In this document: positions 1 through 53,575 of the stretch, piece by piece
Layout: every line of letters begins with the position of its first letter
How positions within the stretch are numbered: position 1 is the first letter of the stretch
Virus record (IMG/VR): IMGVR_UViG_3300044497_000088
Location: 1-53,575 of that record
Length of the DNA: 53,575 nt
Reading direction: 5' to 3' (one strand)
From: a virus
Taxonomy: Duplodnaviria > Caudoviricetes
The notes under the pieces: generated by a model
What the model was told of the DNA's origin: nothing
What the model saw: only the letters and a program-made list of their open reading frames with translations
Databases searched by the model: none
Program-made: the position numbers and the translations under genes

Positions 1-127
1 CTGTTCGGCAAGCCGGTGGCCGAGCGCACCGTGAACACGAACGGCGACAAGCGCTGGAACCTGACGACGAGCATGGCGTACAAGGAGAAGACCTGGAACA
101 AGTTCTGGCGGACGGACAAAGCCGGTG
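1..127. repeat. Terminal direct repeat, identical to 53449-53575 (circular assembly overlap)
   Basis: First 127 nt match the last 127 nt exactly; the reading frame of the 52855 gene runs across the junction. Confidence 0.97.
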
Positions 128-216
128 ACGACAAGTACGACGAGATATACGGCAAGACCGCCGCTACTGTGTACAAGAACTTCCCGAGCGCTAGCTTCGC
201 TAACTTCCTGTTCTGA
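1..216 (+). CDS. 3' end of the tail protein that starts at 52855
   Basis: In-frame continuation across the circular junction. Confidence 0.75.
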   Translation: MFGKPVAERTVNTNGDKRWNLTTSMAYKEKTWNKFWRTDKAGDDKYDEIYGKTAATVYKNFPSASFANFLF

Positions 217-938
217 TGCCTACAGGCCACGTAGACACGATAGCAGAGTACGTCAGGGGCGACCGTCTGAAAGCGGACGACGTCAACGCGATGGTCGCGC
301 GCCTCCAGGAGCCCGACGCCGACCGGGAGCAGTGGAAGCACGAGCAGGAGCCGTATCTCGCGCCGTTCAAGAACACGGACGCCGGCGTGGCCCCGGCCGG
401 GGCCGTGATGCTCCCGTCGGCGGTCGCGTCGATCGTGGGCAACCGCGGCCACGAGGTGACGAAGCCCGGGGCGGACGGCGTGCCGATGATGCTCGTCGCC
501 AACCTCATCTCACCGACGCCGGCGGCTAGCCGAGGGTGGGCGCGGTGGGCGTGGCAGGGCGCGTGGTGCCAGTATGACAACGCGAATACCCCGGCGTTCG
601 GCGAGAGGTGGGGCACGTCCAGTGGGTCGTGGCTGCTCAAGAAGGGGGAGTCCGGTAACTTCGAAGCGACCGGCGAGAAGTTCGACATGGGCAGCCTGCA
701 CCTCGGTCGGTTCGTCCAGCGACCGTTGGCACGGTTCCGTGGGATCACCGTCGACCCGCTGACCAAGGGTGGCGCGGCCGGGACCGTCACGAGGTACAAG
801 CCTGGCACGACGACCGACTCGGGCGTAGCGGACGAGGTGCTCAACGAGCTGGTGACCGTGGCGGCCGGCAAGGTGGCGTACTACTTCCTGGAGAACGGAA
901 AGTTCTACCTCGACGCCGTGGAGTGCCCGTTCGCATGA
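216..938 (+). CDS. Putative tail-tip structural protein
   Basis: TGATG-coupled to the previous gene; tail module position. Confidence 0.55.
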   Translation: MPTGHVDTIAEYVRGDRLKADDVNAMVARLQEPDADREQWKHEQEPYLAPFKNTDAGVAPAGAVMLPSAVASIVGNRGHEVTKPGADGVPMMLVANLISPTPAASRGWARWAWQGAWCQYDNANTPAFGERWGTSSGSWLLKKGESGNFEATGEKFDMGSLHLGRFVQRPLARFRGITVDPLTKGGAAGTVTRYKPGTTTDSGVADEVLNELVTVAAGKVAYYFLENGKFYLDAVECPFA

Positions 939-2122
939 GCTGGCTAGACCTACTGATGATGCTGTTGCCGCTGGTGGCGATGGTGGTATGCTGCTGCTCT
1001 TCCGACACCTGCACCATCTTCACCGACGACTTCTCCACGGATCAGCTGGCGACAGAGTACACGACCAGCGCGGGAACGTGGGCGGTAAGCGGCGGCAAAG
1101 TCACCTGCACGACAGCTTCGGCGCTCATTACTTGCGATACGACAGTAACTGGTGGTCTGACGGCGGTTTTTGCATCCGTCACATTTACCCCAGCAACGAC
1201 CAGCGACATCGGACGGCTGGTCATTGGCTACTCAGACGGCAACAATTATTGGTTCGCGGAAGTTCAAGCCGGCGCGTTTCACGGCACGCTGAAATTTTTC
1301 CAACGCAGCGCTGGGACGGATACCCAAAAGGGGGCGACTCAGACGATCACAGGATTCCAGGCCACGGAGACCGCGACGATCCAAATGTGCTATTCGACCG
1401 GCAACGTATTTGCCTATGTCCAAGCCGGGGCGAGCGCAGCAGGGGTCCAGGCCGGCGGGACGATAACCATAGCCGGAACGAAATGCGGCTTGGGCACTGG
1501 GTCCGGAAGCTCGTCGTGCGCGTTCGACGACTTCAGCTTCTCGAAGCACTACACGGACGACCCGACTTGTAATTTTTGCAACTTGCTGTGCAACCCTTGC
1601 CCAGACAAACTACCTGATACGATCGAAGTCACCTTGCCATCGACGGTTTACAACGGGGCTCAAGACGCTGGCGGTACAGGCGTAAACGACACTTGCTGCA
1701 ACGCGCAGAATTCGCGGACATTCGTTCTCGACTTGCGCGGAGTGGATCAGCAGCACGCCGTTCAACTATGCGCAGGGATGCCGACTCCAAGTATCTGCTA
1801 TTACGAATACCTGGAAATTATTTGCAGCGAGGGCGGTCCCTTTGGCGATGAACGGCTCCAAGTAACCGCATGGTTCGACGTTTCAGCCGGAGCGGGAACG
1901 CTCTATGTGGTCTTGCTGGACGGGCCAGTAGGCGGGTTCGATGTCACTAGCCCGAACACAGAAATGGTTTACAGGTTGACTGGGATCGACATTACCGACT
2001 TGTGCGAAGGCGCTACGTTGAGCGTTCCGTTTCTGGCGAAATACACGACTGGCTGTAGTACTTCCGGCTTCCTCGGTTGTAAGCCGGCAACGACCCTCGG
2101 TAATCTGTCCGTGGATACATGA
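935..2122 (+). CDS. Cys/Thr-rich tail fibre or receptor-binding protein with a concanavalin-A-like lectin region
   Basis: Hydrophobic N-terminus followed by CCC; FTDDFS...GTWAVSGG...FDDF pattern typical of lectin beta-sandwich domains; lower GC than the core genome. Confidence 0.55.
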   Translation: MSWLDLLMMLLPLVAMVVCCCSSDTCTIFTDDFSTDQLATEYTTSAGTWAVSGGKVTCTTASALITCDTTVTGGLTAVFASVTFTPATTSDIGRLVIGYSDGNNYWFAEVQAGAFHGTLKFFQRSAGTDTQKGATQTITGFQATETATIQMCYSTGNVFAYVQAGASAAGVQAGGTITIAGTKCGLGTGSGSSSCAFDDFSFSKHYTDDPTCNFCNLLCNPCPDKLPDTIEVTLPSTVYNGAQDAGGTGVNDTCCNAQNSRTFVLDLRGVDQQHAVQLCAGMPTPSICYYEYLEIICSEGGPFGDERLQVTAWFDVSAGAGTLYVVLLDGPVGGFDVTSPNTEMVYRLTGIDITDLCEGATLSVPFLAKYTTGCSTSGFLGCKPATTLGNLSVDT

Positions 2123-2565
2123 TCTGCAACATGCAAAAGCAGCCAGACGGGCATTGGGTCTGCCCGACGTGTGGCTATCGAACCAAGCGGCCATACGACT
2201 CACTGCCGAGCAAGCAGTGCGGCGAGAATAGAGGTCCGACAGTCATGGGCCGCCCCGGCGACCACCTTCACAAGCTCCTTGAATCGCTTGGCGCTAAGCC
2301 GACGAACTCATGCGGCTGTGCGGCGAAGATTGCGGAAATGAACAGCGGTGGCGTGGGGTGGTGCAAGGAGCATCGGGCCGAGATAATCGACCACCTCAAT
2401 AAGGCGTATCACGGCCTAACGTGGTCCGAAGTTGCCGGGGCTGCGGCTGCGGCTGTTGCGTCTGGGCTGGCGCTCAAGCTAAACTCGCTGGACGTTTGCG
2501 GCTCGCTGGTCGACTTGGCGATTGAGCGGGCGGAAGTCTCTAGTCGGCGCGCACCTCGCTCATGA
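2119..2565 (+). CDS. Cys-rich hypothetical protein (possible fibre partner)
   Basis: CPTC and CGC motifs; ATGA-coupled to the fibre gene; last gene of the plus-strand block. Confidence 0.55.
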   Translation: MICNMQKQPDGHWVCPTCGYRTKRPYDSLPSKQCGENRGPTVMGRPGDHLHKLLESLGAKPTNSCGCAAKIAEMNSGGVGWCKEHRAEIIDHLNKAYHGLTWSEVAGAAAAAVASGLALKLNSLDVCGSLVDLAIERAEVSSRRAPRS

Positions 2566-2956
2566 TTGGGCACACCTCGCGCATCTCCGGGGCCCAGTCG
2601 GGCCCCTCCGGCAGGTCGGCCTCGAGGCCGGCGAAGACGCAGCCGCCTAGCCCCCGCTCGTCCCGCCACATCGGTAGCCCGCTGGCCGTCGACACCTCCT
2701 GTAGCAGGTGGGCGTACCTGAGCGGATGCTCGCGCTGGCCGGCCATGAGCATCGGGAGCATGCACTCGAGCAGCTCCGCGGCCCCGCCCGGGTCGAGGAC
2801 CACGCGCTCCGCCATGTCGCGGAAGACGGACGCCGCGGCGAGCACCGAGCGGCCGTGCCTCTGCCGCAGGCCGACCACCATGGCCTTCAGGGTCTCCTCT
2901 GGTTTGGGGACGACCTGCGATAGCTCTTCGGCAGTTTTTCGTTGATTTTTTGACAT
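2540..2956 (-). CDS. Hypothetical protein
   Basis: ORF from ATG MSKNQRK with genome-typical codon usage. Confidence 0.5.
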   Translation of the reverse strand: MSKNQRKTAEELSQVVPKPEETLKAMVVGLRQRHGRSVLAAASVFRDMAERVVLDPGGAAELLECMLPMLMAGQREHPLRYAHLLQEVSTASGLPMWRDERGLGGCVFAGLEADLPEGPDWAPEMREVCPIMSEVRAD

Positions 2957-3080
2957 TTCCTGGACTTTCGTTAGGGTAGGTAGGGAAAAATCGGGATTTT
3001 TTACTTTACTTTCCTTCGAAGCGATACGGGGTCCCAGGATCGAGAAACTGGTCCCTTGAGCTTTTGGCCAGGTGGGCAAG

Positions 3081-3659
3081 TTAGGGTGACGGTCTATCAA
3101 CTACAGGTGGCACAATTCCCATGTTTTGGAGCTCTTGAAACACGCACTGGTATTCGAGTAGCTGCTTTTCGACTTTCCTGGCTTCCGCCTCAGCGTCTAG
3201 GCGTTTCTTAGTGACGGGCTCAACCTCTGATTCGTCTTCGACGCGACTCGCTGTGGTGATTTGCCCGGTAGTCTCGTCCTTGACTAGCTCTCCGGCCTCA
3301 AGTTTTGCGCGCTCTTGGTCAGCCAGCCATGCCTCGTGTTTCGCGTGTTTATGCGCCTTCCTCGTCACGCGCTTGACCTCACGAGCCCTACGTATTTCTG
3401 CATAGAAATCATGCTCAGACGCTATGTGCTCCCGTATGCGTGGATCGTCCGAGAACCACTCACCACGTCGACGCAGGGACCTGAAGCGTCTATGTAGTCT
3501 CTTCTCGTCTGCCATTGTGCCGTCATGCACTGCTAACAAAGTGAGTCGGTCGACTTGCCAAACACGACCATATGCTATCCGTTTGGTCACTCCGGACATA
3601 CTGCTACTGTACCCGATCTTGATCGCACTCTGGGCTTCGTTCAACACGAAATATATCAT
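3081..3659 (-). CDS. GIY-YIG superfamily (T5orf172/MUG113-like) nuclease domain protein
   Basis: IYFV...IKIGYS...EKRLHRRF...RGEWF motifs; lower GC. Confidence 0.8.
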   Translation of the reverse strand: MIYFVLNEAQSAIKIGYSSSMSGVTKRIAYGRVWQVDRLTLLAVHDGTMADEKRLHRRFRSLRRRGEWFSDDPRIREHIASEHDFYAEIRRAREVKRVTRKAHKHAKHEAWLADQERAKLEAGELVKDETTGQITTASRVEDESEVEPVTKKRLDAEAEARKVEKQLLEYQCVFQELQNMGIVPPVVDRPSP

Positions 3660-4048
3660 CCGTCTCTACCCTCCATCCAATGTGGTCGTTCCGGTGCGCT
3701 AGACTCCTCCGCCAGCCGCCTCTCGCGGAACCGGGCCGTCTTCGCGTAGGCCTCGAGGACCTTGGTGAACTTATCGCGCGACTGGTCGAGCCACCAGGCC
3801 ACGTACTCGGTCGGGACCTCGTCCGGTGACTCGCCTTGGTGCTGGCCCCGCGGGAAAGTCGCTCGCCTGGCCTTCGCGACGACGCGCGCCTCTATCTCCC
3901 CGTCCACTCCCGCCTCCGGCAGCAGGTGCCGGCCGGCCGCGACCCGCAGGCACTCGTAGAAGCGCGGCCGCCTGTCGGCGTAGAACGCGACCAGCTCCTC
4001 CGCGTCCTCGCGGTCCTGCTTGTTCTGCTCCACCTCTTCGTCCGTCAT
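3656..4048 (-). CDS. Hypothetical protein with a DUF3820/ExoX-C-like motif
   Basis: FPRGQHQGESPDEVPTEYVAWW resembles the FGKHKG..I.EVP..YL.W motif. Confidence 0.55.
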   Translation of the reverse strand: MTDEEVEQNKQDREDAEELVAFYADRRPRFYECLRVAAGRHLLPEAGVDGEIEARVVAKARRATFPRGQHQGESPDEVPTEYVAWWLDQSRDKFTKVLEAYAKTARFRERRLAEESSAPERPHWMEGRDG

Positions 4049-4051
4049 CTC

Positions 4052-4264
4052 TCAGCCCTCCAGTACGGTCACGTCGCTCCAGTACACCCACACGCCGAGT
4101 CGCTCCCCTGGTCGCGGGTCGGCCAGCCTCAGCCTGAGCACCAGCCTGCGCCCGACGGACGACAGCCCGACGAAGGTGCACTCTGAGGTCCGTCGGCAGT
4201 ACTCCACCAAGTACGTCTCGCCCTCGGCCAAGTCGTCCGGGTGCGTCACCTCTCTGACTCGCAT
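4052..4264 (-). CDS. Small hypothetical protein
   Basis: ATG preceded by GGAGG; tightly packed in the operon. Confidence 0.5.
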   Translation of the reverse strand: MRVREVTHPDDLAEGETYLVEYCRRTSECTFVGLSSVGRRLVLRLRLADPRPGERLGVWVYWSDVTVLEG

Positions 4265-4449
4265 GCCTGCCTCCTCTCCGCCGCGTCCGCCCTGGCCGGT
4301 GGCAGTGACCGCGTCTCGCCGTCCCTGGCGCGCACCACCGTCAGGTGGGCCGAAGACCGGTCGATTATGCGGAACCACTTGGTCTTGCCCATGCTGCCCA
4401 TGAGCTTGAACTCGCCGGGTCGTCTTGGTGCCCTCATCTTAAGTGACAT
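4246..4449 (-). CDS. Small hypothetical protein
   Basis: Fills the gap after polA with short overlaps. Confidence 0.35.
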   Translation of the reverse strand: MSLKMRAPRRPGEFKLMGSMGKTKWFRIIDRSSAHLTVVRARDGETRSLPPARADAAERRQACESER

Positions 4450-6437
4450 AGCGGGTCCCCCTTGTTGATCTCGCTCGCGTCGTACCTGAGCGGCGCGCTC
4501 GCGCCGCCCTTCCTGACGTCGGTGCTCGCCTCGGCCCAGTGCTGCTCCGAGTAGCCGACCGCGCAGCGGAGCGGGACGCGGAGCGGCGTGTCGACGGTCT
4601 CGAGCAGCCAGCACAGCGCCGCCTTGGTCCGCGGGTCGCGCATGCACTCGGCCGGCCCCTCGAACACCACCTCGTCGTGCACGTTGCCGACCACCTCCAC
4701 CGGCGTGCCGAGGCAGGCGCGGGCGGCCGCGACGGTCCGCTCCTTCTGTATGTCGGCGGCCTCGCCCTGGCACAGGGTGTTGAACGCGTGGTGCGCCTTG
4801 TCGGCGGGCAACCTGCGGTACCGGCCGTGCACGTTCCGGACGTAGCCCCGGTCCGCGCACACCGCGGCGGCCCGCCGGCTGGTAGGCTTGAGCTCCGGCA
4901 GGGCCGCGTGGTAGCCGTCGTACACGGCCTCGCCGCGCTCGCGGCCGAGGCGCTCCAACGCGGACGCGCGTTGCGATGGGTCGAGTCGGCCCGCCGCGAC
5001 CGCCTCGTCCACGGCCCGGGCGACGTCGCCCACCACGTCGGTGTTGACCGACATGGCTTTGACCGCCTTCTTCTTGCCGCCGCCGTAGCCCATCATGAAG
5101 TTGAGCGTCTTGGCCGGGTCTCGGCCGATGCCGGCCGTCCTGGCCATCAGGTCGTGGAAGTCGGTGTCCGGGTCGGCGCGGTAGGCGTCGATGCACCGTT
5201 GGTTCTGGATGTAGTGCACGATCACGCGGAACTCGATCTGGCTCTGGTCCAGCGACAGGAACGCGTTCCCTCGCCGCGGGTGGATCAGCCGCTTGGCCAG
5301 CTTCGAGAGCTGCTGCATGTTCGGCGCGCGGCACGACATGCGGCCGGTCCGCACCATCTGGTTGAACGACGGGTGCAGTAGGTACGACCCGCCGGTCAGC
5401 AGGGCGAGTTCCTGGTACGGCCGTACGAACAGGCCGAGCAGCTGCGTGAGCTTGCGCGCCTCGCGGACCAGGGCGACGACGTCGCGCGGCGCGTCCGGGT
5501 GGAGCGCGTACAGCGCCAAGGCGTGCTTGTCGAAGGACGGGTTGCCGGCCGGGTTGCCGTCGTCGTCCTCCTCGGTCCAGCCGAGCACCGGCAGGCCGTA
5601 CTGGTTGATGAGCAGGTCGAAGAGCTGGTCGGGGCTGGACGGGTTGACCGACCGGCCGGTGAGCCGGTGCAGCTCGGCGTCGATGTCGAGCAGCCGCTGC
5701 GAGTGCTGGACCTCCGCCACCATCAGCTCGACCGGGTCGACCGACATGCCGCTGCGCTCCATCCGCAGGAGCACCGACGTCAGGTCCACCTCCATCGCGG
5801 CGACGCGGCGGCACTCCTCGGGCGTGCGCGCGTCTAGGTAGCCGGCGAGCCTGCGCACCGTCATGACGTCCTGGCAGGCGTACGGGGCCATGACTGACGG
5901 CGGGACCGATCCGTAGTCCTTGGACTCGCCTAGCCACCGCCTGAGCTCGGCCTCGTGGTGCGATATGTCCTCGCCGAGCCAGTCGCGGCTGAGCGCCCCG
6001 AGGTCGTACCCGCCGCGGCCGAACCCCCGGTCGGAGTCGAGCACCTTGGCCGCGGTGAGCGTGCACCTCAGCGTGGTGCCGCACGGCCAGTCCGGCAGCC
6101 AGCCCATGTCGCAGGCGGAGACGTGGGCGTCGTACTTGACGTTGTGGTTGGTCCACCTGCTGGCCCCGCCGCAGACGTCCGCCCACCACGCCCGGACCGC
6201 GTCGACCGGCAGGTTCGGCCCCCCGCGGTGGCGGACCGGCACGTACCACGCCCCGGGCGCGTCGTCGGCAGTGACCGCCACGCCGGCCGCCCAGCAGTTG
6301 TGCCACGGGTCGAGCGCGTCCAGCCGGTCGTCGAAGGACGTCGTCTCGAAGTCGGCGTACAGGTCGGCCACGCAGTCGAGGTCGGGGAGCTCGTCCACCG
6401 TCTCGACCAGGCAGCCGCCGCCGGGGAACTCTATCAT
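4434..6437 (-). CDS. polA: Family A DNA polymerase with 3'-5' exonuclease domain
   Basis: Exonuclease motifs DFETT, HNVKYD, YACQD; motif A LDQSQIEFR; motif B RDPAKTLNFMMGYG; motif C VHDE. Confidence 0.95.
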   Translation of the reverse strand: MIEFPGGGCLVETVDELPDLDCVADLYADFETTSFDDRLDALDPWHNCWAAGVAVTADDAPGAWYVPVRHRGGPNLPVDAVRAWWADVCGGASRWTNHNVKYDAHVSACDMGWLPDWPCGTTLRCTLTAAKVLDSDRGFGRGGYDLGALSRDWLGEDISHHEAELRRWLGESKDYGSVPPSVMAPYACQDVMTVRRLAGYLDARTPEECRRVAAMEVDLTSVLLRMERSGMSVDPVELMVAEVQHSQRLLDIDAELHRLTGRSVNPSSPDQLFDLLINQYGLPVLGWTEEDDDGNPAGNPSFDKHALALYALHPDAPRDVVALVREARKLTQLLGLFVRPYQELALLTGGSYLLHPSFNQMVRTGRMSCRAPNMQQLSKLAKRLIHPRRGNAFLSLDQSQIEFRVIVHYIQNQRCIDAYRADPDTDFHDLMARTAGIGRDPAKTLNFMMGYGGGKKKAVKAMSVNTDVVGDVARAVDEAVAAGRLDPSQRASALERLGRERGEAVYDGYHAALPELKPTSRRAAAVCADRGYVRNVHGRYRRLPADKAHHAFNTLCQGEAADIQKERTVAAARACLGTPVEVVGNVHDEVVFEGPAECMRDPRTKAALCWLLETVDTPLRVPLRCAVGYSEQHWAEASTDVRKGGASAPLRYDASEINKGDPLCHLR

Positions 6438-6685
6438 CGCGGCACCTCCATGGTCACGACCTCGACCTGCGCTGGGTCACCCTTCACGAACTCCAGGCGC
6501 CAGCCGGTCGGCAGGGCGATCCGCGAGCCGAGCCTCAGTCGCGTTATCACCTGCTTGGCGATGGCTGAGTTGTCGATCGACCCGCCGCTGAGCATGCTGC
6601 ACCCAGGTGGGTAGTACAGCACGAGTATGCCGTCTACCTCGCCGCGGCCGTCCTTCTTGAAGATGTAGTCTACCATGCTAGCCAT
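6434..6685 (-). CDS. Hypothetical protein
   Basis: ATGA-coupled to polA; GGAGG upstream. Confidence 0.55.
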   Translation of the reverse strand: MASMVDYIFKKDGRGEVDGILVLYYPPGCSMLSGGSIDNSAIAKQVITRLRLGSRIALPTGWRLEFVKGDPAQVEVVTMEVPR

Positions 6686-7175
6686 GTTTGGCCTCCTTCT
6701 TGTCTCTCGCCGCGGTCGCCTCGGCGTGCGTCGGTCCCGGCCTGCTGCCTGCCTTCCGCAGGTGCTCGGCTATCCGCCGTTCGCTAGCGCAGATGGCCTC
6801 TCGCAACCCACGACGGTCGCTAGTCCGGGACAAGTACACCTCCGCCTCGCTCTCGCCCTCCCTCAGCCGCTCTCGGCACACGTGGCACCAGTTGAGCGGT
6901 AGGTAGTTGACCCTGAGCCGCGACTTGAGCCTCGGCTCGTACTGCGACCCGCAGCAAGAGCAGCAGAACTGGTCGCTCCCGTCGAGCGGCCGCAGGTACA
7001 GGCCGGTCGGCGTGACCGCCTGCCGGTGCGGGGCCGGCTTGCCGACCTCCACCTGGACGACGTAGCCCAGTCCCCGCGCGAAGCGCAGGAGCGACTCGAG
7101 CCTCCGGCGGACGGCGAGCCCGGCCCGGCCGTCGCCGTCGTAGGTGCGCTTCTTGGTCTTGCTTCGCTTGGTCAT
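6678..7175 (-). CDS. Zn-finger hypothetical protein
   Basis: CSCC...CHVC; coupled overlaps with neighbours. Confidence 0.55.
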   Translation of the reverse strand: MTKRSKTKKRTYDGDGRAGLAVRRRLESLLRFARGLGYVVQVEVGKPAPHRQAVTPTGLYLRPLDGSDQFCCSCCGSQYEPRLKSRLRVNYLPLNWCHVCRERLREGESEAEVYLSRTSDRRGLREAICASERRIAEHLRKAGSRPGPTHAEATAARDKKEAKHG

Positions 7176-7496
7176 CGTCCCCTCTTCTCGTAGTGCTCGT
7201 CAAGTAACGCGAGGGCCTTGCGCAGCACGACGCGCAAGTCCTGCTTGCCCCAGAAGGTCACTGCTGCCGAGTCGTCGTCCCCGGGACGATGGATGAACGG
7301 GCCCTTGAAGTTCGTCGGCTGCATGTGACGAGCCATGGCCGGGCCGACCCCAGCGGCCATGGCTATCTGCTCCCTCGACACTGTGGTCGGCAGCTCCAGG
7401 TAGAAGCGGAGGGCCGTGAACTCGTGGCCCTCCACCGTCTTGGTGAATATCTCGACCCCTGTCGGTCATCTCCTCGGCGTGCACGTTCACTCTCAT
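7172..7496 (-). pseudogene. Hypothetical gene interrupted by an apparent +1 frameshift
   Basis: Removing one base from the G4 run (plus-strand C 7456-7459) joins MRVNVHAEEMTDR to VEIFTKTVEGHEF... and gives ATGA coupling at both ends. Confidence 0.55.
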
Positions 7497-7936
7497 TCTA
7501 GCCTCCAGTGTATGAGTCCGGCCCGGTCAAGTAACGCCAGCCCCGCCGCGCCGGCTGTGGAGGGGTCGGCCCACACCACGCGGGCGACCGCGCGGCTGTT
7601 GAGTATGAGTCCCGCGCAGTGCTCGCACGGGGCGCGGGTCACCACCAGCGTCAGCCCGGTAGCCGAGTGCCTTCGCGCCTTCACGAGGCAGTTCTCCTCG
7701 GCGTGGTAGCACCCGCACCCCTCGGTGCCGGGGCACGAGTCGTTCGGCAGCCCGGCGGGCGGGCCGTTGTAGCCTATCGCGAGTATCTCCGAGAAGTCAG
7801 GCGGCAGGAGCAACGCCCCGCACGGCTTGCGCCGGCAGGTCGTCAGCTGGCCGAGCGACCTCGCGCACGCCATGAACGCGCGCAACTTCTCGCGGTCTCG
7901 CTGGTCTTTGAACTTCTCTATCACGTTCGGTGTCAT
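7493..7936 (-). CDS. dCMP deaminase family protein
   Basis: GYNG, HAEEN and PCEHC zinc motifs. Confidence 0.92.
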   Translation of the reverse strand: MTPNVIEKFKDQRDREKLRAFMACARSLGQLTTCRRKPCGALLLPPDFSEILAIGYNGPPAGLPNDSCPGTEGCGCYHAEENCLVKARRHSATGLTLVVTRAPCEHCAGLILNSRAVARVVWADPSTAGAAGLALLDRAGLIHWRLE

Positions 7937-8089
7937 CGACTATCTCCCATCTGCCGCCCTGGCAGCTCTGTTTCCTCAACCGTATCAGCCGCCTTCGCAC
8001 TAGCTCTGGCCCGAGGCGCCCTTGCCCCGGGACCAACGCCATAACCTCAGCCCGCGTGAACCTCCCGACGTCCGTGACGAGTATGGCCC

Positions 8090-8644
8090 CTACCACGACT
8101 TGGCCCCTGGATACGGGAAGTCCCGGAGCAGCCGCAGCGTATAGGCCCTTAGCCCGGCGTCACGGACCTCCGGGTAGTCGGCGCCCGAGTAGTGCTGGTC
8201 CACCCGCATGTCGATCCCGCGCCACGAGCCGCACCGACCCACCTCGGCGTAGTGCGCGTTCACCTCGACCGCTTGGTCCGCGGTGTACAGCTCCTCCTTC
8301 TGGCCGTGAGTCGCGCGGATACGCCCCTCGGTGGTGCTCACCACCAGCACGTGGCCGCAGTACGCGAGCAGGTCCCGGTCGAGTCGCTCGTAGTCCCGCT
8401 TGCCGAGCATGCTCGGCGTGCCGTCCACGGCCCGGTAGAGCGGCTCCGACATGTGGAACCGGTCCATCACCACGTACGGCGACATGAGCAGCCGATGGCA
8501 GCGGACCGGGTCCTGGCGCCACGACTTGGGCAGTCGCCCGAGGTGCCGGTAGACGTGCGGAAAACCGAGTCGGTTGAGCTCGGTGACTATCTTGCGCGCG
8601 AGCGTGGTTTTTCCCGTACAATCCGCACCTTCGATTATAATCAT
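8090..8644 (-). CDS. Nucleoside monophosphate (thymidylate-type) kinase
   Basis: IIIEGADCTGKTT P-loop; VMDRFHMSE motif. Confidence 0.85.
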   Translation of the reverse strand: MIIIEGADCTGKTTLARKIVTELNRLGFPHVYRHLGRLPKSWRQDPVRCHRLLMSPYVVMDRFHMSEPLYRAVDGTPSMLGKRDYERLDRDLLAYCGHVLVVSTTEGRIRATHGQKEELYTADQAVEVNAHYAEVGRCGSWRGIDMRVDQHYSGADYPEVRDAGLRAYTLRLLRDFPYPGAKSW

Positions 8645-9477
8645 ACCGCCACCTCCGCCTCTATCTTGGGGTGTGGGTCGTAGCCGTCCAGCCTGTACGT
8701 GAACTCCCTCAGATCGTCCGACACTGACCCGACGGTCAGCCTCGGCAGCTGCCGCGGCTCGCGCGACAGCGCGGTAGCCACCTGCTCCCGGTGCGAGTCG
8801 TAGACGTGCAGGTCGCCGAACGAGACGACCAGCCACCTCGCCTCCCGGCCGGTCCGCTTGGCCAGCAGCTCGAGCAGCAGCCCGTAGCTCGCCACGTCGA
8901 ACGGCAAGCCGAGGAACGCGTCTATCGACCGGGCGTACATCGAGAGCGACAGGCCCTCGCGGCCGTCGGCCGACAGGACCGACTGGTGCACCTTGAGCTG
9001 GAACAGGACGTGGCACGGTGGGAGCGTTACCGCCTTGGAGTAAAGAGGATGCCAGGAGTTGACTATGAGCCGGCGGCTCTCCGGCGAGCGCTCGAGGTCG
9101 CGGAGCAGCGTGTCTACCTGGTCGACCGAGACGACACCATCGCATGGATAATCTCGCCACATAGGCCCGTACACAGGTCCGAGGTCACCCGCCTCCCGGC
9201 CGTAGACCGCGCACTTCTCGGCCGTGGCCCACTCGTCCCAGATGTCGACGCCGCGCTCCCTGAGCCAGCCGGCGTCGCTCCGCCCCCTGAGGAACCACTC
9301 GAGCTCGACGGCCACCCACCTCATCGGGACGCGCTTGACCGTGAGCAGGGGGAACCCGGACCGCATGTCGTGCCGCCACTGCTCGCCGAACAGGGACGTC
9401 GTGCCGACGCCGGTGCGGTCGGCGTGCGGCTCGCCCAGCTCCAGGACGCGGGTCAGCAGCTGCTGGTAGCTCCTCAT
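8641..9477 (-). CDS. Thymidylate synthase-fold enzyme, probably dCMP-specific (Asn177->Asp equivalent)
   Basis: DRTGVGT, ELEWFLRG, DLGPVYG, SRR, LPPCH, ARSIDAFLGLPFDVASY, DLHVYDSH. Confidence 0.93.
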   Translation of the reverse strand: MRSYQQLLTRVLELGEPHADRTGVGTTSLFGEQWRHDMRSGFPLLTVKRVPMRWVAVELEWFLRGRSDAGWLRERGVDIWDEWATAEKCAVYGREAGDLGPVYGPMWRDYPCDGVVSVDQVDTLLRDLERSPESRRLIVNSWHPLYSKAVTLPPCHVLFQLKVHQSVLSADGREGLSLSMYARSIDAFLGLPFDVASYGLLLELLAKRTGREARWLVVSFGDLHVYDSHREQVATALSREPRQLPRLTVGSVSDDLREFTYRLDGYDPHPKIEAEVAV

Positions 9478-10025
9478 CGTTGCCTCCCTTCCATCGTTTG
9501 GCCTGGAAACTTCCAGCGGTCGTCGTCTATCGACATCTGCTTCTGAGTCTCCCTGTACTCGAGCAGCACCCTCGCCAGGTCCGGCGGCACGTAGTCCGGA
9601 CCCTTCACCAGTATACGCTTCGATCGGTCGGCCTGCTCCGCCTTGGTCATGTTGCTGCGGTGCACCTCGAGGAACGCCTCCGCGACAGGCAGGTCGAAGG
9701 TCGACGCCGTCCCGAGCAGCACGTACAGCAGGTCGGCCAGCGCGTCCAGCAGCTCCGCCTCGTCGCCGCTCTCCAGGGCCGCGAGACACTCGCCGACCTC
9801 CTCGACCAGCAGCTGCGCCCGTAGGCCGCGCGGCTGGTCGGCCCACATGAGCAGCCACCTGGCCGTCTCCAGCAGCTGGCCGGACGCCTCCCGCAGCGCA
9901 GTCGCCAGCGCGTCGTGGCCGGTGTGGCGCTCGCCCCACCCGAGCGGGACGCCGACGTCTATGCCGTGCCTCCGTTGGAACTCCTCGACCATCGACTGTG
10001 CCTCTCGTATCGTCGTCATCGTCAT
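9474..10025 (-). CDS. MazG-like dNTP pyrophosphohydrolase (DR2231/PRA-PH-like)
   Basis: EEVGE...LDALADLLYV...EVHRSNMTK...KGPDY. Confidence 0.85.
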   Translation of the reverse strand: MTMTTIREAQSMVEEFQRRHGIDVGVPLGWGERHTGHDALATALREASGQLLETARWLLMWADQPRGLRAQLLVEEVGECLAALESGDEAELLDALADLLYVLLGTASTFDLPVAEAFLEVHRSNMTKAEQADRSKRILVKGPDYVPPDLARVLLEYRETQKQMSIDDDRWKFPGQTMEGRQR

Positions 10026-10031
10026 CCTCTT

Positions 10032-12887
10032 CTAGAACTCTGCCTCGGGTATGAAGTCAGGCCGCTCCGGCATGGAGCGGCTCGCCGCGACCGACCGCAG
10101 CATGTCTATGAACGGCCCAGATTTCCTGTACCCGCCGCCGTCCCGGCGCAGGGCGTGCTTGCGCACGAGCAGCGACAGCGACTGGCTCGCCATGACGCGG
10201 TCCCAGCCGCACCAGTCCATCAGGTCCTGCTGCTCCACCTTGTCGCTCCGGAGCATGGACTCGACGAACTCGTACGGGAACGGCATTGCCGCGAGCATCG
10301 AGCGTATCGCCGACTGGTCGAGCAGCTGCGTCCCGGCCCGCTGCGCGGCCGTGAACTCCGCGTACCCGCAGGCCCTGGACGAGTAGTGTCGCCGGAGGAA
10401 CGCCGCCGCGGCCTCCACGTGACAGGGCCGGACGTCGAGCGACCGCATGTCCTGGGACGTGCTGAACGTCCGGCAGGCGAGCGCGGCGGCCAGCCTCGCG
10501 AGCTTGTACCGCATCGACCCGCCGTCCACGATCGGCACCGCGTCGCTGTACTCGGCCGACATCTCGGTGGCGGTCGCGTTGCACAGCGACTCGACGTCGG
10601 CCGCGAACAGGCACTGCTCCGGCGTCCTCGTCCACGCCCACAGCACCAGCCGCCTGCACAGGTCGGCCGGATGCCGCTGGCGGCCGTTCTCCGGCCACGG
10701 GGCGTTGATCACCGACGGGTCGACGTCGGCGTCCGCGACGACGTACACCCAGTCGAACCGCCGCAGGTCCTCGAGCCCGCCCATGAGCTCCTTGGCCGCG
10801 TCCACGCCGTACGAGTAGCTCGCGACTTTGCGGCCGTCCGAGCGCGGGTTGCTGACGCCGAGCAGCCGGGTCCTGGCGTGCGTCTGGCGCTTCTCTATCT
10901 TGGTTATCTGGGCGACGCCGCTCGACCGCATGTCGGTGAGGCTGCCGAGCACCTCGACCCGCGTGCCCTTCATCTCCTCGAGCGTGACGTGCCGCTTGTC
11001 GTGCGTCGGGATGACGCCCCACTGGATGATCCACCGCGTCCCCATCTGGGCGCACCCGCCGAGCAAGCCGGCCACGGACGCGTTCTTGCACTCGAACTTC
11101 TCTCCCAGCCCGTAGTGCCTCCTCAGGCCGGCCGCCACCTCGGACTTGCCGTTCGACGAGTCGCCGACGACCAGCGCCTCCGCCCAGCCCTTGACCACCC
11201 GGCCGGCGTACGTCAGCAGCAGCGGGCTGTGCCACGTCAGGTCCATGGCGAGGTGCATGTCGCGGCGCATCCGGATGCGGGTGACGTGCCGCTCGAGGTC
11301 GGCGTACAGCCCGTCCAGCCGCTCCTCCACGCCCGCCGCGTCCCATCGCTCCGGCCTGAACGCGGCCAGCGGCTCGAGCTCCTCGTCGGTCGGGGAGTAG
11401 GTCGATAGCGCGTCCTGGCACTGCCTGTACGACGAGACCAGCAGCGTGGACTGCTGCGTCTTGGGGTGGGGCAGCATGCGGCCGGTGAACTCGTACGGCT
11501 CGTTGAGCTCGAGGCCCTCGCCGATCGCCACCGCCGGCTGCACCCGGTGGTCGCTCGCCCTGCTGGTGAGCTCGAGCGACGGCGCGACGCGAGCGTCCTC
11601 GGCGTTGTAGTGGCTGACCGCCTCGAAGTCGAACTGCCGGCACTGCCTCGGCACGCCGACCGCCCCCATGACGGCGTCGCGCAGCCGCGCCCGGTCGGAC
11701 GTGACCGCCTCGAGCACGGCCGGCGACTCGGCCGGCACGGTGAACCGCCCGTCGGTCGAGGGCCACACCGGGCAGAGCGAGCAGAACTTCTCCGACTTGT
11801 CGCACTTGGCGTCGACGTCCCGCGGCACGTAGTAAGGGGCCGTGTCCATCGCCGTGACCACGCCGCGGACGGTCACCCTCCGGCCGGCGTGCCTCGCGTT
11901 GACCGCCTCGGAGAGGTGCATCACCACCGGGTCGACCAGCCCGGACAGGCCGGCCGCCGGCATCACCCACGGCTCGCACGCGCCCATCAACGCCCACAGG
12001 TCGCCGCCGCCCGCCACGAAGTCGTTGACGTCCCCCTTGGGGTGGGCCGCGAGGTCGAGCGGCAGCACCAGCTCGAACAGCTCGGCGGCGAGCGGGCGCA
12101 GGGCGACCAGGTTCTTCAGGGCCGCCTTGCGCCCGTGGTCGTCGACGTCGCCGCAGACGTACACGCCCTTGCCGCCGAGCTGGCGCAGCATCTCGACCGG
12201 TATCAGTTTCTCGCCGATGGTCGGCGTCACGCACCCGACGCCGTGCGGGTTGAGCTCCCTCGCGCCGACGATGGCCTTCATCTCGCCGCCGACCAAGACG
12301 ACCGTGCCGTACCTGAGCTGCTCGGCCGGGTACCACCTGGCCTGGCCGCGGCCGCGCATGTTCCGCATCTTGTCCGCGCCGGCCGCGCCGGGCAGGTACC
12401 TGCGGACGTTGACCCAGTCGCCGCGCTCGTTCGGTACCGGTATCGTCACGCGGCCCTGGTCCTCGCCGAGCCGGTAGTACGCTATGTCGGCGTCGGTGAG
12501 GGCGCGGTCGCGGAGGGCCTTCAGCAGCGGGCCGGCCTCCCATATCTTGCCGTGCCACCGCTCGACCACCGACGGCTCGACTATCCGCACGTCGTCGAGG
12601 TCGTACCGCTGCGAGAGCTCCTCTAGTATCACGGACCGCGGCTGCCTCGCCGCGCCGGACAGCAGCTCTACCAGGTCGCCGGACCGCATGCAGCCGGCGG
12701 CGTGGCAGTTGAAGACGCGCTTGCTGAGGCTGACCGAGCAGGACGGGCTCTGGTCGTCGTGGAACGGGCAGCGGACCTTGACCTCGTCGTCGCCCGCCCA
12801 GACGTGCTTGAGCTGGTAGCGCTCGAGCTCGGCGAGCACGCTTATCTCGGTGGGCCTCGTCGCCATGTGGGCTCGCGGTCGGTCCAT
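10032..12887 (-). CDS. Primase (CHC2 Zn finger + Toprim) fused to an MCM-like AAA+ helicase
   Basis: CPFHDD...CHAAGC; GE, DVD and DVND Toprim motifs; GDSSNGKS, ASVAGL, TLEE, ARTRLLGVSNP, LRRFD follow the MCM motif order. Confidence 0.85.
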   Translation of the reverse strand: MDRPRAHMATRPTEISVLAELERYQLKHVWAGDDEVKVRCPFHDDQSPSCSVSLSKRVFNCHAAGCMRSGDLVELLSGAARQPRSVILEELSQRYDLDDVRIVEPSVVERWHGKIWEAGPLLKALRDRALTDADIAYYRLGEDQGRVTIPVPNERGDWVNVRRYLPGAAGADKMRNMRGRGQARWYPAEQLRYGTVVLVGGEMKAIVGARELNPHGVGCVTPTIGEKLIPVEMLRQLGGKGVYVCGDVDDHGRKAALKNLVALRPLAAELFELVLPLDLAAHPKGDVNDFVAGGGDLWALMGACEPWVMPAAGLSGLVDPVVMHLSEAVNARHAGRRVTVRGVVTAMDTAPYYVPRDVDAKCDKSEKFCSLCPVWPSTDGRFTVPAESPAVLEAVTSDRARLRDAVMGAVGVPRQCRQFDFEAVSHYNAEDARVAPSLELTSRASDHRVQPAVAIGEGLELNEPYEFTGRMLPHPKTQQSTLLVSSYRQCQDALSTYSPTDEELEPLAAFRPERWDAAGVEERLDGLYADLERHVTRIRMRRDMHLAMDLTWHSPLLLTYAGRVVKGWAEALVVGDSSNGKSEVAAGLRRHYGLGEKFECKNASVAGLLGGCAQMGTRWIIQWGVIPTHDKRHVTLEEMKGTRVEVLGSLTDMRSSGVAQITKIEKRQTHARTRLLGVSNPRSDGRKVASYSYGVDAAKELMGGLEDLRRFDWVYVVADADVDPSVINAPWPENGRQRHPADLCRRLVLWAWTRTPEQCLFAADVESLCNATATEMSAEYSDAVPIVDGGSMRYKLARLAAALACRTFSTSQDMRSLDVRPCHVEAAAAFLRRHYSSRACGYAEFTAAQRAGTQLLDQSAIRSMLAAMPFPYEFVESMLRSDKVEQQDLMDWCGWDRVMASQSLSLLVRKHALRRDGGGYRKSGPFIDMLRSVAASRSMPERPDFIPEAEF

Positions 12888-12929
12888 GTGGTCGCTGCGT
12901 TGACTTCGTGCCGTGTGACTGACTGATAG

Positions 12930-13003
12930 AGCAGGACGGAGGAGTCGAACCTCACCTCCCAGGATATTGCAAACTGGGGCTCTGCCGTTTAGCTACGTCC
13001 CGC
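12930..13003 (-). tRNA. tRNA-Cys(GCA)-like gene with atypical 8/4 fold
   Basis: GCGGGACG/CGTCCTGC acceptor stem; TAGCT..GG..AGC D arm; GAGG-TTCGACT-CCTC T arm; loop TTGCAAT; discriminator T. Confidence 0.7.
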
Positions 13004-13005
13004 GC

Positions 13006-13095
13006 GGGTCGGCCGCAGAGCTCGTGTGGGGTAGTCCTGACGGTCCCTCTCACGAGGGGGTGCCGTCAGGCCTTGGCGAGGTGCGGCCGGAGCCC
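13006..13095 (-). ncRNA. Rod-like 90-nt hairpin with GNRA (GTGA) apical loop, directly 5' of the tRNA
   Basis: Nested pairings GGCCGCA/TGCGGCC, CTCG/CGAG, CCTGACGG/CCGTCAGG, CCCTC/GAGGG. Confidence 0.5.
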
Positions 13096-13100
13096 AAAGT

Positions 13101-13973
13101 CTAGAACCTCTCCTCCGTCTTGGGTGATGCGGCGGCGCCCTCGACCGTGTCCTCGTCGTCGTACTGCGTCTGGATCAGCTTGTCGGCCAGGTAGCCGCGG
13201 TACTCGGCGTGGATGCGGCCGAGCGCCTCGAACCGCTCCTGGTCCATGACGTACGGCGTGACGCCGCTGTCCTCGGCCGGGTTGTCGACGTCGATCCCGT
13301 ACCACGTGCCGAGCTTGTTCTCGCGCTGGCTGACTCGGGCGGCGAACTGGCACCCGTAGAGGGCCTTGGTCCGCCGCGACTGCACGAGGGTGTTGAAGCT
13401 CGTCCCCGCCCGGTGCTCGCCGCTGGCGAACGTCAGGACCATCGGCAGCTCCTCCATCTGGTTCGGCGGGAGGATCATTATCAGGTAGTTGAGGTGCTCG
13501 AGGTGGCTGACGAACAGCGGCTTGCCGTCCTTGTCGGTCGGCCGCTCGAGACACTTCTCCTTGCGTCGCTCCGGGTCGCGCGACTTCACCGCTATCTCCC
13601 CGCGCGGGTCGAACGACCGGGCCCTGACGGCCTGGAGGTCGGTGCCGTACGGGTTCCAGCTGACCCACTCGGGGTAGAACATGACCGGGACGAAGTGGAA
13701 GGCGACGTTCGGCTCGCCTGGCCGGAACTGCCCGCCCTCCCAGACGCCGCGCACCATCGGGACGGCGCAGAGGTCGCCCGGCCGGAAGAGCTCGTTGAAG
13801 GGCTTCTTAGCCTGCCCCTGCACGATCTTGATCCGCGGCGGCACGACGTACTGCTTGAGCAGGTCGGTCGACCCCTGACCGTCGTGGTCCCTGAGGTGGG
13901 CCGGCATCTGCTCGGCCACGTTGCGGACGGCCAGCTCCCTGCCGTCCGCGGTCTTCGGTGTCGTCTTGGCCAT
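13101..13973 (-). CDS. Putative single-stranded DNA-binding protein
   Basis: Replication context; PRIKIVQ motif; acidic C-terminal region ending in Phe. Confidence 0.55.
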   Translation of the reverse strand: MAKTTPKTADGRELAVRNVAEQMPAHLRDHDGQGSTDLLKQYVVPPRIKIVQGQAKKPFNELFRPGDLCAVPMVRGVWEGGQFRPGEPNVAFHFVPVMFYPEWVSWNPYGTDLQAVRARSFDPRGEIAVKSRDPERRKEKCLERPTDKDGKPLFVSHLEHLNYLIMILPPNQMEELPMVLTFASGEHRAGTSFNTLVQSRRTKALYGCQFAARVSQRENKLGTWYGIDVDNPAEDSGVTPYVMDQERFEALGRIHAEYRGYLADKLIQTQYDDEDTVEGAAASPKTEERF

Positions 13974-14081
13974 GGTACTTTCCTCGCTTCGGGTTACTAG
14001 CGGCTTGGTATGACCCGCATTCGGCGGCCGCTTGACGTCGGCGCGGGTGTGTTTTTTAGTTGTCGAACCAGAAGACGACCC

Positions 14082-14162
14082 TCACGTCATCGGTTGAGCG
14101 TAGTGCAGCCAGCGGCCATCTGTGTGCTTGACCTCGACGTGCAAGTGTATGTCGCATCCCAT
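14082..14162 (-). pseudogene. 26-aa ORF, likely truncated remnant (MGCDIHLHVEVK...)
   Basis: TAATG-coupled start; N-terminus resembles a recurrent phage hypothetical family but stops after 26 codons. Confidence 0.4.
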
Positions 14163-14710
14163 TATTCTGTGACACCTTTCTTTTTTCGTATGGTCAACGA
14201 GTACTCGGCGGTCGTGCGGCCTGGGTCGACGCCGGGCGGGAGCGGCTTGCCCTCGGCCATCCGCCGGTGCATCAGCTCCATCATCCCCGGCCAGTGCATC
14301 TCCACCGCCGCGTGCTGCCGGTCCTCGCCCCCGCCCTGGAGCTCGGCCGGCACGCCGAGGAACGTCATCAGCTCACGGTACTGCTCCGGGTCCTTGCGCC
14401 ACGTGGGCAGCCGCACCAGCGACCGCTGCATCGGCACCGCCGTGCAGTACTCGGTCCGGATGCACTCCCCCTCGAGCGTGGTGGCTGCCACGAGGCAGGC
14501 CATCTTGTCGGCGAGCGACTTGAGCTCCTTCAGCTTCTTCCTCGCGTCGTCGAGCAGGCCCTCGGCCTCGCGAAGGGCGTACGCCGCGTCTGCGAGCTCG
14601 ACCGCGTCGGCGCACCCCATGATGAGCGGCCGGAGCTGGCCGTCGGCGGTCGTCGCCGTCTCGTGCGCCCTGCGGGCGTCCTTGAACATGTCCTGGAACT
14701 GCTTCATCAC
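14162..14710 (-). CDS. Hypothetical coiled-coil protein of the replication module
   Basis: Clean ORF, coupled overlaps. Confidence 0.6.
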   Translation of the reverse strand: MMKQFQDMFKDARRAHETATTADGQLRPLIMGCADAVELADAAYALREAEGLLDDARKKLKELKSLADKMACLVAATTLEGECIRTEYCTAVPMQRSLVRLPTWRKDPEQYRELMTFLGVPAELQGGGEDRQHAAVEMHWPGMMELMHRRMAEGKPLPPGVDPGRTTAEYSLTIRKKKGVTE

Positions 14711-14910
14711 GTGTCATGTCTCCGCTCGGGCATCTCGTCGTCACGCTCGAGCTGGCCGATGCCGTGCCACTCCTCGAGCGTCGCGGGTCGTACCCGCAGT
14801 GTCTTGTCCGCGAGAGCCATCTTCGCCTCGAACTTCTCGCCCATCTCCCGCAGCGCACGCTCGACTCGCGTTTCTGGCAACGGCAGCCAGCAGCAACGGC
14901 AGTTGAGCAT
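14707..14910 (-). CDS. Small hypothetical protein
   Basis: CRCC motif; operon packing. Confidence 0.45.
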   Translation of the reverse strand: MLNCRCCWLPLPETRVERALREMGEKFEAKMALADKTLRVRPATLEEWHGIGQLERDDEMPERRHDT

Positions 14911-14914
14911 ATAA

Positions 14915-15328
14915 CTATCCCCTCGCCACGAACCCCTGCCGTTGGGCGTCGAAGAACAGCAAGCGCGGCGGCCGGCCGTACTCGTGGGTCACCGCGCACG
15001 CGACGGTGACGACCGGGACGACGCTGCCGGCCACCACCAGCGAGTCGAGCGACGGGTCGTACCCGTGCCCGCGCAGCCGGCGCAGGGCCTCGCGCACGAA
15101 GTCGTCCGACCAGATGCTCGGCCGCCGCTCCCCGTCGGGGAACACGGTCACGAGTGCGCCGTGCTCGGCCGCTCGCCGGCAGTCCTTGTCCGGCCGCAGC
15201 AGCAAGAAGCAGCGCGGCTCCACGCGCACGTCGAGGCCTTGGACGGTCGGTGAGATCCGGACTCGCGTCACAGTCCCATCGAAGTCCAGCGACTTACCAT
15301 TGTTGAAAGTAGTCTCATCAGTCATCAA
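14915..15328 (-). CDS. Hypothetical protein
   Basis: Overlaps the helicase stop; clean ORF. Confidence 0.55.
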   Translation of the reverse strand: MMTDETTFNNGKSLDFDGTVTRVRISPTVQGLDVRVEPRCFLLLRPDKDCRRAAEHGALVTVFPDGERRPSIWSDDFVREALRRLRGHGYDPSLDSLVVAGSVVPVVTVACAVTHEYGRPPRLLFFDAQRQGFVARG

Positions 15329-17295
15329 TCCCTCTCCCTCTTCTTGACTAGTAGTCCGGCCAGGATGGTCCCGAGTATCTCGCGCACGTCGGAGACCTCC
15401 ATGGCGAGCAACTTCTTCTCGCCGACCCTCACGCGTATGTCCTCGTCGATCGACTCGGGGACGACCAGGTCGGTCTCCCGCACCTGGACCCGCGTGCCGC
15501 GGCGATGGTTGCGCGAGCCGCTCTGGTCGCGCTTGATGAACGACCAGTCGACCGCGTAGTATATGTGGTGGTTGCAGTCGGTCGTCACGCCGTCACCCTC
15601 GTGCGGCGGGTAGCCGAGCAGGTTCAGCCCGGTTCCGCCCGCCCCCTGGTTCCCGAGGAACACGCGGCACTCCGGCTCGCAGTTGAACTGTCGCTCAGCC
15701 TCCTCGCGGGCCTCCTCGGTCGTCTCGCCCCAGTAGGTGACGTGCCGTATTCCCTCCGCGGTCAGCCGCTCGCTCACCTGCCGGATGGTCGGCACGAAGC
15801 AGGACCACACGATGGTCTTCTCGTCCGGCCCCTTCTCCCTGAGGCACTCGACGAGCGTCTCGAGTTTCGGGCACTCCGGGAAGTACTCCAGCCGCGCCTC
15901 GCGCAGGACCTCGCCGGTGGCCTCGTCGATCACGGCGTCCCACTTGATGAAGCCGCAGGTTATCTGCGCCAGCCGCAGGAGCTGCGTCAGCACGTTCTGT
16001 ATGGTTATCGCCTTGTTGCCGCTCCTGTCGAGCTGGTCCTCGACCGAGTAGGCCAGCTCCCTGGCGAGCGAGTCGTACGCGTCCTGCTGGGCCGTCGACA
16101 TCTCGGCCTCCATCACGTCGAACACCTTGTCCGGGAGCCACGGGAGGGCCTCCTTCTTGGTGACTATGAACGCCGTCCGCGTCAGCCGCTCCTTCATGAA
16201 CGGCAAGTTCTGTATCCCGACTAGCTTGGCGTAGCCGTCGCCGGTCTGGTCGAACACGCCGTAGAAGTCCTTGAACGCTTTCCACGACTGGAAGCCGCTG
16301 CCGCCCTCGGACAGGAACTCGAAAAGCGCGTACAGGTCGAGCGGCGTGTTGCTGATCGGCGTGCCGGTGAGGCACATTCGCCGCCGGCACTTGTCGCGCA
16401 GCTTGCGCGTGTACTGCGACCGGCTGGTCATGGGCCGCTTCGCGTAGTGGGCCTCGTCGAGCACCCCGAGGTCCCAGTCGACGTGCTCGAGGAAGTCCCA
16501 CGTCCCCTTGAGCCCCTCGTAGGACATGACGCAGACGGTGTACTCGCAGCCCGGCTCGTCGACCAGCGCCTCGATGAGCTGGCCGGCCCGGGCGACCGCC
16601 CCGCCGCGGATGGCGCAGACCTTGCCCGGCCTCGTGCAGAACCGCTGGAACTCGCGGCACCAGTTGAGACGGACGGCTTTAGGGCACACGACGATCGTCC
16701 GGTGAGCTCGGCCGAACTCGGCCCACACCCGCTGGCACTCGTTCATGACTCTGGCGACCACGACCGGCGTCTTGCCGGTCCCCTGCTCCATGAACAGGTT
16801 GTAGCCCTCGGACCGCATCGACATCCAGAGCGCGGCCTGCTGGTACGGCTCGAGCGGTAGCTCCGGGTGCTGCTCGAGCTCCGCCGCGCCTGGCGGGAGC
16901 AGGCCGACCGACTTGAAGAGCGCGTAGGCCTCCGCCACCTGGTCCTGCGCGGTGGTGCCGAGCAGGAGGAGGTCCATCATGGACTTGGCCGCGGGGTCGA
17001 GCTCCAGCTGGTCGCGGGGCCAGACGGCGTCGACGACCACGGCCGTGTAGTCGGTAGCCGCGAGGAGCCACTCCTCGTCATAGGTCGACTTGAGCTGACG
17101 TCGCTCGGGGACTCGCTCGAGCCACGTAGACCGGGCGGCAGCCGAGGGCCACTCGCGGTGGCCGTTGACCCGCGCGGCGGAGACCTTCGCCCGGAAGTGC
17201 CGGCCGTCCGGCTCGAGGGAGAGGCTGAGCCGGTCGTGGGGCTTGAGCTTCACCGGCTCGAGCAAGCCGGCGGTCGCGTCGGAGAGGGCTCTCAT
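15325..17295 (-). CDS. SNF2-family DEAH helicase
   Basis: EQGTGKT, LDEAH, LTGTP, QLLRLAQI, GGTGLNL, QSGSRNHRRG. Confidence 0.93.
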   Translation of the reverse strand: MRALSDATAGLLEPVKLKPHDRLSLSLEPDGRHFRAKVSAARVNGHREWPSAAARSTWLERVPERRQLKSTYDEEWLLAATDYTAVVVDAVWPRDQLELDPAAKSMMDLLLLGTTAQDQVAEAYALFKSVGLLPPGAAELEQHPELPLEPYQQAALWMSMRSEGYNLFMEQGTGKTPVVVARVMNECQRVWAEFGRAHRTIVVCPKAVRLNWCREFQRFCTRPGKVCAIRGGAVARAGQLIEALVDEPGCEYTVCVMSYEGLKGTWDFLEHVDWDLGVLDEAHYAKRPMTSRSQYTRKLRDKCRRRMCLTGTPISNTPLDLYALFEFLSEGGSGFQSWKAFKDFYGVFDQTGDGYAKLVGIQNLPFMKERLTRTAFIVTKKEALPWLPDKVFDVMEAEMSTAQQDAYDSLARELAYSVEDQLDRSGNKAITIQNVLTQLLRLAQITCGFIKWDAVIDEATGEVLREARLEYFPECPKLETLVECLREKGPDEKTIVWSCFVPTIRQVSERLTAEGIRHVTYWGETTEEAREEAERQFNCEPECRVFLGNQGAGGTGLNLLGYPPHEGDGVTTDCNHHIYYAVDWSFIKRDQSGSRNHRRGTRVQVRETDLVVPESIDEDIRVRVGEKKLLAMEVSDVREILGTILAGLLVKKRERD

Positions 17296-17345
17296 GTCTG
17301 GTCGTCCTGTGCCATGTGACTGTCGAGAAGTATCGAAGAGTTGGC

Positions 17346-17374
17346 ATTATACACCGCAGGACCTCCGGCGTAAA
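17346..17374 (-). promoter_or_regulatory. Leftward sigma70-type promoter of the replication operon
   Basis: TTTACG-N17-TATAAT on the minus strand. Confidence 0.75.
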
Positions 17375-17511
17375 CGGGGCTAGCGACTCAGGCGCAGATT
17401 TTCGCGACCGGCCGACGCGCAGTATATATAGTAGAAGTCGCATCGGAGGTCGTCTATGCGATCGGGCTAGAATTATTCTCGAAATAATCTCCCAAAAGGC
17501 CGATAATGCCG

Positions 17512-17540
17512 TTCCCGCGGCGAATATACTAGTGTAGAAT
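17512..17540 (+). promoter_or_regulatory. Rightward early promoter
   Basis: TTCCCG-N17-TAGAAT in the divergent intergenic region. Confidence 0.55.
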
Positions 17541-17604
17541 GGACACATCGCACCGAGGATCACTCGGACGCGACTGACGGAAACATGGCACAAAGGAAGA
17601 ACAG

Positions 17605-17874
17605 ATGATCGTATGCGGAAACAGCGTGAACGCGAAGAGCTTCTTCGACGCCGCGGCGGGCTCCCTCGCGCAGCTCTACGGGCGGTGGCTCGACGAGAAG
17701 GATTACGAGGACATCGAGGACTATATGTCCGCCCTCCACGAGAAGGCGATGGCGGCGGGCGTCGCGTTGCAGAACATGACGAAGCGACCGTTCGGCGTCG
17801 TGTTCACTTGCGACGGTCGGACGTACCACATGACGATCAAGAAGAACACGGCTCAATACAAGCGAATAGCGTGA
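17605..17874 (+). CDS. Early hypothetical protein
   Basis: AGGA RBS; stop abuts hammerhead 1. Confidence 0.7.
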   Translation: MIVCGNSVNAKSFFDAAAGSLAQLYGRWLDEKDYEDIEDYMSALHEKAMAAGVALQNMTKRPFGVVFTCDGRTYHMTIKKNTAQYKRIA

Positions 17875-17932
17875 GGTCGAAACGCGCGTTGACTCGCGCG
17901 TCCACGGTTATTTCGGCCGTGCTGACGAGACC
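17875..17932 (+). ncRNA. Type II hammerhead ribozyme 1 (predicted cut after C17902)
   Basis: GGTC-GAAA-CGCGCG[ttgact]CGCGCG-TC-CACGG[loop]CCGTG-CTGACGA-GACC. Confidence 0.92.
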
Positions 17933-17963
17933 ACATGGCGACATGGCACGAAGGAAAGAAAAG

Positions 17964-18263
17964 ATGATGAAATACTTATTAGTCCGAGACCACGCGACCG
18001 AGGACTTCGAGCAACACGACTCGTTGCCCCGAGAGGGAGACGCGGTCTACGCGCTCATCGACGGGACGTGGTGGTACGCCACCGACGACGTCGGGAGCGA
18101 GCGGTTCCTCGTCATCGACTCGCGCGGTGGCTGTCGCACGACGGACCGTCAGGACGATTGCGACTATAACGAAGAGCTCTGCTTCATGTGGGACGAGCCA
18201 AACTACTGCCGTTGCTATGCGCTCGATGAGCCGAGCGTCGTATCGACCGTGGCGGGGCGGTGA
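17964..18263 (+). CDS. Early hypothetical protein (99 aa)
   Basis: AAGGA RBS; lies between hammerheads 1 and 2. Confidence 0.7.
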   Translation: MMKYLLVRDHATEDFEQHDSLPREGDAVYALIDGTWWYATDDVGSERFLVIDSRGGCRTTDRQDDCDYNEELCFMWDEPNYCRCYALDEPSVVSTVAGR

Positions 18264-18320
18264 GGTCGAAACGCGGAGCGATCCGCGTCTGACGGTAATT
18301 CAACCGTCACTGAAGAGACC
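18264..18320 (+). ncRNA. Type II hammerhead ribozyme 2 (predicted cut after C18289)
   Basis: GGTC-GAAA-CGCGGA[gcga]TCCGCG-TC-TGACGGT[loop]ACCGTCA-CTGAAGA-GACC. Confidence 0.92.
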
Positions 18321-18340
18321 AACATTTTGGAGAGACGGAC

Positions 18341-18601
18341 ATGGCGCAGTCACACATCGAGGTGCGGGTCGGAGGGGCGGTTTTCGGGTGCGAGACGGTC
18401 GCGGAGTTGCGACGGGCCCTCGACCTCGCCGAGCAGCTAGGAAAACGGGTCGTGGTCGCGAAGGCCGCGAAGCGCAGCAAGCGGCTGACCGCCGAGGCGG
18501 CGGACGGGCTGACCGAGGCTCAGCGGCTCGCGCGGAACGAGGCCAGCCGCAAGGCGAAGGCCGCCGCGCGGAAGGCGAGCAAGCGGAAGGGGTGCAAGTA
18601 A
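18341..18601 (+). CDS. Basic early hypothetical protein
   Basis: GGAG RBS; Lys/Arg-rich C-terminus. Confidence 0.65.
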   Translation: MAQSHIEVRVGGAVFGCETVAELRRALDLAEQLGKRVVVAKAAKRSKRLTAEAADGLTEAQRLARNEASRKAKAAARKASKRKGCK

Positions 18602-18604
18602 CTC

Positions 18605-18805
18605 ATGGGCAGCTACCGAGACGACGAGGACCTCTACATGGACCGGAAGAAGGAGACGTTGACGATCGAGGTCGAGGTCGACGAGAGCGTCGAAGGGCAA
18701 GCGGCCCTCGACGACATCTCAGCGGCCGTCCACGACTTCGTGAACGACGAGCTCAACGAGGATTTCGGCGAGTCGGCCGCGATCACGATCATCGAGAGCG
18801 AGTAG
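18605..18805 (+). CDS. Small, very acidic early protein (possible DNA mimic or host-protein inhibitor)
   Basis: 66 aa, strongly D/E-rich; stop abuts hammerhead 3. Confidence 0.6.
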   Translation: MGSYRDDEDLYMDRKKETLTIEVEVDESVEGQAALDDISAAVHDFVNDELNEDFGESAAITIIESE

Positions 18806-18875
18806 GCCGAAACGCGGGAGCACACCGTGAGGTGGAGACCCGCGTCCGCGACTAGACGGTCGCGCTGACGAGGCC
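18805..18875 (+). ncRNA. Type II hammerhead ribozyme 3 (predicted cut after C18846)
   Basis: GGCC-GAAA-CGCGGG[...CACC gtga GGTG...]CCCGCG-TC-CGCGAC[loop]GTCGCG-CTGACGA-GGCC. Confidence 0.92.
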
Positions 18876-18913
18876 AGCGAGCACTCACCACACGTAGAGA
18901 GAGAACCGAGACC

Positions 18914-19420
18914 ATGAAGACCATCCCCAACGCGACCGCGCCCGTGAAGGCCCCGCCGGCGAAGGCGGCCGGAGCCGGAGCCGCGAAGAAGGTCAAGAGC
19001 GGCGAGCGCGGACCGACCGTGTTCCACCCCGCGCTCGAGGCCAAGGCCGTCGACGGCGTCCTGAAGCCGACCAAGAAATTGCAGGCGTGGCCGGCAGACT
19101 ACAAGACCACGCAGCACAAGCCGCTGTCGTCGGCGCACTTCGAGGACCCGGCCGTGTACTACAACGGCAAGGCCGACCGCCTCCAGCGAGTGGTCGACAA
19201 GCTGCGGCAGGACGCGCTCCAGGCCAAGACGCTCGGCGGCGTCAAGGAGAAGGGCACCGCGAAGAAGATGCTCCAGCTCCAGAAGCGGCTCGACGACCTC
19301 AAGACGGAGCTGTCCGGCAAGGGCGTCGACGTCGAGGCCATGCTCAAGCTGCTCGCGGCCAAGCAGGTCGAGGCGGCCGCACCGGCGGCGAGCGCGCTGC
19401 CAGCCGCGTCGCAGGCGTAG
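18914..19420 (+). CDS. Lys/Ala-rich early protein with coiled coil
   Basis: Clean ORF with strongly biased codon usage. Confidence 0.7.
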   Translation: MKTIPNATAPVKAPPAKAAGAGAAKKVKSGERGPTVFHPALEAKAVDGVLKPTKKLQAWPADYKTTQHKPLSSAHFEDPAVYYNGKADRLQRVVDKLRQDALQAKTLGGVKEKGTAKKMLQLQKRLDDLKTELSGKGVDVEAMLKLLAAKQVEAAAPAASALPAASQA

Positions 19421-19470
19421 ACCCTCTGACGAGACGAGGTCGAAACCGCGGCGGGAGACCGCCGCGAGAG
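19421..19470 (+). ncRNA. Incomplete hammerhead core lacking a cis cleavage triplet
   Basis: CTGACGA-GAC[gag]GTC-GAAA-C-CGCGGCGG[gaga]CCGCCGCG, with no NUH or stem I partner after stem III. Confidence 0.5.
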
Positions 19471-19485
19471 CATGCCGAACGCCTA

Positions 19486-19539
19486 GGTCGAAACCGGGGA
19501 CGGCCCCGGTCTGGCGGTAGGTCCGCCACTGACGAGACC
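19486..19539 (+). ncRNA. Type II hammerhead ribozyme 4 (predicted cut after C19511)
   Basis: GGTC-GAAA-CCGGGG[acgg]CCCCGG-TC-TGGCGG[taggt]CCGCCA-CTGACGA-GACC. Confidence 0.92.
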
Positions 19540-19561
19540 ACATGGCACGAGGAGAACGACG

Positions 19562-19774
19562 ATGAAGATCAAGAGGACGCGGGTGCGCATCACGCTGGAG
19601 ACGAGGCGGCAGGCGGCCGACCTGGAGGTCGCGCTGACAGAGGCGGGCTTCGAGACGAACGACGACTGCGACGCGAGCGAGGTGATGATGGACCTCGACC
19701 CCACCGAGGGCAAGACGCCGGGCGACCAGCTCGCGGAATTGGCGCGCGCCCTCGACGAGGCCCGGGTGTCCTGA
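19562..19774 (+). CDS. Small acidic early protein
   Basis: GAGGAG RBS after hammerhead 4. Confidence 0.65.
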   Translation: MKIKRTRVRITLETRRQAADLEVALTEAGFETNDDCDASEVMMDLDPTEGKTPGDQLAELARALDEARVS

Positions 19775-19812
19775 TACCGGGGAGAGAGGCACGACCGTCC
19801 CAGCCCGTCTGA

Positions 19813-19873
19813 CGCGAAAATCCGCGCACGGGCCGATCGCCTGGCTCGCGTATGGGGCGAGCCGCGGTATAAT
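19813..19873 (+). promoter_or_regulatory. Promoter with upstream CGCGAAAATCCGCGC box
   Basis: TATAAT at 19868-19873; box and spacing shared with the leftward promoter. Confidence 0.6.
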
Positions 19874-19918
19874 GCACACGCGTGAACGATTGACACATGG
19901 CACATAGGGAGACGACGA

Positions 19919-20164
19919 ATGTATCTACAAGCAGATTGGACAAAGCGGTATCAATCCGCGAGAGCTGCGGAGAAAGACCTCAAAGGCCTCAAGTTGCCGT
20001 ACCCACAATTCGAGGGCTGGATCGAGACTGACACAGACACGCTGCTAGTCAGTCCTCATCAGACGGCGTACATCATCCAATGCTGGAACACCCCTGAGGC
20101 GCGGAAGACGATCGCCGCTTACCTTGGCTTGCCAGTCTATCGCCAGGAAGGCGGTGCCGTATGA
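19919..20164 (+). CDS. Hypothetical protein
   Basis: GGGAG RBS; first gene after the promoter. Confidence 0.6.
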   Translation: MYLQADWTKRYQSARAAEKDLKGLKLPYPQFEGWIETDTDTLLVSPHQTAYIIQCWNTPEARKTIAAYLGLPVYRQEGGAV

Positions 20165-20574
20165 CAGTGGGAGACAGGGCCGCGAAGCGCAGGGAGCTGC
20201 TCGCGGCGATCGAGGACTCGGTCCAACGGAAGCGCGCGATCGCCAGCGACGGCGAGAACCCGGAGCGGACGGCCGAGCGCGTCGCGCAGTACCGCGAGCA
20301 AGCGGCCCGGATGACGCGGCAGGCCGACGCCATGGAGGCCAACGCGGCCGACTGGCAGTCGCGCTACCGTCGCGAGGACGAGGAGACCACGCGGCTGCGC
20401 GCCGAGCTGGCCGCCCTCCAGAAGCAAGCGACGTTCGACGGGCTGTCCGCAGCTCTGGCCGCGTTCGCGCAGGCCTCGCCGGAGGAGCTGGACGCGCTCG
20501 TCGAGTCGCGGCCGGACCTCGCGCCGCTGGTCGCGGCCATGACTGCCAAGCAGGACGAGGGGAGGGCGGGATGA
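20161..20574 (+). CDS. Coiled-coil hypothetical protein
   Basis: ATGA-coupled at both ends. Confidence 0.6.
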   Translation: MTVGDRAAKRRELLAAIEDSVQRKRAIASDGENPERTAERVAQYREQAARMTRQADAMEANAADWQSRYRREDEETTRLRAELAALQKQATFDGLSAALAAFAQASPEELDALVESRPDLAPLVAAMTAKQDEGRAG

Positions 20575-20816
20575 CCGGTCGATACTCGCACCTCGTGCCG
20601 ACTCACGCCAGGGAGGCGGTCGAGACCTACAAGCTGGCTTGCGTCGCGATGGGCGAGTGGCCACATGACTACCCGCCAGAGCTCGGCGACAGCTTGCTCG
20701 CCCTGCACCAAAACGTGCTGATGGTCTGGCTGTTCGACAGCGACCGTGATCTCGATCACATGCGGTCGTTGATCGCCCCGGACGGCACAGTCCGCTGGCC
20801 GGAGAGGGGGGCGTAG
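20571..20816 (+). CDS. Hypothetical protein
   Basis: GGAGG RBS; ATGA overlap. Confidence 0.55.
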   Translation: MTGRYSHLVPTHAREAVETYKLACVAMGEWPHDYPPELGDSLLALHQNVLMVWLFDSDRDLDHMRSLIAPDGTVRWPERGA

Positions 20817-20818
20817 CC

Positions 20819-21676
20819 ATGAGCACACAGCACAGCGTGGCCCACCCGAGGACCGACGCGAGGCGGCGGAGGGCGTACGTCCTGCGGTCAGTGACCAGCG
20901 CGCCGACGCTCGGCCACCGGTACCTCAGCGAGAGGGCCGGGACCGTCTTCGGCTGCGTCGGCTCGCCGCACGACGCCCTGAACTGGCCGAGCCGGCTGGC
21001 AGCGAGGACGTGGGCCGAGACGGAGCTCGGCAAGGCCGGGCTGGCGGAGTGGGCCGTGATAGCCGTCGAGCTAGCCCCCGAGGCCGAGCGCGTCCCGACG
21101 TGGGACGAGGTGATGGCGGGCGCGCGAGTGCCGGACGCCCGAGAGGCATGCCGACTGGTGGCCGCGTCGCACGCGCATTACTGCGAGCTGGTGGAGGCCT
21201 GGCTCAAGCGAGCTGGCGTCTGCGCGGAAGTCATAAGCCCGCCGCGCTGCGCCGTGACGGCCAGCCCGAAGGGGTGGTGCGGGCTGTACTGCCCGTCGAC
21301 GCACACCTGCACGTATAGTCTCGTCCACGCCTGCCGGTATCTCGGCTCGGGCGGGGCGCGCGGCACCGACCGCGAGGACTTCAGGCTGACCTGCGCGCAC
21401 GAAGCGTGCCACGGGTACCAGCGGGCGCTGGCCGGGCCGGAGGCTCCGGGAGGCGCGCTCGGCCACGGCGGGGACTTCTACGCGCTGATGCGGTGGGGGG
21501 CGCTCGAGCCGGTGTCGAGGCACGCTTCGCTCTACCAGCCGGTGACTTGGGCTGAGCGGTCCGCCGCGCAACGCGAGGTCGAGCGGATGGCCACGGCGGG
21601 CGAGCTGGCCGGCCTGCCGTGCGGGGTGACTAGCGACGAGATAGCGGGCGGCGACCGAGAGGGGAGCGTCGAGTGA
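20819..21676 (+). CDS. SprT-like zinc metalloprotease domain protein
   Basis: HEACH (HExxH) followed by HGGDF, the SprT pattern. Confidence 0.7.
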   Translation: MSTQHSVAHPRTDARRRRAYVLRSVTSAPTLGHRYLSERAGTVFGCVGSPHDALNWPSRLAARTWAETELGKAGLAEWAVIAVELAPEAERVPTWDEVMAGARVPDAREACRLVAASHAHYCELVEAWLKRAGVCAEVISPPRCAVTASPKGWCGLYCPSTHTCTYSLVHACRYLGSGGARGTDREDFRLTCAHEACHGYQRALAGPEAPGGALGHGGDFYALMRWGALEPVSRHASLYQPVTWAERSAAQREVERMATAGELAGLPCGVTSDEIAGGDREGSVE

Positions 21677-22021
21677 CCATCAGGATATGGCCGGAGCCGT
21701 GGTCGCCGTCGGTCGCGCACCTCATTAGGGCGCGCGCGGTGGCGGGCGTTGGCGGCCAAGTCGGGGGAGAAGACGGTCAAGTTCTCGCACGGGCCGCACA
21801 GGGTGACGGTGACGCGATGACCACCAGCATACAGCAAGCGCTAGAAGCAAGAGCCGACCCATTGTTCGCGGCTTTCGCCGAATGGGGTGACGACAGCGGG
21901 ATAGACGTCGACGGTCACTACAATGACTGGTATCCACATTGGGTGGGAGTGCTTCTCCGCCGGAGCCGAAGCATATAAGGAATGGGCCAAGCGACAGTGT
22001 GACGAGGTGACCGATGACTAG
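21673..22021 (+). pseudogene. Two small genes, each with an apparent +1 frameshift
   Basis: Single-base removal near 21728-21741 and at GGG 21941-21943 restores coupled ORFs ending ...HRVTVTR* and ...WWECFSAGAEAY...DD*. Confidence 0.4.
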
Positions 22022-22226
22022 GGCTAGCATGGTGCGCGCCCTGCACAGGGCAGGGGTGCCGGTCGGCGGGACCGGCGTGGAGTACTGGCAGGACCATGAG
22101 GTGGCGGAGCTCTACTCCCGCGGCCTGACCGACGCGCAGAGGCGCGCGGCCGAGTTGGAGGAGGGGGAGCGCGAGCTGATGAGGACCGCGCTGGAGCTGG
22201 GACTACTCGACGGGAGAGAGCCATGA
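22014..22226 (+). CDS. Hypothetical protein
   Basis: GAGGT RBS; coupled. Confidence 0.55.
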   Translation: MTRASMVRALHRAGVPVGGTGVEYWQDHEVAELYSRGLTDAQRRAAELEEGERELMRTALELGLLDGREP

Positions 22227-22456
22227 CCGAGACTCTGGTGGTCAAGACGCTCGGCGAGACGCGGCTCAAGCTGCTGTCGCGGGCGATCAAGCGCGCGAGG
22301 GTGAGCGGCCAACAGGTGGAGTGCGCGCCCGGGCTGTGGACGCTCGCCACGAACATGGCCGGGACGACCGGCAGGCTCGCGTCGGTCGAGGTGACCGACG
22401 CAGCGTTCGACGAGACGGTGGAACGGCTCGAGAGGGCCGGCTGGAGGCTGTCGTGA
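22223..22456 (+). CDS. Hypothetical protein
   Basis: ATGA-coupled. Confidence 0.55.
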   Translation: MTETLVVKTLGETRLKLLSRAIKRARVSGQQVECAPGLWTLATNMAGTTGRLASVEVTDAAFDETVERLERAGWRLS

Positions 22457-22902
22457 CGCTGGAGCGCGACTGGACCAAGGTGGTGCGAGACGAGCTGACG
22501 GCCCGCGGGGCGCTCGTGGCCGTGATGGCGGCGAACCGGTACACCGTGCCGGGCTGGCCGGACAGGTGGGTCGGCCACCGCCTCTGGACGGGGTGGCTCG
22601 AACTCAAAACAGAGGACGGCGTGGTGTCGGCCCTCCAGGCGCAGAGGGTGCGGGATATACGCGCGCGACGGCCGGGGACGGCGTGGGTGCTGCGACTGCG
22701 CGGCGACCACTGGGTGTTGCAGGGGGCCGACGGCCTCGACCGCTGCGAGGTGCGTCCCTGCGGGGCGTGCCTGCTGCTGGCGCTCGCGGAGATGGAGCGG
22801 CTGGAGACTGGGGAGTCGCGCGACGACCGGGCCCGCGCGGCGATGAGGGCGCTGGCCGAGAGCGTGGCGGGGAGCGCGTGGAACTACCGGGTGGTGGGGT
22901 GA
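22453..22902 (+). CDS. VRR-NUC / PD-(D/E)xK nuclease (Holliday resolvase-like)
   Basis: PGWPD...WLELK...SALQ motif. Confidence 0.82.
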   Translation: MTLERDWTKVVRDELTARGALVAVMAANRYTVPGWPDRWVGHRLWTGWLELKTEDGVVSALQAQRVRDIRARRPGTAWVLRLRGDHWVLQGADGLDRCEVRPCGACLLLALAEMERLETGESRDDRARAAMRALAESVAGSAWNYRVVG

Positions 22903-22959
22903 GCCATGGGAGAGAACAAGACGAAATGCGCCCGCCGACCCGATGACAGGTGGCACGAT

Positions 22960-23280
22960 ATTCGTGAAAATACGCCTTCTAAAACTCGTGGATGACCTTT
23001 GACAACAACTATTCGACGAATGTCCCACGATGAATAAATGTCAAAAGAAAACGCTATACAGCTTAACCCGGGATTCTGGGCAACTCTTGAAGAGTTTCGC
23101 CAAGTGACGGCCCAAAATGACTGCTTTTTGGCATGCTTGACAAAGTCAATGATTATGCTATTAAATTAAGTGTACAAAAGTGTGTATATGTATGTATCGT
23201 ATGCCATCAAACCGTGCACCTGGTATTTTTTTTTGACATTTAATCACGGCGTGACATTAGGCGAATAGTTGTTGTGGAGG
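22960..23280. other. AT-rich non-coding island (candidate origin or regulatory region)
   Basis: Sharp GC drop; several TTGACA; TTGAC-AAA-GTCAA palindrome at 23137-23149; long T run. Confidence 0.5.
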
Positions 23281-23287
23281 CTAGAAC

Positions 23288-23791
23288 ATGAGGGCGCAGG
23301 AGACAATCGTCGGGAGTATCGAGTCCGGCTACGGGGAGTTGGAGGCCCAGCTGGGGGCCTTGGAAGCAGTCGCCGCGGAGTCAGGAGTCGGCGTGGAGAG
23401 GCGCTCGCACAGGGAGCGCGGGCCGTACGTCCGCGGGCCGTACTCGCGGAGGGACGCGCTCCTGCACGACGGCCGCGGCAGATGGTCGCGGTGGAAAACG
23501 AGAGAGCAGCGGGACCGCGAGCGTGACGCCGAGCTCGTCCGGAGGGCGGAGCGTGACGAGCGGTTGATGGAGCGTGACGGGGTCGTGTGCGCTGGTCGCA
23601 GCGGTCGGGCCAAGCCTGGCACAGCCCTGCCGCAGCGCGCGCAGCGGGCCGCGGCGAGGCTGGCGAGGCTGCCCCCGTCGAGGGTGTGCCCGCGCTGCGG
23701 CGTGGTCGTGGTCGCGTCGAGGAGGTGGGTCGTCCCGCCCGGGGGAGGGGTCGCGACGTGCCTGAGTTGTCACCGTAAACGAGGAGGATGA
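23288..23791 (+). CDS. Arg-rich protein with C-terminal Zn ribbon
   Basis: CPRC...CLSC; GGAGG RBS. Confidence 0.5.
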   Translation: MRAQETIVGSIESGYGELEAQLGALEAVAAESGVGVERRSHRERGPYVRGPYSRRDALLHDGRGRWSRWKTREQRDRERDAELVRRAERDERLMERDGVVCAGRSGRAKPGTALPQRAQRAAARLARLPPSRVCPRCGVVVVASRRWVVPPGGGVATCLSCHRKRGG

Positions 23792-23794
23792 AGG

Positions 23795-24010
23795 ATGCCT
23801 GACTACAGACCGTTGCCGCCGCGACTCGAGGGCGACTTGCCTGGGCGCGTTCGAGTGGCCGGGACCGACCGCGCTGGGAAGGTGGACCTGATATACTACG
23901 ACCGGCTCCACACCGGTGACAGCTACGACGAGCTGCAGGTGTCGATGGACGACGGCATGTGCGTCCGCGGCCGACTGGACTTGTTCGAGGAGGAGGTGCC
24001 GGATGCCTGA
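23795..24010 (+). CDS. Hypothetical protein
   Basis: GGAGG RBS. Confidence 0.5.
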   Translation: MPDYRPLPPRLEGDLPGRVRVAGTDRAGKVDLIYYDRLHTGDSYDELQVSMDDGMCVRGRLDLFEEEVPDA

Positions 24011-24608
24011 CGTGCTGCTGGTGGCCGAGAGGTCGAGGCCCGCGCCGGCGCAGTCGCCGGCGTGGCTGGACGACGCTCGCGACGACCCGTTCCGCTGGCT
24101 CGTGCAGAGTCGCGCGATGGGCGCGTTCCGTGGATCGCGAGCCGGCGTGCACCGCGGTAAGCTGGCGTCGGTCGGGCTGTGCCGCGACGTGGCGACGACC
24201 GTGACCGAGCCACAATATATCGGCGTCGACGGACTCAACCTCCTGCCGCCGGCCGACGGGCCGGGCGAGTGGGACGTTGAGCTAGCTGAGCGAGTTGCTG
24301 ACGAGTTGACGGTCAGGCTGTGGTGCGCGCACCAGTCGCACGAGGTCGAGTGCGCGCAGGACAAGCTAGACTGGGGCCGGGCCACGTGGCAGCGCGGGAC
24401 GTGGAGGTACCGCGCGGTCGTGCTGTGCGGGAGGCGGGTCGCCGCGGCGATGGGGCTGGCCGACCTGCCCTTCTGGGGATCGGACGGCGGGACGCTGCTC
24501 GTGCCTCACCCGTCGGGTCTGTCGCGCGAGTGGAACCACCTGGACGTGGCGTGGGCGAGGGGGAAGGTGTCGAGGTTCTTGAACGAGAGGGGGACACGAT
24601 GTGGGTGA
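24003..24608 (+). CDS. Uracil-DNA glycosylase superfamily-like protein
   Basis: VLLVAE, NLL, VVLCGRRVA and VPHPSG motifs in UDG order. Confidence 0.65.
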   Translation: MPDVLLVAERSRPAPAQSPAWLDDARDDPFRWLVQSRAMGAFRGSRAGVHRGKLASVGLCRDVATTVTEPQYIGVDGLNLLPPADGPGEWDVELAERVADELTVRLWCAHQSHEVECAQDKLDWGRATWQRGTWRYRAVVLCGRRVAAAMGLADLPFWGSDGGTLLVPHPSGLSREWNHLDVAWARGKVSRFLNERGTRCG

Positions 24609-24949
24609 CCGAGGCCATGTCCTGGCGGGACGTCGGGTGGTCGATGCTGTTGCTGGCCGCGCTGTGGCTCCACGCGTGCGGCCGCGCGTGGAGGCGGCGG
24701 TGCCTCGACACGGAGTGGCAACACGATCACGCCAGGCGCGAGCTCGACGCGGCGATGGTCGAGCTAGCGATCAACGGCGAGCGAGACCGCAGGCAGAGGT
24801 GGCTGATCGGCAGGGCCGTCCGCTTCGTCTGCCGGCGAGAGGTCTGGCGAGAGCCGGGTCTGAACGCCGCCGGACTCGCCGAATTATTGGGGTGCGAGCC
24901 AGAAGAGGCCGAGGAGTTTCTGAGGTTGTCCAGGGAGGATCACGAGTGA
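24599..24949 (+). CDS. Membrane-anchored hypothetical protein with C-terminal HTH-like segment
   Basis: Hydrophobic N-terminal helix; AAGLAELLGCEPEEA. Confidence 0.45.
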   Translation: MWVTEAMSWRDVGWSMLLLAALWLHACGRAWRRRCLDTEWQHDHARRELDAAMVELAINGERDRRQRWLIGRAVRFVCRREVWREPGLNAAGLAELLGCEPEEAEEFLRLSREDHE

Positions 24950-25035
24950 TCGTCGGTCGCATGGCGCGCGAAACCGCAGGACTTCCCCGGGGGTATCGCG
25001 CGCGACGCGCGCGCCCGCACGATAGGTGATACAGT

Positions 25036-25650
25036 ATGGCCAGGATAGGCGCCGACCCGACGGACCCGGAGCTCCTCGCCCTCGCTAACGAGTTCCTCTG
25101 CCAGGAGTGGTCGACCCTCCGGAAGATGTGCGAGATAAGCGCGCGCAAGTCACGCGGCCGGGACACGTGGGAGGAGGCCATGTCCGAGGTGGCCGTCCGC
25201 CTGCCGGGGTGGATGTGCGGCTGGGACCCGTCGCTCGGCCGCACGTTGAAGTCGTACACCATCAGCATGGCCCGGTGGTGGCTCTACAAGCAGTTCGTCT
25301 GGAAGCGGCGGGAGCGCGAGGCCGGCGTCCGGGAGGGGTCGACGAGCGGGGACGAGTCGATGGCCGACGCCGCCTCGAGGCGGTCGCACGCCTGGGCGTC
25401 GAGGGCCGCGGACGGCAGGCAGCGCGAGAGCGTGAGTGACGACAGCGCGGGACGGGAGGACGCCGACGAGGTACGATACGTACTGGGAGCGGTGAGCCAG
25501 GCGGACGCCGCGGTCCTCGAGTTGTACTTCCTCGGCGGCCTGACGTACACAGAAGTCGGTGAGGCACTCGGATGCACGCGCTCGATGGCGTTCAGACTGG
25601 TACACGACGCTCTCGAGGCCGCCCGGGAGTGCACGCGGACCCGCGGGTGA
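25036..25650 (+). CDS. Sigma70-family (ECF-like) factor, probable late transcription regulator
   Basis: WDPSLGRTLKSY (region 2) and GLTYTEVGEALGCT (region 4 HTH); precedes the late operon. Confidence 0.8.
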   Translation: MARIGADPTDPELLALANEFLCQEWSTLRKMCEISARKSRGRDTWEEAMSEVAVRLPGWMCGWDPSLGRTLKSYTISMARWWLYKQFVWKRREREAGVREGSTSGDESMADAASRRSHAWASRAADGRQRESVSDDSAGREDADEVRYVLGAVSQADAAVLELYFLGGLTYTEVGEALGCTRSMAFRLVHDALEAARECTRTRG

Positions 25651-25652
25651 GG

Positions 25653-26426
25653 ATGGAGGTGCACCTCAACGTCGGGAAGTACCACGCCAAGCCGGCGAAG
25701 GACGACCCGCGCAGGTGCGAGTGCAGGAAGAGGAGGCCGGGGCCGGACGGCGACAAGCGGTGTCAGAACTGGAAGAAGACCGGCCGCAAGTTCTGCGAGC
25801 ACCACGACACGATGTACCACGGCCAGAGGGGCCAGACGGCCCTTGGGCCGGTCGACAAGACGAATCGATCGCGGCAGAGGATGGTCGGGAGGTTGCCCAA
25901 GGTGTACAGCGAGCATCTGAGCAAGTCGCTGGCCGAGCGGGTCGACGGGGCCCGCTCCGTCGGGCTCGACCTCGGCGAGGAGCTCGCGCTCGTCCGCGTC
26001 TGCGCGCTCGACGCCGTGATGATGTACGACGCGGTCGAGATGGCCAGCAAGGTCGACGCCCGCGACGGGTCGCCGCTGCCGCTCGAGACGCAGCTCCAGT
26101 GCAGGGTGGCGGCCGGACAGATCGTGCGCGACGCCGCGGCGGAGGTCGCCTCCATGGCCGAGAAGGCCGCGAAGGTGGCCGAGTCCAGGCAGAACATGCT
26201 GAGCGGGACCGCGCTCGCCGCCGTGCTCGCCGACGTCATACACGCCGCGCACCGCACCTTCGGCGACGACCAGCCGGACAAGGTGCGCGAGTTCGCGCGG
26301 GCCATCCGGGACATACGCCCGCTCGGCGGGCACACGGGCACGACGATCACGCCGGACCAGGACGCGCTCGCCATGGACGCGACGGTGCCGGCCGGACCAC
26401 CACAACCAACGGAGACCCAGTCATGA
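25653..26426 (+). CDS. Putative terminase small subunit
   Basis: C...C...CEHH N-terminal motif resembling HGGxSTG-type TerS; LDLGEELALVR helix; first late gene. Confidence 0.55.
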   Translation: MEVHLNVGKYHAKPAKDDPRRCECRKRRPGPDGDKRCQNWKKTGRKFCEHHDTMYHGQRGQTALGPVDKTNRSRQRMVGRLPKVYSEHLSKSLAERVDGARSVGLDLGEELALVRVCALDAVMMYDAVEMASKVDARDGSPLPLETQLQCRVAAGQIVRDAAAEVASMAEKAAKVAESRQNMLSGTALAAVLADVIHAAHRTFGDDQPDKVREFARAIRDIRPLGGHTGTTITPDQDALAMDATVPAGPPQPTETQS

Positions 26427-26875
26427 AGTTCAAGACGCTAGTCGCCCTCGCCGTCACGCTGTTCACCATCGCCGCCGTGCAGGCGGCGATGACGGTGACG
26501 CTCTACCAGCCAGACGCGTCGCTCGAGCGCATCAGCGCCGCGTTCGTGTCGGCGGCCGACGGCACGGTGTCGCAGGCGATAACGATCCGCGGCACGATCG
26601 TCCGCGTGGTCACCGACCCGGGCGCGACCGCGCCCACGACGCTATGGGACATCACGTGTCCGGACGCGAACGGCGTCGACCTGTTCGCGGCCCAGGGCGC
26701 GGACCGCTCGGCGACGGTCACCGAGCACTTCGTGCCTGGAGTGCCGTTCAAGGACGGCACCACGGCGGGTCTCGCACCGGTGGTCTACATGGGCACGGCG
26801 ACGCTGACCATCACGAACGCCGGCAACGCCAAGAACGGCACGGTCATCGTCTACGTGCAGAAATCGACGAACTAA
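26423..26875 (+). CDS. Beta-rich protein with signal peptide-like N-terminus
   Basis: MKFKTLVALAVTLFTIAAVQAA. Confidence 0.6.
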   Translation: MKFKTLVALAVTLFTIAAVQAAMTVTLYQPDASLERISAAFVSAADGTVSQAITIRGTIVRVVTDPGATAPTTLWDITCPDANGVDLFAAQGADRSATVTEHFVPGVPFKDGTTAGLAPVVYMGTATLTITNAGNAKNGTVIVYVQKSTN

Positions 26876-26966
26876 ATCTGCGGCCGTCGAAGAGCTAGCT
26901 GAGCGTTGTTACGAGGCCCTCGGCTAGGCGTAGAAGGCGCATGACACAATAAAAGAGAAGTGCTAT

Positions 26967-27959
26967 ATTTTCTCCAACGACGCGACCAAGCTCCACAGCA
27001 ACCCCAAAGCCACGACCGCGCTCTTCCTCGACTTCGACGGTCACATCGGCCCGGCGTATGGCGTCGGCCCGGTCGTGACGACGCCAGCGTTTGAAGTGCC
27101 CGCCGCTATCCCTGAGATCCATGCCGGAGTAGCCGCTTACTTCGCGCCGTTCAACCTGGACGTGACGACCGAGGAGCCGGCCGGCGGGCGCGTCGCGATC
27201 GTTCGTGTCGGCGGCAAGTGGTCCGATTGGTTTCCACAACGGAACGGCGGCACAAGCCTGCCAGGTGGCCTCGACGCCGGTCGAAACGTCGCCTACGTCT
27301 TCGCGGTTGACAGCCTGGGAAACAACACGCGGCACGTCCTGCGCTCGATCGTTCACGAGGCGGGGCATGTTTTTGGCTTGCTGCATCAAGAGCAATTCGG
27401 TGACGCGGCCTTCGCCCCGATCATGGGCGGTGGAAACCTGGAGGCGGCGAGAGTCGGCTGGGTGGTCGGAAATAACGAGTTGGGCGCGCCGCAGGACGAC
27501 GTGGCGATCCTGACGGACACGCTGGGAGGACTCGCTCAGGCTGTGCCGCCCTCTCCACCTGTCCCACCGCCAGCAGCACCGGCCGTCTTTGGCGTCACGC
27601 TCGCGATCGTCGGTGATCCAACGAACGGACGGCCGTACAACATCGTCGCCACGGTCCCGCCCGGCACAGAATCGCTCGGCTGGAAGTTCAACGGCAACTA
27701 CGCGGGAGTCACCAGGGGCGGCATCTGGGACTACGGCCACGGTTACGACGGCCGCCAGAAGCCGCTGATAACGTTCGGACTTGGGAAGCACACGATGGAA
27801 TGTGGGGCGTCTGACAAGGATGGTAAGCCGCTCGCCACTGGTTCGATCACGTGGGTTGAGAGTGCGCCGCCGCCGGTTGTTGTACCGCCTACGTCGCAGG
27901 ACAGCGCGGAAGTCGTGCTGGGCGGGGTTATCTACACGATCACGCGGAAGGGGAAGTGA
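26967..27959 (+). CDS. Metzincin zinc metalloprotease (start uncertain; track start 27075)
   Basis: HEAGHVFGLLH with APIMG Met-turn; in-frame LHSNPKATTALFLDFDGH lies upstream of the first canonical start. Confidence 0.75.
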   Translation: MFSNDATKLHSNPKATTALFLDFDGHIGPAYGVGPVVTTPAFEVPAAIPEIHAGVAAYFAPFNLDVTTEEPAGGRVAIVRVGGKWSDWFPQRNGGTSLPGGLDAGRNVAYVFAVDSLGNNTRHVLRSIVHEAGHVFGLLHQEQFGDAAFAPIMGGGNLEAARVGWVVGNNELGAPQDDVAILTDTLGGLAQAVPPSPPVPPPAAPAVFGVTLAIVGDPTNGRPYNIVATVPPGTESLGWKFNGNYAGVTRGGIWDYGHGYDGRQKPLITFGLGKHTMECGASDKDGKPLATGSITWVESAPPPVVVPPTSQDSAEVVLGGVIYTITRKGK

Positions 27960-29779
27960 TGGCTGCATTCACGTCCAAAGCGAACGGAAATTGGTCGGCT
28001 GGCGGCCAAACGACCTGGAACGAATCTGGCGTTCCCGGCGACGGCGACACCGTAACCATCACGCATAACGTCACGGTAGATGTTGATACGACGATTGGAA
28101 GCGACAGCGGTGACGCGATCTTAGGCGGAGCAACCACCCCGACCCTCAAAGCGATCACGATTGCAGCTGGCAAGATATTGACGGTTAAGGGTGACATTCA
28201 TTTCCCGACGAACTCGTATTTCGAGGTTGTCGTTAGTGCTGGTGCAACGCTGAGGATGTACCCGGCGAGCGGCGTGACGCTGGAACTAGACTTCGCCTAT
28301 TTCGACAATCTCGTTTGCAACGGATCAATTGGGTCCAGGGCCACCGTCACCACGGACAAGGGCCGGGGCGGCAATAACTCCCTGATGACGAACGTGGTGG
28401 GCGACGGACTACACACAGCGACCTATACCGACTTCTCTCACTTCGGCACAACGACCGCATTCGGTCTGCGGTATATCGGGTTGACGTTCGCGCTGACGAT
28501 TACCAACTGCACTTTCGACGGCTGTAACTTCGCGTTCGCGACTCACAGCAACGCTTACGATCAAAACATCACGATCCAAAATAACACGTTCGTCAACTCC
28601 CCGGCGGTCACGAACACCGGATTCTCGGCCTCGACGTGCGCGCAGTTTGCCTTTCATTCGGGGATTACCATGCCGGGTTCATCCACCTGGCTAATCGACA
28701 CCAACGGCTTTGACGCAGACGTTGAAATTCTGCTGTTCTATTCCAAGTTGGCCTTCACGAATAACGTCTTGCGATACCCGTTCATGGGTGCCAGCTCGGC
28801 GTGGTCGTCGGATACGAAGTACAGCGGGAACATCATCTATTTCAACACTGACGAAGGCCCGACGTTCTACGGGCCGACGAAAGACTGCTTCATTTTCGCC
28901 ACCGATACTAGCAACCAGCACTTCATGTCGGTCGTCAGCGGCGGCAATGTCACCGGCTGGGTGTATGACTGCGACGGTCCCTCCGCTGATGGCGATTGCA
29001 TTTTCATTGCTGCTGGTAGCACCGTGAGCGTCACGGGATGCTTGGTGACAGGCGACGGAACCTCGGCCTCCGGCAAGCTGGTAAATGCTCTTGGCGGTGC
29101 GGGTGCGGGTGCGATCACCTGCAACCATAACACGATCTCTGGCACGCCAGAGGGCGGCATCATCCACACCGATGAGGCAGCGAGTAGCCACGCCGGACAT
29201 ATCGCAAGTTGCCAATCCAACTTGCTTTGGGCTCCCGGCGCTCACGCTTCCAACAACATCATCTACGCGGGCGGGTCTGGGACGCCTGCCGTCGATGCAG
29301 TGACGCTTGCCGACTACAACGCCATCGGCAACCCGAACATTGGCGACTGCTACTACAACACCAGCACGCTGCAAACAACCGTCGTCGGCTACGAAGGAAT
29401 CAAGATCAGCCTGAACGACGATTACCCCAACGCTCAGGTTGGCGCGAACGACCTCACGATCACTGGCAATCCATTCGTCGATTCAACCCGCAACTGGATT
29501 GCCTGGGGAGTGGCAATCGGCGGCACTGCGGCTACGCATGAGGCTGCGTTCGCGTACATGGCGGCGAATCCGTCAGTTGCAACCGATGCGACCAACGGTG
29601 TAGTTCAGTGGGTGAAAAACGGGTTCAAGGTCACGGGCTCGCAGGGGTTGCTGATCAAGGACAACGGGCACGACTCGGTGACGCGCGGGGCGATGGCGTA
29701 TGATGTGGCGGCAGCGGTCCCGCCCGGTGGCGTATCTCTGGCTGGCGGAATGCACGTTCTATCGGGAGGAATTGCCTAA
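27956..29779 (+). CDS. G8-like / beta-helix protein (putative spike or depolymerase)
   Basis: SKANGNWS..TTW..GVP..GDTVTI N-terminus; ITNCTF, IQNNTF, CNHNTI beta-helix rungs; lower GC. Confidence 0.65.
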   Translation: MMAAFTSKANGNWSAGGQTTWNESGVPGDGDTVTITHNVTVDVDTTIGSDSGDAILGGATTPTLKAITIAAGKILTVKGDIHFPTNSYFEVVVSAGATLRMYPASGVTLELDFAYFDNLVCNGSIGSRATVTTDKGRGGNNSLMTNVVGDGLHTATYTDFSHFGTTTAFGLRYIGLTFALTITNCTFDGCNFAFATHSNAYDQNITIQNNTFVNSPAVTNTGFSASTCAQFAFHSGITMPGSSTWLIDTNGFDADVEILLFYSKLAFTNNVLRYPFMGASSAWSSDTKYSGNIIYFNTDEGPTFYGPTKDCFIFATDTSNQHFMSVVSGGNVTGWVYDCDGPSADGDCIFIAAGSTVSVTGCLVTGDGTSASGKLVNALGGAGAGAITCNHNTISGTPEGGIIHTDEAASSHAGHIASCQSNLLWAPGAHASNNIIYAGGSGTPAVDAVTLADYNAIGNPNIGDCYYNTSTLQTTVVGYEGIKISLNDDYPNAQVGANDLTITGNPFVDSTRNWIAWGVAIGGTAATHEAAFAYMAANPSVATDATNGVVQWVKNGFKVTGSQGLLIKDNGHDSVTRGAMAYDVAAAVPPGGVSLAGGMHVLSGGIA

Positions 29780-30963
29780 TGGAAGTCTTAGCCGGTTCAA
29801 CCGACATCACGACCTATTTCAACTTGCGCTTAGCGGTAGACGGCACTTCCGCGACGGGGCTAACGATCAGTGAGTTGGATTTGCAATACGTGCGGTCTGG
29901 CGTTGTGCCTGTCGCGAAGGTTGACGCCGTGGCGCTTGCCGCGACAGACACCGCGCATACCGACAATCGGGCCATCGAAATTGACGCGATCGATCAGCCA
30001 GGACTGTATCGCGTTGACTGGCCAGATGCGGCTTTCGCTGCTGGCGTGCGTGAGGTGATCGTGACTGTTAAGCACACGACCTGCTTCATCGAACACTTGC
30101 GGGTGAATCTGACGCCGGTGCCGGCGAATGTCGAAACAATCAAATCAAATCCAGTAGTCAACGGCGGCACGATCACTTTCCCCAGCGGAGCAACTCTTGC
30201 CAGCACGACGAACATCACGGCGGGAACGATCGCTACGGTGACGAATCTCACGAACCTACCGACGATTCCCGCCAACTGGCTAACAGCGGCAGGGACAGCG
30301 GCCGATTTCACGACGGAGATTCAGGCAGGACTGGCAACCGCGGCATCCCTCGCGACTGCGCAAACCAGTATCGACGACCTGCCGACGAATGCGGAGTTAG
30401 CCACGGCGCTTGGAACCGCCGATGACGCCATTCTGGTTCAGGTGGCCTTGGTCAAGGCTAAGACGGACAACCTACCCAGTGACCCGGCCGACCAATCGCT
30501 GATAGTCGCCGCCACGGATGCCCTAGCAACGCTCATTGGTGGCGTGCCTACCAACGCTGAACTAGCAACGGCCCTGGGAACTGCTGATGACGCCGTGTTG
30601 GCCCAAGTCGCACTGGTCAAGGCCAAGACGGACTTGATCCCCGCCTCGCCGGCCAGCACGACCAACATCACGGCCGCCAGCGGCGTGGTGCTAGCGCCCA
30701 CCGGCGTCGACCTGATCTTGGTCGAGAGCGGCATCACCGCCGGCGCTGGCCTCACCAACGACACCGGGGCGCAGCTCACCGGGATCAACCTGCGCCAGGC
30801 GTTGTCGCTCAAGGCGGCTGGTCTCACCGGCGTCCTCGCCGGGGCCGGGACGACCAACGTCACCATCAAGCCGACCGGCAAGCCAGCCGGCAACACGCGC
30901 ATCAACGCGACGGTGACTCTGACTGGGAACCGGACCGCGCTCACACTCAAGGTGCCAGACTGA
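29779..30963 (+). CDS. Ala/Thr-rich virion fibre-like protein with internal repeat
   Basis: PGLYRVDWPDAAF motif; duplicated 29-aa block. Confidence 0.6.
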   Translation: MEVLAGSTDITTYFNLRLAVDGTSATGLTISELDLQYVRSGVVPVAKVDAVALAATDTAHTDNRAIEIDAIDQPGLYRVDWPDAAFAAGVREVIVTVKHTTCFIEHLRVNLTPVPANVETIKSNPVVNGGTITFPSGATLASTTNITAGTIATVTNLTNLPTIPANWLTAAGTAADFTTEIQAGLATAASLATAQTSIDDLPTNAELATALGTADDAILVQVALVKAKTDNLPSDPADQSLIVAATDALATLIGGVPTNAELATALGTADDAVLAQVALVKAKTDLIPASPASTTNITAASGVVLAPTGVDLILVESGITAGAGLTNDTGAQLTGINLRQALSLKAAGLTGVLAGAGTTNVTIKPTGKPAGNTRINATVTLTGNRTALTLKVPD

Positions 30964-31115
30964 TGTTCTACCATGGGTTCTTCTCGGTCAACTACTTCCC
31001 CGACAACTACTTTCCCGGCGGCAGCGGCGGCTCGTCAGGCGACGTCGATTCCGCGTGCTTCACCGTCGCCCTGGAGCACGCGACGTTCACTTTGAAACTC
31101 CTGGACTGCTGCTAG
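30963..31115 (+). CDS. Small aromatic-rich protein (50 aa; missing from the ORF track)
   Basis: TGATG-coupled; MFYHGFFSVNYFPDNYFPGG. Confidence 0.5.
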   Translation: MFYHGFFSVNYFPDNYFPGGSGGSSGDVDSACFTVALEHATFTLKLLDCC

Positions 31116-31130
31116 GTACGATAAGTCAAT

Positions 31131-31487
31131 ATGTCAGCCCCGGGTTATTTCGTTATAGGCGACTCGCTGCCGTTCAGGGCGGAGGAGGCCGTCTCGGCCC
31201 GCACGGGCGACCCGCTACTCGCAGCGACGGCGACGTACTCCATGCTCGACGCGCAGTCGAGGGCCGAGGTCGCTGCCGGCGACATGGTCCTATACGACCA
31301 GATACTGATGAGCTTCGAGGCGGAGATACTGCCCGAGGACTTGGAGTTGTACGACGCGACGACTAACCCCAATGGCGTGGTGCCCAACAGAGAGTACCTG
31401 CTGAAAGCCACCGTCGACGACGGCGGGATCAAGACCAGTCGCGCGTTGCGACTGGTCGCCTTGCTCGACCCACCAGCCAACAGATGA
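31131..31487 (+). CDS. Hypothetical beta-sandwich protein
   Basis: Clean ORF in the late operon. Confidence 0.55.
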   Translation: MSAPGYFVIGDSLPFRAEEAVSARTGDPLLAATATYSMLDAQSRAEVAAGDMVLYDQILMSFEAEILPEDLELYDATTNPNGVVPNREYLLKATVDDGGIKTSRALRLVALLDPPANR

Positions 31488-31930
31488 GGGACACACAGAT
31501 GTGGCTACTAGCACAGACGCCGGCACCAGCACCGGGCTTCGACCTCAGCTCGCTGTTGAGCAACCCGACTCTGCTCATCATCCTCGCGGTCGGATTCTTC
31601 CTGTTCAAGGACAAGATATTCCCGCCCAAGGTGCCACCGGTCTACCAGCCGCCGTTGCCGCTGCCGGTCCCATTGCCGACTGACCCTGCCACGCCTGCTC
31701 CGCCACAGCCGCGCCCGATCATCGACCTGGTCAACACCATCCTGCCGACGCTCCTGCCGATGCTCACCCCGCTCATCCAACAGCTCATCGAGAGTCTGGT
31801 CAAACGGCAGATGCAGGCCGAGCGCGACACCATGATGCGTGAGCTCGGTGCGACGGTAGCTATGATGCGGCAGGGAGACTCCGCCACGTCGTTGCCTCAC
31901 GCGACCGGCCTGCCGCCACGCGCCGTATAG
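31484..31930 (+). CDS. Pro-rich single-TM membrane protein
   Basis: TLLIILAVGFFLF helix. Confidence 0.6.
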   Translation: MRDTQMWLLAQTPAPAPGFDLSSLLSNPTLLIILAVGFFLFKDKIFPPKVPPVYQPPLPLPVPLPTDPATPAPPQPRPIIDLVNTILPTLLPMLTPLIQQLIESLVKRQMQAERDTMMRELGATVAMMRQGDSATSLPHATGLPPRAV

Positions 31931-31963
31931 GTCTCGATCACGAACGAGTGTAAGGGACCACGC

Positions 31964-32329
31964 GTGCAGAACCTCACCATCACCCAGCGGCTGTTCATCC
32001 TGGCCGCTCTGTACTTCCTGCTCAGCGGCGGGTCGATCCCCGGCATCCCTGGGGGCGGCACGGTCAAGGCGGTCACATACGTCCATGACCGCGAGACGCC
32101 GGTGCCGAGTGGCGTTCGCGCGTTCCTCAATGAACTCAACCATCGCACGCCGCCGATCATGGCGACTGTTTACGAGGTGGAGACGACGACGCCCGCCCAG
32201 TACGTCGTCGCCCATGAAGCGGCCAAGTCCGTCGGCCTACCCGCGATCGTTTCGACCGACGGCAAGAAAGCGTTGAAGACAGTCAAAGCCCCGCAGACCA
32301 AAGAGGAAGCACAGCGATGCTTACCATAA
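31964..32329 (+). CDS. Membrane-anchored protein with thioredoxin-like tail
   Basis: N-terminal TM helix; GLPAIV..DG segment. Confidence 0.5.
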   Translation: MQNLTITQRLFILAALYFLLSGGSIPGIPGGGTVKAVTYVHDRETPVPSGVRAFLNELNHRTPPIMATVYEVETTTPAQYVVAHEAAKSVGLPAIVSTDGKKALKTVKAPQTKEEAQRCLP

Positions 32330-32676
32330 ATACGCTCTCTTGGCAGAACGTCGACGCCCCCGGCAAGGTGCTCCTCGTCCAGGTCAACGGCCGGCTGTAC
32401 GCGCTGACCGACCGGCTCAACCAGCCCAACACGTCGCGGGTCGACGTGGTCGTCTACCAGGCGCGGGAGTTCATGGGCCTGCCGTGTGCGCCTCCGGGCG
32501 TGATCGACCAGGCGACGGGCCAGCGCGACAAGATCGCGATCGGCGAGGGCGACGGTCGCCGCGCGTCGGTCAGGGCCGCCATAGAGAAGTACCTGACTGA
32601 CAACGGCGCGAAGCCGGTGTGCCAGTCGCACCTCGACCCACTCACGGACGCGGCCTTCGCCGCGATGCAGGCATGA
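32317..32676 (+). CDS. Hypothetical protein
   Basis: GAGGA RBS; coupled to the peptidase gene. Confidence 0.5.
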   Translation: MLTINTLSWQNVDAPGKVLLVQVNGRLYALTDRLNQPNTSRVDVVVYQAREFMGLPCAPPGVIDQATGQRDKIAIGEGDGRRASVRAAIEKYLTDNGAKPVCQSHLDPLTDAAFAAMQA

Positions 32677-33590
32677 TCGACTCGCATGCACACGTGGACA
32701 AGCGGCTCGTCGACGCGCCGCTGCCGGCCCAGGTCGACGGCCACTCCGGCTACCCGGCCGACAAGGCGCGCGAGGACACGCCGGAGGCGCTGCGATTCGC
32801 GGCCGGCAACACCGTGCGCGAGTTTCCCAAGGCGTACTGGATCGAGCCCAAGGACTGGGCCGCCAAGGCCAAGGAGAACGACGAGAACCACACGTGGCCG
32901 ATCAACTACATCGACCGCTTCACCAACCAGTCGCCGACGCACGAGTGCACGTGCCACTCCCTGCGCGCGAACATGGAGGCGGCCCGCAACCGGCAGCGCG
33001 GCATCTTCTACCCTGAGGGGCCGAAGAAAGCGTATCGCTACCCCGACTCGGCTCGCGGCTCGGTGTGGCTGTCGCCCATGTCCGTGTACGCGGAGGCCAA
33101 CCCAGGCCAGTGGGGTGGTGCCGGCATCGTCCAGGTCCTCGAGATCGCGGTGCGCCGCGGGATGCTGCCCGAGAAAACGCAGCCGCGCGAGTACGGGTTC
33201 AAGCACGCGCTGGCCGGCACGACCGGCGAGGGCGGACTCAACCAGTCCACCGGCAAGTGGACGAAGGTGTCCGACTTCCCGGCCGGGTGGGAGGAGACGG
33301 GCGGCCTGTTCAAGCCGGAGGAGGTCGTGTTCGCCGAGACGCTGGAGCAGGCCGTGTGCCTCATCCTCCACGGTGTCGTGTACAGCGTGGGCCGCTCCGG
33401 CCACGCCGTCCCGTGGGCGCAGTTCAACGTGACGGACAGGGTCTTCCCCTACGTGGACTCCTACGACGTGGTGCGGTACGACTCGTGGAACACCGCGCGC
33501 TCCGCCTACCAGGGCGGATTCGGCGTGATGACGCTCAGGGCGCCGTCGGGGAACGCCACCTGGGAGAATCCGGCCGGGACAGCGATATGA
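32673..33590 (+). CDS. Papain-like (C1) cysteine peptidase
   Basis: NQSPTHEC (oxyanion Gln, catalytic Cys), LSPMSVY, GHAV, DSY (NSW equivalent). Confidence 0.75.
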   Translation: MIDSHAHVDKRLVDAPLPAQVDGHSGYPADKAREDTPEALRFAAGNTVREFPKAYWIEPKDWAAKAKENDENHTWPINYIDRFTNQSPTHECTCHSLRANMEAARNRQRGIFYPEGPKKAYRYPDSARGSVWLSPMSVYAEANPGQWGGAGIVQVLEIAVRRGMLPEKTQPREYGFKHALAGTTGEGGLNQSTGKWTKVSDFPAGWEETGGLFKPEEVVFAETLEQAVCLILHGVVYSVGRSGHAVPWAQFNVTDRVFPYVDSYDVVRYDSWNTARSAYQGGFGVMTLRAPSGNATWENPAGTAI

Positions 33591-33844
33591 CCACGGTGAG
33601 ATGGGCCTACCTCGCGGCGTGCCTCGCGTACTTCCTGTACGCCAACCGGCCCGTGCCCGCGCCGCAGCCCGGCCCGCCGCCGTCCGACGAGATACACCAG
33701 ATACCTGACCCGCCGACTACAGCGGCCGAGCCTCTCACGCCAGAGCTCCAGGCTAGGGTCAAGTCAGTGGAGAAGACCGGCGGCCGCTACGACTACTGGA
33801 CGAACGGCCGCGACACCTACAGGAAGTGGGTGCCGGACAGATGA
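33587..33844 (+). CDS. Small membrane-anchored protein
   Basis: ATGA-coupled; N-terminal TM helix. Confidence 0.55.
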   Translation: MTTVRWAYLAACLAYFLYANRPVPAPQPGPPPSDEIHQIPDPPTTAAEPLTPELQARVKSVEKTGGRYDYWTNGRDTYRKWVPDR

Positions 33845-34125
33845 GCCGCAAGACGATCAACGTGGCGGTCGAGCACGCGCTCGGGGCGGCGGAGGCGCTG
33901 AGGCGCCTCGGCAGCGGCGACGCGTCCCCGCACTTCACGCTGCGCAGGGTCGAGGCGAAGTTCGTCGTCGGCACGCCGGTCGGCGAGGTGAGCGGGCAGC
34001 TGACGGTGACCGACGTCGCCGTCAGGGTAGACACGAACGAGAACCCGCGCCTGGTCCAGCTGTTCGACTCCACGGTGGAGTCGCGGGTCCGGGACGCGAT
34101 AGCGGAGAAACTCTCCAAGGAGTGA
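33841..34125 (+). CDS. Hypothetical protein
   Basis: ATGA-coupled. Confidence 0.55.
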   Translation: MSRKTINVAVEHALGAAEALRRLGSGDASPHFTLRRVEAKFVVGTPVGEVSGQLTVTDVAVRVDTNENPRLVQLFDSTVESRVRDAIAEKLSKE

Positions 34126-34129
34126 AGTC

Positions 34130-34387
34130 ATGCGTAAGTTCATAGTTGGTTTGCTCGCAATCGCCTGCCTCTCGCTGGCCGTGCCACCAGTCGAGGCGCG
34201 CTGTGGCCTGCTGCGCGGGATCGCTAGTGGGGCTTGCAAGCTAGTCGGTCGAGAGCGCCGCCAGGCTCGTCGCGCCGAGGGCCGCGGTCTCGGTCGGTTC
34301 GCGGGCGGTGGCTACGGTGGCTGCGCCGACGGGTCGTGCGCGGCGCAGCAGTCGCCCCCGCCCGGCTATGAGCTCGTCCCCAAGTAA
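34130..34387 (+). CDS. Small secreted Gly/Arg/Cys-rich peptide
   Basis: Signal peptide ending VEA; CADGSC motif; AAGGAG RBS. Confidence 0.7.
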   Translation: MRKFIVGLLAIACLSLAVPPVEARCGLLRGIASGACKLVGRERRQARRAEGRGLGRFAGGGYGGCADGSCAAQQSPPPGYELVPK

Positions 34388-34468
34388 TTCGACCCGCCCC
34401 TTGGGCGCGATCTCGCGGCGCCGCGATCGCAGAGAAGCTCGCGGCCCTCGCGCGCCACTGGCGTCAGT

Positions 34469-34498
34469 CCCCGGCCGAAGGGAATCGGCCGGGGTTTT
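34469..34498 (+). terminator. Rho-independent terminator
   Basis: CCCCGGCCGA-loop-TCGGCCGGGG-TTTT. Confidence 0.7.
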
Positions 34499-34721
34499 CA
34501 GGAGAGAAGCCATCAAAAAGTTTCGAGGCCCTCTGCGTACTTCACGATCGAGCATACGAGGGACCATCGTTTCAACGACCTCGCGACGACGTGTCCTGTC
34601 ATGCTTGGGACGAAGTTAAATGGAATGAGCTTGTCGAACTTGTCCACTATCGCGGCGGACGGATTTCATACGAGACGGAAAGTTCCTGCTGAGTCAAGCA
34701 CATAGGTGAGGTGCCAAACCA

Positions 34722-34967
34722 ATGACCCCAACCCAACCATTACTGCTCTGCACCGGCCGAGTCAGCAAGCCTGACGACAGTGGCGACGGCGGCGTCAGGG
34801 TCGTATCGCCACTCTGGAACGGTGAGATCGCATACACCGCTGGCGCGAACACGGCCCGCAGCGTGATCGACAGGGCCGAGGACGGACAGGAGATCGAGCT
34901 GTTCTATCGGTTCAAGCAAAAGCCGAGCACACAGAAGCGGGCCGGTAAGAAGCAGACGCACAAATGA
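34722..34967 (+). CDS. Hypothetical protein
   Basis: GAGGT RBS; coupled to the next ORF. Confidence 0.5.
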   Translation: MTPTQPLLLCTGRVSKPDDSGDGGVRVVSPLWNGEIAYTAGANTARSVIDRAEDGQEIELFYRFKQKPSTQKRAGKKQTHK

Positions 34968-35191
34968 CGCTCCAAGAACAACTCGACTCCGCGTTCGCGG
35001 CTGTAGATGAAAGGATCGGCAGGGCCGAGGACGTTTACCGCAGCCGACGCGTTGATGCCGCGATGGATGTTCTCTCCAAACGCATCTCGGCGGTCGTGAA
35101 TGCCTCCGAGTGCGTGAAGCCGGGCCACCTGGGTAGGCTGCTAGCGGAGTTGAACGGGGCCTCCGAACAAGTCGCGAGGGATAAGCGATGA
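34964..35191 (+). CDS. Hypothetical protein
   Basis: ATGA-coupled at both ends. Confidence 0.5.
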   Translation: MTLQEQLDSAFAAVDERIGRAEDVYRSRRVDAAMDVLSKRISAVVNASECVKPGHLGRLLAELNGASEQVARDKR

Positions 35192-35427
35192 CGCTCGACG
35201 AACATGAAGACCTGGAGCTGGAAATCACCAGGTTGAAGTGGCAGGCGATTACGACGCTAGTCGCCAGCTTGACTCGTGGTGGGCTGCTACGCGGCGTCGG
35301 TCGCGTCATAGGCGTCGGCAGGCGCCAGGCTCGCCGCGCAGAGGGACGCGGGCTCGGCCGACTGGGCTGCTGCGCCGACGGCCAATGCGCGGCGCCACCC
35401 GCGGGTTATGAACTCGTCCCCAAGTAG
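35188..35427 (+). CDS. Chimeric ORF whose C-terminal half is paralogous to 34130-34387
   Basis: Shared GLLRG, RRQARRAEGRGLGR, CADG.CAA, GYELVPK*. Confidence 0.55.
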   Translation: MTLDEHEDLELEITRLKWQAITTLVASLTRGGLLRGVGRVIGVGRRQARRAEGRGLGRLGCCADGQCAAPPAGYELVPK

Positions 35428-35465
35428 GGATGGCCATCGCGGTTCATGGACAGGAGCGAATAGCC

Positions 35466-35843
35466 ATGAGCGTTGAGCCAGAGGCCGCTACCGAGGCGAC
35501 CGACGCCACAGCCGCCGCGAAAGCGGCGAAAGCTGCGGCGAATGTCTCGCTCCCAGCCGACACCACGGGGGAGCAAGATCGCAACACCGCCGGCCGCCGC
35601 GGCATAAACCTCATGTGGGAGTCGACGCAGGCGGTCATCGCGCTGGCCGTCATCTTCACCGGGATGGCGACGGCGTCCATCCTGGCGCTGCGGACCGACG
35701 CGAGCGACGCCAGCAAGTCGGTGGCCATCACGGCGTTCCTGCTCATAAGCAACACTGTGTTCCTCGTGATCGGGTTCTACTTCGGGCGGACCAACCACGA
35801 GCGCCAGGGCGGCGTGGTCAACGGTCAGGGGGGGTCGCGATGA
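35466..35843 (+). CDS. Two-TM holin-like membrane protein
   Basis: Two hydrophobic helices ending VIGFYFG. Confidence 0.55.
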   Translation: MSVEPEAATEATDATAAAKAAKAAANVSLPADTTGEQDRNTAGRRGINLMWESTQAVIALAVIFTGMATASILALRTDASDASKSVAITAFLLISNTVFLVIGFYFGRTNHERQGGVVNGQGGSR

Positions 35844-37135
35844 CGATGCTCACGCCGGCCTGGGCGCCACTCAGGTACCACCCGGACCAGGCCAGGCTGT
35901 GGAGGTCGACCGTGCGCTTCAAGGCCGTGGTCGCCGGCCGCGGCAGCGGCAAGACCGAGCTCAGTCGCCGCAAGGTGGTCCGGCACCTGCCGCTGGTCAA
36001 GCCGTGGGCGAGTCCGATGTACTTCTACGCGCTCCCGACGCGCGACCAGGCCAAGCGCGTGGCGTGGCCGGTGCTCAAAGCCCTGGTCCCGCCGTCGTGG
36101 CTGGCCCGCAACGGGATCAGCGAGAGCGAGCTCACCATCACGACCGTGTTCGGCAGCACGCTGCACCTCTTGGGCATGGACAAGCCGGCCCGCGCGGAGG
36201 GCGTCCAGTGGGACGGCGGGATAGTGGACGAGTGCTGCGACCAGCGCCCGGGCCTGTTCGACCTCACGCTGCGGCCGGCCCTGTCGCACAAGACAGGGTG
36301 GTGCGACCGCATCGGGGTGCCGAAGAGGGCCGGCCCCGGCGCGCAGGAGTTCAAGGCGTTCTTCGAGCGCGGGCTCAGCGGCTCCGACCCCGAGGTGGAA
36401 TCGTACTCGTGGCCGTCGTCCGACATACTCACGGCGGCGGAGATAGAGTCGGCCAGGAGGCAGCTCGACGAGAAGGACTACAACGAGCAGTACTGCGCCT
36501 CGTGGGAGACTGTCGGCGGGGCCGTGTTCTACGCCTTCAGCGAGGTGCTCAACGTCGACTCGACGCTGGCCTACAGGAAGGACACCCCGCTGCTGGTCGG
36601 CTGCGACTTCAACGTGGACCCGATGGCGTGGGTGTTCTGCCAGGCGGCCGGTCGAGAGCTGCACGTCCTCGACGAGCTGTGGATGCGGAACACGAACACC
36701 GAGGCGGCGCTCGCGGAGGTCAAGCGCCGGTACGGCGACCACCCCGCCGGGCTGTTCTTCTTCGGGGACGCCACGGGGAAGGCGCGGAAGACGGCCGCGT
36801 CGACGAGCGACTACGTCCAGATCAGGAACTTCGTCGGGCTCGGGGCCGACAGGCGGGTGTTCTTCCCGGACGCCAACCCGGCGAGGCACGACCGGTTCGC
36901 CGCGTGCAACGCCATGTTCAAGAACGCGGCTGACGAGAGGAGGTGCCGGGTGCACCCGCGGTGCAGGAACCTCGTCAAGGACCTGCTCACCAGGGCCTAC
37001 GAGCCTGGGACCAGCGAGCCGGACGACCACGGCGACGTGTCGCACGCCAGCGACGCTCTCGGGTACCTGGTCAACTGGCTGTACCCGCTGGCCGTCGCCG
37101 CGTCCGCGACCCCGCCGAACGTGCCGCTCCTGTGA
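35840..37135 (+). CDS. terL: Terminase large subunit
   Basis: AGRGSGKT Walker A, IVDE Walker B, GCDFNVDP and HASDALGY nuclease motifs. Confidence 0.93.
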   Translation: MTMLTPAWAPLRYHPDQARLWRSTVRFKAVVAGRGSGKTELSRRKVVRHLPLVKPWASPMYFYALPTRDQAKRVAWPVLKALVPPSWLARNGISESELTITTVFGSTLHLLGMDKPARAEGVQWDGGIVDECCDQRPGLFDLTLRPALSHKTGWCDRIGVPKRAGPGAQEFKAFFERGLSGSDPEVESYSWPSSDILTAAEIESARRQLDEKDYNEQYCASWETVGGAVFYAFSEVLNVDSTLAYRKDTPLLVGCDFNVDPMAWVFCQAAGRELHVLDELWMRNTNTEAALAEVKRRYGDHPAGLFFFGDATGKARKTAASTSDYVQIRNFVGLGADRRVFFPDANPARHDRFAACNAMFKNAADERRCRVHPRCRNLVKDLLTRAYEPGTSEPDDHGDVSHASDALGYLVNWLYPLAVAASATPPNVPLL

Positions 37136-37150
37136 GGGTACGATACTCTC

Positions 37151-37336
37151 GTGACCCTACCCGACAAGGACAGCCCCGCGTGGCCGATAGTCAGGGTGCT
37201 CGTCGTCGCGACGACGCTCCTGGCCATGCTGTCGCTCACCTACCACTCGGCCCTCGAGCTGAAGGACATGCGGACGCTGATCGCCGTCGGCGGGAGCCAG
37301 GTGTTGATAGAGTTGCTGAAGAGGATGCTAGTCTAA
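37151..37336 (+). CDS. Small two-TM membrane protein
   Basis: Hydrophobic 61-aa ORF. Confidence 0.45.
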   Translation: MTLPDKDSPAWPIVRVLVVATTLLAMLSLTYHSALELKDMRTLIAVGGSQVLIELLKRMLV

Positions 37337-37351
37337 CGAGGGGAGACCGAC

Positions 37352-37588
37352 ATGAAGTTCGTATCTTGGAACCGGGACAAGCTGACGCTGTGCGACGGCG
37401 ACGACAGCAACGACCCGGAGCAGTGCACCGCGTACAAGGTCGACGTCAACCACGAGGTGCTTCGCGACGGCCTGCCGGCGCTATCGACAGACCTGCGGAC
37501 GACCGACGACGTGACCGTGACGATGCGCGACCAGGGGGGCCACGAGGGCCTCGTCGCAAGGGTCGAGGCCACGTCCAACCCGGCGTAG
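37352..37588 (+). CDS. Small hypothetical protein
   Basis: GGGAG RBS. Confidence 0.55.
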   Translation: MKFVSWNRDKLTLCDGDDSNDPEQCTAYKVDVNHEVLRDGLPALSTDLRTTDDVTVTMRDQGGHEGLVARVEATSNPA

Positions 37589-37626
37589 GGCCGGACGGCG
37601 CAGATCAGATTACCCGGAGGGACAGC

Positions 37627-38106
37627 ATGCGCGGCACCGCCCTGCTACTGACGCTGCTCGCGGCCGCGCAGTCGCCCGCCGTCGACGTGACCGTGACCCC
37701 GGCCAGCGTCGCGAGGGTCTCCGGGGCGGGGACCGGCGTCGACACGGTGATAACCAACGGCTTCGCCGGCGCGGCCATAGTCGCCGGGCAGTCAGTGTAC
37801 CGCGACGCCAACGGCGTCTGGCTGCTCACCGACGCCAACCTCAGCGCCGCGGCTGGGGTGGCCAGGGGTATCGCGCTCAACTCCGCGCCGGCGGCCGGGC
37901 AGCCGGTGGCCGTCGCGACCGGGGGGACGATGAACCCCGGCTTCACCGCCACGGTGGGCAAGATATACGTCGCCAGCGCTACGGCCGGTGGCATAGCGCC
38001 GGTCGAGGACCTCGCATCCGGCTGGCGCACCGGCGTGCTGTGCGTCGGGCTCACCTCGACCAGCGTCGGGCTCGTCCTCTACTCCAGCGGAGTCGCTGTT
38101 CCCTAG
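37627..38106 (+). CDS. Capsid cement/decoration-like protein
   Basis: AGAAIVAGQSVY...GIALN..AAGQPVAV...YVAS.TAGGI pattern; GGAGG RBS. Confidence 0.65.
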   Translation: MRGTALLLTLLAAAQSPAVDVTVTPASVARVSGAGTGVDTVITNGFAGAAIVAGQSVYRDANGVWLLTDANLSAAAGVARGIALNSAPAAGQPVAVATGGTMNPGFTATVGKIYVASATAGGIAPVEDLASGWRTGVLCVGLTSTSVGLVLYSSGVAVP

Positions 38107-38116
38107 CGATACGACC

Positions 38117-39073
38117 ATGACCAAGCTCCCCGCGTTGCTGCCATCGCTGACCCCGGGCGGGAGGCCGCTCGCGCTCGCGTTCGACGAGTCCAAGCACCCA
38201 CGCGGGGAGAGGGGGACGAAGAAGGGCGGCAAGTTCGTGAGCAAGGAGGGTGGCGACGAGGTCGAGTCAACGAGCTTAGGTACGGCCCGTGGACTCGGCG
38301 CTAACGCTGGGAATGCGAGACCCGGTACAGCTGCGTTCCATGCCAAGCACGCCAAAGCTGCCGCGTATTACGAGAGGTTGGCGGCAGACGTCCGCTCCGG
38401 CAAGACGAAGCCTAGCCTCAGTACCTTCCACAGGGTTGGCCCGGACGGCAAGACACAGATAGTGAAGCAGACGGTCGAGGACGTCGCGAAGGAGCACGAC
38501 GGTGACGCGGGCTACCACAGGTCGATCGGTCACCCGAAACGCGCCGAGTATGAGAGCGCGTCGGCTGCGGCCAACCATGCGTCCGTGAGCGCGAAGACCA
38601 AGAAGGAGCATGACGCCGCGGCAGAGGCCCATTGGCGAGCGTCGAAGGCCGCCAAGGAGATAGGCGACGTGAGGGAGGTGGAGCGCCACCTCGAGCGGGG
38701 CGACGCCAGTTACCGCGCCGCCAGTGGCGAGAAGTCCAACGCCCTCCTCAGAGACGCCGACGAGCGGGCGGAGAAGCAGACGACTGTGAACCAGACCAAG
38801 GTCACGACTCGCGCACAGAACAAGGAGGCACTGCAGGCTCGCGCCTACGATAAGATGAACGAGCGACGCGCGAAGGAGAACTTGCCGGCGATCGAGAAGC
38901 CCAACGCCCTCCACCGCGACGCCGACGAGCGGGCGGACGGCAAGTTCGGCTACACGTCGGTCGAGGAGGGCAGGAAGCACCTCGACTCGCAGCACGACAA
39001 TGGTGACATAGATACGAAGACCTATATGAAGCGGCTCGCCTATCTCGAGAAGCAGCGCAAGCTGAACAAGTGA
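38117..39073 (+). CDS. Putative internal head (ejected) protein
   Basis: LALAFDESKHPRG..GGKF module; two scaffold-like NALLRDADERA repeats. Confidence 0.6.
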   Translation: MTKLPALLPSLTPGGRPLALAFDESKHPRGERGTKKGGKFVSKEGGDEVESTSLGTARGLGANAGNARPGTAAFHAKHAKAAAYYERLAADVRSGKTKPSLSTFHRVGPDGKTQIVKQTVEDVAKEHDGDAGYHRSIGHPKRAEYESASAAANHASVSAKTKKEHDAAAEAHWRASKAAKEIGDVREVERHLERGDASYRAASGEKSNALLRDADERAEKQTTVNQTKVTTRAQNKEALQARAYDKMNERRAKENLPAIEKPNALHRDADERADGKFGYTSVEEGRKHLDSQHDNGDIDTKTYMKRLAYLEKQRKLNK

Positions 39074-41427
39074 CCGCCACCTCCGTCATCACCGTCGACC
39101 AGGAGGGGCTGCAGGTCGGGTACGTCCGGCAGCTGGCCCCCCGGGACTCGCGCTCGGCCATGCCGGCCGGCGAGGATGGCTCGCGCACGCAGCCGCAGGT
39201 GCACCAGTCCCCGTCCCCGGCCGACGGCGACTTGCCGAAGCCGGCGCAGCTCGGCGACGCGTTCTACCACAAGGCCCGCGAGATACGCCGCGACCCGACC
39301 GTCCGCCTGGTGCGCGAGCTGTCGATGGCCCCGATCCTCACGGCTGAGTGGGAGTTCGAGACGCGGCCCGACGCCCCGCGGGGCGCGCAGGAGCTGGTCC
39401 AGGAGCTCATGACAGAGATGCGGCTTCCGCTCCTGCGGTCGTCCCTCTGCGGCCAGTGCGACTACGGCTGGCAGCCGTACGAGGTGGTGGCCGACCAGCG
39501 GTCGGACGGCGTGTCCGCCCCCAGGCTCAAGCCGCTCCTGCAGGACCTGACGGCCGTCCTGGTCAACGCCGCCGACGGGTCGTTCTTCGGCCTGCGCCAG
39601 GACCCCAGCGTCGGGTTCGGCGCGACGTGGGTCTACCTGCTGTCGCGTGACGATGAGTGCTTCGTCGTGAGCCAGGACGTCGAGGGGACCTGCTGGTACG
39701 GCGAGCCTACGCTCAAGTCGCTCGAGAGGACGTACGACGAGGCGGAGATAATCAACAAGTCCGCGCGCAAGTATGACTCCAAGATCGCCGGCACGCACTG
39801 GGTCATCTACTACCCGCTCGGCGTGTCGACAATGGGCGGCGAGTCGCTCGACAACGGCGAGGTCGCCCGGCGGCTCCTCCAGCGGGCCGAGGCGGTCGGC
39901 GGGATGGTGGTCCCGCGGTCGGTGGTCAACTCGCTCGACACGCTCAATGCGGCCATGGCCTCCAGCGAGGCGTCGCAGTGGAAGATCGAGCTGCTGACCG
40001 ACAGCGGCAAGGGGCAGGCCCCGTTCACCGAGCGCTTGAAGTACCTGGACGTGCTCAAGGTCCGGGCCTTCGGGTTCCCGGAGCGGGCGATCCTCGAGGG
40101 CCAGTTCGGGACCAAGGCGGAGGCCGAGTCGCACGGCGACATAGCGGTGGCCAACCAGGAGGTCAAGCACGCGCTGCTCTGCGGCGCGTACAACCGCAAG
40201 GTGGTAGACCCGATCCTCCGGTGGAACTACGGGCCCGGGACCGAGGGCAGCGTCCGCATCAAGCCGGCCCCGCTGACCGACAAGAAGCGAGGGTTCTTCG
40301 AGCAGCTATACCTCGCGCTGATCGCCAACCCGCAGTCGTTCATGACGGAGATGAGCGCGCTGGACACCGCCCAGATGCGCGACCGCCTCGGCCTGCCGGA
40401 GCTCGAGTACGACCCGATGGCCGTCGACCCGATGCAGGGGATGGTCGACCCGGTGACCGGGATGCTGACGGGACCGCAGGAGCCGTCGCCGGCCGAGCCG
40501 CTCGGGTGGGGGATGGCGTTCGACGAGAGCCAGCATCCCCGCGACCCAGGTGGTGAGGGTGGTGGGCAGTTTGTCGAGAAAGGCGCGAGTTACAGCGGTG
40601 AGTGGGTGATGATAAAGGGGCTGCAAGTACCGACTTCTGGGTATGAGATAGGCGAGGGTGGCTTTCACAGGACGGAGTACGTTCACCCAAGCGCCGGATA
40701 TAAGGTAGTAGTTAGGAAGGAAACGACATACAAGAAGAGCGGCGGACGGTTACGTGATCCAAGTGGCACCAGGAATACAGCACACGTCGAGATTCAGGGT
40801 CCTGATGTATCCAAGCAACGTGAGCATGCGGTCTCGTATGTGGTGCGTGGCGAGAGTTGGGAAGACAAGAAGAAGATGGAAGACAAGCTGGCAAAGTACC
40901 TTAAGAAGAACTTCGGCATAGACGAAAACACTCCGAGAAAAGCGTCAGCTCAACTATCTCTCCGCGGCGACCTCGACCGCGCGGCCGACGGCACTGACGT
41001 CGACCCGACCGACAAGCAGCGAGAGGCCGGGAACTACCGCAAGGGCAAGGTGCGCGTGCACGGGGTGACGGTCGCGATCGAGACACCCAAGGGCGAGCGG
41101 CGCAAGCCTGAGTGGCCAAGGCTGCCAGCCCACTACGGGTACATCCGCCGGACCGAGGGCAGCGACGGCGACCACGTCGACGTGTTCGTCGGCGGACGGC
41201 CGGGGTCCGGCCGCGTGTTCGTCGTGGACCAGGCGGACAAGTCCGGGGAGTTCGACGAGCACAAGGTGATGCTCGGCTTCAAGAGCGAGAAGCGGGCCGT
41301 CAGAGCCTACAGCGACGCGTACGGCGGTCGCGAGCCCGGGGCGGTGACCGAGCTGACGGTCAAGGAGTTCCGGCGGTGGCTCGAGCGCGGGGACACGACC
41401 AAGCCGCTGGCGATGGGGAGGGCGTGA
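39070..41427 (+). CDS. Mu gp29-like portal fused to a cargo module and an inorganic pyrophosphatase-like (InPase) domain
   Basis: YGWQPYE, WYGEPTL, GTKAEAESHGD, LRWNYG portal motifs; GNYRKG...HYGYI...DGDHVDVFVG...FDEHKVMLGF. Confidence 0.85.
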   Translation: MTATSVITVDQEGLQVGYVRQLAPRDSRSAMPAGEDGSRTQPQVHQSPSPADGDLPKPAQLGDAFYHKAREIRRDPTVRLVRELSMAPILTAEWEFETRPDAPRGAQELVQELMTEMRLPLLRSSLCGQCDYGWQPYEVVADQRSDGVSAPRLKPLLQDLTAVLVNAADGSFFGLRQDPSVGFGATWVYLLSRDDECFVVSQDVEGTCWYGEPTLKSLERTYDEAEIINKSARKYDSKIAGTHWVIYYPLGVSTMGGESLDNGEVARRLLQRAEAVGGMVVPRSVVNSLDTLNAAMASSEASQWKIELLTDSGKGQAPFTERLKYLDVLKVRAFGFPERAILEGQFGTKAEAESHGDIAVANQEVKHALLCGAYNRKVVDPILRWNYGPGTEGSVRIKPAPLTDKKRGFFEQLYLALIANPQSFMTEMSALDTAQMRDRLGLPELEYDPMAVDPMQGMVDPVTGMLTGPQEPSPAEPLGWGMAFDESQHPRDPGGEGGGQFVEKGASYSGEWVMIKGLQVPTSGYEIGEGGFHRTEYVHPSAGYKVVVRKETTYKKSGGRLRDPSGTRNTAHVEIQGPDVSKQREHAVSYVVRGESWEDKKKMEDKLAKYLKKNFGIDENTPRKASAQLSLRGDLDRAADGTDVDPTDKQREAGNYRKGKVRVHGVTVAIETPKGERRKPEWPRLPAHYGYIRRTEGSDGDHVDVFVGGRPGSGRVFVVDQADKSGEFDEHKVMLGFKSEKRAVRAYSDAYGGREPGAVTELTVKEFRRWLERGDTTKPLAMGRA

Positions 41428-41945
41428 TGCCGTACAGCGCTAAGACCGACGTCGAGCTCGCCTTCGGGGCCACCAACGTCCGCAAGTGGGCGGACCTCGA
41501 GAACACCGGCCTGGAGGCCAACGTGCTCGCGCGCATCGAGTGGGCCATAGCGAACGCCGACGCAGAGCTCGACGCCAGGCTTGCCGGCTCGCGCTACCAG
41601 TTCCCGCTCGCCGACCCGCCGGCGGAGGGGTCGTATCCCGCCATCCTCGTGCGCATGTCCGCCTACAAGGCCGGGGTGCTGCTGTACGAGTCGCGCGGCG
41701 TGACAGACCGCGGCGAGCGCGGCGAGGCGCAGCACGCGTTGACCTGGCACCGCAAGCAGTTCGAGGAGTTCGTCCGGGACGTGTGGGCAAAGAGGGTCGA
41801 CCTGCTCGGCGTGACGCTGAAGGACGGCGCGGTGGTTGACATAGACGAGGGGCCGACCAACGTGACGTTCGACGACCCGGCCGACGTGGCCTCGCCCGTC
41901 TGGGCCGAGTCGACGGCATTCACGACGGAGGGTCCTTCGTCATGA
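41427..41945 (+). CDS. Mu gp36-like head-tail adaptor (DUF1320)
   Basis: MPYS..TDV..AFG...AIANADAELDARL..RYQFPL. Confidence 0.8.
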   Translation: MPYSAKTDVELAFGATNVRKWADLENTGLEANVLARIEWAIANADAELDARLAGSRYQFPLADPPAEGSYPAILVRMSAYKAGVLLYESRGVTDRGERGEAQHALTWHRKQFEEFVRDVWAKRVDLLGVTLKDGAVVDIDEGPTNVTFDDPADVASPVWAESTAFTTEGPSS

Positions 41946-41960
41946 CTGGAGGATAAAACT

Positions 41961-42314
41961 ATGTTCCAAGACAGTGATCGCGAACTGCTGCAGCACGTCC
42001 ACGAGTTGCTGCACCAGCCGAAGCAACCCAGCTCTGAGCCAGCCGTGCTAGCGTTAGCGCTGCGGCTAGGAGCGCTAGAAGGAAAGGTGAACGCTATGCA
42101 CGAAGAGTTCAAGGCGGGGTTCGAGCGCCTCGAGAAGGCCACCACGGCCGTCGGCGAGCGGCTCGACGAACTGGCCAAGGAGCTGGAGGGCGGCGTCACG
42201 GCGGAGGAGGCCGTGCCGCTCATGGCCCAGCTCACCAGTCTCGGCGACAAGCTCGAGGCTATGGGGAAGAAGCCGGCTGACCCGGACCCAGTGCCCCTGC
42301 CGCCGCCGGTCTAG
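41961..42314 (+). CDS. Coiled-coil hypothetical protein
   Basis: GGAGG RBS; heptad pattern; Pro-rich end. Confidence 0.55.
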   Translation: MFQDSDRELLQHVHELLHQPKQPSSEPAVLALALRLGALEGKVNAMHEEFKAGFERLEKATTAVGERLDELAKELEGGVTAEEAVPLMAQLTSLGDKLEAMGKKPADPDPVPLPPPV

Positions 42315-42338
42315 GCATACTGTCGTCCCTAATCTCGT

Positions 42339-42371
42339 GGGGGCGGCGGTTTCGGCCGCCGCCCCCTTTTT
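42339..42371 (+). terminator. Rho-independent terminator with UUCG loop
   Basis: GGGGGCGGCGGT-TTCG-GCCGCCGCCCCC-TTTTT. Confidence 0.88.
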
Positions 42372-42380
42372 GCGTATATC

Positions 42381-42724
42381 ATGTTGCTGCTGCCGCGACT
42401 GCTGCCGTCACACACGTCAGGCGGGCGACCGCTCGCGCTCGCGTTCGACCCGTCCGAGCCTGCGTACGTGCACGAGGAGAGCGGCGAGGTGACCAAGCGC
42501 GTCTACGCCAAGGCGCTCGAGGCCAAGAACCACGTGGTGCTGGACGGCACGGGCGACAACAGTCTGGAGTCGCTCAAGAAGAAGCTGGACCAGGCGAGGG
42601 CGACCGGCCCTGGGACACGACGGACGGCGGGCTGCCGGTTCACGTCATGTCGGCGACGGGCAAGGAGATGCGGGTGCACGACGGCGAGCGGTGGAGGAAG
42701 TTCCTGAAGAAGGGGGAGCCGTGA
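42381..42724 (+). pseudogene. Internally deleted zeta-toxin-like cargo gene
   Basis: Same leader as 38117; HEES...NHVVLDGTG motif without a P-loop; C-terminal WDT...WRKFLKK in another frame. Confidence 0.6.
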
Positions 42725-42892
42725 CGCACGAGGACAGGACCAGGATACAGGTCGAGGTCATGACCGGGCAAGCCGCCGGAGAAGGGCGAGCCAGCCGAGG
42801 TGCGCGCCTACCGCCTGGAGATGATGGCAGAGCTGCGCGAGGCGAAGGAACGCGGCGACACCTTGGACATGCCAGACACGGAGTGGGATTGA
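42721..42892 (+). pseudogene. Small partner gene with an apparent +1 frameshift
   Basis: Removing one G at 42766-42768 gives ...MTGKPPEKGEPAEVRAYRLEMM...EWD*. Confidence 0.45.
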
Positions 42893-42893
42893 C

Positions 42894-44324
42894 ATGATCG
42901 GCGAAGTCATCCACCAGGCCGTCTTGGCCGACGAGGACCTCGAGCGGGTGACCGTCGCCGGTCTGGGCGCGTCCCAGGCGTGCCTCGCCCGCGTCCGGTC
43001 GGGGTTCGCGCGCGTGCTCGCGTCCCGCGGGGCGTTCAGGTTCTCGGCGAGCGGCGAGTTGCTGAACCACCTGCTGCCGGTCATGACCCGGACGATGGCC
43101 GTCGCCCACCTCATGGGCGAGCGGCGCAGCGGGATCATGGAGGGCGTCGGCCTCGACCGCTTCAGCGAGGTCATGCGCGACGTCCGCGCGGCCGGCCTCG
43201 GCGAGGAGCTGACCAGGCTCCAGCGGGGGTACGCGCACCGGCTGTACGACTCGATGCGGCACCTCGGGGCGAGCGTAGACGCCACGACCCGCGCTACGAT
43301 CGCGTCGCTGATAGCCCAGGGCGAGCCGCCCGGCCGCGGGGTGAAGATACTCATGGCCACGCTCGACAAGCTCGGCGTCGGTGGGCAGTCGCAGAGCAAG
43401 CTCGAGACGATATACCGGACGGAGACGAGCGTCGCGTACCACGCCGGCAGGTGGCAGGCCGACCAGCGCGACCCGACCGTCTGGGGCTACCGGTACGTGA
43501 CGATGCGGGACGACCGCGTCCGGCCGGAGCACGCGGCCCTCGACGGGACGACACTTCCTCGCAACGCTTTGTTCTGGAAGAAATACTGGCCTCCGTGTGC
43601 GTGGAACTGCCGCTGTCAGGTCGTGACGCTACGCAAGAAGGCCAAGGAGCGGCTACCAGCGAAAATTGACGGGAAGGTGCCGCTTCCTGACCCAGGCTTC
43701 AGGAAGAACTTCGGCGAGACGGTCGGGCCTGTGGTCGAGTTCGCGTTCAACCCCGCCCAGCCGAGAGTCCAGAAGGGCACAGTTGGTGGTGGACGGTGGG
43801 TCAAGGAGGAATCGCTCGCGTCGTCCGTATTTGAGAAAGACAGGGAGTCTAAGAAGTGGTTCGTGAGGGTCAGCCAGGCGGAGCGCGACGCCTTGCGTGA
43901 GTGGTTCAGCGGGAACTGGAAGCGACTCCGCGAGACGGATACGGCCGGGAAGAAGAGCAAAACGCTGATCAATCTCGTCTCGGCCTGTGCCTCTGCGCCA
44001 CAGTACTCAGGCCTCGCCTACCGCGGGCTAAGGCTGACTGGACCCGAGGTAGAGAAACTTATCGCCGCTAAGTCCCTGGAGATAGCGGGTGTCTCGTCGT
44101 TTACCACGAGCGAGAAGGCCGGCGCGAAGTTCGCCAAGTTCATGCCTAGGAAGGGTGAGGTGCCAGTACTGCTCAAAGCTATGGTGAAGGACGGTCGCGA
44201 CATTTCCGCAGCCACATATCGCAATGAGAGCGAGATAATAGTGCGCAGGGAGAAGTTCAAAGTCAAGGCGATCAAGGAAGTTATGTTCGGAAAGTTGAAG
44301 GGATATGAGATCGACCTTAGCTAG
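42894..44324 (+). CDS. MuF minor head protein fused to an ADP-ribosyltransferase
   Basis: IYRTE...DDRVRPEH..LDG...PPCAWNCRC (MuF); YRGL, SSFT, ESE (R-S-E ART). Confidence 0.88.
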   Translation: MIGEVIHQAVLADEDLERVTVAGLGASQACLARVRSGFARVLASRGAFRFSASGELLNHLLPVMTRTMAVAHLMGERRSGIMEGVGLDRFSEVMRDVRAAGLGEELTRLQRGYAHRLYDSMRHLGASVDATTRATIASLIAQGEPPGRGVKILMATLDKLGVGGQSQSKLETIYRTETSVAYHAGRWQADQRDPTVWGYRYVTMRDDRVRPEHAALDGTTLPRNALFWKKYWPPCAWNCRCQVVTLRKKAKERLPAKIDGKVPLPDPGFRKNFGETVGPVVEFAFNPAQPRVQKGTVGGGRWVKEESLASSVFEKDRESKKWFVRVSQAERDALREWFSGNWKRLRETDTAGKKSKTLINLVSACASAPQYSGLAYRGLRLTGPEVEKLIAAKSLEIAGVSSFTTSEKAGAKFAKFMPRKGEVPVLLKAMVKDGRDISAATYRNESEIIVRREKFKVKAIKEVMFGKLKGYEIDLS

Positions 44325-46410
44325 ACGACTGACGCAGCGCGGACTGTCCGGCATAGCCATTGACCCGGCCGTGGTCAGCGGCGACGATAAATGGGCCATC
44401 GCCCTCGAGTTCAACCCCACCCAGTCGCGCGTCGACGCCGGCCGCGCCGGCGGCGGGCAGTGGACCAAGGACACGTCCAGCCTCGAGTTCGTCGAGGAGC
44501 TCGGCGGCACGACGGGCGCCAAGCTGTACCGCGACCCGAAGACCGGCGAGAAGTACGTCCTGAAGACGGGCAAGAGCGAGGAGCACGCCATGAGCGAGCT
44601 CCAGGCCAACAAGCTGTACGAGGCGCTCGGCGTGCCGGTGCCGAAGAGTCGGATGGTCCTGCACGGCGGCAAGAAGGCCCTGCTCAACCGCTGGATCGAC
44701 GGGAAGCCGTGGGCCAAGTTGACGCAGGCCGAGCAGGAGGCCATGAGGGGCCAGGTACGAGCTAACTTCGCGGCCGACGCGCTGCTCGGGAACTGGGACG
44801 TCACAGGACAGGACATGGACAACCTCCTGTTCAAGGACGGCGTGGCTTACCGGATAGACAACGGCGGTGCGCTGGCGTTCCGGGCGCAGGGAGGGCCGAA
44901 GGGCGCGAAGTGGGACTCGGCCGTCAACGAGCTGTCCAGCATGAGAAAGCTTCAGCCAGCAGCGCAGGCGTTCGGAGACCTCACAGACGTGAAAGTCAAG
45001 ATGCAGGTCCTCGGGCTCAACAACAAGTTGGCTGGCCTCTCTTCGTTGCCGCTCGGGACTGACAAAGTGCTGCACGCCAGGATCAACGCGCTGAAGGACT
45101 TCGAGAATGGTGAGAAGGCGTGGCCGTGGGATAAACCGTTCACTACGACAGCTGCAGCTGTAGTCACGGTTTCGGAGCCATCGAAGCAAGTCAGCAGCGG
45201 TGGCTTGACGCACGCGTCCTTCAAGTCGCAGGTCGCCGAGCTAAAGTCCAAACTCGGCCCGGGTTGGACTGAGACCAACCTGCACCAGGCCGCCATCCTC
45301 AACCAGCCGGGTGAGTCGAAGGTTCACGTGTCGTGGTACTGGAGCGACGAGCACAAGGAGCAGGTGAAGGCGCTCTACCCCGGGAAGCCGGTCAAGGTGG
45401 TAGAGCCGAGCAAGGTCATCAAGGCCAAGTACGGAATGACGACGAAGGAGGTGGCGCAGAAGCTGAAGGACCCGTCGTTCGGGCTGGTCAAGCCGGGGGA
45501 CGGGCCGAAGGTGCCCAAGCCGGCCTTCGGGCACCAGACGCCGCCAAAGAAGACGTACGACCCGCCGACCGGCAAGGTCGACGCCCACGGCTTCCACGTG
45601 GTCGCTGACGGCGGGACGATACCGCACGAGTCGGAGGAGGGCAACTGGGCGAAGATAAGCGACGACGCGCAGATGCTGCACAGCAAGCTGACGCCGTCCG
45701 AGCTGGACTCGGTTCACGCGTGGAAAGGCTCGCCGTCAGACATACGCGCCTCGCAGCTGCACGGGCAGGTAGACCTCGCGGACGAGGGGCACGGCGGGCT
45801 GAAGATGAAGTACGGGTACATCCTGAAAGACCCTGCGCTCAAGGCTCACCACGCTGATAAGATGATGGCGTTCGAGTCCGCTTGCGCCAAGGCGCCGAGG
45901 TACGACGGCGTGCTGTTCCGCGGCGTGGCGCACGTGCAGCCCGGGTCAGCCTACCACGCGGCGCTCACGACGCCCGGGACCGAGGTAGAGCTGCTCGCGT
46001 CGGCCGGCGGGTCGAGGTCACCGGCCATCTCGCAGTCCGGGTTCTCCGGCGGGCATACGATGCTCCGGGTGCGGACGTCTGACGCCAGGGCCATCGAGAA
46101 GGTCGGCTCGCACACGGTCGAGCGGGAGGCCATCCTGGTCAAGGGGTCGACGTTCCGCGTGCTCCGCTGGGCCAAGGACGTGCTTGTAGCAGGCCACGGC
46201 AAGATAAAGTCACTGATCGACCTCGAGGAGATAGCGTCGACGCCGACCGCCAAGAAGATGGTGCTCAGCCAGCAGTGGGAGAGCTGGCGCGGGCTAGAAC
46301 TGTCGCGAGATGATCGCGACGGTCGCTTCGTCGAGGACGACCCGGGCCGCTTCATGGCGGTGAGGCTGCCGCTCGACTCGCTATTCGGGCTCGACGGCGG
46401 GACGGAGTAA
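44305..46410 (+). CDS. Polyvalent protein: PI3/4-kinase/HipA-like kinase plus ADP-ribosyltransferase
   Basis: GGTTGA, YVLK, SE..ANKLY, DALLGNWD, IDNGG; C-terminal LFRGV and EREAILVKGSTFRV. Confidence 0.78.
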   Translation: MRSTLARRLTQRGLSGIAIDPAVVSGDDKWAIALEFNPTQSRVDAGRAGGGQWTKDTSSLEFVEELGGTTGAKLYRDPKTGEKYVLKTGKSEEHAMSELQANKLYEALGVPVPKSRMVLHGGKKALLNRWIDGKPWAKLTQAEQEAMRGQVRANFAADALLGNWDVTGQDMDNLLFKDGVAYRIDNGGALAFRAQGGPKGAKWDSAVNELSSMRKLQPAAQAFGDLTDVKVKMQVLGLNNKLAGLSSLPLGTDKVLHARINALKDFENGEKAWPWDKPFTTTAAAVVTVSEPSKQVSSGGLTHASFKSQVAELKSKLGPGWTETNLHQAAILNQPGESKVHVSWYWSDEHKEQVKALYPGKPVKVVEPSKVIKAKYGMTTKEVAQKLKDPSFGLVKPGDGPKVPKPAFGHQTPPKKTYDPPTGKVDAHGFHVVADGGTIPHESEEGNWAKISDDAQMLHSKLTPSELDSVHAWKGSPSDIRASQLHGQVDLADEGHGGLKMKYGYILKDPALKAHHADKMMAFESACAKAPRYDGVLFRGVAHVQPGSAYHAALTTPGTEVELLASAGGSRSPAISQSGFSGGHTMLRVRTSDARAIEKVGSHTVEREAILVKGSTFRVLRWAKDVLVAGHGKIKSLIDLEEIASTPTAKKMVLSQQWESWRGLELSRDDRDGRFVEDDPGRFMAVRLPLDSLFGLDGGTE

Positions 46411-46471
46411 GTCACCAGAACACACTTCGTGTACCGGGGTACGATAGTCGCGTGCGGGGAGGCGCGGGGAG

Positions 46472-47773
46472 ATGGCGAAGAAGAAGTTGAAGAAGTTACC
46501 GGCGATGATACTCTCGCTCTCTGCGGGCGACAGCGACTCGGCCCCGACCTTCGACCCGCTCACGTTCTGGAAGGAGGCGGCCCACGCCGGGACCTTCCAC
46601 AAGGGCTACCAGCGCATAGAGATAACGCCGCGACACCTCTCCCACTGGGAGCGGTCGTATCGCGAGATGCGGCAGCTAGGGCTCAGCGTCCCGGTGCCGG
46701 TCGAGCACACGCGGGACCCGGAGCGCCGTCGCGGCGAGGTGGTAGACATGGCCCTGAGGACGAACAGCCGCGGGCTGCCGGCGCTGTACGCGAAGGTCAA
46801 GTTCCGCGACGCGGAGGCCGCCAAGCTCAGCGGGTCGGGCGTCAGCGTCTACGTCCCGCGCGAGGTGCAGACCGGTGCTGGCCGCACGTTCAAGTCTCCG
46901 GTCGAGCATCTCGCCATCACCGACTACCCGGTCATCCCGGACCTCGAGCCGTTCAGCCAGGCCCTCAGTCTGAGCTTCGCGGACGAGGACGTCTCGCTGG
47001 AGTTCCCACCGTCCAAGGACGAGGGGAGCGGCAAGCCGCCGACCACCGGCCAGCCGCCCCAGCAGGGCGGCCAGCCCGAGGTGACGCTCCAGTCCATCGC
47101 CCAGGCCCTGGGGATACCTCCCGGGACGACCGACGAGAAGCAGCTACTCGCCGCGATCATGCAGGCCGTCACGGCAATGCGCGCCCAGCAGAGACCGATG
47201 ACGCCGCAACAGCCGCAGATGATGCCGCAGCGACCGCCGATGCCGCCGGCCTACGGCGCGCGGCCACCGATGGCGATGGCGCTGGCGCAGATACCACAGG
47301 AGGCCCTCATGGCCATGTCGAAGAAGCAGTTCAAGAAGCTGTCCAAGGAGTTGTCCCGGGTGCCAACCAGGGACGACAGCGGGCGCGACCTGACCGACGA
47401 CACTGACCTCGACGACGCCGGTCTCGGCGGTCTCGGCGACCGCCCGGTCGCGCTCAGCGGCACGGTGCTCGGCGCGGTCAAGACCGGGCGGAAGACCGTC
47501 GTCGACGGGCTCTTCGCGCGCGGGCTGGTGACGGCGCACGCCCGCAAGCAGCTCGAGGCGGACTACGTCGACGGGCAGGGGGTCGCGTTCAGCCACCAGT
47601 ACGACGACGGCTTCGACCGAGTGGTCAAGCTGCTCGAGGGCAACGGTCGCGTGCTGAACGCCGGCAAGACCGGCCCGCAGGGCGGGGTAGCCCTCAGCAA
47701 GGGCGGGCCAGAGGAGTCGAACCCGCTGCTGGCGGACGCCGAGAGGCGCGCGGCCGGCGAGAGCAACCTGTAA
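46472..47773 (+). CDS. Mu gpI-like prohead protease-scaffold
   Basis: VPVPVEH, GLPALYA, VSV, HLAITDYPVIPDLEPF; P/Q/M-rich linker; upstream of the capsid genes. Confidence 0.8.
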   Translation: MAKKKLKKLPAMILSLSAGDSDSAPTFDPLTFWKEAAHAGTFHKGYQRIEITPRHLSHWERSYREMRQLGLSVPVPVEHTRDPERRRGEVVDMALRTNSRGLPALYAKVKFRDAEAAKLSGSGVSVYVPREVQTGAGRTFKSPVEHLAITDYPVIPDLEPFSQALSLSFADEDVSLEFPPSKDEGSGKPPTTGQPPQQGGQPEVTLQSIAQALGIPPGTTDEKQLLAAIMQAVTAMRAQQRPMTPQQPQMMPQRPPMPPAYGARPPMAMALAQIPQEALMAMSKKQFKKLSKELSRVPTRDDSGRDLTDDTDLDDAGLGGLGDRPVALSGTVLGAVKTGRKTVVDGLFARGLVTAHARKQLEADYVDGQGVAFSHQYDDGFDRVVKLLEGNGRVLNAGKTGPQGGVALSKGGPEESNPLLADAERRAAGESNL

Positions 47774-47821
47774 CTGACACCATCAACACATAACAACACC
47801 ACATAACGAAGAGGGCCCGAG

Positions 47822-48277
47822 ATGGCACGCTCCACGACCAAGACCTCCGGGAAAGTCCTCGGCGACCTGATCCGCGCCGCGTACCACCAGGGCTACTGCT
47901 ACGTCAGCGGCAAGCTGGTGAACCCGTCCGCGACGGCCCTGGCCGGCGTCAGCGTGCTCGGCCAGCCGGTCAAGGCGAGCGGCGCGAACTACGTGCTCGT
48001 GCTGGCGACGGACGAGGCCAACGCCATCGGCATCGTCGCGCACGACAAGCCGATCAACCTCGCGCTGTCCGGCACGAGCGACGACCTGTACCTGATCCTC
48101 CGGCGCGGCCCCGCGCTGATCGACTACGACGCGCTGCCGCTCAAGGACACCGCGGCCGGCGGCGGCGACGCCGGCACGGCCTTCACGATCGCGACCCTGG
48201 TCACCGCCCTGGCGGCGCTCAGCCCGCCGATCATCGCGCTGCGCGAGCTGACCCCGACGAAGACCCAGACGTCCTAG
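47822..48277 (+). CDS. Head decoration protein
   Basis: Between scaffold and major capsid gene; LGDLI...RGPALI pattern. Confidence 0.7.
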   Translation: MARSTTKTSGKVLGDLIRAAYHQGYCYVSGKLVNPSATALAGVSVLGQPVKASGANYVLVLATDEANAIGIVAHDKPINLALSGTSDDLYLILRRGPALIDYDALPLKDTAAGGGDAGTAFTIATLVTALAALSPPIIALRELTPTKTQTS

Positions 48278-48320
48278 GCCCCTCCGGCCGGGCTCACAAC
48301 CAACTGAAGGAAAATCCGAG

Positions 48321-49385
48321 ATGCTCGACGTCTTCAAGACCGACGCCTACGGGCTGGTCTCCCTGACCAAGGCCCTGGACAAGCTGCCGTACGCCCCGAG
48401 CCTGCTCGGCGAGATGGGGCTCTTCACCGAGAAGGGCATCACCACCACGACGGTGGTCATCGAGGAGCGGCACGGCAAGCTGTCCCTCGTCCAGTCCGCG
48501 GCGAGGGGCTCCATGCCGCGCGTGCAGTCGACCAGGCCTAGGAAGACCAGGGCGTTCCCGGTGAACTACCTGCCGGAGAACGATACGGTCATGGCCGACG
48601 AGGTCCAGGGCGTGCGGAAGTTCGGCAGCGAGGACGAGACCGAGGGCGTCGCCACGGTCGTCAACGACAAGCTCACCCGCCTCAAGCAGAACATGGACGC
48701 CACGCACGAGTGGCACCGCGTCGGCGCGGTCATGGGCGTCACCTACGACGCGGACGGCACCACGCAGCTCTTCGACTGGTACGACGAGTTCGGCCTGACG
48801 CAGGTCAACGTCGACTTCGACTTCTCGGCCGGCACCCTCAACGTGCTCAACATGGCCTCGAGCGTCCAGCGCATAATCGAGGACGCGCTCGGGGCCGGGA
48901 CGTACAAGGGGATCGTGGCCATCTGCGGCAACGCGTTCTTCGAGAGCCTCATCGCCCACGCGTCGGTCAAGGAGGCGTTCAAGGTCTGGCAGACCGGCAA
49001 CGGCAACAAGTCGGAGGTGTTCTCTATGATGGACACCGCCACGAAGCGCAAGGGCTTCGAGTTCGGAGGCGTCACCTGGGTGAACTACCGCGGCTACATC
49101 GGCACGACGCCGTTCATCCCGACCGACGAGTGCCGCTTCGTCCCGGTTGGCGTGCCGGACCTGTTCATGACCAACTACGCCCCGGCGCCGTTCATCGAGA
49201 CGGTCAACACCGTCGGCAAGAAGTGGTACGCCAAGCAGCGGGTGATGGACTTCGACGTCGGAGTCGAGATGCACGTCTGCTCCTGCCCGCTGAGCCTGTG
49301 CACGCGGCCGGGCGTCATCGTCAAGGGCACCAAGACCGGCGCGGTGGCCGGCCTGTACGTCATGCCGGCCGGCCCGCTGGCCTAG
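48321..49385 (+). CDS. Major capsid protein (lambda gpE-like family)
   Basis: DVFKTDAY..SLTKA, ADEVQGVRKFGSE, FEFGGVTW..YRG, ETVNTVG, PLSLCTRP. Confidence 0.92.
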   Translation: MLDVFKTDAYGLVSLTKALDKLPYAPSLLGEMGLFTEKGITTTTVVIEERHGKLSLVQSAARGSMPRVQSTRPRKTRAFPVNYLPENDTVMADEVQGVRKFGSEDETEGVATVVNDKLTRLKQNMDATHEWHRVGAVMGVTYDADGTTQLFDWYDEFGLTQVNVDFDFSAGTLNVLNMASSVQRIIEDALGAGTYKGIVAICGNAFFESLIAHASVKEAFKVWQTGNGNKSEVFSMMDTATKRKGFEFGGVTWVNYRGYIGTTPFIPTDECRFVPVGVPDLFMTNYAPAPFIETVNTVGKKWYAKQRVMDFDVGVEMHVCSCPLSLCTRPGVIVKGTKTGAVAGLYVMPAGPLA

Positions 49386-49403
49386 GCCAGACCGGAGCCA
49401 CAG

Positions 49404-49922
49404 TTGCCGAAGTTCCTGACGACCACCGTCAACGTCAACCTCAGCGGGTTGCGCAAGTTTCGCGACACGCTGGAGGGGGACCTCCGGCTGTCGTCCAACG
49501 GGCCCATCAGGAAGGCCCTCCAGGACTGGGGCGTAATCTACGGCAGGTTCCTCATCCGGCGGTACTTCGTCTTCTCCATGGGCGGCGGGAACTGGCCGAA
49601 GCTCAAGCCGGCCACCCTGGAGCGCAAGAAGAAGGCTGGCCTCCTGCCGTGGATACTGCGGGCCACCGACCAGATGTTCCAGTCGTTCGCGCCCGAGTTC
49701 GCCGCCAAGCCCGGCGGGCTCACGACCCAGGTGCCGTTCGGGGTCCGCGTCGGCTTCGGCGGCGGGATGCGCTGGCCGCACTCCACGGCCGACATGCCGA
49801 TCGCAGAGCTCGCCGCGATCCACCAGAAGAGGCGCAAGATCATCGTCCCGCCGGACACGGCCACGCGCAAGCTGATGCGCGACCGGATGGACCTCGCCGT
49901 CAGGGAGGCCCTAAAGGGATGA
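49404..49922 (+). CDS. Mu gpG-like virion morphogenesis / tail completion protein
   Basis: WPKLKPAT..RK...ILRAT...AAIHQ motif. Confidence 0.7.
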   Translation: MPKFLTTTVNVNLSGLRKFRDTLEGDLRLSSNGPIRKALQDWGVIYGRFLIRRYFVFSMGGGNWPKLKPATLERKKKAGLLPWILRATDQMFQSFAPEFAAKPGGLTTQVPFGVRVGFGGGMRWPHSTADMPIAELAAIHQKRRKIIVPPDTATRKLMRDRMDLAVREALKG

Positions 49923-50446
49923 ACCCGTTCACGATGGTCTTCAGCGAGCTGTGGCAGATGCTCCTCGAGCACCCGCAGTTCGTCCGCGACGTCAGGGAGG
50001 GCAACCGCATCCGGTTCGACAAGACCGGCAACCGCGACCCGCTGAAGGACCACGTCCAGGCGGCCGACGTCCCGGAGGTATGCCTCGTCGCGAGCACCGG
50101 CTCGGCCAACCTGATGGGCACCAGCTCGTCGTCGTCGTGCGTCCGGCAGTACTCGTTCCTGGTCTCGACCGGCGACTACCGGTACACCGAGTACCTCGGG
50201 GTCGTCGAGTGGTACATCTTCTGCGCGCTGACCGGCTGGAAGGGCAGGCTGGCGGCGCTGAAGTGGAAGGACCAGAACTTCGTCAAGCGGCTGAACGTCG
50301 TGAGCACGATGGCAGGCATGAGCGACCCCGAGCGCAACCGGAACATAGCCGGCTGGAGCGCGGTGTGGACGATCGAGGTCGAGATGCACTTCAACACCAG
50401 CGGGCTGCAGGGCGAGCTTCGCTGCGCTGGCGACACGGAGAACTAG
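49919..50446 (+). CDS. Putative tail terminator
   Basis: Position between gpG-like and tube genes; ATGA-coupled. Confidence 0.55.
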   Translation: MNPFTMVFSELWQMLLEHPQFVRDVREGNRIRFDKTGNRDPLKDHVQAADVPEVCLVASTGSANLMGTSSSSSCVRQYSFLVSTGDYRYTEYLGVVEWYIFCALTGWKGRLAALKWKDQNFVKRLNVVSTMAGMSDPERNRNIAGWSAVWTIEVEMHFNTSGLQGELRCAGDTEN

Positions 50447-50447
50447 C

Positions 50448-51308
50448 ATGACCATTCACGGTGGGAAATTCGCCCGGATAGACGACATCAGCACGGCCCG
50501 CCTCTGGTCCGTGATGGAGCAGGCGGCCCAGCCGAAGGCGGTGGCGAGCAACACCGCGCTCGGTACTGCGCGGAAGCGCGGCGTGCACTCGTGGAGCGGG
50601 TCCTACCAGGCTTATGGCGCGACCCCGGCCAAGATGCCCGGGTCTGTCTTCAACTTCGAGGGGTACGGCTCGCCGGTCAACGACGTGTCTGGTGCCGGCC
50701 TGCGCTACCTCGGCAGCGCCATGGTGAGTCAGGTCGTGATCAACTGGGACTGGCGCACCGGCGCTATCATCGGCCACACGGTGACGTTCGCCGGCCACCT
50801 CGAGCTCACCAAGGTGAGCGGCGCGGACCCTGGCGACGCGACGGACCCCGACTTGCCGGAGACTACCGGTACCAAGATACAGTGGGCTGACAGCAGTCTC
50901 GTGACGCCGGTGTACGCCGACCTGCCGAACGTCACCAACGCGTCGCTGACGATCAAGGCGGCTGTCGAGGCCTACGTCAACAGCAGCACGTACGTGAACG
51001 GCAGGGCGTGGACCGGCCAGATAAGCGGGCCGGTCGACTGGTCGGTGGCCATCGGCCAGCAGGACGAGGAGCGGTTGACAGGCGTCTTCGACATCGACAG
51101 CATCATCGAGCTCAAGCTGTTCACGACGTCCGCGTTGTTCTGGCAGCTCAAGTACGGCATAGTCAGGGACTTCACCGGCATCACGGCCAACAGGGAGACC
51201 GGCGCGATAATGGGCCGCACGATCAACGTAGACATGAACTGCTTCTACGACGGGGAGCTCGGCGCGGTCACGAGACCTGACACGACTAACTGGTGGCCAT
51301 TCGCATGA
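50448..51308 (+). CDS. Major tail tube protein
   Basis: IHGGK N-terminus; two similar halves (W...G.xWSG); precedes the chaperone. Confidence 0.65.
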   Translation: MTIHGGKFARIDDISTARLWSVMEQAAQPKAVASNTALGTARKRGVHSWSGSYQAYGATPAKMPGSVFNFEGYGSPVNDVSGAGLRYLGSAMVSQVVINWDWRTGAIIGHTVTFAGHLELTKVSGADPGDATDPDLPETTGTKIQWADSSLVTPVYADLPNVTNASLTIKAAVEAYVNSSTYVNGRAWTGQISGPVDWSVAIGQQDEERLTGVFDIDSIIELKLFTTSALFWQLKYGIVRDFTGITANRETGAIMGRTINVDMNCFYDGELGAVTRPDTTNWWPFA

Positions 51309-51897
51309 CGACCGAGTTCGACCTAGGGGGCAAGCGGTTCAAGATGCGCGAGCTCACCGATGAGGAGCTAGAGCGCCTCGACGAGTGGGTCGCCTCTCGC
51401 TTCGTCCGTGTAGCACGAGAGAGCTTGTCTGACGATCAAGTTGGCACTGAGGCATGGGACAAGACGATCGTCGCAGCGACGCACGAGGCGATGCGCCTCA
51501 CGTGGAGTCGTGGCACAGGGTTCGTGATGCTGTTCGGCCGCAAGCGCGGGTTGGCGAGGGTCGTCAGCGCTGGCTGCGACGGCTCCACGATCGACGACGT
51601 GTACGCCCACTTGAAGACGCCGCGAGATGTCGAGACGGCCCGCTCGGAGTTCATGCTGATCAACGGCGTAGAGTATAAGGCCCCGGCCAAGCAGGGGGTC
51701 GCTGAGAGCTACGGAAACCCTACGAGCGTCGCCGTGCCGTGAGGATGGAGGTCCTCCGACGATGGCCCGGGTATACGCTAGAGTCAGTGAAGCGGATGAC
51801 TCCGCGGGACCAGGTCATGCTATTGAGCTACGAGCCGAAGTACGAGCAGTTTGCCGACATGGCGAGCTACGAGAGGTGGGCCAGTGAGCGGCGATAA
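51305..51897 (+). CDS. Tail assembly chaperone G (stop 51742) with -1 frameshift extension GT (stop 51897)
   Basis: In-frame A-AAC-CCT heptamer at 51715-51721; -1 frame open, encoding YTLESVKRMTPRDQ. Confidence 0.7.
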
Positions 51898-52858
51898 CAC
51901 GGTCGACATCCACGGGGAGTTTGACGCAGGCGAGATAACCGGCGGCGTCGACGACGTCCTGGGCTCTGTCGCCTCGCTAGCCGAGGGTTTCGTGATGTTC
52001 GGTGGTCCGGCAGCTATCGCTGTCAGCGCCGTCAGCGCTGCGGTAGGCGCGCTTGGCGCGGGGCTCTACGAATGCATCCAGACGGCGATCGAACTCGACG
52101 AGAAGTGGAGTAACTTCGATCGCGAGGACCGGATGAGCACCCTCACCAAAGACCTCAAGACTTCCTGGGACGAGCTCAAGGGGACGGTGGGAGAGGAGTT
52201 CGTCCCGGCGCTCAAGGACGGACTCAAAGTCCTGATAATGATGACGGATGCTACTGGGAACATGGCCGCTGGTCTCAAGATGGCCGTGATGATGTCTGGG
52301 CTGCTGCCTGGCGCGGATTACATGCGCGGGCTGAGCACAGCTATAGACGTCGCGTCAAACCTCAGTCCCGACGCGGCTAGACGCCGTGAGAGGCGCGCCG
52401 AGGATGACTGGGTAGTTGGTGAGCAGGCGGCGGTCAAGGAGGCGGCCAAGGGAGCTGCTGATCGCGCGCGTGAAGAACGCAAGCAAGACGAGGAGGAGAA
52501 GAAGCTCGGCGCCCAGAACCGCCGCGACCTGGAGAAACAGGAGAAGGAGGAGCTGCGCGAGATGGAGCGGGCACTGTCGCAGAAGGAGAAGTTTGATAGC
52601 AACAAGCGCAGTGGCAAGGGACTCGGCGAGCAGAAGGACGATTTCAAGGCCGAGTTTGCGTCCAGCGCCGAGGACGTGTACCGCAAGATAGCGGCCGGGG
52701 CGGCGCAGGGGCCCAAGGACGCGACTGCGGCAGCCGTCGAGAAGATGGAAGCGGCTGTCGTCGCGCAGCAAGAGCAGACCAACAAGCTTATGAGCGATAA
52801 CTTAGATAACGGCAAAAAGACTATCGAGGCCATCCAGGAGAGCGGAGGCCTCGCGTGA
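51884..52858 (+). CDS. Short tape measure protein (about 324 aa)
   Basis: Follows the G/GT chaperone; helical; SWDELKGTVGEEFVPAL motif. Confidence 0.7.
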   Translation: MSGDNTVDIHGEFDAGEITGGVDDVLGSVASLAEGFVMFGGPAAIAVSAVSAAVGALGAGLYECIQTAIELDEKWSNFDREDRMSTLTKDLKTSWDELKGTVGEEFVPALKDGLKVLIMMTDATGNMAAGLKMAVMMSGLLPGADYMRGLSTAIDVASNLSPDAARRRERRAEDDWVVGEQAAVKEAAKGAADRAREERKQDEEEKKLGAQNRRDLEKQEKEELREMERALSQKEKFDSNKRSGKGLGEQKDDFKAEFASSAEDVYRKIAAGAAQGPKDATAAAVEKMEAAVVAQQEQTNKLMSDNLDNGKKTIEAIQESGGLA

Positions 52859-53575
52859 GCAACGTCTGGACGGACGCGCTGCCGGCCGCCACCGAGATGG
52901 CGTACACGCGCAAGGAGACCATCAACTTCCGCGGCGAGAACGAGGCCAGCGTGACGCTCCGTTGCGCATGGGCCGACCGCTACACGCTCGCGGTGGACCT
53001 CATCAACCGGCTGTACCCAGGTGGCGGCGGGCGTCTCGGCGCGTCGGTGTCGATCGCGCCGGTGGCCAACGGCGCGTACACGGTCACGAACGGCGAGATG
53101 ATATACGAGCAGGCCGACGTCACCGTCAGCTACGACGTCGCGGACGCGGGGTCGCTGGAGGAGGGGACTCACCCGGGAACTGGCGGCACGGTGCTCTACC
53201 GCGAGTCGCTCGAGTGGACGCTGGAGTTCACCAAGCTGGACCACAACGACTTCACGTGGACAGACGCCAACGGGCGGGTGCTGACCGCGGCGGAGGCGCC
53301 GTACCGCTCGGACATGGGCCTGGCGCTGAAGCGCACGGTGTACGGCCTCGCGGCGCTGAGCGCCGATCTGCTGACCATCCCCGGCAAGGTCAACAACGCG
53401 GCGTACGCCAGCGTGTCGCTCGGGCTCACGTTCCCGACCGGCACGCTGCTGTTCGGCAAGCCGGTGGCCGAGCGCACCGTGAACACGAACGGCGACAAGC
53501 GCTGGAACCTGACGACGAGCATGGCGTACAAGGAGAAGACCTGGAACAAGTTCTGGCGGACGGACAAAGCCGGTG
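52855..53575 (+). CDS. Tail (distal/hub-type) protein, 5' part; continues through the origin to stop at 216 (about 269 aa)
   Basis: GTG at 52855 overlaps the tape-measure stop; 53449 is in frame with position 1; lies directly after the tape measure gene. Confidence 0.65.
   Translation, partial: MSNVWTDALPAATEMAYTRKETINFRGENEASVTLRCAWADRYTLAVDLINRLYPGGGGRLGASVSIAPVANGAYTVTNGEMIYEQADVTVSYDVADAGSLEEGTHPGTGGTVLYRESLEWTLEFTKLDHNDFTWTDANGRVLTAAEAPYRSDMGLALKRTVYGLAALSADLLTIPGKVNNAAYASVSLGLTFPTGTLLFGKPVAERTVNTNGDKRWNLTTSMAYKEKTWNKFWRTDKAG
53449..53575. repeat. Terminal direct repeat, identical to 1-127
   Basis: Exact match to the window start. Confidence 0.97.

Follow-up and report, generated by a model that had tools for sequence, protein, structure and literature searches.

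Thymidylate synthase (TS) of the ThyA type recognises its substrate through Asn177, which reads the O4 and N3-H of uracil, and its Trp80/Trp83 and C-terminus protect the methylene intermediate and make hydride transfer possible. The exchange of this asparagine for aspartate (N177D in E. coli, N229D in L. casei) turns the enzyme into a dCMP methylase, as cited in PMC8670742. PMC13326640 describes Leu143 of ThyA as shielding the methylene intermediate and permitting hydride transfer; in its residue code, hydroxymethylases are recognised by an acidic residue at position 143 and 5-hydroxy-dCMP synthases by D169N. TS homologues with Asp177 are described as enriched in cytosine-modified phage contigs together with PRA-PH and dCMP-deaminase domains, and the counts given for deaminases no more than 3 kb from the TS gene are 104/149 in modified contigs versus 17/277 in unmodified ones (PMC8670742; bioRxiv 10.1101/2024.12.05.627091). 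Position 147 also differs in the modified contigs (MetaGPA, eLife 2021, PMC8670742). Of seven Asp177 enzymes assayed in E. coli, five yielded 5mdC and two yielded none, the formation of dT from 5mdC nucleotides was proposed for such phages, and 5mC fully replaces C in the DNA of Xp12 (bioRxiv 10.1101/2024.12.05.627091). The kind of module reported here has already been described, in Xp12 and PaMx74, by MetaGPA (eLife 2021) and in the 2024 preprint on 5mC-selective deaminases.

The window, by which we mean the whole 53,575-nucleotide stretch analysed, is the complete 53.6-kb genome of an uncultured sediment phage. On its minus strand, the following genes are arranged in the order of transcription:

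10032..12887, minus strand: primase/helicase, start of the conserved module and given as context (Pfam Zn_ribbon_DnaG, 35.3 bits)
9474..10025, minus strand: MazG/PRA-PH-type all-alpha nucleoside-triphosphate pyrophosphohydrolase, 183 aa (Pfam, PHROG)
8641..9477, minus strand: ThyA-like enzyme, 278 aa, start ATG at 9477 (Pfam Thymidylat_synt)
8896..8898, minus strand: GAC codon of Asp194 in the E. coli Asn177 column (alignments with M. tuberculosis and E. coli ThyA)
8090..8644, minus strand: P-loop kinase of thymidylate-kinase / deoxynucleoside-kinase fold, 184 aa (PHROG, AlphaFold, Foldseek)
7493..7936, minus strand: dCMP-family zinc deaminase, 147 aa (Pfam dCMP_cyt_deam_1)
6434..7435, minus strand: three small ORFs of 87, 165 and 83 aa between deaminase and polA (high GC3)
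4434..6437, minus strand: family A DNA polymerase, given as context (Pfam DNA_pol_A, 126 bits)

Like the window, Xp12 and PaMx74, both proven 5mC phages whose cytosine is entirely replaced, carry a PRA-PH protein, a TS homologue with Asp and a deaminase in this order, with a family A polymerase nearby; their 'hydrolases' score against PRA-PH at E 6.6e-15 and 1.2e-15, respectively. Asp at position 177, Cys146, Glu58, Asp169, Arg166 and Ser167 are common to the enzymes of all three phages, and 5-methyl-dCMP is the expected product in Xp12 and PaMx74 and the predicted one in the window. However, the window enzyme is only 26% identical to the Xp12 and PaMx74 enzymes and does not qualify as their orthologue. 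It has L143, H147, W83 and a ThyA-like end, whereas they have N143, P147, F83 and another C-terminus. Furthermore, a DHFR gene lies beside the deaminase in Xp12 and PaMx74 but was not found in the window, while the kinase encoded between TS and deaminase in the window has no family member in the parts of Xp12 and PaMx74 examined.

T4 follows the same logic with its dCTPase gp56, gp42, dNMP kinase gp1 and deaminase cd: dCTP is removed, dCMP is modified at C5 and phosphorylated, and a deaminase acts alongside. In contrast to the window enzyme, gp42 combines D143 and T147 with a shortened C-terminus, and its product is 5hmdCMP. Moreover, gp56 belongs to Pfam dUTPase_2 and the window pyrophosphatase to PRA-PH, and the T4 genes are scattered and accompanied by glucosyltransferases, whereas those of the window are clustered. 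T4 has its own Asn-type TS; no second TS homologue was found anywhere in the window genome, which leaves this phage without an Asn-type enzyme. The engineered N177D and N229D mutants, which methylate dCMP, share with the window protein a canonical ThyA active site in which one base-recognition residue is changed, but the window protein is a natural, conserved variant in a dedicated pathway. The reported surroundings of the MetaGPA Asp177 contigs and of the 5mC-selective deaminase mSCD-B5 comprise the same domains near the deaminase (Thymidylat_synt with Asp177, PRA-PH and DNA_pol_A), and the role proposed for those deaminases, dT from 5mdC nucleotides, is the one that we propose for the window.

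We consider it probable (roughly 0.65) that the phage encodes a nucleotide-level pathway by which 5-methylcytosine takes the place of cytosine, as in Xp12. Residues, gene order, folds and gene associations are observed; from these we infer all substrates as well as the presence of modified DNA.

The ThyA-like protein carries aspartate at the Asn177 position

The ThyA-like protein belongs to the thymidylate synthase superfamily, matching Thymidylat_synt (PF00303) with 278.1 bits (cut-off 24.3) over profile positions 2-266 of 266 and M. tuberculosis ThyA at E 5.7e-74. Its identity to cellular ThyA is about 44-50%, and it has two short insertions. Residues 181-198 read YARSIDAFLGLPFDVASY, in which Asp194 is the residue in question; the ORF translation and ThyA alignments thereby bear out the Asn177-to-Asp motif and the GAC codon at 8896-8898 that the preliminary description had pointed to. 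C155, E58, R21, R135/R136 and R183 of the protein correspond to C146, E58, R21, R126/R127 and R166 of E. coli ThyA, L152 falls in the L143 column and D186 in the D169 column. Compared with the E. coli enzyme, 22 of 28 active-site, folate-site and C-terminal positions are identical, including all catalytic ones (R21, G23, K48, E58, I79, W80, W83, Y94, R126, R127, L143, C146, H147, R166, S167, D169, L172, G173, F176, H207, Y209 and V262-A263). Besides N177D, the 28 positions show five conservative changes (H51P, I55V, V170A, I264V and similar), and the full C-terminal V-A-V is present.

Judged by the published residue code, the protein departs from dUMP-specific ThyA (EC 2.1.1.45), which has Asn at 177. 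It also departs from the T4 gp42-type dCMP hydroxymethylases, defined by an acidic residue at 143, a residue other than His at 147 and a shortened C-terminus, where it has Leu, His and V-A-V, and from the RB69/DLP3-type 5-hydroxy-dCMP synthases, which have Asn at 169 where it has D186. Asp at 177, a non-acidic 143 and a retained Asp169 are the marks of a 5-methyl-dCMP synthase, and this code supports reading the enzyme as a predicted 5-methyl-dCMP synthase. The earlier preference for 5mC over 5hmC agrees with the code as published, given that the enzyme keeps Leu143, Asp169, both Trp80 and Trp83, and a complete C-terminus.

A sequencing error as the source of the aspartate was rejected: Asp is also present in a 99%-identical protein (P0001) and in the 69%-identical homologue of L002, a relative with 48% GC, and contigs from four other public runs span the codon, with none of the 40 listed differences falling on it (17 more differences exist). 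Likewise, a non-functional gene was rejected, as the gene is conserved in L002 and in strain variants; in a co-occurring strain, the 11 listed nucleotide differences result only in K207Q and R211K.

Partner genes

The preliminary description had placed a MazG-like pyrophosphatase, an NMP kinase and a dCMP deaminase around the ThyA homologue, upstream of polA. The first of these is well founded: the product of 9474..10025 scores 51 bits with PRA-PH (cut-off 21.3) and 22 bits with MazG (cut-off 22), which places it in the MazG/PRA-PH family, and it matches a PHROG of nucleotide pyrophosphohydrolases at E 3.6e-25. Its best solved relative is the MazG-like DR2231 of D. radiodurans (E 7e-8). The stop of this gene overlaps the start of the TS gene by 4 bases, and by position and analogy to T4 gp56 we infer a putative dCTP pyrophosphatase that would supply dCMP and remove dCTP.

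The kinase gene overlaps the 3' end of the ThyA-like gene, also by 4 bases. Against Pfam Thymidylate_kin (PF02223) its product reaches 19.6 bits over the P-loop only, short of the cut-off of 27, whereas PHROG thymidylate kinase is matched at E 1.3e-9; the assignment as a P-loop kinase is thus upheld by the fold. An AlphaFold model from an alignment of 37 homologues reached a pLDDT of 97.1 (a model from the single sequence, at 53.4, was unusable), and Foldseek placed YorR of the SPbeta prophage first (E 3e-6, TM 0.62-0.68), followed by M. tuberculosis TMK, deoxyadenosine kinases and further TMKs (E 6e-5 to 1e-3, TM about 0.5). In the search of solved structures, phmmer alone gave E 0.06 and a family profile was needed, which matched YorR at E 4.6e-14. 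The model thus points to the thymidylate kinase / deoxynucleoside kinase fold, and the protein is a putative 5-modified-dCMP kinase that possibly also accepts dTMP.

For the deaminase, dCMP_cyt_deam_1 (PF00383) scores 54.1 bits (cut-off 25), in keeping with the earlier assignment, and the translation contains the zinc motifs HAE (HAEEN) and PCxxC (PCEHC). Among solved structures, its relatives are a 138-aa deoxycytidylate deaminase, 4p9c (E 2e-11), the enzyme from S. mutans, the dCMP/dCTP enzyme of PBCV-1 (7fh4), human DCTD and T4 cd; for the solved dCMP deaminases, E values run from 2e-11 to 5e-4. Its predicted role is the conversion either of 5-methyl-dC nucleotides to dT nucleotides or of dCMP to dUMP.

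Downstream of the ThyA-like gene in the direction of transcription lies DNA_pol_A at 4434-6437, as the preliminary description had it. The three small ORFs of 6434..7435 have no match in Pfam or PHROGs, and those of 165 and 83 aa are kept in L002. The primase/helicase also matches the MCM P-loop of Pfam with 16.3 bits, under the cut-off of 23.3.

Asp variants among ThyA relatives

In a set of 210 sequences, the 179 of Asn type show no variation at Asn177, and in the tree of this set the Asp variants fall into six clades, separate from one another, among the relatives of ThyA type. All 27 ThyA-like Asp variants keep L143, H147 and D169. The distinct Asp clades argue for a selected switch rather than drift. 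The enzymes of Xp12 and PaMx74 are set apart from these clades.

A PRA-PH match lies 0.1-1.1 kb from the TS gene in 9/9 IMG/VR records whose ThyA-like enzyme is an Asp variant, which represent only two lineages, compared with Asn records in which such a match occurs anywhere in 5/44 and adjacent in 1/44 (14.7 bits, below the cut-off). These counts come from Pfam-model searches of whole records; single-seed phmmer missed the second-lineage genes. A dCMP-family deaminase was found in 0/4 records of the second Asp lineage, and the window-type kinase family in 0/4 records and 0/4 further records; these parts are therefore not obligatory. Of 80 viral loci with the kinase family itself, 61 have an Asp177 TS homologue no more than 5 kb away, and in 60 of the 80 the partner of the kinase is an enzyme with the hydroxymethylase signature. 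Therefore, the ancestral product of the module was probably 5hmC.

Related phages and distribution

L002 retains the whole module, including the Asp (identities: TS 69%, deaminase 71%, kinase 47%, MazG 48% and primase/helicase 61%). The same module and order recur in the uncultured MW202657 from Manatee Spring and in IMG/VR records L098, L099, L101, L105, L111 and L154: primase/helicase, PRA-PH, a TS homologue, a kinase of the same family, a deaminase in some members, and PolA. In related phages with a D143/T147/D177 enzyme in this slot, identity to the window is 46-57% for primase/helicase and 42-62% for PolA; for the primase/helicase of MW202657 it is 41%. The TS homologue of this group is only 23-32% identical to the window enzyme and bears the hydroxymethylase signature D143/T147/D177; in MW202657 it is annotated 'pyrimidine hmase'. 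Since the replication module is the same and its slot holds an enzyme with this signature, the modifying enzyme has been swapped.

When 50,697 phage records were searched by tblastn with the TS, deaminase, primase/helicase and PolA proteins for close cultured relatives, no match exceeded 46% identity, and the nearest genome in that set is the uncultured MW202657. All 24 public runs listed for the phage are DNA runs kept as contigs, and they derive from metagenomes of sediment, freshwater sediment and soil; none of the phage-holding runs listed is an RNA run.

Discussion

Because of this gene set, we propose the following hypothetical pathway, in which (i) the MazG/PRA-PH enzyme would hydrolyse dCTP to dCMP, starving the polymerase of dCTP and feeding the next step; (ii) the ThyA-like Asp enzyme would convert dCMP and methylene-tetrahydrofolate to 5-methyl-dCMP; (iii) the thymidylate-kinase-fold kinase would phosphorylate 5-methyl-dCMP, from which a host NDP kinase would form the triphosphate for incorporation by the phage PolA, which must accept it; and (iv) the deaminase would turn part of the 5-methyl-dC nucleotides into dT nucleotides, or would act on dCMP and so provide the host enzyme with dUMP. 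By either route the phage would obtain thymidylate despite its lack of a dUMP-specific synthase. The preliminary description had sketched the sequence dCTP, dCMP, 5-methyl-dCMP, kinase and DNA, all elements of which hold at sequence level, and its suggestion that the deaminase supplies dTMP fits the hypothesis put forward in bioRxiv 10.1101/2024.12.05.627091. As it had also stated, no glycosyltransferase was found, nor any carbamoyltransferase, DNA methyltransferase or TET/JBP-like enzyme, among the matches listed for the genome ORF set (Pfam and PHROGs; one scan gave the best 25 of 28 families); this set was made by hand on GC3 and length, may miss genes, and holds many proteins with no family match. 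Hypermodification was rejected, as the matches listed for this set hold no enzyme that builds on a hydroxymethyl group.

Several observations speak against the 5mC reading. The predicted relationship to the Xp12/PaMx74 enzymes stops short of orthology, and the His of ThyA is kept at 147. Two of seven Asp177 enzymes gave no 5mdC in the reported assays, the kinase family is mostly found with hydroxymethylase-signature partners, the second Asp lineage has neither a dCMP-family deaminase nor a kinase of this family, and the genome ORF set yielded no dihydrofolate reductase, an enzyme that Xp12 and PaMx74 encode.

The same enzymes could serve a thymidylate bypass, in which dCMP would be methylated to 5-methyl-dCMP and fully deaminated to dTMP, avoiding dUMP and leaving ordinary C in the virion DNA. 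Such a phage needs some dTMP route, having no Asn-type TS, the nearest named folds of its kinase are thymidylate kinases, and dT from 5mdC nucleotides is what the preprint proposes for such phages (bioRxiv 10.1101/2024.12.05.627091). We nevertheless regard the bypass as distinctly improbable: a putative dCTP-removing pyrophosphatase translationally coupled to TS best fits the exclusion of dCTP from DNA, Asp177 enzymes are reported as enriched in contigs selected for modified cytosine (PMC8670742), Xp12, with the same PRA-PH/TS/deaminase order, is reported to have fully 5mC DNA, and the second Asp lineage has no deaminase at all. We also give little credence to a product other than 5-methyl-dCMP, that is, to a dCMP hydroxymethylase or another C5-modifying enzyme and DNA with 5hmC or a derivative. 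The retention of Leu143, Trp80, Trp83, Tyr94 and the complete V-A-V, the conservation of L143, H147 and D169 throughout the ThyA-like Asp variants, and the lack of a transferase for a hydroxymethyl group among the matches listed for the genome ORF set are opposed to it, even though related phages fill the same slot with a D143/T147/D177 enzyme, called 'pyrimidine hmase' in MW202657, and the kinase family usually partners such enzymes.

It is likewise distinctly unlikely that the enzyme is mainly a thymidylate synthase, or a dual dUMP/dCMP enzyme that tolerates Asp and is fed with dUMP by the deaminase. The textbook way to dTMP pairs a dCMP deaminase with a TS, no second TS is encoded by the phage, and the enzyme shows about 50% identity to cellular ThyA with intact catalytic and folate-site residues. 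However, the invariance of Asn177 in Asn-type sequences and the distinct Asp clades argue for a selected switch, Asp shifts the preference to dCMP in the mutagenesis cited in PMC8670742, and an adjacent PRA-PH gene, present in all Asp records and in one Asn record, is unexpected for an ordinary TS.

We return to the 5mC reading. Compared with the Xp12 enzyme, what is new is a ThyA with a near single-residue switch, although the enzymes tested by MetaGPA may already include this exact type; the six Asp clades, the PRA-PH link of the Asp variants and the enzyme swap within related phages are also new. As a joint reading, held tentatively and at somewhat less than even odds, the module, which in most members of this phage group holds a hydroxymethylase-signature enzyme, would in this lineage have exchanged it for a near single-residue-switched ThyA, changing the DNA from 5hmC to 5mC with pyrophosphatase, kinase and deaminase retained and all thymidylate made via 5-methyl-cytosine nucleotides, and nature would have repeated the N177D experiment of 1992 several times, once for each of the six Asp-only clades.

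A predicted 5mC pathway opens no new class of biology. If the prediction is true, a near single-residue switch in an ordinary thymidylate synthase rewires the nucleotide metabolism of a phage, and its 5-methylcytosine DNA would be protected from many restriction enzymes. Phage methylases of this type, together with the deaminases that accompany them, are already being mined as tools for methylation sequencing, and a ThyA-scaffold methylase with its cognate kinase and deaminase would be a set of useful candidates. Replacement of a hydroxymethylase-type by a methylase-type enzyme within one conserved module would provide a clean comparative system for how phages change the chemistry of their DNA.

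The ThyA-like enzyme and its gene neighbourhood

The preliminary description of this phage had proposed a ThyA homologue with aspartate in place of Asn177 (E. coli ThyA numbering is used for such positions), and translation, Pfam search and alignment confirmed this in all details. Its clustering with a MazG-like pyrophosphatase, a kinase, a dCMP deaminase and polA was likewise borne out by gene order and domain matches, as follows:

Directly upstream of the thymidylate synthase (TS) homologue, with a 4-base overlap: PRA-PH/MazG pyrophosphohydrolase, 183 aa (Pfam and PHROG)
8641-9477, minus strand: ThyA-like enzyme, 278 aa (Pfam Thymidylat_synt, 278 bits)
8896-8898, minus strand: Asp codon GAC, residue 194 of the ThyA-like enzyme
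8090-8644, minus strand: P-loop kinase, 184 aa, directly downstream of the TS gene with a 4-base overlap
Downstream of the kinase after a 153-base gap: dCMP-family deaminase, 147 aa, with both zinc motifs present
Downstream of the deaminase: three small ORFs without assigned function, then polA

The motif YARSIDAFLGLPFDVASY occupies residues 181-198 of the enzyme, whose closest solved relatives are bacterial ThyA enzymes (M. tuberculosis ThyA, E 5.7e-74), and Asp194 aligns with the Asn of these structures. We compared 28 E. coli ThyA positions in the window's enzyme, Xp12, PaMx74 and T4 gene 42, with sequences taken from annotated records. In the window's enzyme, 22 of them are identical (R21, G23, K48, E58, I79, W80, W83, Y94, R126, R127, L143, C146, H147, R166, S167, D169, L172, G173, F176, H207, Y209 and V262-A263); apart from N177, which is replaced by Asp, the five remaining changes are conservative. 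The proven dCMP methylases of Xp12 and PaMx74 have N143, P147, F83 and a differing C-terminus, whereas the window's enzyme has L143, H147 and W83; T4 gp42 differs from it by D143, T147, V83, N176 (F176 in the window's enzyme) and the lack of the C-terminal tail. No second TS homologue was found in the genome, the ThyA-like gene being the sole one.

The best solved relative of the pyrophosphohydrolase is the MazG-like DR2231, and the deaminase has solved relatives among the dCMP deaminases of viruses, bacteria and humans. The Pfam thymidylate kinase match of the P-loop protein was under the cut-off; a profile of 37 homologues matched YorR of the SPbeta prophage (E 4.6e-14), and a model built from the alignment (pLDDT 97.1) resembled YorR, thymidylate kinases and deoxynucleoside kinases in a structure search. 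The annotated records of Xp12 and PaMx74 show the order hydrolase, TS, deaminase and DHFR, and as a Pfam search identified their 'hydrolases' as PRA-PH proteins, the core order PRA-PH protein, TS and deaminase is common to both phages and the window.

Contigs of four further runs cover the module region, two of them with a strain of about 98% identity. Of this strain's 11 listed differences within the TS gene, only those giving K207Q and R211K alter the protein, and no listed difference in any of the contigs touches codon 194 (17 more differences lie outside the listing). Clustered substitutions with compensating 1-base gaps and insertions occur in strain variants from two runs at 9849-9903, a stretch coding for the N-terminal part of MazG; elsewhere in the module, strain differences are scattered single bases.

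Recurrence of the Asp variant

Among the best 120 database relatives of the enzyme, 103 carry Asn and 17 carry Asp; P0001, P0002, P0003 and P0005, the nearest four with Asp, are 55-99% identical to it. A ThyA-like gene was present at 84 IMG/VR loci, with Asp in 9 and Asn in 75. All ThyA-like Asp variants keep L143, H147, D169, W80, W83, Y94 and the C-terminus. In a FastTree phylogeny of 210 sequences, the 27 ThyA-like Asp sequences formed six Asp-only clades (8, 8, 6, 2, 2 and 1 members), an upper estimate since some internal supports are low, and parsimony over the whole tree gave 7 changes.

A PRA-PH match lies 0.1-1.1 kb from TS (distances from match coordinates) in 9/9 Asp records, which, as these come from only two lineages, amounts to about two independent observations rather than nine. 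The search took in 50 of the 79 remaining loci, less 2. Among the 44 Asn records searched, 5 have a match anywhere and one an adjacent match, sub-threshold at 14.7 bits. In the second Asp lineage, the PF00383 deaminase was found in none of four records, one of them complete, and the kinase family of 8090-8644 neither in these four nor in four further records.

An apparently exchanged enzyme in a conserved module

A 53.7-kb record of 48% GC (L002) shares synteny with the window over the stretch running from the SNF2 helicase past polA, with identities of 69% for TS (Asp kept), 71% for the deaminase, 47% for the kinase, 48% for MazG and 61% for the primase/helicase. The PolA of L002 (11343-14348, plus strand) carries about 315 extra residues between two blocks that align with residues 1-398 and 391-667 of the window's PolA, which suggests an intein or inserted endonuclease.

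Pfam offers no dedicated model for the kinase family, and a precomputed Pfam domain is missing from most of its members. A search of viral contigs for this family returned 80 loci. In 60 of them a TS homologue carrying D143 plus D177 lies within 5 kb of the kinase, mostly abutting (residue 147: T in 56, Q in 2, M in 1, N in 1), and PRA-PH and deaminase genes are often present as well. The ThyA-like Asp type occurs once (L002) and an ordinary Asn ThyA once, 2.5 kb from the kinase; in 18 loci no TS was detected. At 70% kinase identity, the 45 clusters divide into 30 with the hydroxymethylase signature, 1 with ThyA-like Asp, 1 with Asn and 13 with none. These kinases seem to form a family dedicated to modified dCMP.

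Nine kinase loci were examined further. In seven of them the primase/helicase (46-57% identity), PolA (42-62%) or both are shared with the window and follow its gene order, and six of these seven encode a D143/T147/D177 enzyme with 23-32% identity to the window's TS. This sharing places the window's lineage inside a phage group that normally carries a hydroxymethylase-signature enzyme. In this lineage, a ThyA-derived Asp variant fills that slot of the module. The module of the uncultured MW202657, the nearest genome to the window in a search of 50,697 phage records, is built like those of the order-sharing loci, hydroxymethylase-type TS included. The MW202657 genome also encodes a 415-aa protein without Pfam match between TS and kinase (13705-14952) and two annotated DNA methyltransferases after polA (19781-20787), candidates for steps of further modification in that phage.

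The phage genome and its surroundings

The record is a complete virus genome, 53,575 bases long, with direct repeats at its termini (completeness estimate 100%) and about 67% GC, and the public runs containing it are sediment, freshwater-sediment and soil metagenomes. No close cultured phage was found, the best protein matches among the 50,697 records being 38-46% identical. The leftward arm holds replication and nucleotide metabolism, and the second arm runs rightward:

Rightward arm: terminase, Mu-like portal, Mu F-like protein, major capsid protein E, endolysin

The 785-aa portal protein (39070-41427, plus strand) combines a Portal_Mu match (E 3.6e-10) with an inorganic pyrophosphatase domain (InPase, PF18823, E 5.2e-41) at its C-terminal residues 649-772, and is thus a portal-enzyme fusion. 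One of 21 scanned ORFs of the structural arm (35430-53574, plus strand; position not fixed) matches PHROG 10089 'DarB-like antirestriction' (E 3.3e-26) and a second matches 'minor head protein and DNA pilot', so that the phage may use an anti-restriction protein, injected into the cell, alongside DNA modification. An ORF within 17605-35427 (plus strand; position not fixed) matches sigma-70 region 4 (E 2.1e-7) and a PHROG RNA polymerase sigma factor (E 1.2e-5), and the phage may therefore encode its own sigma factor. The left end (1-4000) has 61% GC, compared with about 68% elsewhere, and includes a 192-aa ORF (3081-3659, minus strand) that matches the GIY-YIG-like domain MUG113 (E 2e-6); a second low-GC stretch lies at 28-30 kb (58%).

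Discussion

In cytosine-modified phage contigs, TS homologues are reported as the most strongly associated domain, TS positions 177 and 147 tell modified from unmodified contigs, and PRA-PH and dCMP-deaminase domains co-occur with TS (PMC8670742, eLife 2021); the same paper cites 1992 mutagenesis in which Asn to Asp gave a dCMP methylase. A further study found TS within 3 kb of a deaminase in 104/149 cases in modified contigs versus 17/277 in unmodified ones, listed PRA-PH and DNA_pol_A among the top domains co-located with deaminases, and described one deaminase preferring 5mdCTP (bioRxiv 10.1101/2024.12.05.627091). By the product code of PMC13326640 (NAR 2026), in which D177 denotes dCMP as substrate, an acidic residue 143 hydroxymethyl and D169N hydroxyl, the window's enzyme (D177, L143, D169) reads as a predicted 5-methyl-dCMP synthase.

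We consider an Xp12-like cytosine-replacement pathway the likeliest mechanism, with a probability of roughly 65%; the modified-cytosine interpretation offered earlier, by a 5-methyl-dCMP route, is supported at the level of sequence. In this pathway, the pyrophosphatase would remove dCTP and make dCMP, the Asp-variant TS would methylate dCMP, the kinase would phosphorylate the methylated product, and PolA would put it into DNA; the deaminase would act on 5mdC nucleotides to provide thymidylate, or on dCMP to provide dUMP. Formation of dT from 5mdC nucleotides has been proposed for such phages, as isotope work on Xp12 suggested (bioRxiv 10.1101/2024.12.05.627091). Confidence is limited because the enzyme retains His147 and is no orthologue of the Xp12-type enzymes that have been validated, because 5mdC was produced by five of seven Asp177 enzymes and the other two were inactive in the 5mdC assay (bioRxiv 10.1101/2024.12.05.627091), and because the usual product of the module is probably 5hmC. 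That the window's enzyme is itself a hydroxymethylase seems unlikely to us, its residue 143 being leucine, and we give as little credence to a synthase still active on dUMP. A thymidylate bypass that leaves the DNA unmodified is similarly improbable.

Pathways of the predicted kind are already described for Xp12 and PaMx74 and in the two contig studies (PMC8670742; bioRxiv 10.1101/2024.12.05.627091). What our analysis adds is modestly new: a ThyA scaffold that would have come near to a single switch, Asp variants that appear to have arisen repeatedly, and an enzyme type apparently exchanged inside one conserved module.

Follow-up and report, generated by a model that had tools for sequence, protein, structure and literature searches.

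Four type II hammerhead ribozyme motifs lie on the plus strand of DNA from an uncultivated sediment phage, all of them among the small genes with which one operon opens. The stretch that was analysed, here called the window, comprises 53,575 bp. The best-supported reading, to which we give a probability of roughly 0.8 on the basis of sequence and modelling, is that these ribozymes would cut a polycistronic message into gene-sized pieces. The virus record is complete, with terminal repeats, and encodes a helicase, a primase, a DNA polymerase, a terminase and a major head protein. As in other clustered phage hammerheads, the four copies are placed close together (within 1.7 kb) in the gaps between plus-strand open reading frames.

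The motifs were located with a strict descriptor which demands, in this order, GAAA, a hairpin closed by A15.1-U16.1, H17, a second hairpin, CTGANGA and a stem II no shorter than 3 bp. Applied to both strands of the window, it gave exactly four matches, all on the plus strand: HH1 (17875-17932), HH2 (18264-18320), HH3 (18805-18875) and HH4 (19486-19539). The cuts are predicted after C17902, C18289, C18846 and C19511, respectively. The initial annotation had named four type II hammerheads with a full core and the same cut sites, and the descriptor recovered both at exactly the same positions. No match occurred in 200 Markov-shuffled windows; a relaxed form of the descriptor gave one match in 100 shuffles.

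All four elements contain the core bases C3 U4 G5 A6 N7 G8 A9, G12 A13 A14, A15.1-U16.1 and H17, with CTGANGA, GAAA and (G)TC in proper order and register. The arrangement of the parts is the same in 4/4: stem II 5' strand, GAAA, hairpin III, UC, hairpin I, CUGANGA and stem II 3' strand. This is the type II topology, in which stem II is open and loops close stems I and III. Stems III, I and II measure 7, 7 and 4 bp in HH1, HH2 and HH3, and 7, 6 and 4 bp in HH4. Stem II reads GGUC/GACC in three of the four copies (HH1, HH2 and HH4); HH3 differs, having GGCC/GGCC and an extended stem III.

Because Rfam was not usable as a detector here, 45 hammerheads of other IMG/VR phages, with no copy from this window among them, were used to build a covariance model (R1). 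A search of the window with R1 returned HH1 to HH4 with 46.1, 49.3, 26.2 and 57.6 bits, respectively (E values from 6e-16 to 7e-6). The next match had 14.8 bits and the remainder was noise. The Rfam cmsearch check that had been proposed for the array gave no score at the gathering level. HH1 matched RF02276 (Hammerhead_II) over its full length, but its 23 bits, obtained only in a scan confined to 91 nt, compare with a gathering score of 37. HH2, HH3 and HH4 were not reported by this model, and all four elements stay below the gathering score. HH1 was also the only hammerhead that appeared in an Rfam search of the whole record. No hammerhead was returned by the whole-window scan at the gathering threshold or by an E-value scan of 3.5 kb, and a scan of five related loci at E <= 0.05 gave nothing, including at the three hammerheads of the related phage L122 described below. 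The sole match in the whole-window gathering scan was a tRNA (12931-13002, minus strand).

HH1-HH4 share with the RF02276 consensus the core and the permutation in which stem II is open. The consensus, however, has a pseudoknot of the 3' tail besides its short stem II, and this pseudoknot is absent from the four copies. The best complementarity between loop I and the 3' tail amounts to 4, 5, 3 and 2 pairs in HH1 to HH4, which is not above chance: shuffled tails matched it in 97%, 32%, 64% and 100% of the trials, respectively. A pseudoknot of loop I with the 3' tail or the ribosome-binding site, seen by eye in HH1 and HH2, was rejected as no better than that formed with shuffled tails. Perreault et al. 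(2011, PMC3088659) describe a loop I/3' tail pseudoknot of at least 4 pairs for the majority of type II hammerheads, not for all, and found that fast cleavage of the variants which they tested depended critically on it.

From the IMG/VR loci we define here a compact phage type II subclass, characterised by a 4-bp stem II, A at position -1, usually A at +1, a loop I that opens with U and roughly 6 bp in stem I. Among the matches listed, position -1 is A in 156/157 and position +1 in 121/157 of the unique IMG/VR copies; the first base of loop I (column 31) is U in 45/45. HH1-HH4 fall into this subclass, with A at both positions in every copy. The subclass, which lacks the pseudoknot, is widespread: at least 120 IMG/VR stretches contain it. 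In the window and in L122 it escapes the standard Rfam thresholds, and phage annotations therefore probably under-count such ribozymes.

Both the minimum free energy structure and the centroid of each element are the hammerhead three-way junction, and the folding z-scores of HH2 and HH3 are -3.44 and -3.02, respectively. In equilibrium folding with 150-nt flanks, stem II has a predicted probability of only 0.008 in HH1 as well as in HH2, compared with 0.56 in HH3; contexts of 220 and 400 nt give 0.31-0.37 for HH4. The low probability of stem II in long flanks counts against the processing reading.

A single close relative, L122, was found. Its helicase is 65% identical to that of the phage studied here and its GC content is 49%, compared with 65-66% in the window. 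L122 carries three hammerheads, whose positions match and which precede or follow the same conserved genes; they score 59, 57.9 and 36 bits with R1 and have the stem II GGUC/GACC in two of three copies. The hammerhead cores are the same in the window and in L122; the stems differ, yet they pair. When the seven copies (four from the window and three from L122) were aligned, 98.2% of 109 cells were paired, a value that is favoured by the fitting of the alignment to the model. None of 500 shuffles reached this pairing, and slid controls paired to 23-43%. Compensatory changes, i.e. changes on both sides, are present in 12 of the 16 pairs among these seven copies. The earlier observation that stems I and III vary between copies and always pair is thus upheld by the descriptor, by folding and by the seven-copy alignment. 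Since sequence, fold and comparative evidence agree, HH1-HH4 are confirmed at the level of sequence and modelling as genuine type II hammerhead motifs, and self-cleavage is predicted for them.

The operon follows a divergent intergenic region (17296-17604) in which a consensus scan detected two sigma-70-like sites against 0.4 expected. One is a rightward promoter candidate on the plus strand (17479..17507; TCGAAA-17-GATAAT, 9/12, by consensus match only), the other a leftward site (17374-17346, 10/12) paired with it. No terminator-like site was found on the plus strand inside the array. A single polycistronic transcript over the array is plausible from these features. In the RNA libraries only one contig matched, of 151 nt (17561-17711) and from a single metatranscriptome run, for which DNA carry-over is possible; contigs cannot show ends, and this one speaks neither for cleavage nor against it. 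That the operon is an early one we infer only from its position and gene content.

Six small plus-strand genes are punctuated by the ribozymes. Gene 1 (17605..17874, 89 aa, GC3 0.87) and gene 2 (17964..18263, 99 aa, with an open translation and a GGAAAG-type ribosome-binding stretch before its ATG at 17964) belong to no known family, nor do gene 5 (18914..19420, 168 aa, 59% identity to its L122 counterpart) and gene 6 (19562..19774, 70 aa), the first gene on the piece past HH4. Gene 3 (18341..18601, 86 aa) has a basic C-terminus and is 49% identical to its counterpart in L122; gene 4 (18605..18805, 66 aa) is very acidic and absent in L122. Pfam and PHROG searches with genes 1-6 gave no matches. 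HH1 and HH2 abut the TGA stop codons of genes 1 and 2, and the TAG of gene 4 ends in the G with which HH3 begins. HH4 stands apart, its start lying 65 nt past the stop of gene 5. Hence three hammerheads do begin at the upstream stop, as had been noted, and the claim that all four are sense to the mRNA also holds, for they lie on the same strand as the flanking open reading frames (GC3 0.87-0.96, all on the plus strand). Where a stop adjoins a hammerhead, the conserved A before stem II doubles as part of the stop codon.

In the space between gene 5 and HH4 there is a hammerhead-like fragment (19426..19470, plus strand), which consists of a CTGACGA core half and a GGTCGAAAC half followed by an 8-bp G+C hairpin. 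It scores 14.8 bits with R1. With 0.19 closed-stem-II cores expected in the window, this is the sole one present, and a search there for hammerheads of types I and III, which have such cores, brought up no other element. We rejected it as a fifth ribozyme, as it has neither a U16.1/H17 cleavage site nor a stem I. It was also rejected as a regulator of HH4: the effect varies with the length of the context that is folded.

A survey of related phages for similar arrays, suggested in the initial annotation, showed three conserved cores in L122 and no hammerhead within 3.5 kb of the gene 5 homologues at five distant loci. The helicase as the query yielded one locus in viral contigs, and a gene 5 alignment used as the query there led to L122 again. 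In metagenome contigs the gene 5 query found none among 595 candidate stretches, and the gene 5 alignment gave the five distant loci (L124-L128, 30-40% identity). No hammerhead was present within 3.5 kb of these homologues, and therefore the ribozymes are not required for gene 5. A co-occurring strain (run X10) differs from the window by 32 substitutions and 4 indels over 2.4 kb; within the hammerheads, the changes are confined to loop I of HH2. One contig of run X10 that seemingly skips 17760-19669 was disregarded, one of its sides being only 21 letters long plus 34 foreign letters.

For the processing reading, the following course of events can be proposed. At each gap passed by RNA polymerase, the local hairpins of stems III and I would form, the 4-bp stem II (A-GGUC...GACC-A) would next close the three-way junction, and self-cleavage would follow on the 3' side of the C in GUC. 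The promoter-proximal piece would carry gene 1. It would be followed by pieces of 387 nt with gene 2, 557 nt with genes 3 and 4, and 665 nt with gene 5, and by a downstream piece beginning with gene 6. The three lengths agree with those given earlier and are arithmetic from the predicted cut sites. Upstream products would retain the stop codon, and their terminal stem III hairpin would carry a 2',3'-cyclic phosphate. Downstream products would open with the stem I hairpin, bearing a 5'-OH, and continue into a 20-40-nt leader with the ribosome-binding site. Such product ends had already been postulated and they follow from the type II topology. By this, the stability and translation of adjacent cistrons would be uncoupled without host RNases. 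Cleavage, a single polycistronic transcript and the uncoupling of neighbouring cistrons are what we infer from the sequence.

A different interpretation, unlikely but worth considering, is that the hammerheads are mainly the borders of exchangeable gene cassettes, RNA cleavage being secondary or a means of insulating newcomers. This would be compatible with message processing. With a similarly small chance, the conserved halves could provide short homology at which recombination swaps genes between phages. The hammerheads would then double as integron-like joints, and it is conceivable, if not probable, that the halves A-GGUCGAAAC and CUGANGAGACC-A serve as the swap points for small early genes. 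Each incoming gene would bring its own RNA insulation, and the half-to-half fragment 19426-19470 would be an exchange scar. In this fragment a 3' half motif does run into a 5' half motif, as might be expected of a scar. The window and L122 keep the hammerhead positions, yet genes 1 and 2 are unlike genes A and B of L122 (blastp E > 0.1), and gene 4 is extra relative to L122. The flanked genes described by Perreault et al. (PMC3088659) are not constant either. However, the former is one comparison with a single relative. Moreover, when 12 cassette proteins were compared by tblastn with about 1.1 Mb of other loci (the two loci of L122 and L001 were left out), none matched a hammerhead-bearing locus, so that shared mobile cassettes were not seen. 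The only matches were those of gene 5 and its L122 counterpart D, solely in the hammerhead-free loci L124-L128. The catalytic cores, intact in 7/7 copies, argue for selection on catalysis itself.

Cleavage could also be conditional, which we consider improbable. A terminating ribosome at the overlapping stop codon would keep stem II open, and cutting would depend on translation or on the fold. At HH4 an equally doubtful variant can be envisaged, in which the upstream fragment supplies a duplicate of the 5' strand of stem II. Three of the four hammerheads here adjoin or overlap a stop codon, and among the IMG/VR matches listed the stop lies at most 5 nt from where the ribozyme begins in 125 out of 175 type II copies. 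Stop sharing is nevertheless more simply explained as the reuse, by compact genomes, of the A that precedes stem II. Pairing of the distal GGUC with the 3' strand of HH4 has a probability of 0.51 in a 125-nt context, but the competing pairing drops to 0.00 in contexts of 220 and 400 nt. A ligand-binding or switch element is absent.

That excised pieces are circularised, the halves at the ends of a piece rebuilding a hammerhead around the reading frame and ligating it into a circular mRNA, is very unlikely. It would fit with the stem II common to HH1, HH2, HH4 and two of the three L122 copies, and with stems I and III, which in the type II topology should be self-contained hairpins. The same stem II, however, being the search pattern, is found in at least 120 IMG/VR stretches, so that it is very common in unrelated phages and a trait of the subclass, and the stem II of HH3 breaks the pattern. 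In addition, circular or spliced products were sought by Perreault et al. (PMC3088659) and none were found in the work described there.

It is hardly credible that the elements are inactive relics, or paired hairpins (RNA stabilisers or terminators) merely resembling hammerheads, as might be thought from the scores under the Rfam gathering cut-off, the absent pseudoknot and the degenerate fragment nearby (19426-19470), because the invariant core is intact in 4/4 copies here and in 3/3 of L122 despite a very different base composition, the stems have diverged by compensatory changes and no U-run follows any of the four elements.

Message processing by the hammerheads would resemble the fate of the early polycistronic RNA of phage T7, which RNase III cuts at intercistronic hairpins to give stable gene-length mRNAs. 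The likeness lies in the gene-length processing; in T7, a host protein enzyme is responsible and the end chemistry is another, whereas in our phage the RNA is predicted to cut itself.

The earlier statement on phage contexts names single type II hammerheads; if it means that only single ones were known, it is contradicted by the clusters of Perreault et al. (2011, PMC3088659), who describe prophages in which several hammerheads flank one gene or a short block of genes, and who propose this same role in transcript processing; three tandem arrangements cleaved in vitro and one in vivo. The prophage clusters presented there for Clostridium scindens, Azorhizobium caulinodans and Agrobacterium tumefaciens are likewise intercistronic and sense, and they include type II. 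The flanked genes are of varying identity, and the role considered is the production of gene-length mRNAs from long phage transcripts. In contrast to these clusters, the present array resides in a complete free virus record and is known from sequence alone, and all four copies belong to one compact type II subclass with a 4-bp stem II capped A/A and no pseudoknot (compare PMC3088659). In Desulfovibrio vulgaris, cyPhyRNA-seq demonstrated activity in vivo for three type II hammerheads near hypothetical or phage-like genes (Olzog et al. 2021, PMC8782182). Two of them are about 300 nt apart, and cellular RNA yielded both the 2',3'-cyclic-phosphate and the 5'-OH ends. Those three bacterial copies are chromosomal and occupy two loci, versus a four-copy array in a phage operon here (PMC8782182).

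The layout has thus been known in phages since 2011, and the array is a clean but ordinary example of it. Its mechanism is not new and it adds no change to how such arrays are understood. The role of many bacterial and phage hammerheads is still to be defined according to a 2019 review (PMC6765202). The array is compact, complete and without other ribozyme types, and compensatory evolution is clearly seen in its relative L122. These features make the array convenient for testing whether ribozyme punctuation influences cistron stability and translation. Counted per locus and strand among the IMG/VR matches listed, one copy occurs in 78 cases, two copies in 26, three in 5, four in 4 (this window included), five in 1 and nine in 1. 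The other IMG/VR phage arrays have the same subclass and the same layout, and the array described here is of middling size. What distinguishes it from them is the strong difference in G+C content to L122, which makes the compensatory changes unusually clear.

All four elements, HH1 (17875-17932), HH2 (18264-18320), HH3 (18805-18875) and HH4 (19486-19539), have the same order of parts: GGYC, GAAA, a hairpin, TC, a second hairpin, CTGANGA and GRCC. As read from the sequence, they are hammerheads permuted to leave stem II open, i.e. of type II. A strict descriptor run on both strands of the window found HH1-HH4 on the plus strand only and no further match, and gave none on 200 shuffled windows. 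It places the cuts after C17902, C18289, C18846 and C19511, the same positions as in the initial annotation. To avoid circularity, a covariance model (R1) was trained on 45 gapless 52-nt type II hammerheads from other IMG/VR phages. Scanned over the whole window with filters off, it scored HH4 at 57.6, HH2 at 49.3, HH1 at 46.1 and HH3 at 26.2 bits; the fifth-best match reached 14.8 bits and the remainder was noise. When each element was folded alone, the expected three-way junction was both the minimum-energy and the centroid structure. Thus the four intervals and their type II assignment stand as annotated. The proposed Rfam check turned out differently: at Rfam's own threshold none of the four was confirmed in the window, and HH1 alone was reported; it reached 23 bits where the cut-off is 37, and this required scanning a 91-nt stretch by itself.

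The window comprises an entire IMG/VR virus record (53,575 bp, 66% G+C) that is rated complete and carries direct repeats at its termini. DNA polymerase (4434-6437), a primase-like gene (10032-12887) and helicase (15325-17295) belong to a leftward replication block, within which a tRNA gene (12931-13002, minus strand; Rfam 35.1 bits) is also located. The rightward block begins with small genes without known family (from 17605) and contains terminase (35615-37135) and the major head protein (48321-49385) further on. The hammerhead array lies at the very start of this block, just past the divergent intergenic region 17296-17604. Genes 4 (18605-18805) and 6 (19562-19774), both on the plus strand, encode small, strongly acidic proteins without a family match; their composition recalls DNA-mimic anti-restriction proteins, which we take to be a resemblance only.

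In the collections searched, one close relative (L122) was found, with 49% G+C and a helicase that is 65% identical. Its copy of the divergent promoter region is followed by three type II hammerheads (59, 57.9 and 36 bits with R1), none of which is reported by Rfam. Two lie directly 5' of homologues of gene 3 (18341-18601; 49% identity) and gene 5 (18914-19420; 59% identity). A counterpart of HH4 is not visible because the contig stops within gene 5. The cores are identical to those of the window, whereas stems I and III differ in sequence yet remain paired. Across the seven copies, aligned by fitting to the model and hence biased toward pairing, pairing holds in 98.2% of 109 cells, and both sides have changed in 12 of 16 pairs; none of 500 shuffles paired as highly, and slid partners pair at 23-43%. 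This bears out the stem covariation that had been noted within the window and the expectation that the core is conserved in relatives. A co-occurring strain in sequencing run X10 carries 32 substitutions and 4 indels over 2.4 kb, and the only hammerhead change affects loop I of HH2. Its in-frame indels (+9, -9 and +27 nt at 18073, 18239 and 18661) fall in genes 2 (17964-18263) and 4; the stems and cores of all hammerheads are the same as in the window. Five more distant gene 5 homologues have no hammerhead nearby; the ribozymes are therefore a feature of the lineage and not needed by gene 5. Since unrelated genes lie between conserved hammerhead positions in the window and L122, the hammerheads could double as joints of exchangeable gene cassettes, but shared cassettes were not found in the other loci searched, and we consider this unlikely.

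The promoter scan gave one sigma-70-like site on the plus strand (17479-17507), upstream of gene 1 (17605-17874), and no terminator-like site on that strand within the array. Judged from sequence, the RNA most likely folds during transcription and self-cleaves at each intergenic gap. Gene 1 would come to lie on the first piece, followed by three internal pieces of 387, 557 and 665 nt and by the part downstream of HH4. Because of the type II topology, upstream products would retain the stop codon and end in the stem III hairpin, and downstream products would begin with a 5'-OH followed by the stem I hairpin. From general knowledge of RNA decay, such ends would stabilise the pieces, and cutting would uncouple the fates of neighbouring cistrons. 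Processing of the presumed early transcript, as first annotated, is plausible and agrees with published cases. Its weak points are the absence of a pseudoknot between loop I and the 3' tail, which did not exceed chance in any of HH1-HH4 when compared with shuffled tails, and the low predicted probability of stem II when long sequence contexts are folded.

Between gene 5 and HH4, a hammerhead-like fragment (19426-19470, plus strand) consists of a CTGACGA core half, a closed 3-bp stem II, a GGTCGAAAC half and an 8-bp G+C hairpin with a GAGA loop; it lacks the U-H of the cleavage site and stem I. It has an 11-nt string in common with the 5' edge of HH4 and may be a relic or a recombination scar. 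As a competitor for stem II of HH4 it was not robust. That cleavage is conditional, through translation or through this fragment, was likewise not robust and seems quite improbable. A leader motif, ACATGGCAC and after it a purine-rich ribosome-binding stretch, occurs on the plus strand at 17583-17597, 17941-17955, 19540-19554 and 19895-19909, i.e. 5' of genes 1, 2 and 6 and of the following gene, and directly 3' of HH1 and HH4. None of 100 shuffles reached four matches. The motif might act as a translational leader or as a binding site for a protein; by eye, a variant is seen near 17306-17322 (minus strand), 5' of the leftward helicase gene. The stretch 19840-19909 (plus strand) has a TATAAT box (19868-19873), not called by the consensus promoter scan, a poor -35 region and the leader motif next at 19895. 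It may be a second promoter that closes the hammerhead-punctuated unit.

This compact type II subclass abounds in viral contigs. A pattern scan of IMG/VR modelled on its stem II and core matched at least 120 stretches. Among the matches listed, 175 type II hammerheads were identified with a relaxed descriptor, spread over 115 of 122 sources (121 loci and the window), with up to nine copies per locus and strand; with the strict descriptor, one locus (L022, 2150-4801, plus strand) has seven within 2.7 kb. The bases flanking the 4-bp stem II did not belong to the search pattern. Of 157 unique copies among the matches listed, 156 have A as the 5' base and 121 have A as the 3' base. The 5' A also serves in stop codons, ending TGA or TAA or standing in the middle of TAG (the G of which begins stem II), and this reuse accounts for the stop codons seen at ribozyme starts. 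In 125 of the 175 copies among the matches listed, an upstream open frame of 35 codons or more has its stop no further than 5 nt from where the ribozyme begins; the stop is further off in 29, one base within the ribozyme in 1, and absent in 20. Loop I opens with U in 45 of 45 aligned copies and in all four of the window; a plausible guess is that an A/U tertiary contact takes the place of the pseudoknot. Sharing stem II is characteristic of the subclass, which speaks against circularisation of the excised pieces into circular mRNAs; this is very improbable, and the available text of earlier work on such products is negative (PMC3088659). That the hammerheads are inactive relics is contradicted by the intact cores of all seven copies.

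The first natural type II hammerheads were described by Perreault et al. 2011 (PMC3088659). According to the text available from that study, three tandem arrangements cleaved in vitro and one in vivo, and circular or spliced products were sought without success. In vivo cleavage was also shown by Olzog et al. 2021 (PMC8782182), for three type II hammerheads located close to phage-like genes. A 2019 review restates the processing idea and describes the purpose as not yet defined (PMC6765202). The initial annotation had named single type II hammerheads as the known case in phages, and novelty of the array is not supported in view of PMC3088659: in prophages, multiple hammerheads often border single genes or short blocks, as in the window, and processing of long phage transcripts was proposed there as their role. 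Thus the window array is another example of the clustered phage hammerheads already described.

What the first reader, a model, noticed from the sequence alone, without database searches (positions are those of the whole stretch)
17903..19511. Ribozyme-flanked gene units could circularise or act as exchangeable cassettes
Seen: each released unit begins with [stem I-CTGANGA-GACC/GGCC] and ends with [GGTC/GGCC-GAAA-stem III-TC]. Stem II is nearly invariant while the other stems vary. Joining a unit's own ends therefore rebuilds a complete hybrid hammerhead: perfect stem II for unit 1, a G-U pair for unit 3, one mismatch for unit 2. Known: 5'-OH and cyclic phosphate ends are substrates for RtcB and for hammerhead back-ligation. 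Inferred: the phage may make circular or re-ordered mRNAs, and the conserved cores may also serve as DNA recombination points that swap early-gene cassettes.
Basis: inference. Interest (0 to 1): 0.75.

Follow-up and report, generated by a model that had tools for sequence, protein, structure and literature searches.

The report
Phage hammerhead ribozyme array between genes
Four self-cutting hammerhead RNAs sit between the small early genes of an uncultivated phage and most likely chop one long transcript into separate hairpin-capped messages, a layout known since 2011; nothing here supports circular messages, though related phages do swap genes next to these ribozymes.

Summary
The + strand holds four complete type II hammerheads (open 4-bp stem II) at 17875-17932, 18264-18320, 18805-18875 and 19486-19539. 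They would cut after 17902, 18289, 18846 and 19511, and each starts at the stop codon of the gene before it.

This layout is already published (Perreault 2011). That paper also raised circular or spliced products and reported finding none. This scan has met the same layout on other DNA.

The circle idea gains nothing here. No RNA run holds the locus. Where stem II differs between neighbouring ribozymes, here and in other phage arrays, it covaries within each contiguous ribozyme and not across unit ends. End-pairing beyond stem II is not enriched.

The DNA-cassette idea gets partial support:
- The one relative keeps ribozymes at matching positions around unrelated genes.
- Two other phages about 96% identical in their flanks share only the ribozyme between unrelated DNA.
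- Homology breakpoints are commoner at ribozyme-bearing gene ends, although this is confounded by the region being hypervariable anyway.

Most likely function: co-transcriptional processing into insulated, hairpin-capped linear mRNAs.

The parts
17479..17507 (+). Promoter-like site (TCGAAA-17-GATAAT) in the divergent region between the minus-strand helicase operon and the plus-strand early operon
   Evidence: Consensus scan: 2 sites found against 0.3 expected. This is a consensus match only.
17569..17604 (+). Leader of the first gene. It is a degenerate copy of the ribozyme 3' core plus the standard leader (CTGACGGAAACATGGCACAAAGGAAGA).
   Evidence: Direct repeats D5 and D6; sequence.
17605..17874 (+). 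Gene 0 (89 aa, no family). Its TGA stop abuts HH1.
   Evidence: ORF and GC3 0.88. No PHROG or Pfam hit; one weak PADLOC match (DrmC, E 0.0053).
17875..17932 (+). HH1, type II hammerhead; predicted cut after 17902
   Evidence: covariance model E 2.4e-13.
17964..18263 (+). Gene 1 (99 aa, no family), the only gene of unit 1 (17903-18289). Its TGA stop abuts HH2.
   Evidence: no family hit.
18264..18320 (+). HH2, type II hammerhead; predicted cut after 18289
   Evidence: covariance model E 1.2e-14. In a 1-2% divergent strain, the three listed changes inside HH2 all fall in loop I.
18341..18601 (+). Gene 2a (86 aa, basic C-terminus), first gene of unit 2 (18290-18846). Conserved in relative G001.
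18605..18805 (+). Gene 2b (66 aa), second gene of unit 2. Absent from G001. Its TAG stop overlaps the first base of HH3.
   Evidence: no relative found in viral contigs.
18805..18875 (+). HH3, type II hammerhead with stem II GGCC/GGCC and a 20-nt loop III; predicted cut after 18846
   Evidence: covariance model E 5.8e-13.
18914..19420 (+). Gene 3 (168 aa, no family), the gene of unit 3 (18847-19511). Conserved in G001 and, at 30-46% identity, in six metagenome loci that carry no hammerheads.
19423..19470 (+). Hammerhead-derived debris: CTGACGAGAC-GA-GGTCGAAAC plus a stem-III-like hairpin. It lacks U16.1, C17 and stem I and is not a working ribozyme.
   Evidence: reading; repeats D12 and D17; weak model hit E 0.04.
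19486..19539 (+). HH4, type II hammerhead; predicted cut after 19511
   Evidence: covariance model E 1.3e-17; Rfam RF02276 24.7 bits, below its cut-off of 37.
19562..19774 (+). Gene 4 (70 aa, no family), the first gene after the last ribozyme

Best explanation
The four elements are working type II hammerhead ribozymes. They punctuate one early polycistronic transcript that probably starts near 17510-17550 and runs at least to 19774.

Each ribozyme folds as soon as it is made and cuts itself after C17. Because stem II is an open helix of only 4 bp, the two products fall apart, so the cut is effectively irreversible.

The type II permutation leaves each upstream message ending, 27-41 nt after its stop codon, in the stem III hairpin with a 2',3'-cyclic phosphate. 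Each downstream message begins with a 5'-OH on the stem I hairpin, followed by a short leader and ribosome-binding site.

The result is five separate linear mRNAs. Their ends are hairpin-capped and chemically unusual. Their stability and translation no longer depend on neighbouring genes, so the ribozymes act as natural insulators.

Shown: the sequence anatomy, the covariation, the positions relative to genes, and conservation in a relative. Inferred: cleavage in vivo (by analogy with tested type II arrays), the stabilising role of the ends, and the insulating role.
For: - All core residues are canonical in all four copies: CUGANGA, GAAA, A15.1-U16.1, C17 and G10.1-C11.1.
- Stems I and III differ between copies with compensating changes.
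- A model built from other phages' ribozymes scores them at E 1e-13 to 1e-17.
- They occur on the coding strand only and in intergenic positions only.
- No terminator-like site lies on the + strand across the array, and a promoter-like site lies upstream.
- G001, the relative with 65% helicase identity, has three hammerheads at matching positions of a syntenic operon.
- A 1-2% divergent strain is collinear through the array. Its listed changes inside HH2 all lie in loop I (12 differences were not shown).
- Family-wide, the upstream gene's stop codon ends within -4 to +2 nt of the ribozyme's first base in 161 of 228 hammerheads. Stem II is 3 or 4 bp in 224 of 235. This fits a compact processing signal with fast product release.
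- Published tests: three clustered hammerhead arrangements (C. scindens, A. caulinodans, A. tumefaciens) cleave in vitro, and the Agrobacterium triple also cleaves when transcribed in E. coli (Perreault 2011, PMC3088659, passages). Three type II hammerheads cleave in Desulfovibrio vulgaris (Olzog 2021, PMC8782182, abstract and passages). Reviews name polycistronic processing as the suggested role (PMC6765202, passages).
Against: - No RNA data exist for this phage, so cleavage is untested.
- Rfam's Hammerhead_II model misses all four at its own cut-off. HH4 scores 24.7 against 37 bits, and only in a 96-base search.
- The loop I / 3'-tail pseudoknot that most published type II examples have is not evident here: best runs are 2-4 pairs, and those lie distant from stem II. 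The ribozymes may therefore be slow at cellular Mg2+.
- Nearest-neighbour folding, which ignores tertiary contacts, gives cis stem II only P 0.008 for HH1 and HH2, 0.11 for HH4 and 0.55 for HH3 in a +/-150-nt context.
- The stabilising effect of 5'-OH and cyclic-phosphate hairpin ends is recalled general knowledge of bacterial RNA decay. It was not tested here.
Confidence: 0.75

Rival explanations
1. After double cleavage, each unit's ends pair through stem II and are joined into circular, or shuffled, mRNAs. The joining would be done by the hammerhead's reverse reaction or by a host RtcB-type ligase.
For: - The geometry is right. The ends carry complementary halves of a hammerhead, and stem II would be perfect for unit 1 and carry a G·U for unit 3.
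- Nearest-neighbour folding predicts that unit 1's ends pair with P about 0.4.
- Hammerhead-flanked units are circularised by tRNA ligases in plant and animal retrozymes (PMC4918200 and PMC7229834, abstracts in the listings).
Against: - Unit 2's ends have an A·C mismatch in a 4-bp helix. HH3's stem II covaried in cis, not towards its unit partners.
- Across arrays, 16 of 46 unit-end hybrids keep 3 or more pairs when neighbours differ, against 74 of 92 cis stems.
- Extended end-pairing is not enriched: 2 of 51 against a 2.5% control.
- Folding gives P about 1e-4 for unit 2 and 0.002 for unit 3.
- A 4-bp open helix favours product release over ligation.
- Perreault 2011 looked for circular or spliced products and found none (data not shown).
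- A full-text search for hammerhead, RtcB, circular RNA, bacterial and phage returned 6 papers. By title and abstract, none reports phage circular mRNAs.
Confidence: 0.06
2. This reading is additional to the RNA role and does not exclude it. The ribozyme DNA and the standard leader behind it act as short conserved linkers at which homologous recombination swaps, adds or removes early-gene cassettes, as the PeSL promoter/stem-loop motifs do in T4-type phages.
For: - Window versus G001: the hammerheads are the only DNA-level matches in the first two units. The genes there are unrelated (89 and 99 aa against 48 and 52 aa; no tblastx hit for the first two units; blastp of gene 0 against gene A found none). 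Gene 2b is present or absent directly next to HH3.
- L040 and L067, about 96% identical in their flanks, share an 80-nt island consisting of the ribozyme, 22 nt upstream and a few nt downstream, between unrelated DNA on both sides.
- The related loci L009, L038, L027 and L051 carry 1, 1, 2 and 4 hammerheads between conserved flanks. One homology block ends inside a ribozyme.
- Breakpoints lie within 40 nt of a ribozyme edge 58 times of 410, against 16 expected if uniform.
- Breakpoints occur at 27 of 61 ribozyme-bearing gene ends against 101 of 490 others, odds ratio 3.1.
- Within the window, exact tracts are shared between different ribozymes: GTGAGGTCGAAACGCG in HH1 and HH2, and CTGACGAGACCACATGGC in HH1 and HH4. 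Hammerhead debris lies at 19423-19470.
Against: - Ribozymes sit in hypervariable early regions, where gene turnover is high anyway, so the enrichment may reflect the region and not the ribozyme.
- Because ribozymes start at stop codons, any whole-gene indel upstream of one ends at its edge.
- The counts come from 70 ordered pairs and 20 query loci in a few related clusters. They use crude gene calls and are not independent.
- The ribozyme may simply be retained by selection while its neighbours diverge.
- Only one relative of this phage was found.
- Gene 3 homologues occur without hammerheads.
Confidence: 0.3
3. The elements are slow, conditional or inactive. They would act mainly as intergenic hairpins or as regulated switches, for example cutting only when the terminating ribosome clears stem II.
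For: - No pseudoknot or loop-loop partner was found.
- Rfam score is below the cut-off.
- The stop codon abuts stem II, so a terminating ribosome would cover its 5' strand (the ribosome footprint is recalled knowledge).
- Perreault 2011 raises regulated cleavage for phage hammerheads.
Against: The cores are perfect in all four copies and in the relative, although the flanking genes have turned over. This argues for selection on catalysis and not only on hairpins. The one degenerate copy in the window (19423-19470) shows what decay looks like.
Confidence: 0.1

Closest known systems
Clustered type II hammerhead ribozymes flanking single genes or short gene blocks in prophages and phages (Perreault et al. 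2011, PMC3088659; Rfam RF02276 Hammerhead_II)
   Same: Same core, same permutation (stems I and III closed, short open stem II), same position between small non-conserved phage genes on the coding strand, and the same multi-copy arrangement. The paper also raises circular or spliced products.
   Different: These copies score below Rfam's cut-off (24.7 against 37 bits). They show no loop I / 3'-tail pseudoknot. They come from an uncultivated 53.6-kb sediment phage with no close relative in the phage record collection.
Retrozymes and viroid-like circular RNAs with hammerheads (Cervera and de la Pena 2016, PMC4918200; 2020, PMC7229834; abstracts seen)
   Same: A unit flanked by two hammerheads is released with 5'-OH and 2',3'-cP ends that together rebuild a hammerhead.
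   Different: Those use type I or III ribozymes, are non-coding, and are ligated by tRNA ligases into detected circles. As recalled, not read in these papers, they fold so that their ends meet. Here the ribozymes are type II, the units are protein-coding mRNAs, end-pairing is not conserved, and no circle has been seen.
PeSL promoter/stem-loop motifs that mediate modular shuffling in T4-type phages (Arbiol et al. 2010, PMC2839356; Comeau et al. 2014, PMC4122927; titles and abstracts seen)
   Same: Short conserved intergenic regulatory repeats bracket variable ORFan genes in hyperplastic early regions. Insertions, deletions and replacements between close relatives end at them.
   Different: PeSLs are promoter-terminator motifs, not ribozymes. 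A causal role in recombination is proposed there from close phage pairs. Here it rests on one relative and a small, confounded survey.
RiboJ-type synthetic ribozyme insulators (Clifton et al. 2018, PMC6206723, abstract seen; the original 2012 description is recalled, not read)
   Same: A self-cleaving hammerhead placed before a gene removes upstream RNA context and leaves a hairpin-led standard 5' end.
   Different: RiboJ is an engineered type III-derived part. The phage elements are natural type II, and they also leave a hairpin on the upstream product.

Membership tests
Hammerhead ribozyme, type II (Rfam RF02276, clan CL00010) | Conserved catalytic core: C3-U4-G5-A6-N7-G8-A9 and G12-A13-A14 | tested here: met
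   CTGACGA, CTGAAGA, CTGACGA and CTGACGA, with GAAA, in all four copies.
Hammerhead ribozyme, type II (Rfam RF02276, clan CL00010) | A15.1-U16.1 pair, cleavage-site H17 that is not G, and G10.1-C11.1 closing stem II | tested here: met
   All four copies have A...T then C17, and G after CTGANGA pairs with C before GAAA.
Hammerhead ribozyme, type II (Rfam RF02276, clan CL00010) | Three helices around the core, with stems I and III closed by loops and stem II open (this defines type II) | tested here: met
   Stem III 7 bp, stem I 6-7 bp, stem II 4 bp open. The model alignment agrees.
Hammerhead ribozyme, type II (Rfam RF02276, clan CL00010) | Helices supported by compensatory change | tested here: met
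   The four copies and the three in G001 differ in stems I and III yet stay paired. In the 49-sequence class alignment, 12 of 16 pairs change on both sides, but that set was selected for pairing.
Hammerhead ribozyme, type II (Rfam RF02276, clan CL00010) | Score at or above Rfam's gathering threshold (37 bits) | tested here: not met
   No hit in the whole-window or 3.5-kb searches. HH4 reaches 24.7 bits in a 96-base search. This is a sensitivity limit of the seed model. It lowers formal Rfam membership but not the structural assignment.
Hammerhead ribozyme, type II (Rfam RF02276, clan CL00010) | Pseudoknot between loop I and the tail just 3' of stem II (present in most published type II examples; not obligatory) | tested here: not met
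   Best runs in the window's four copies are 2-4 pairs, and those are distant from stem II. Across the sample, 18% have 4 or more Watson-Crick pairs in the first 12 nt, against 6% for shuffled partners. G001's third hammerhead does have it.
Hammerhead ribozyme, type II (Rfam RF02276, clan CL00010) | Self-cleavage giving 5'-OH and 2',3'-cyclic phosphate ends | not testable with these tools
   No RNA run holds the locus.
Hammerhead-flanked circular RNA elements (retrozyme or viroid-like) | Circular RNA form detected (junction reads, RNase R resistance) | not testable with these tools
   No RNA holder is listed. Only DNA contigs could be laid.
Hammerhead-flanked circular RNA elements (retrozyme or viroid-like) | Unit ends held together by conserved pairing so that a ligase or the ribozyme can join them | tested here: not met
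   Unit 2 has a mismatch. Predicted end-pairing is P 0.4, 1e-4 and 0.002 for units 1-3. Unit-end compatibility is lost in 30 of 46 neighbour pairs with differing stem II. Extended pairing is not enriched.
Recombination-linker motifs of phage hyperplastic regions (PeSL-like) | Repeated conserved intergenic motif bracketing variable genes | tested here: met
   Four copies bracket ORFan genes. Shared exact tracts D4 and D11.
Recombination-linker motifs of phage hyperplastic regions (PeSL-like) | Gene gain, loss or replacement between close relatives ends at the motif more often than at other boundaries | tested here: inconclusive
   27 of 61 against 101 of 490, with examples. The comparison is confounded by region, non-independent pairs and crude gene calls, and only one relative of this phage is available.

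The most novel reading that the evidence does not exclude
At least unit 1 (17903-18289) is closed into a circular, translatable mRNA by a host RtcB-type ligase or by the hammerhead's reverse reaction. Its ends give a perfect stem II and have a predicted pairing probability of about 0.4. This would give a DNA phage circular early messages. The same ribozyme-plus-leader modules would then double as the DNA joints at which cassettes are exchanged.
Probability: 0.06. Interest if true: 0.8.

Novelty: new member of a known kind. Interest (0 to 1): 0.3.

Why it matters
The biological role of the many hammerheads in phage genomes is still called an open question (2017 and 2019 reviews). This window adds a clean, complete example in a full-length phage genome. 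Three small generalisations from about 230 phage hammerheads could guide experiments:
- The ribozyme starts at the upstream stop codon.
- Stem II is held at 3-4 bp.
- Stem II covaries in cis and not across units.

These favour irreversible processing into insulated linear mRNAs over ligation. They also suggest why such units are easy to exchange. If the link to gene turnover is real, ribozymes would be both the RNA punctuation and the DNA seams of phage accessory-gene regions. As it stands, the finding is a further instance of a layout known since 2011.

Tried and rejected
- Rfam at gathering and at E<=10 over 3.5 kb gave no hammerhead hit. Only a 96-base search showed RF02276, below its threshold.
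- RNA evidence: no RNA holder is listed for window:17300-20200, so junction reads could not be sought. The single read-laying run used DNA contigs of four runs. It showed only a collinear 1-2% variant, plus low-depth joints with sides under 30 letters that I do not trust.
- blastn of 17300-20200 against the phage record collection found no match.
- Relatives: the helicase query found one viral contig. The gene 3 alignment found that same contig again and six metagenome loci without hammerheads. Gene 1 found one weak 22-residue match without hammerheads. Gene 2b found none.
- MAFFT alignments of the window's ribozymes were misregistered. I built the model from a gap-free 52-nt class instead.
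- Protein families for the unit genes: no PHROG or Pfam hit, and only weak PADLOC matches at E 0.001-0.005 that I disregard. The ESM Atlas gave nothing for gene 3. Genes 2a and 4 share only an 11-residue match, E 0.033.
- A first breakpoint test by intergenic interval classified only 12 boundaries as ribozyme-bearing and was discarded for the fixed-window test.
- The 3-bp extension of unit 1's end-pairing, seen in both the window and G001, is equally explained by cis pairing in HH1 and by the similar 5' flanks of HH1 and HH2. It is not enriched family-wide.
- The G001 record ends inside its gene 3 homologue, so the rest of its array is unknown.
Full report
**Context**

The window is a complete 53,575-base virus record with direct terminal repeats and 66% G+C.
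- Minus-strand genes up to 17295 include DNA polymerase, primase and helicase.
- Plus-strand genes from 17605 onward include terminase and major head protein.
- The finding lies at the start of the plus-strand block, just after the divergent promoter region. A promoter-like site sits at 17479-17507, and no terminator-like site lies on the + strand through 20900.

**Observation**

Direct reading and a descriptor script show four elements with the exact order of a type II hammerhead. The order is a 4-nt strand, GAAA, a stem III hairpin closed by A15.1-U16.1, C17, a stem I hairpin, CUGANGA, and the complementary 4-nt strand.

| Ribozyme | Coordinates | Cut after |
|---|---|---|
| HH1 | 17875-17932 | 17902 |
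| HH2 | 18264-18320 | 18289 |
| HH3 | 18805-18875 | 18846 |
| HH4 | 19486-19539 | 19511 |

- A pattern search of the whole record gives 4 forward matches, none on the reverse strand and none for the backwards control.
- A covariance model built only from 49 hammerheads of other phages finds these four at E 1.3e-17 to 5.8e-13. It also finds three in the relative L130. It finds nothing else convincing in the window.
- Rfam misses the ribozymes in whole-window and 3.5-kb searches. In a 96-base search, Hammerhead_II reaches 24.7 bits on HH4, under its cut-off of 37.

**Anatomy around the ribozymes**

- Each ribozyme begins at the stop codon of the gene before it: TGA then GGTC for HH1 and HH2, and TAG overlapping the first G for HH3.
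- The genes are small ORFans of 89, 99, 86 plus 66, 168 and 70 aa. None has a PHROG or Pfam family.
- The stretch behind HH1 and HH4 is identical for 18 nt (CTGACGAGACCACATGGC).
- The leader ACATGGCAC...AGGA recurs before gene 0 and again near 19895 behind a second promoter-like TATAAT.
- Between gene 3 and HH4 lies hammerhead debris that cannot fold into a ribozyme.

**What is known**

Perreault et al. 2011 (PMC3088659; passages read):
- They described type II hammerheads as common in bacteria.
- They found clusters flanking single genes or short blocks in prophages, with non-constant gene identities.
- They proposed processing of long phage transcripts.
- They stated that successive cleavage and ligation could give spliced or circular products, but that neither was detected (data not shown).

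Later papers:
- Reviews from 2017 and 2019 still call the role open and name polycistronic processing as the suggestion.
- Three type II hammerheads cleave in vivo in Desulfovibrio vulgaris.

This scan has noted the same layout on other phage DNA, with the same outcome.

**Test of the circle idea**

No RNA run holds the locus, so I tested what selection has preserved.

- In the window, HH3, the one ribozyme with a different stem II, changed both strands (GGCC/GGCC). This keeps its own helix and breaks unit 2's end-pairing.
- A viral-contig scan with stem II left free shows many different 3-4-bp stems. GGTC/GACC is 9 of 142.
- Stem II is 4 bp in 177, 3 bp in 47, 5 bp in 10 and 6 bp in 1 of 235 distinct ribozymes.
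- I then took candidates found without any stem II requirement (247). Of these, 228 have 3 or more contiguous cis pairs. Among 86 neighbouring pairs, 40 share stem II. Among the 46 that differ, 74 of 92 ribozymes keep their cis stem, but only 16 of 46 unit-end hybrids keep 3 or more pairs.
- Pairing beyond the conserved A·A or A·G mismatch that flanks stem II is not enriched. It is seen in cis in 1.1% of cases and at unit ends in 2 of 51, against 2.5% for shuffled partners.
- Nearest-neighbour folding predicts end-pairing for unit 1 (P about 0.4) but not for unit 2 (about 1e-4) or unit 3 (0.002). The same model also underrates the cis ribozymes, so it is weak evidence either way.

Together these results say that the contiguous ribozyme is what is maintained. 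Unit-end compatibility is a by-product of neighbour similarity. A short open helix suits product release.

**Test of the cassette idea**

*The one relative, G001*
- G001 has 65% helicase identity to the window. Its contig ends inside the array.
- It has a syntenic early operon with three hammerheads.
- Genes 2a and 3 are conserved. Genes in the first two units are unrelated to the window's. Gene 2b is missing directly next to the third ribozyme.
- In that stretch the ribozymes are the only DNA-level matches.

*Other phages*
- L040 and L067, about 96% identical in their flanks, share only the ribozyme and about 22 nt before it between unrelated DNA.
- The related loci L009, L038, L027 and L051 carry 1, 1, 2 and 4 ribozymes between conserved flanks.

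*Breakpoint counts*
- Over 70 ordered related pairs, 58 of 410 homology breakpoints lie within 40 nt of a ribozyme edge, against 16 expected if uniform.
- 27 of 61 ribozyme-bearing gene ends have a breakpoint, against 101 of 490 other same-strand gene ends.

*Caveats*
- There are few clusters, the pairs are not independent, and the gene calls are crude.
- Above all, ribozymes sit where turnover is high anyway.
- A 1-2% divergent strain in DNA contigs is collinear through the array.

**Mechanism**

The best-supported reading is co-transcriptional self-cleavage of one early transcript into five linear mRNAs.
- The type II permutation gives the upstream product a 3' stem III hairpin 27-41 nt after its stop.
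- It gives the downstream product a 5' stem I hairpin ahead of a standard leader.
- Family-wide, the stop codon ends within -4 to +2 nt of the ribozyme in 161 of 228 cases, and an A precedes stem II in 83%.
- That hairpin-capped 5'-OH and cyclic-phosphate ends resist bacterial decay enzymes is recalled knowledge and was not tested.
- Such insulation would also make cassettes easy to exchange, which links the RNA role to the mosaic pattern. This link is inference.

**Verdict**

The feature is real and clear-cut, and it is a new member of a known kind. The recombination-point inference gains partial, confounded support.

Noticed in passing
window 19423-19470: Hammerhead-derived debris between gene 3 and HH4. 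A 3' core piece (CCTCTGACGAGAC, 92% like HH4's) is followed after 2 nt by GGTCGAAAC and a strong hairpin, but without U16.1, C17 or stem I. It looks like the scar of a past rearrangement between ribozyme copies.
   Followed up: partly
window 17583-17598, 17941-17956, 19540-19555, 19895-19910: A standard leader (ACATGGCAC, then a purine-rich ribosome-binding site) is used four times. Two copies follow a ribozyme (HH1, HH4) and two follow promoter-like sites. The 32-nt blocks 17569-17600 and 19881-19912 are 75% alike. Messages made by transcription start and by ribozyme cutting therefore get similar 5' leaders.
   Followed up: partly
228 hammerheads in loci L005-L264 and the window: In 161 of 228 phage type II hammerheads, the upstream ORF's stop codon ends within -4 to +2 nt of the first base of stem II. 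The base before stem II is A in 83%, and the base after it is A or G in 85%. The words 'stop codon' do not occur in the main text of Perreault 2011. Supplements were not checked.
   Followed up: partly
window 17875-19539: Rfam's Hammerhead_II model at its gathering score misses all four ribozymes. Routine annotation would leave this array unmarked. A 52-nt, pseudoknot-less subclass with loop I U-N-N-N-G is abundant in viral contigs (50 of 235 sampled).
   Followed up: partly
window 18073, 18239, 18661 (run X10 contigs): A 1-2% divergent strain carries in-frame indels inside unit genes: +9 nt, -9 nt and +27 nt. It also has three changes in loop I of HH2 (18298, 18302, 18303) that make it resemble the loops of HH1 and of G001.
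   Followed up: no
window 12931-13002 (- strand): A tRNA gene (Rfam tRNA, 35.1 bits) lies between the primase gene and the next replication-module gene.
   Followed up: no
L130 335-391 (- strand): G001's third hammerhead has a 3-bp stem II (GCC/GGC). Unlike the window's copies, it has a 4-5-bp pseudoknot between loop I (UACCU) and the tail right after stem II (AGGUA).
   Followed up: partly
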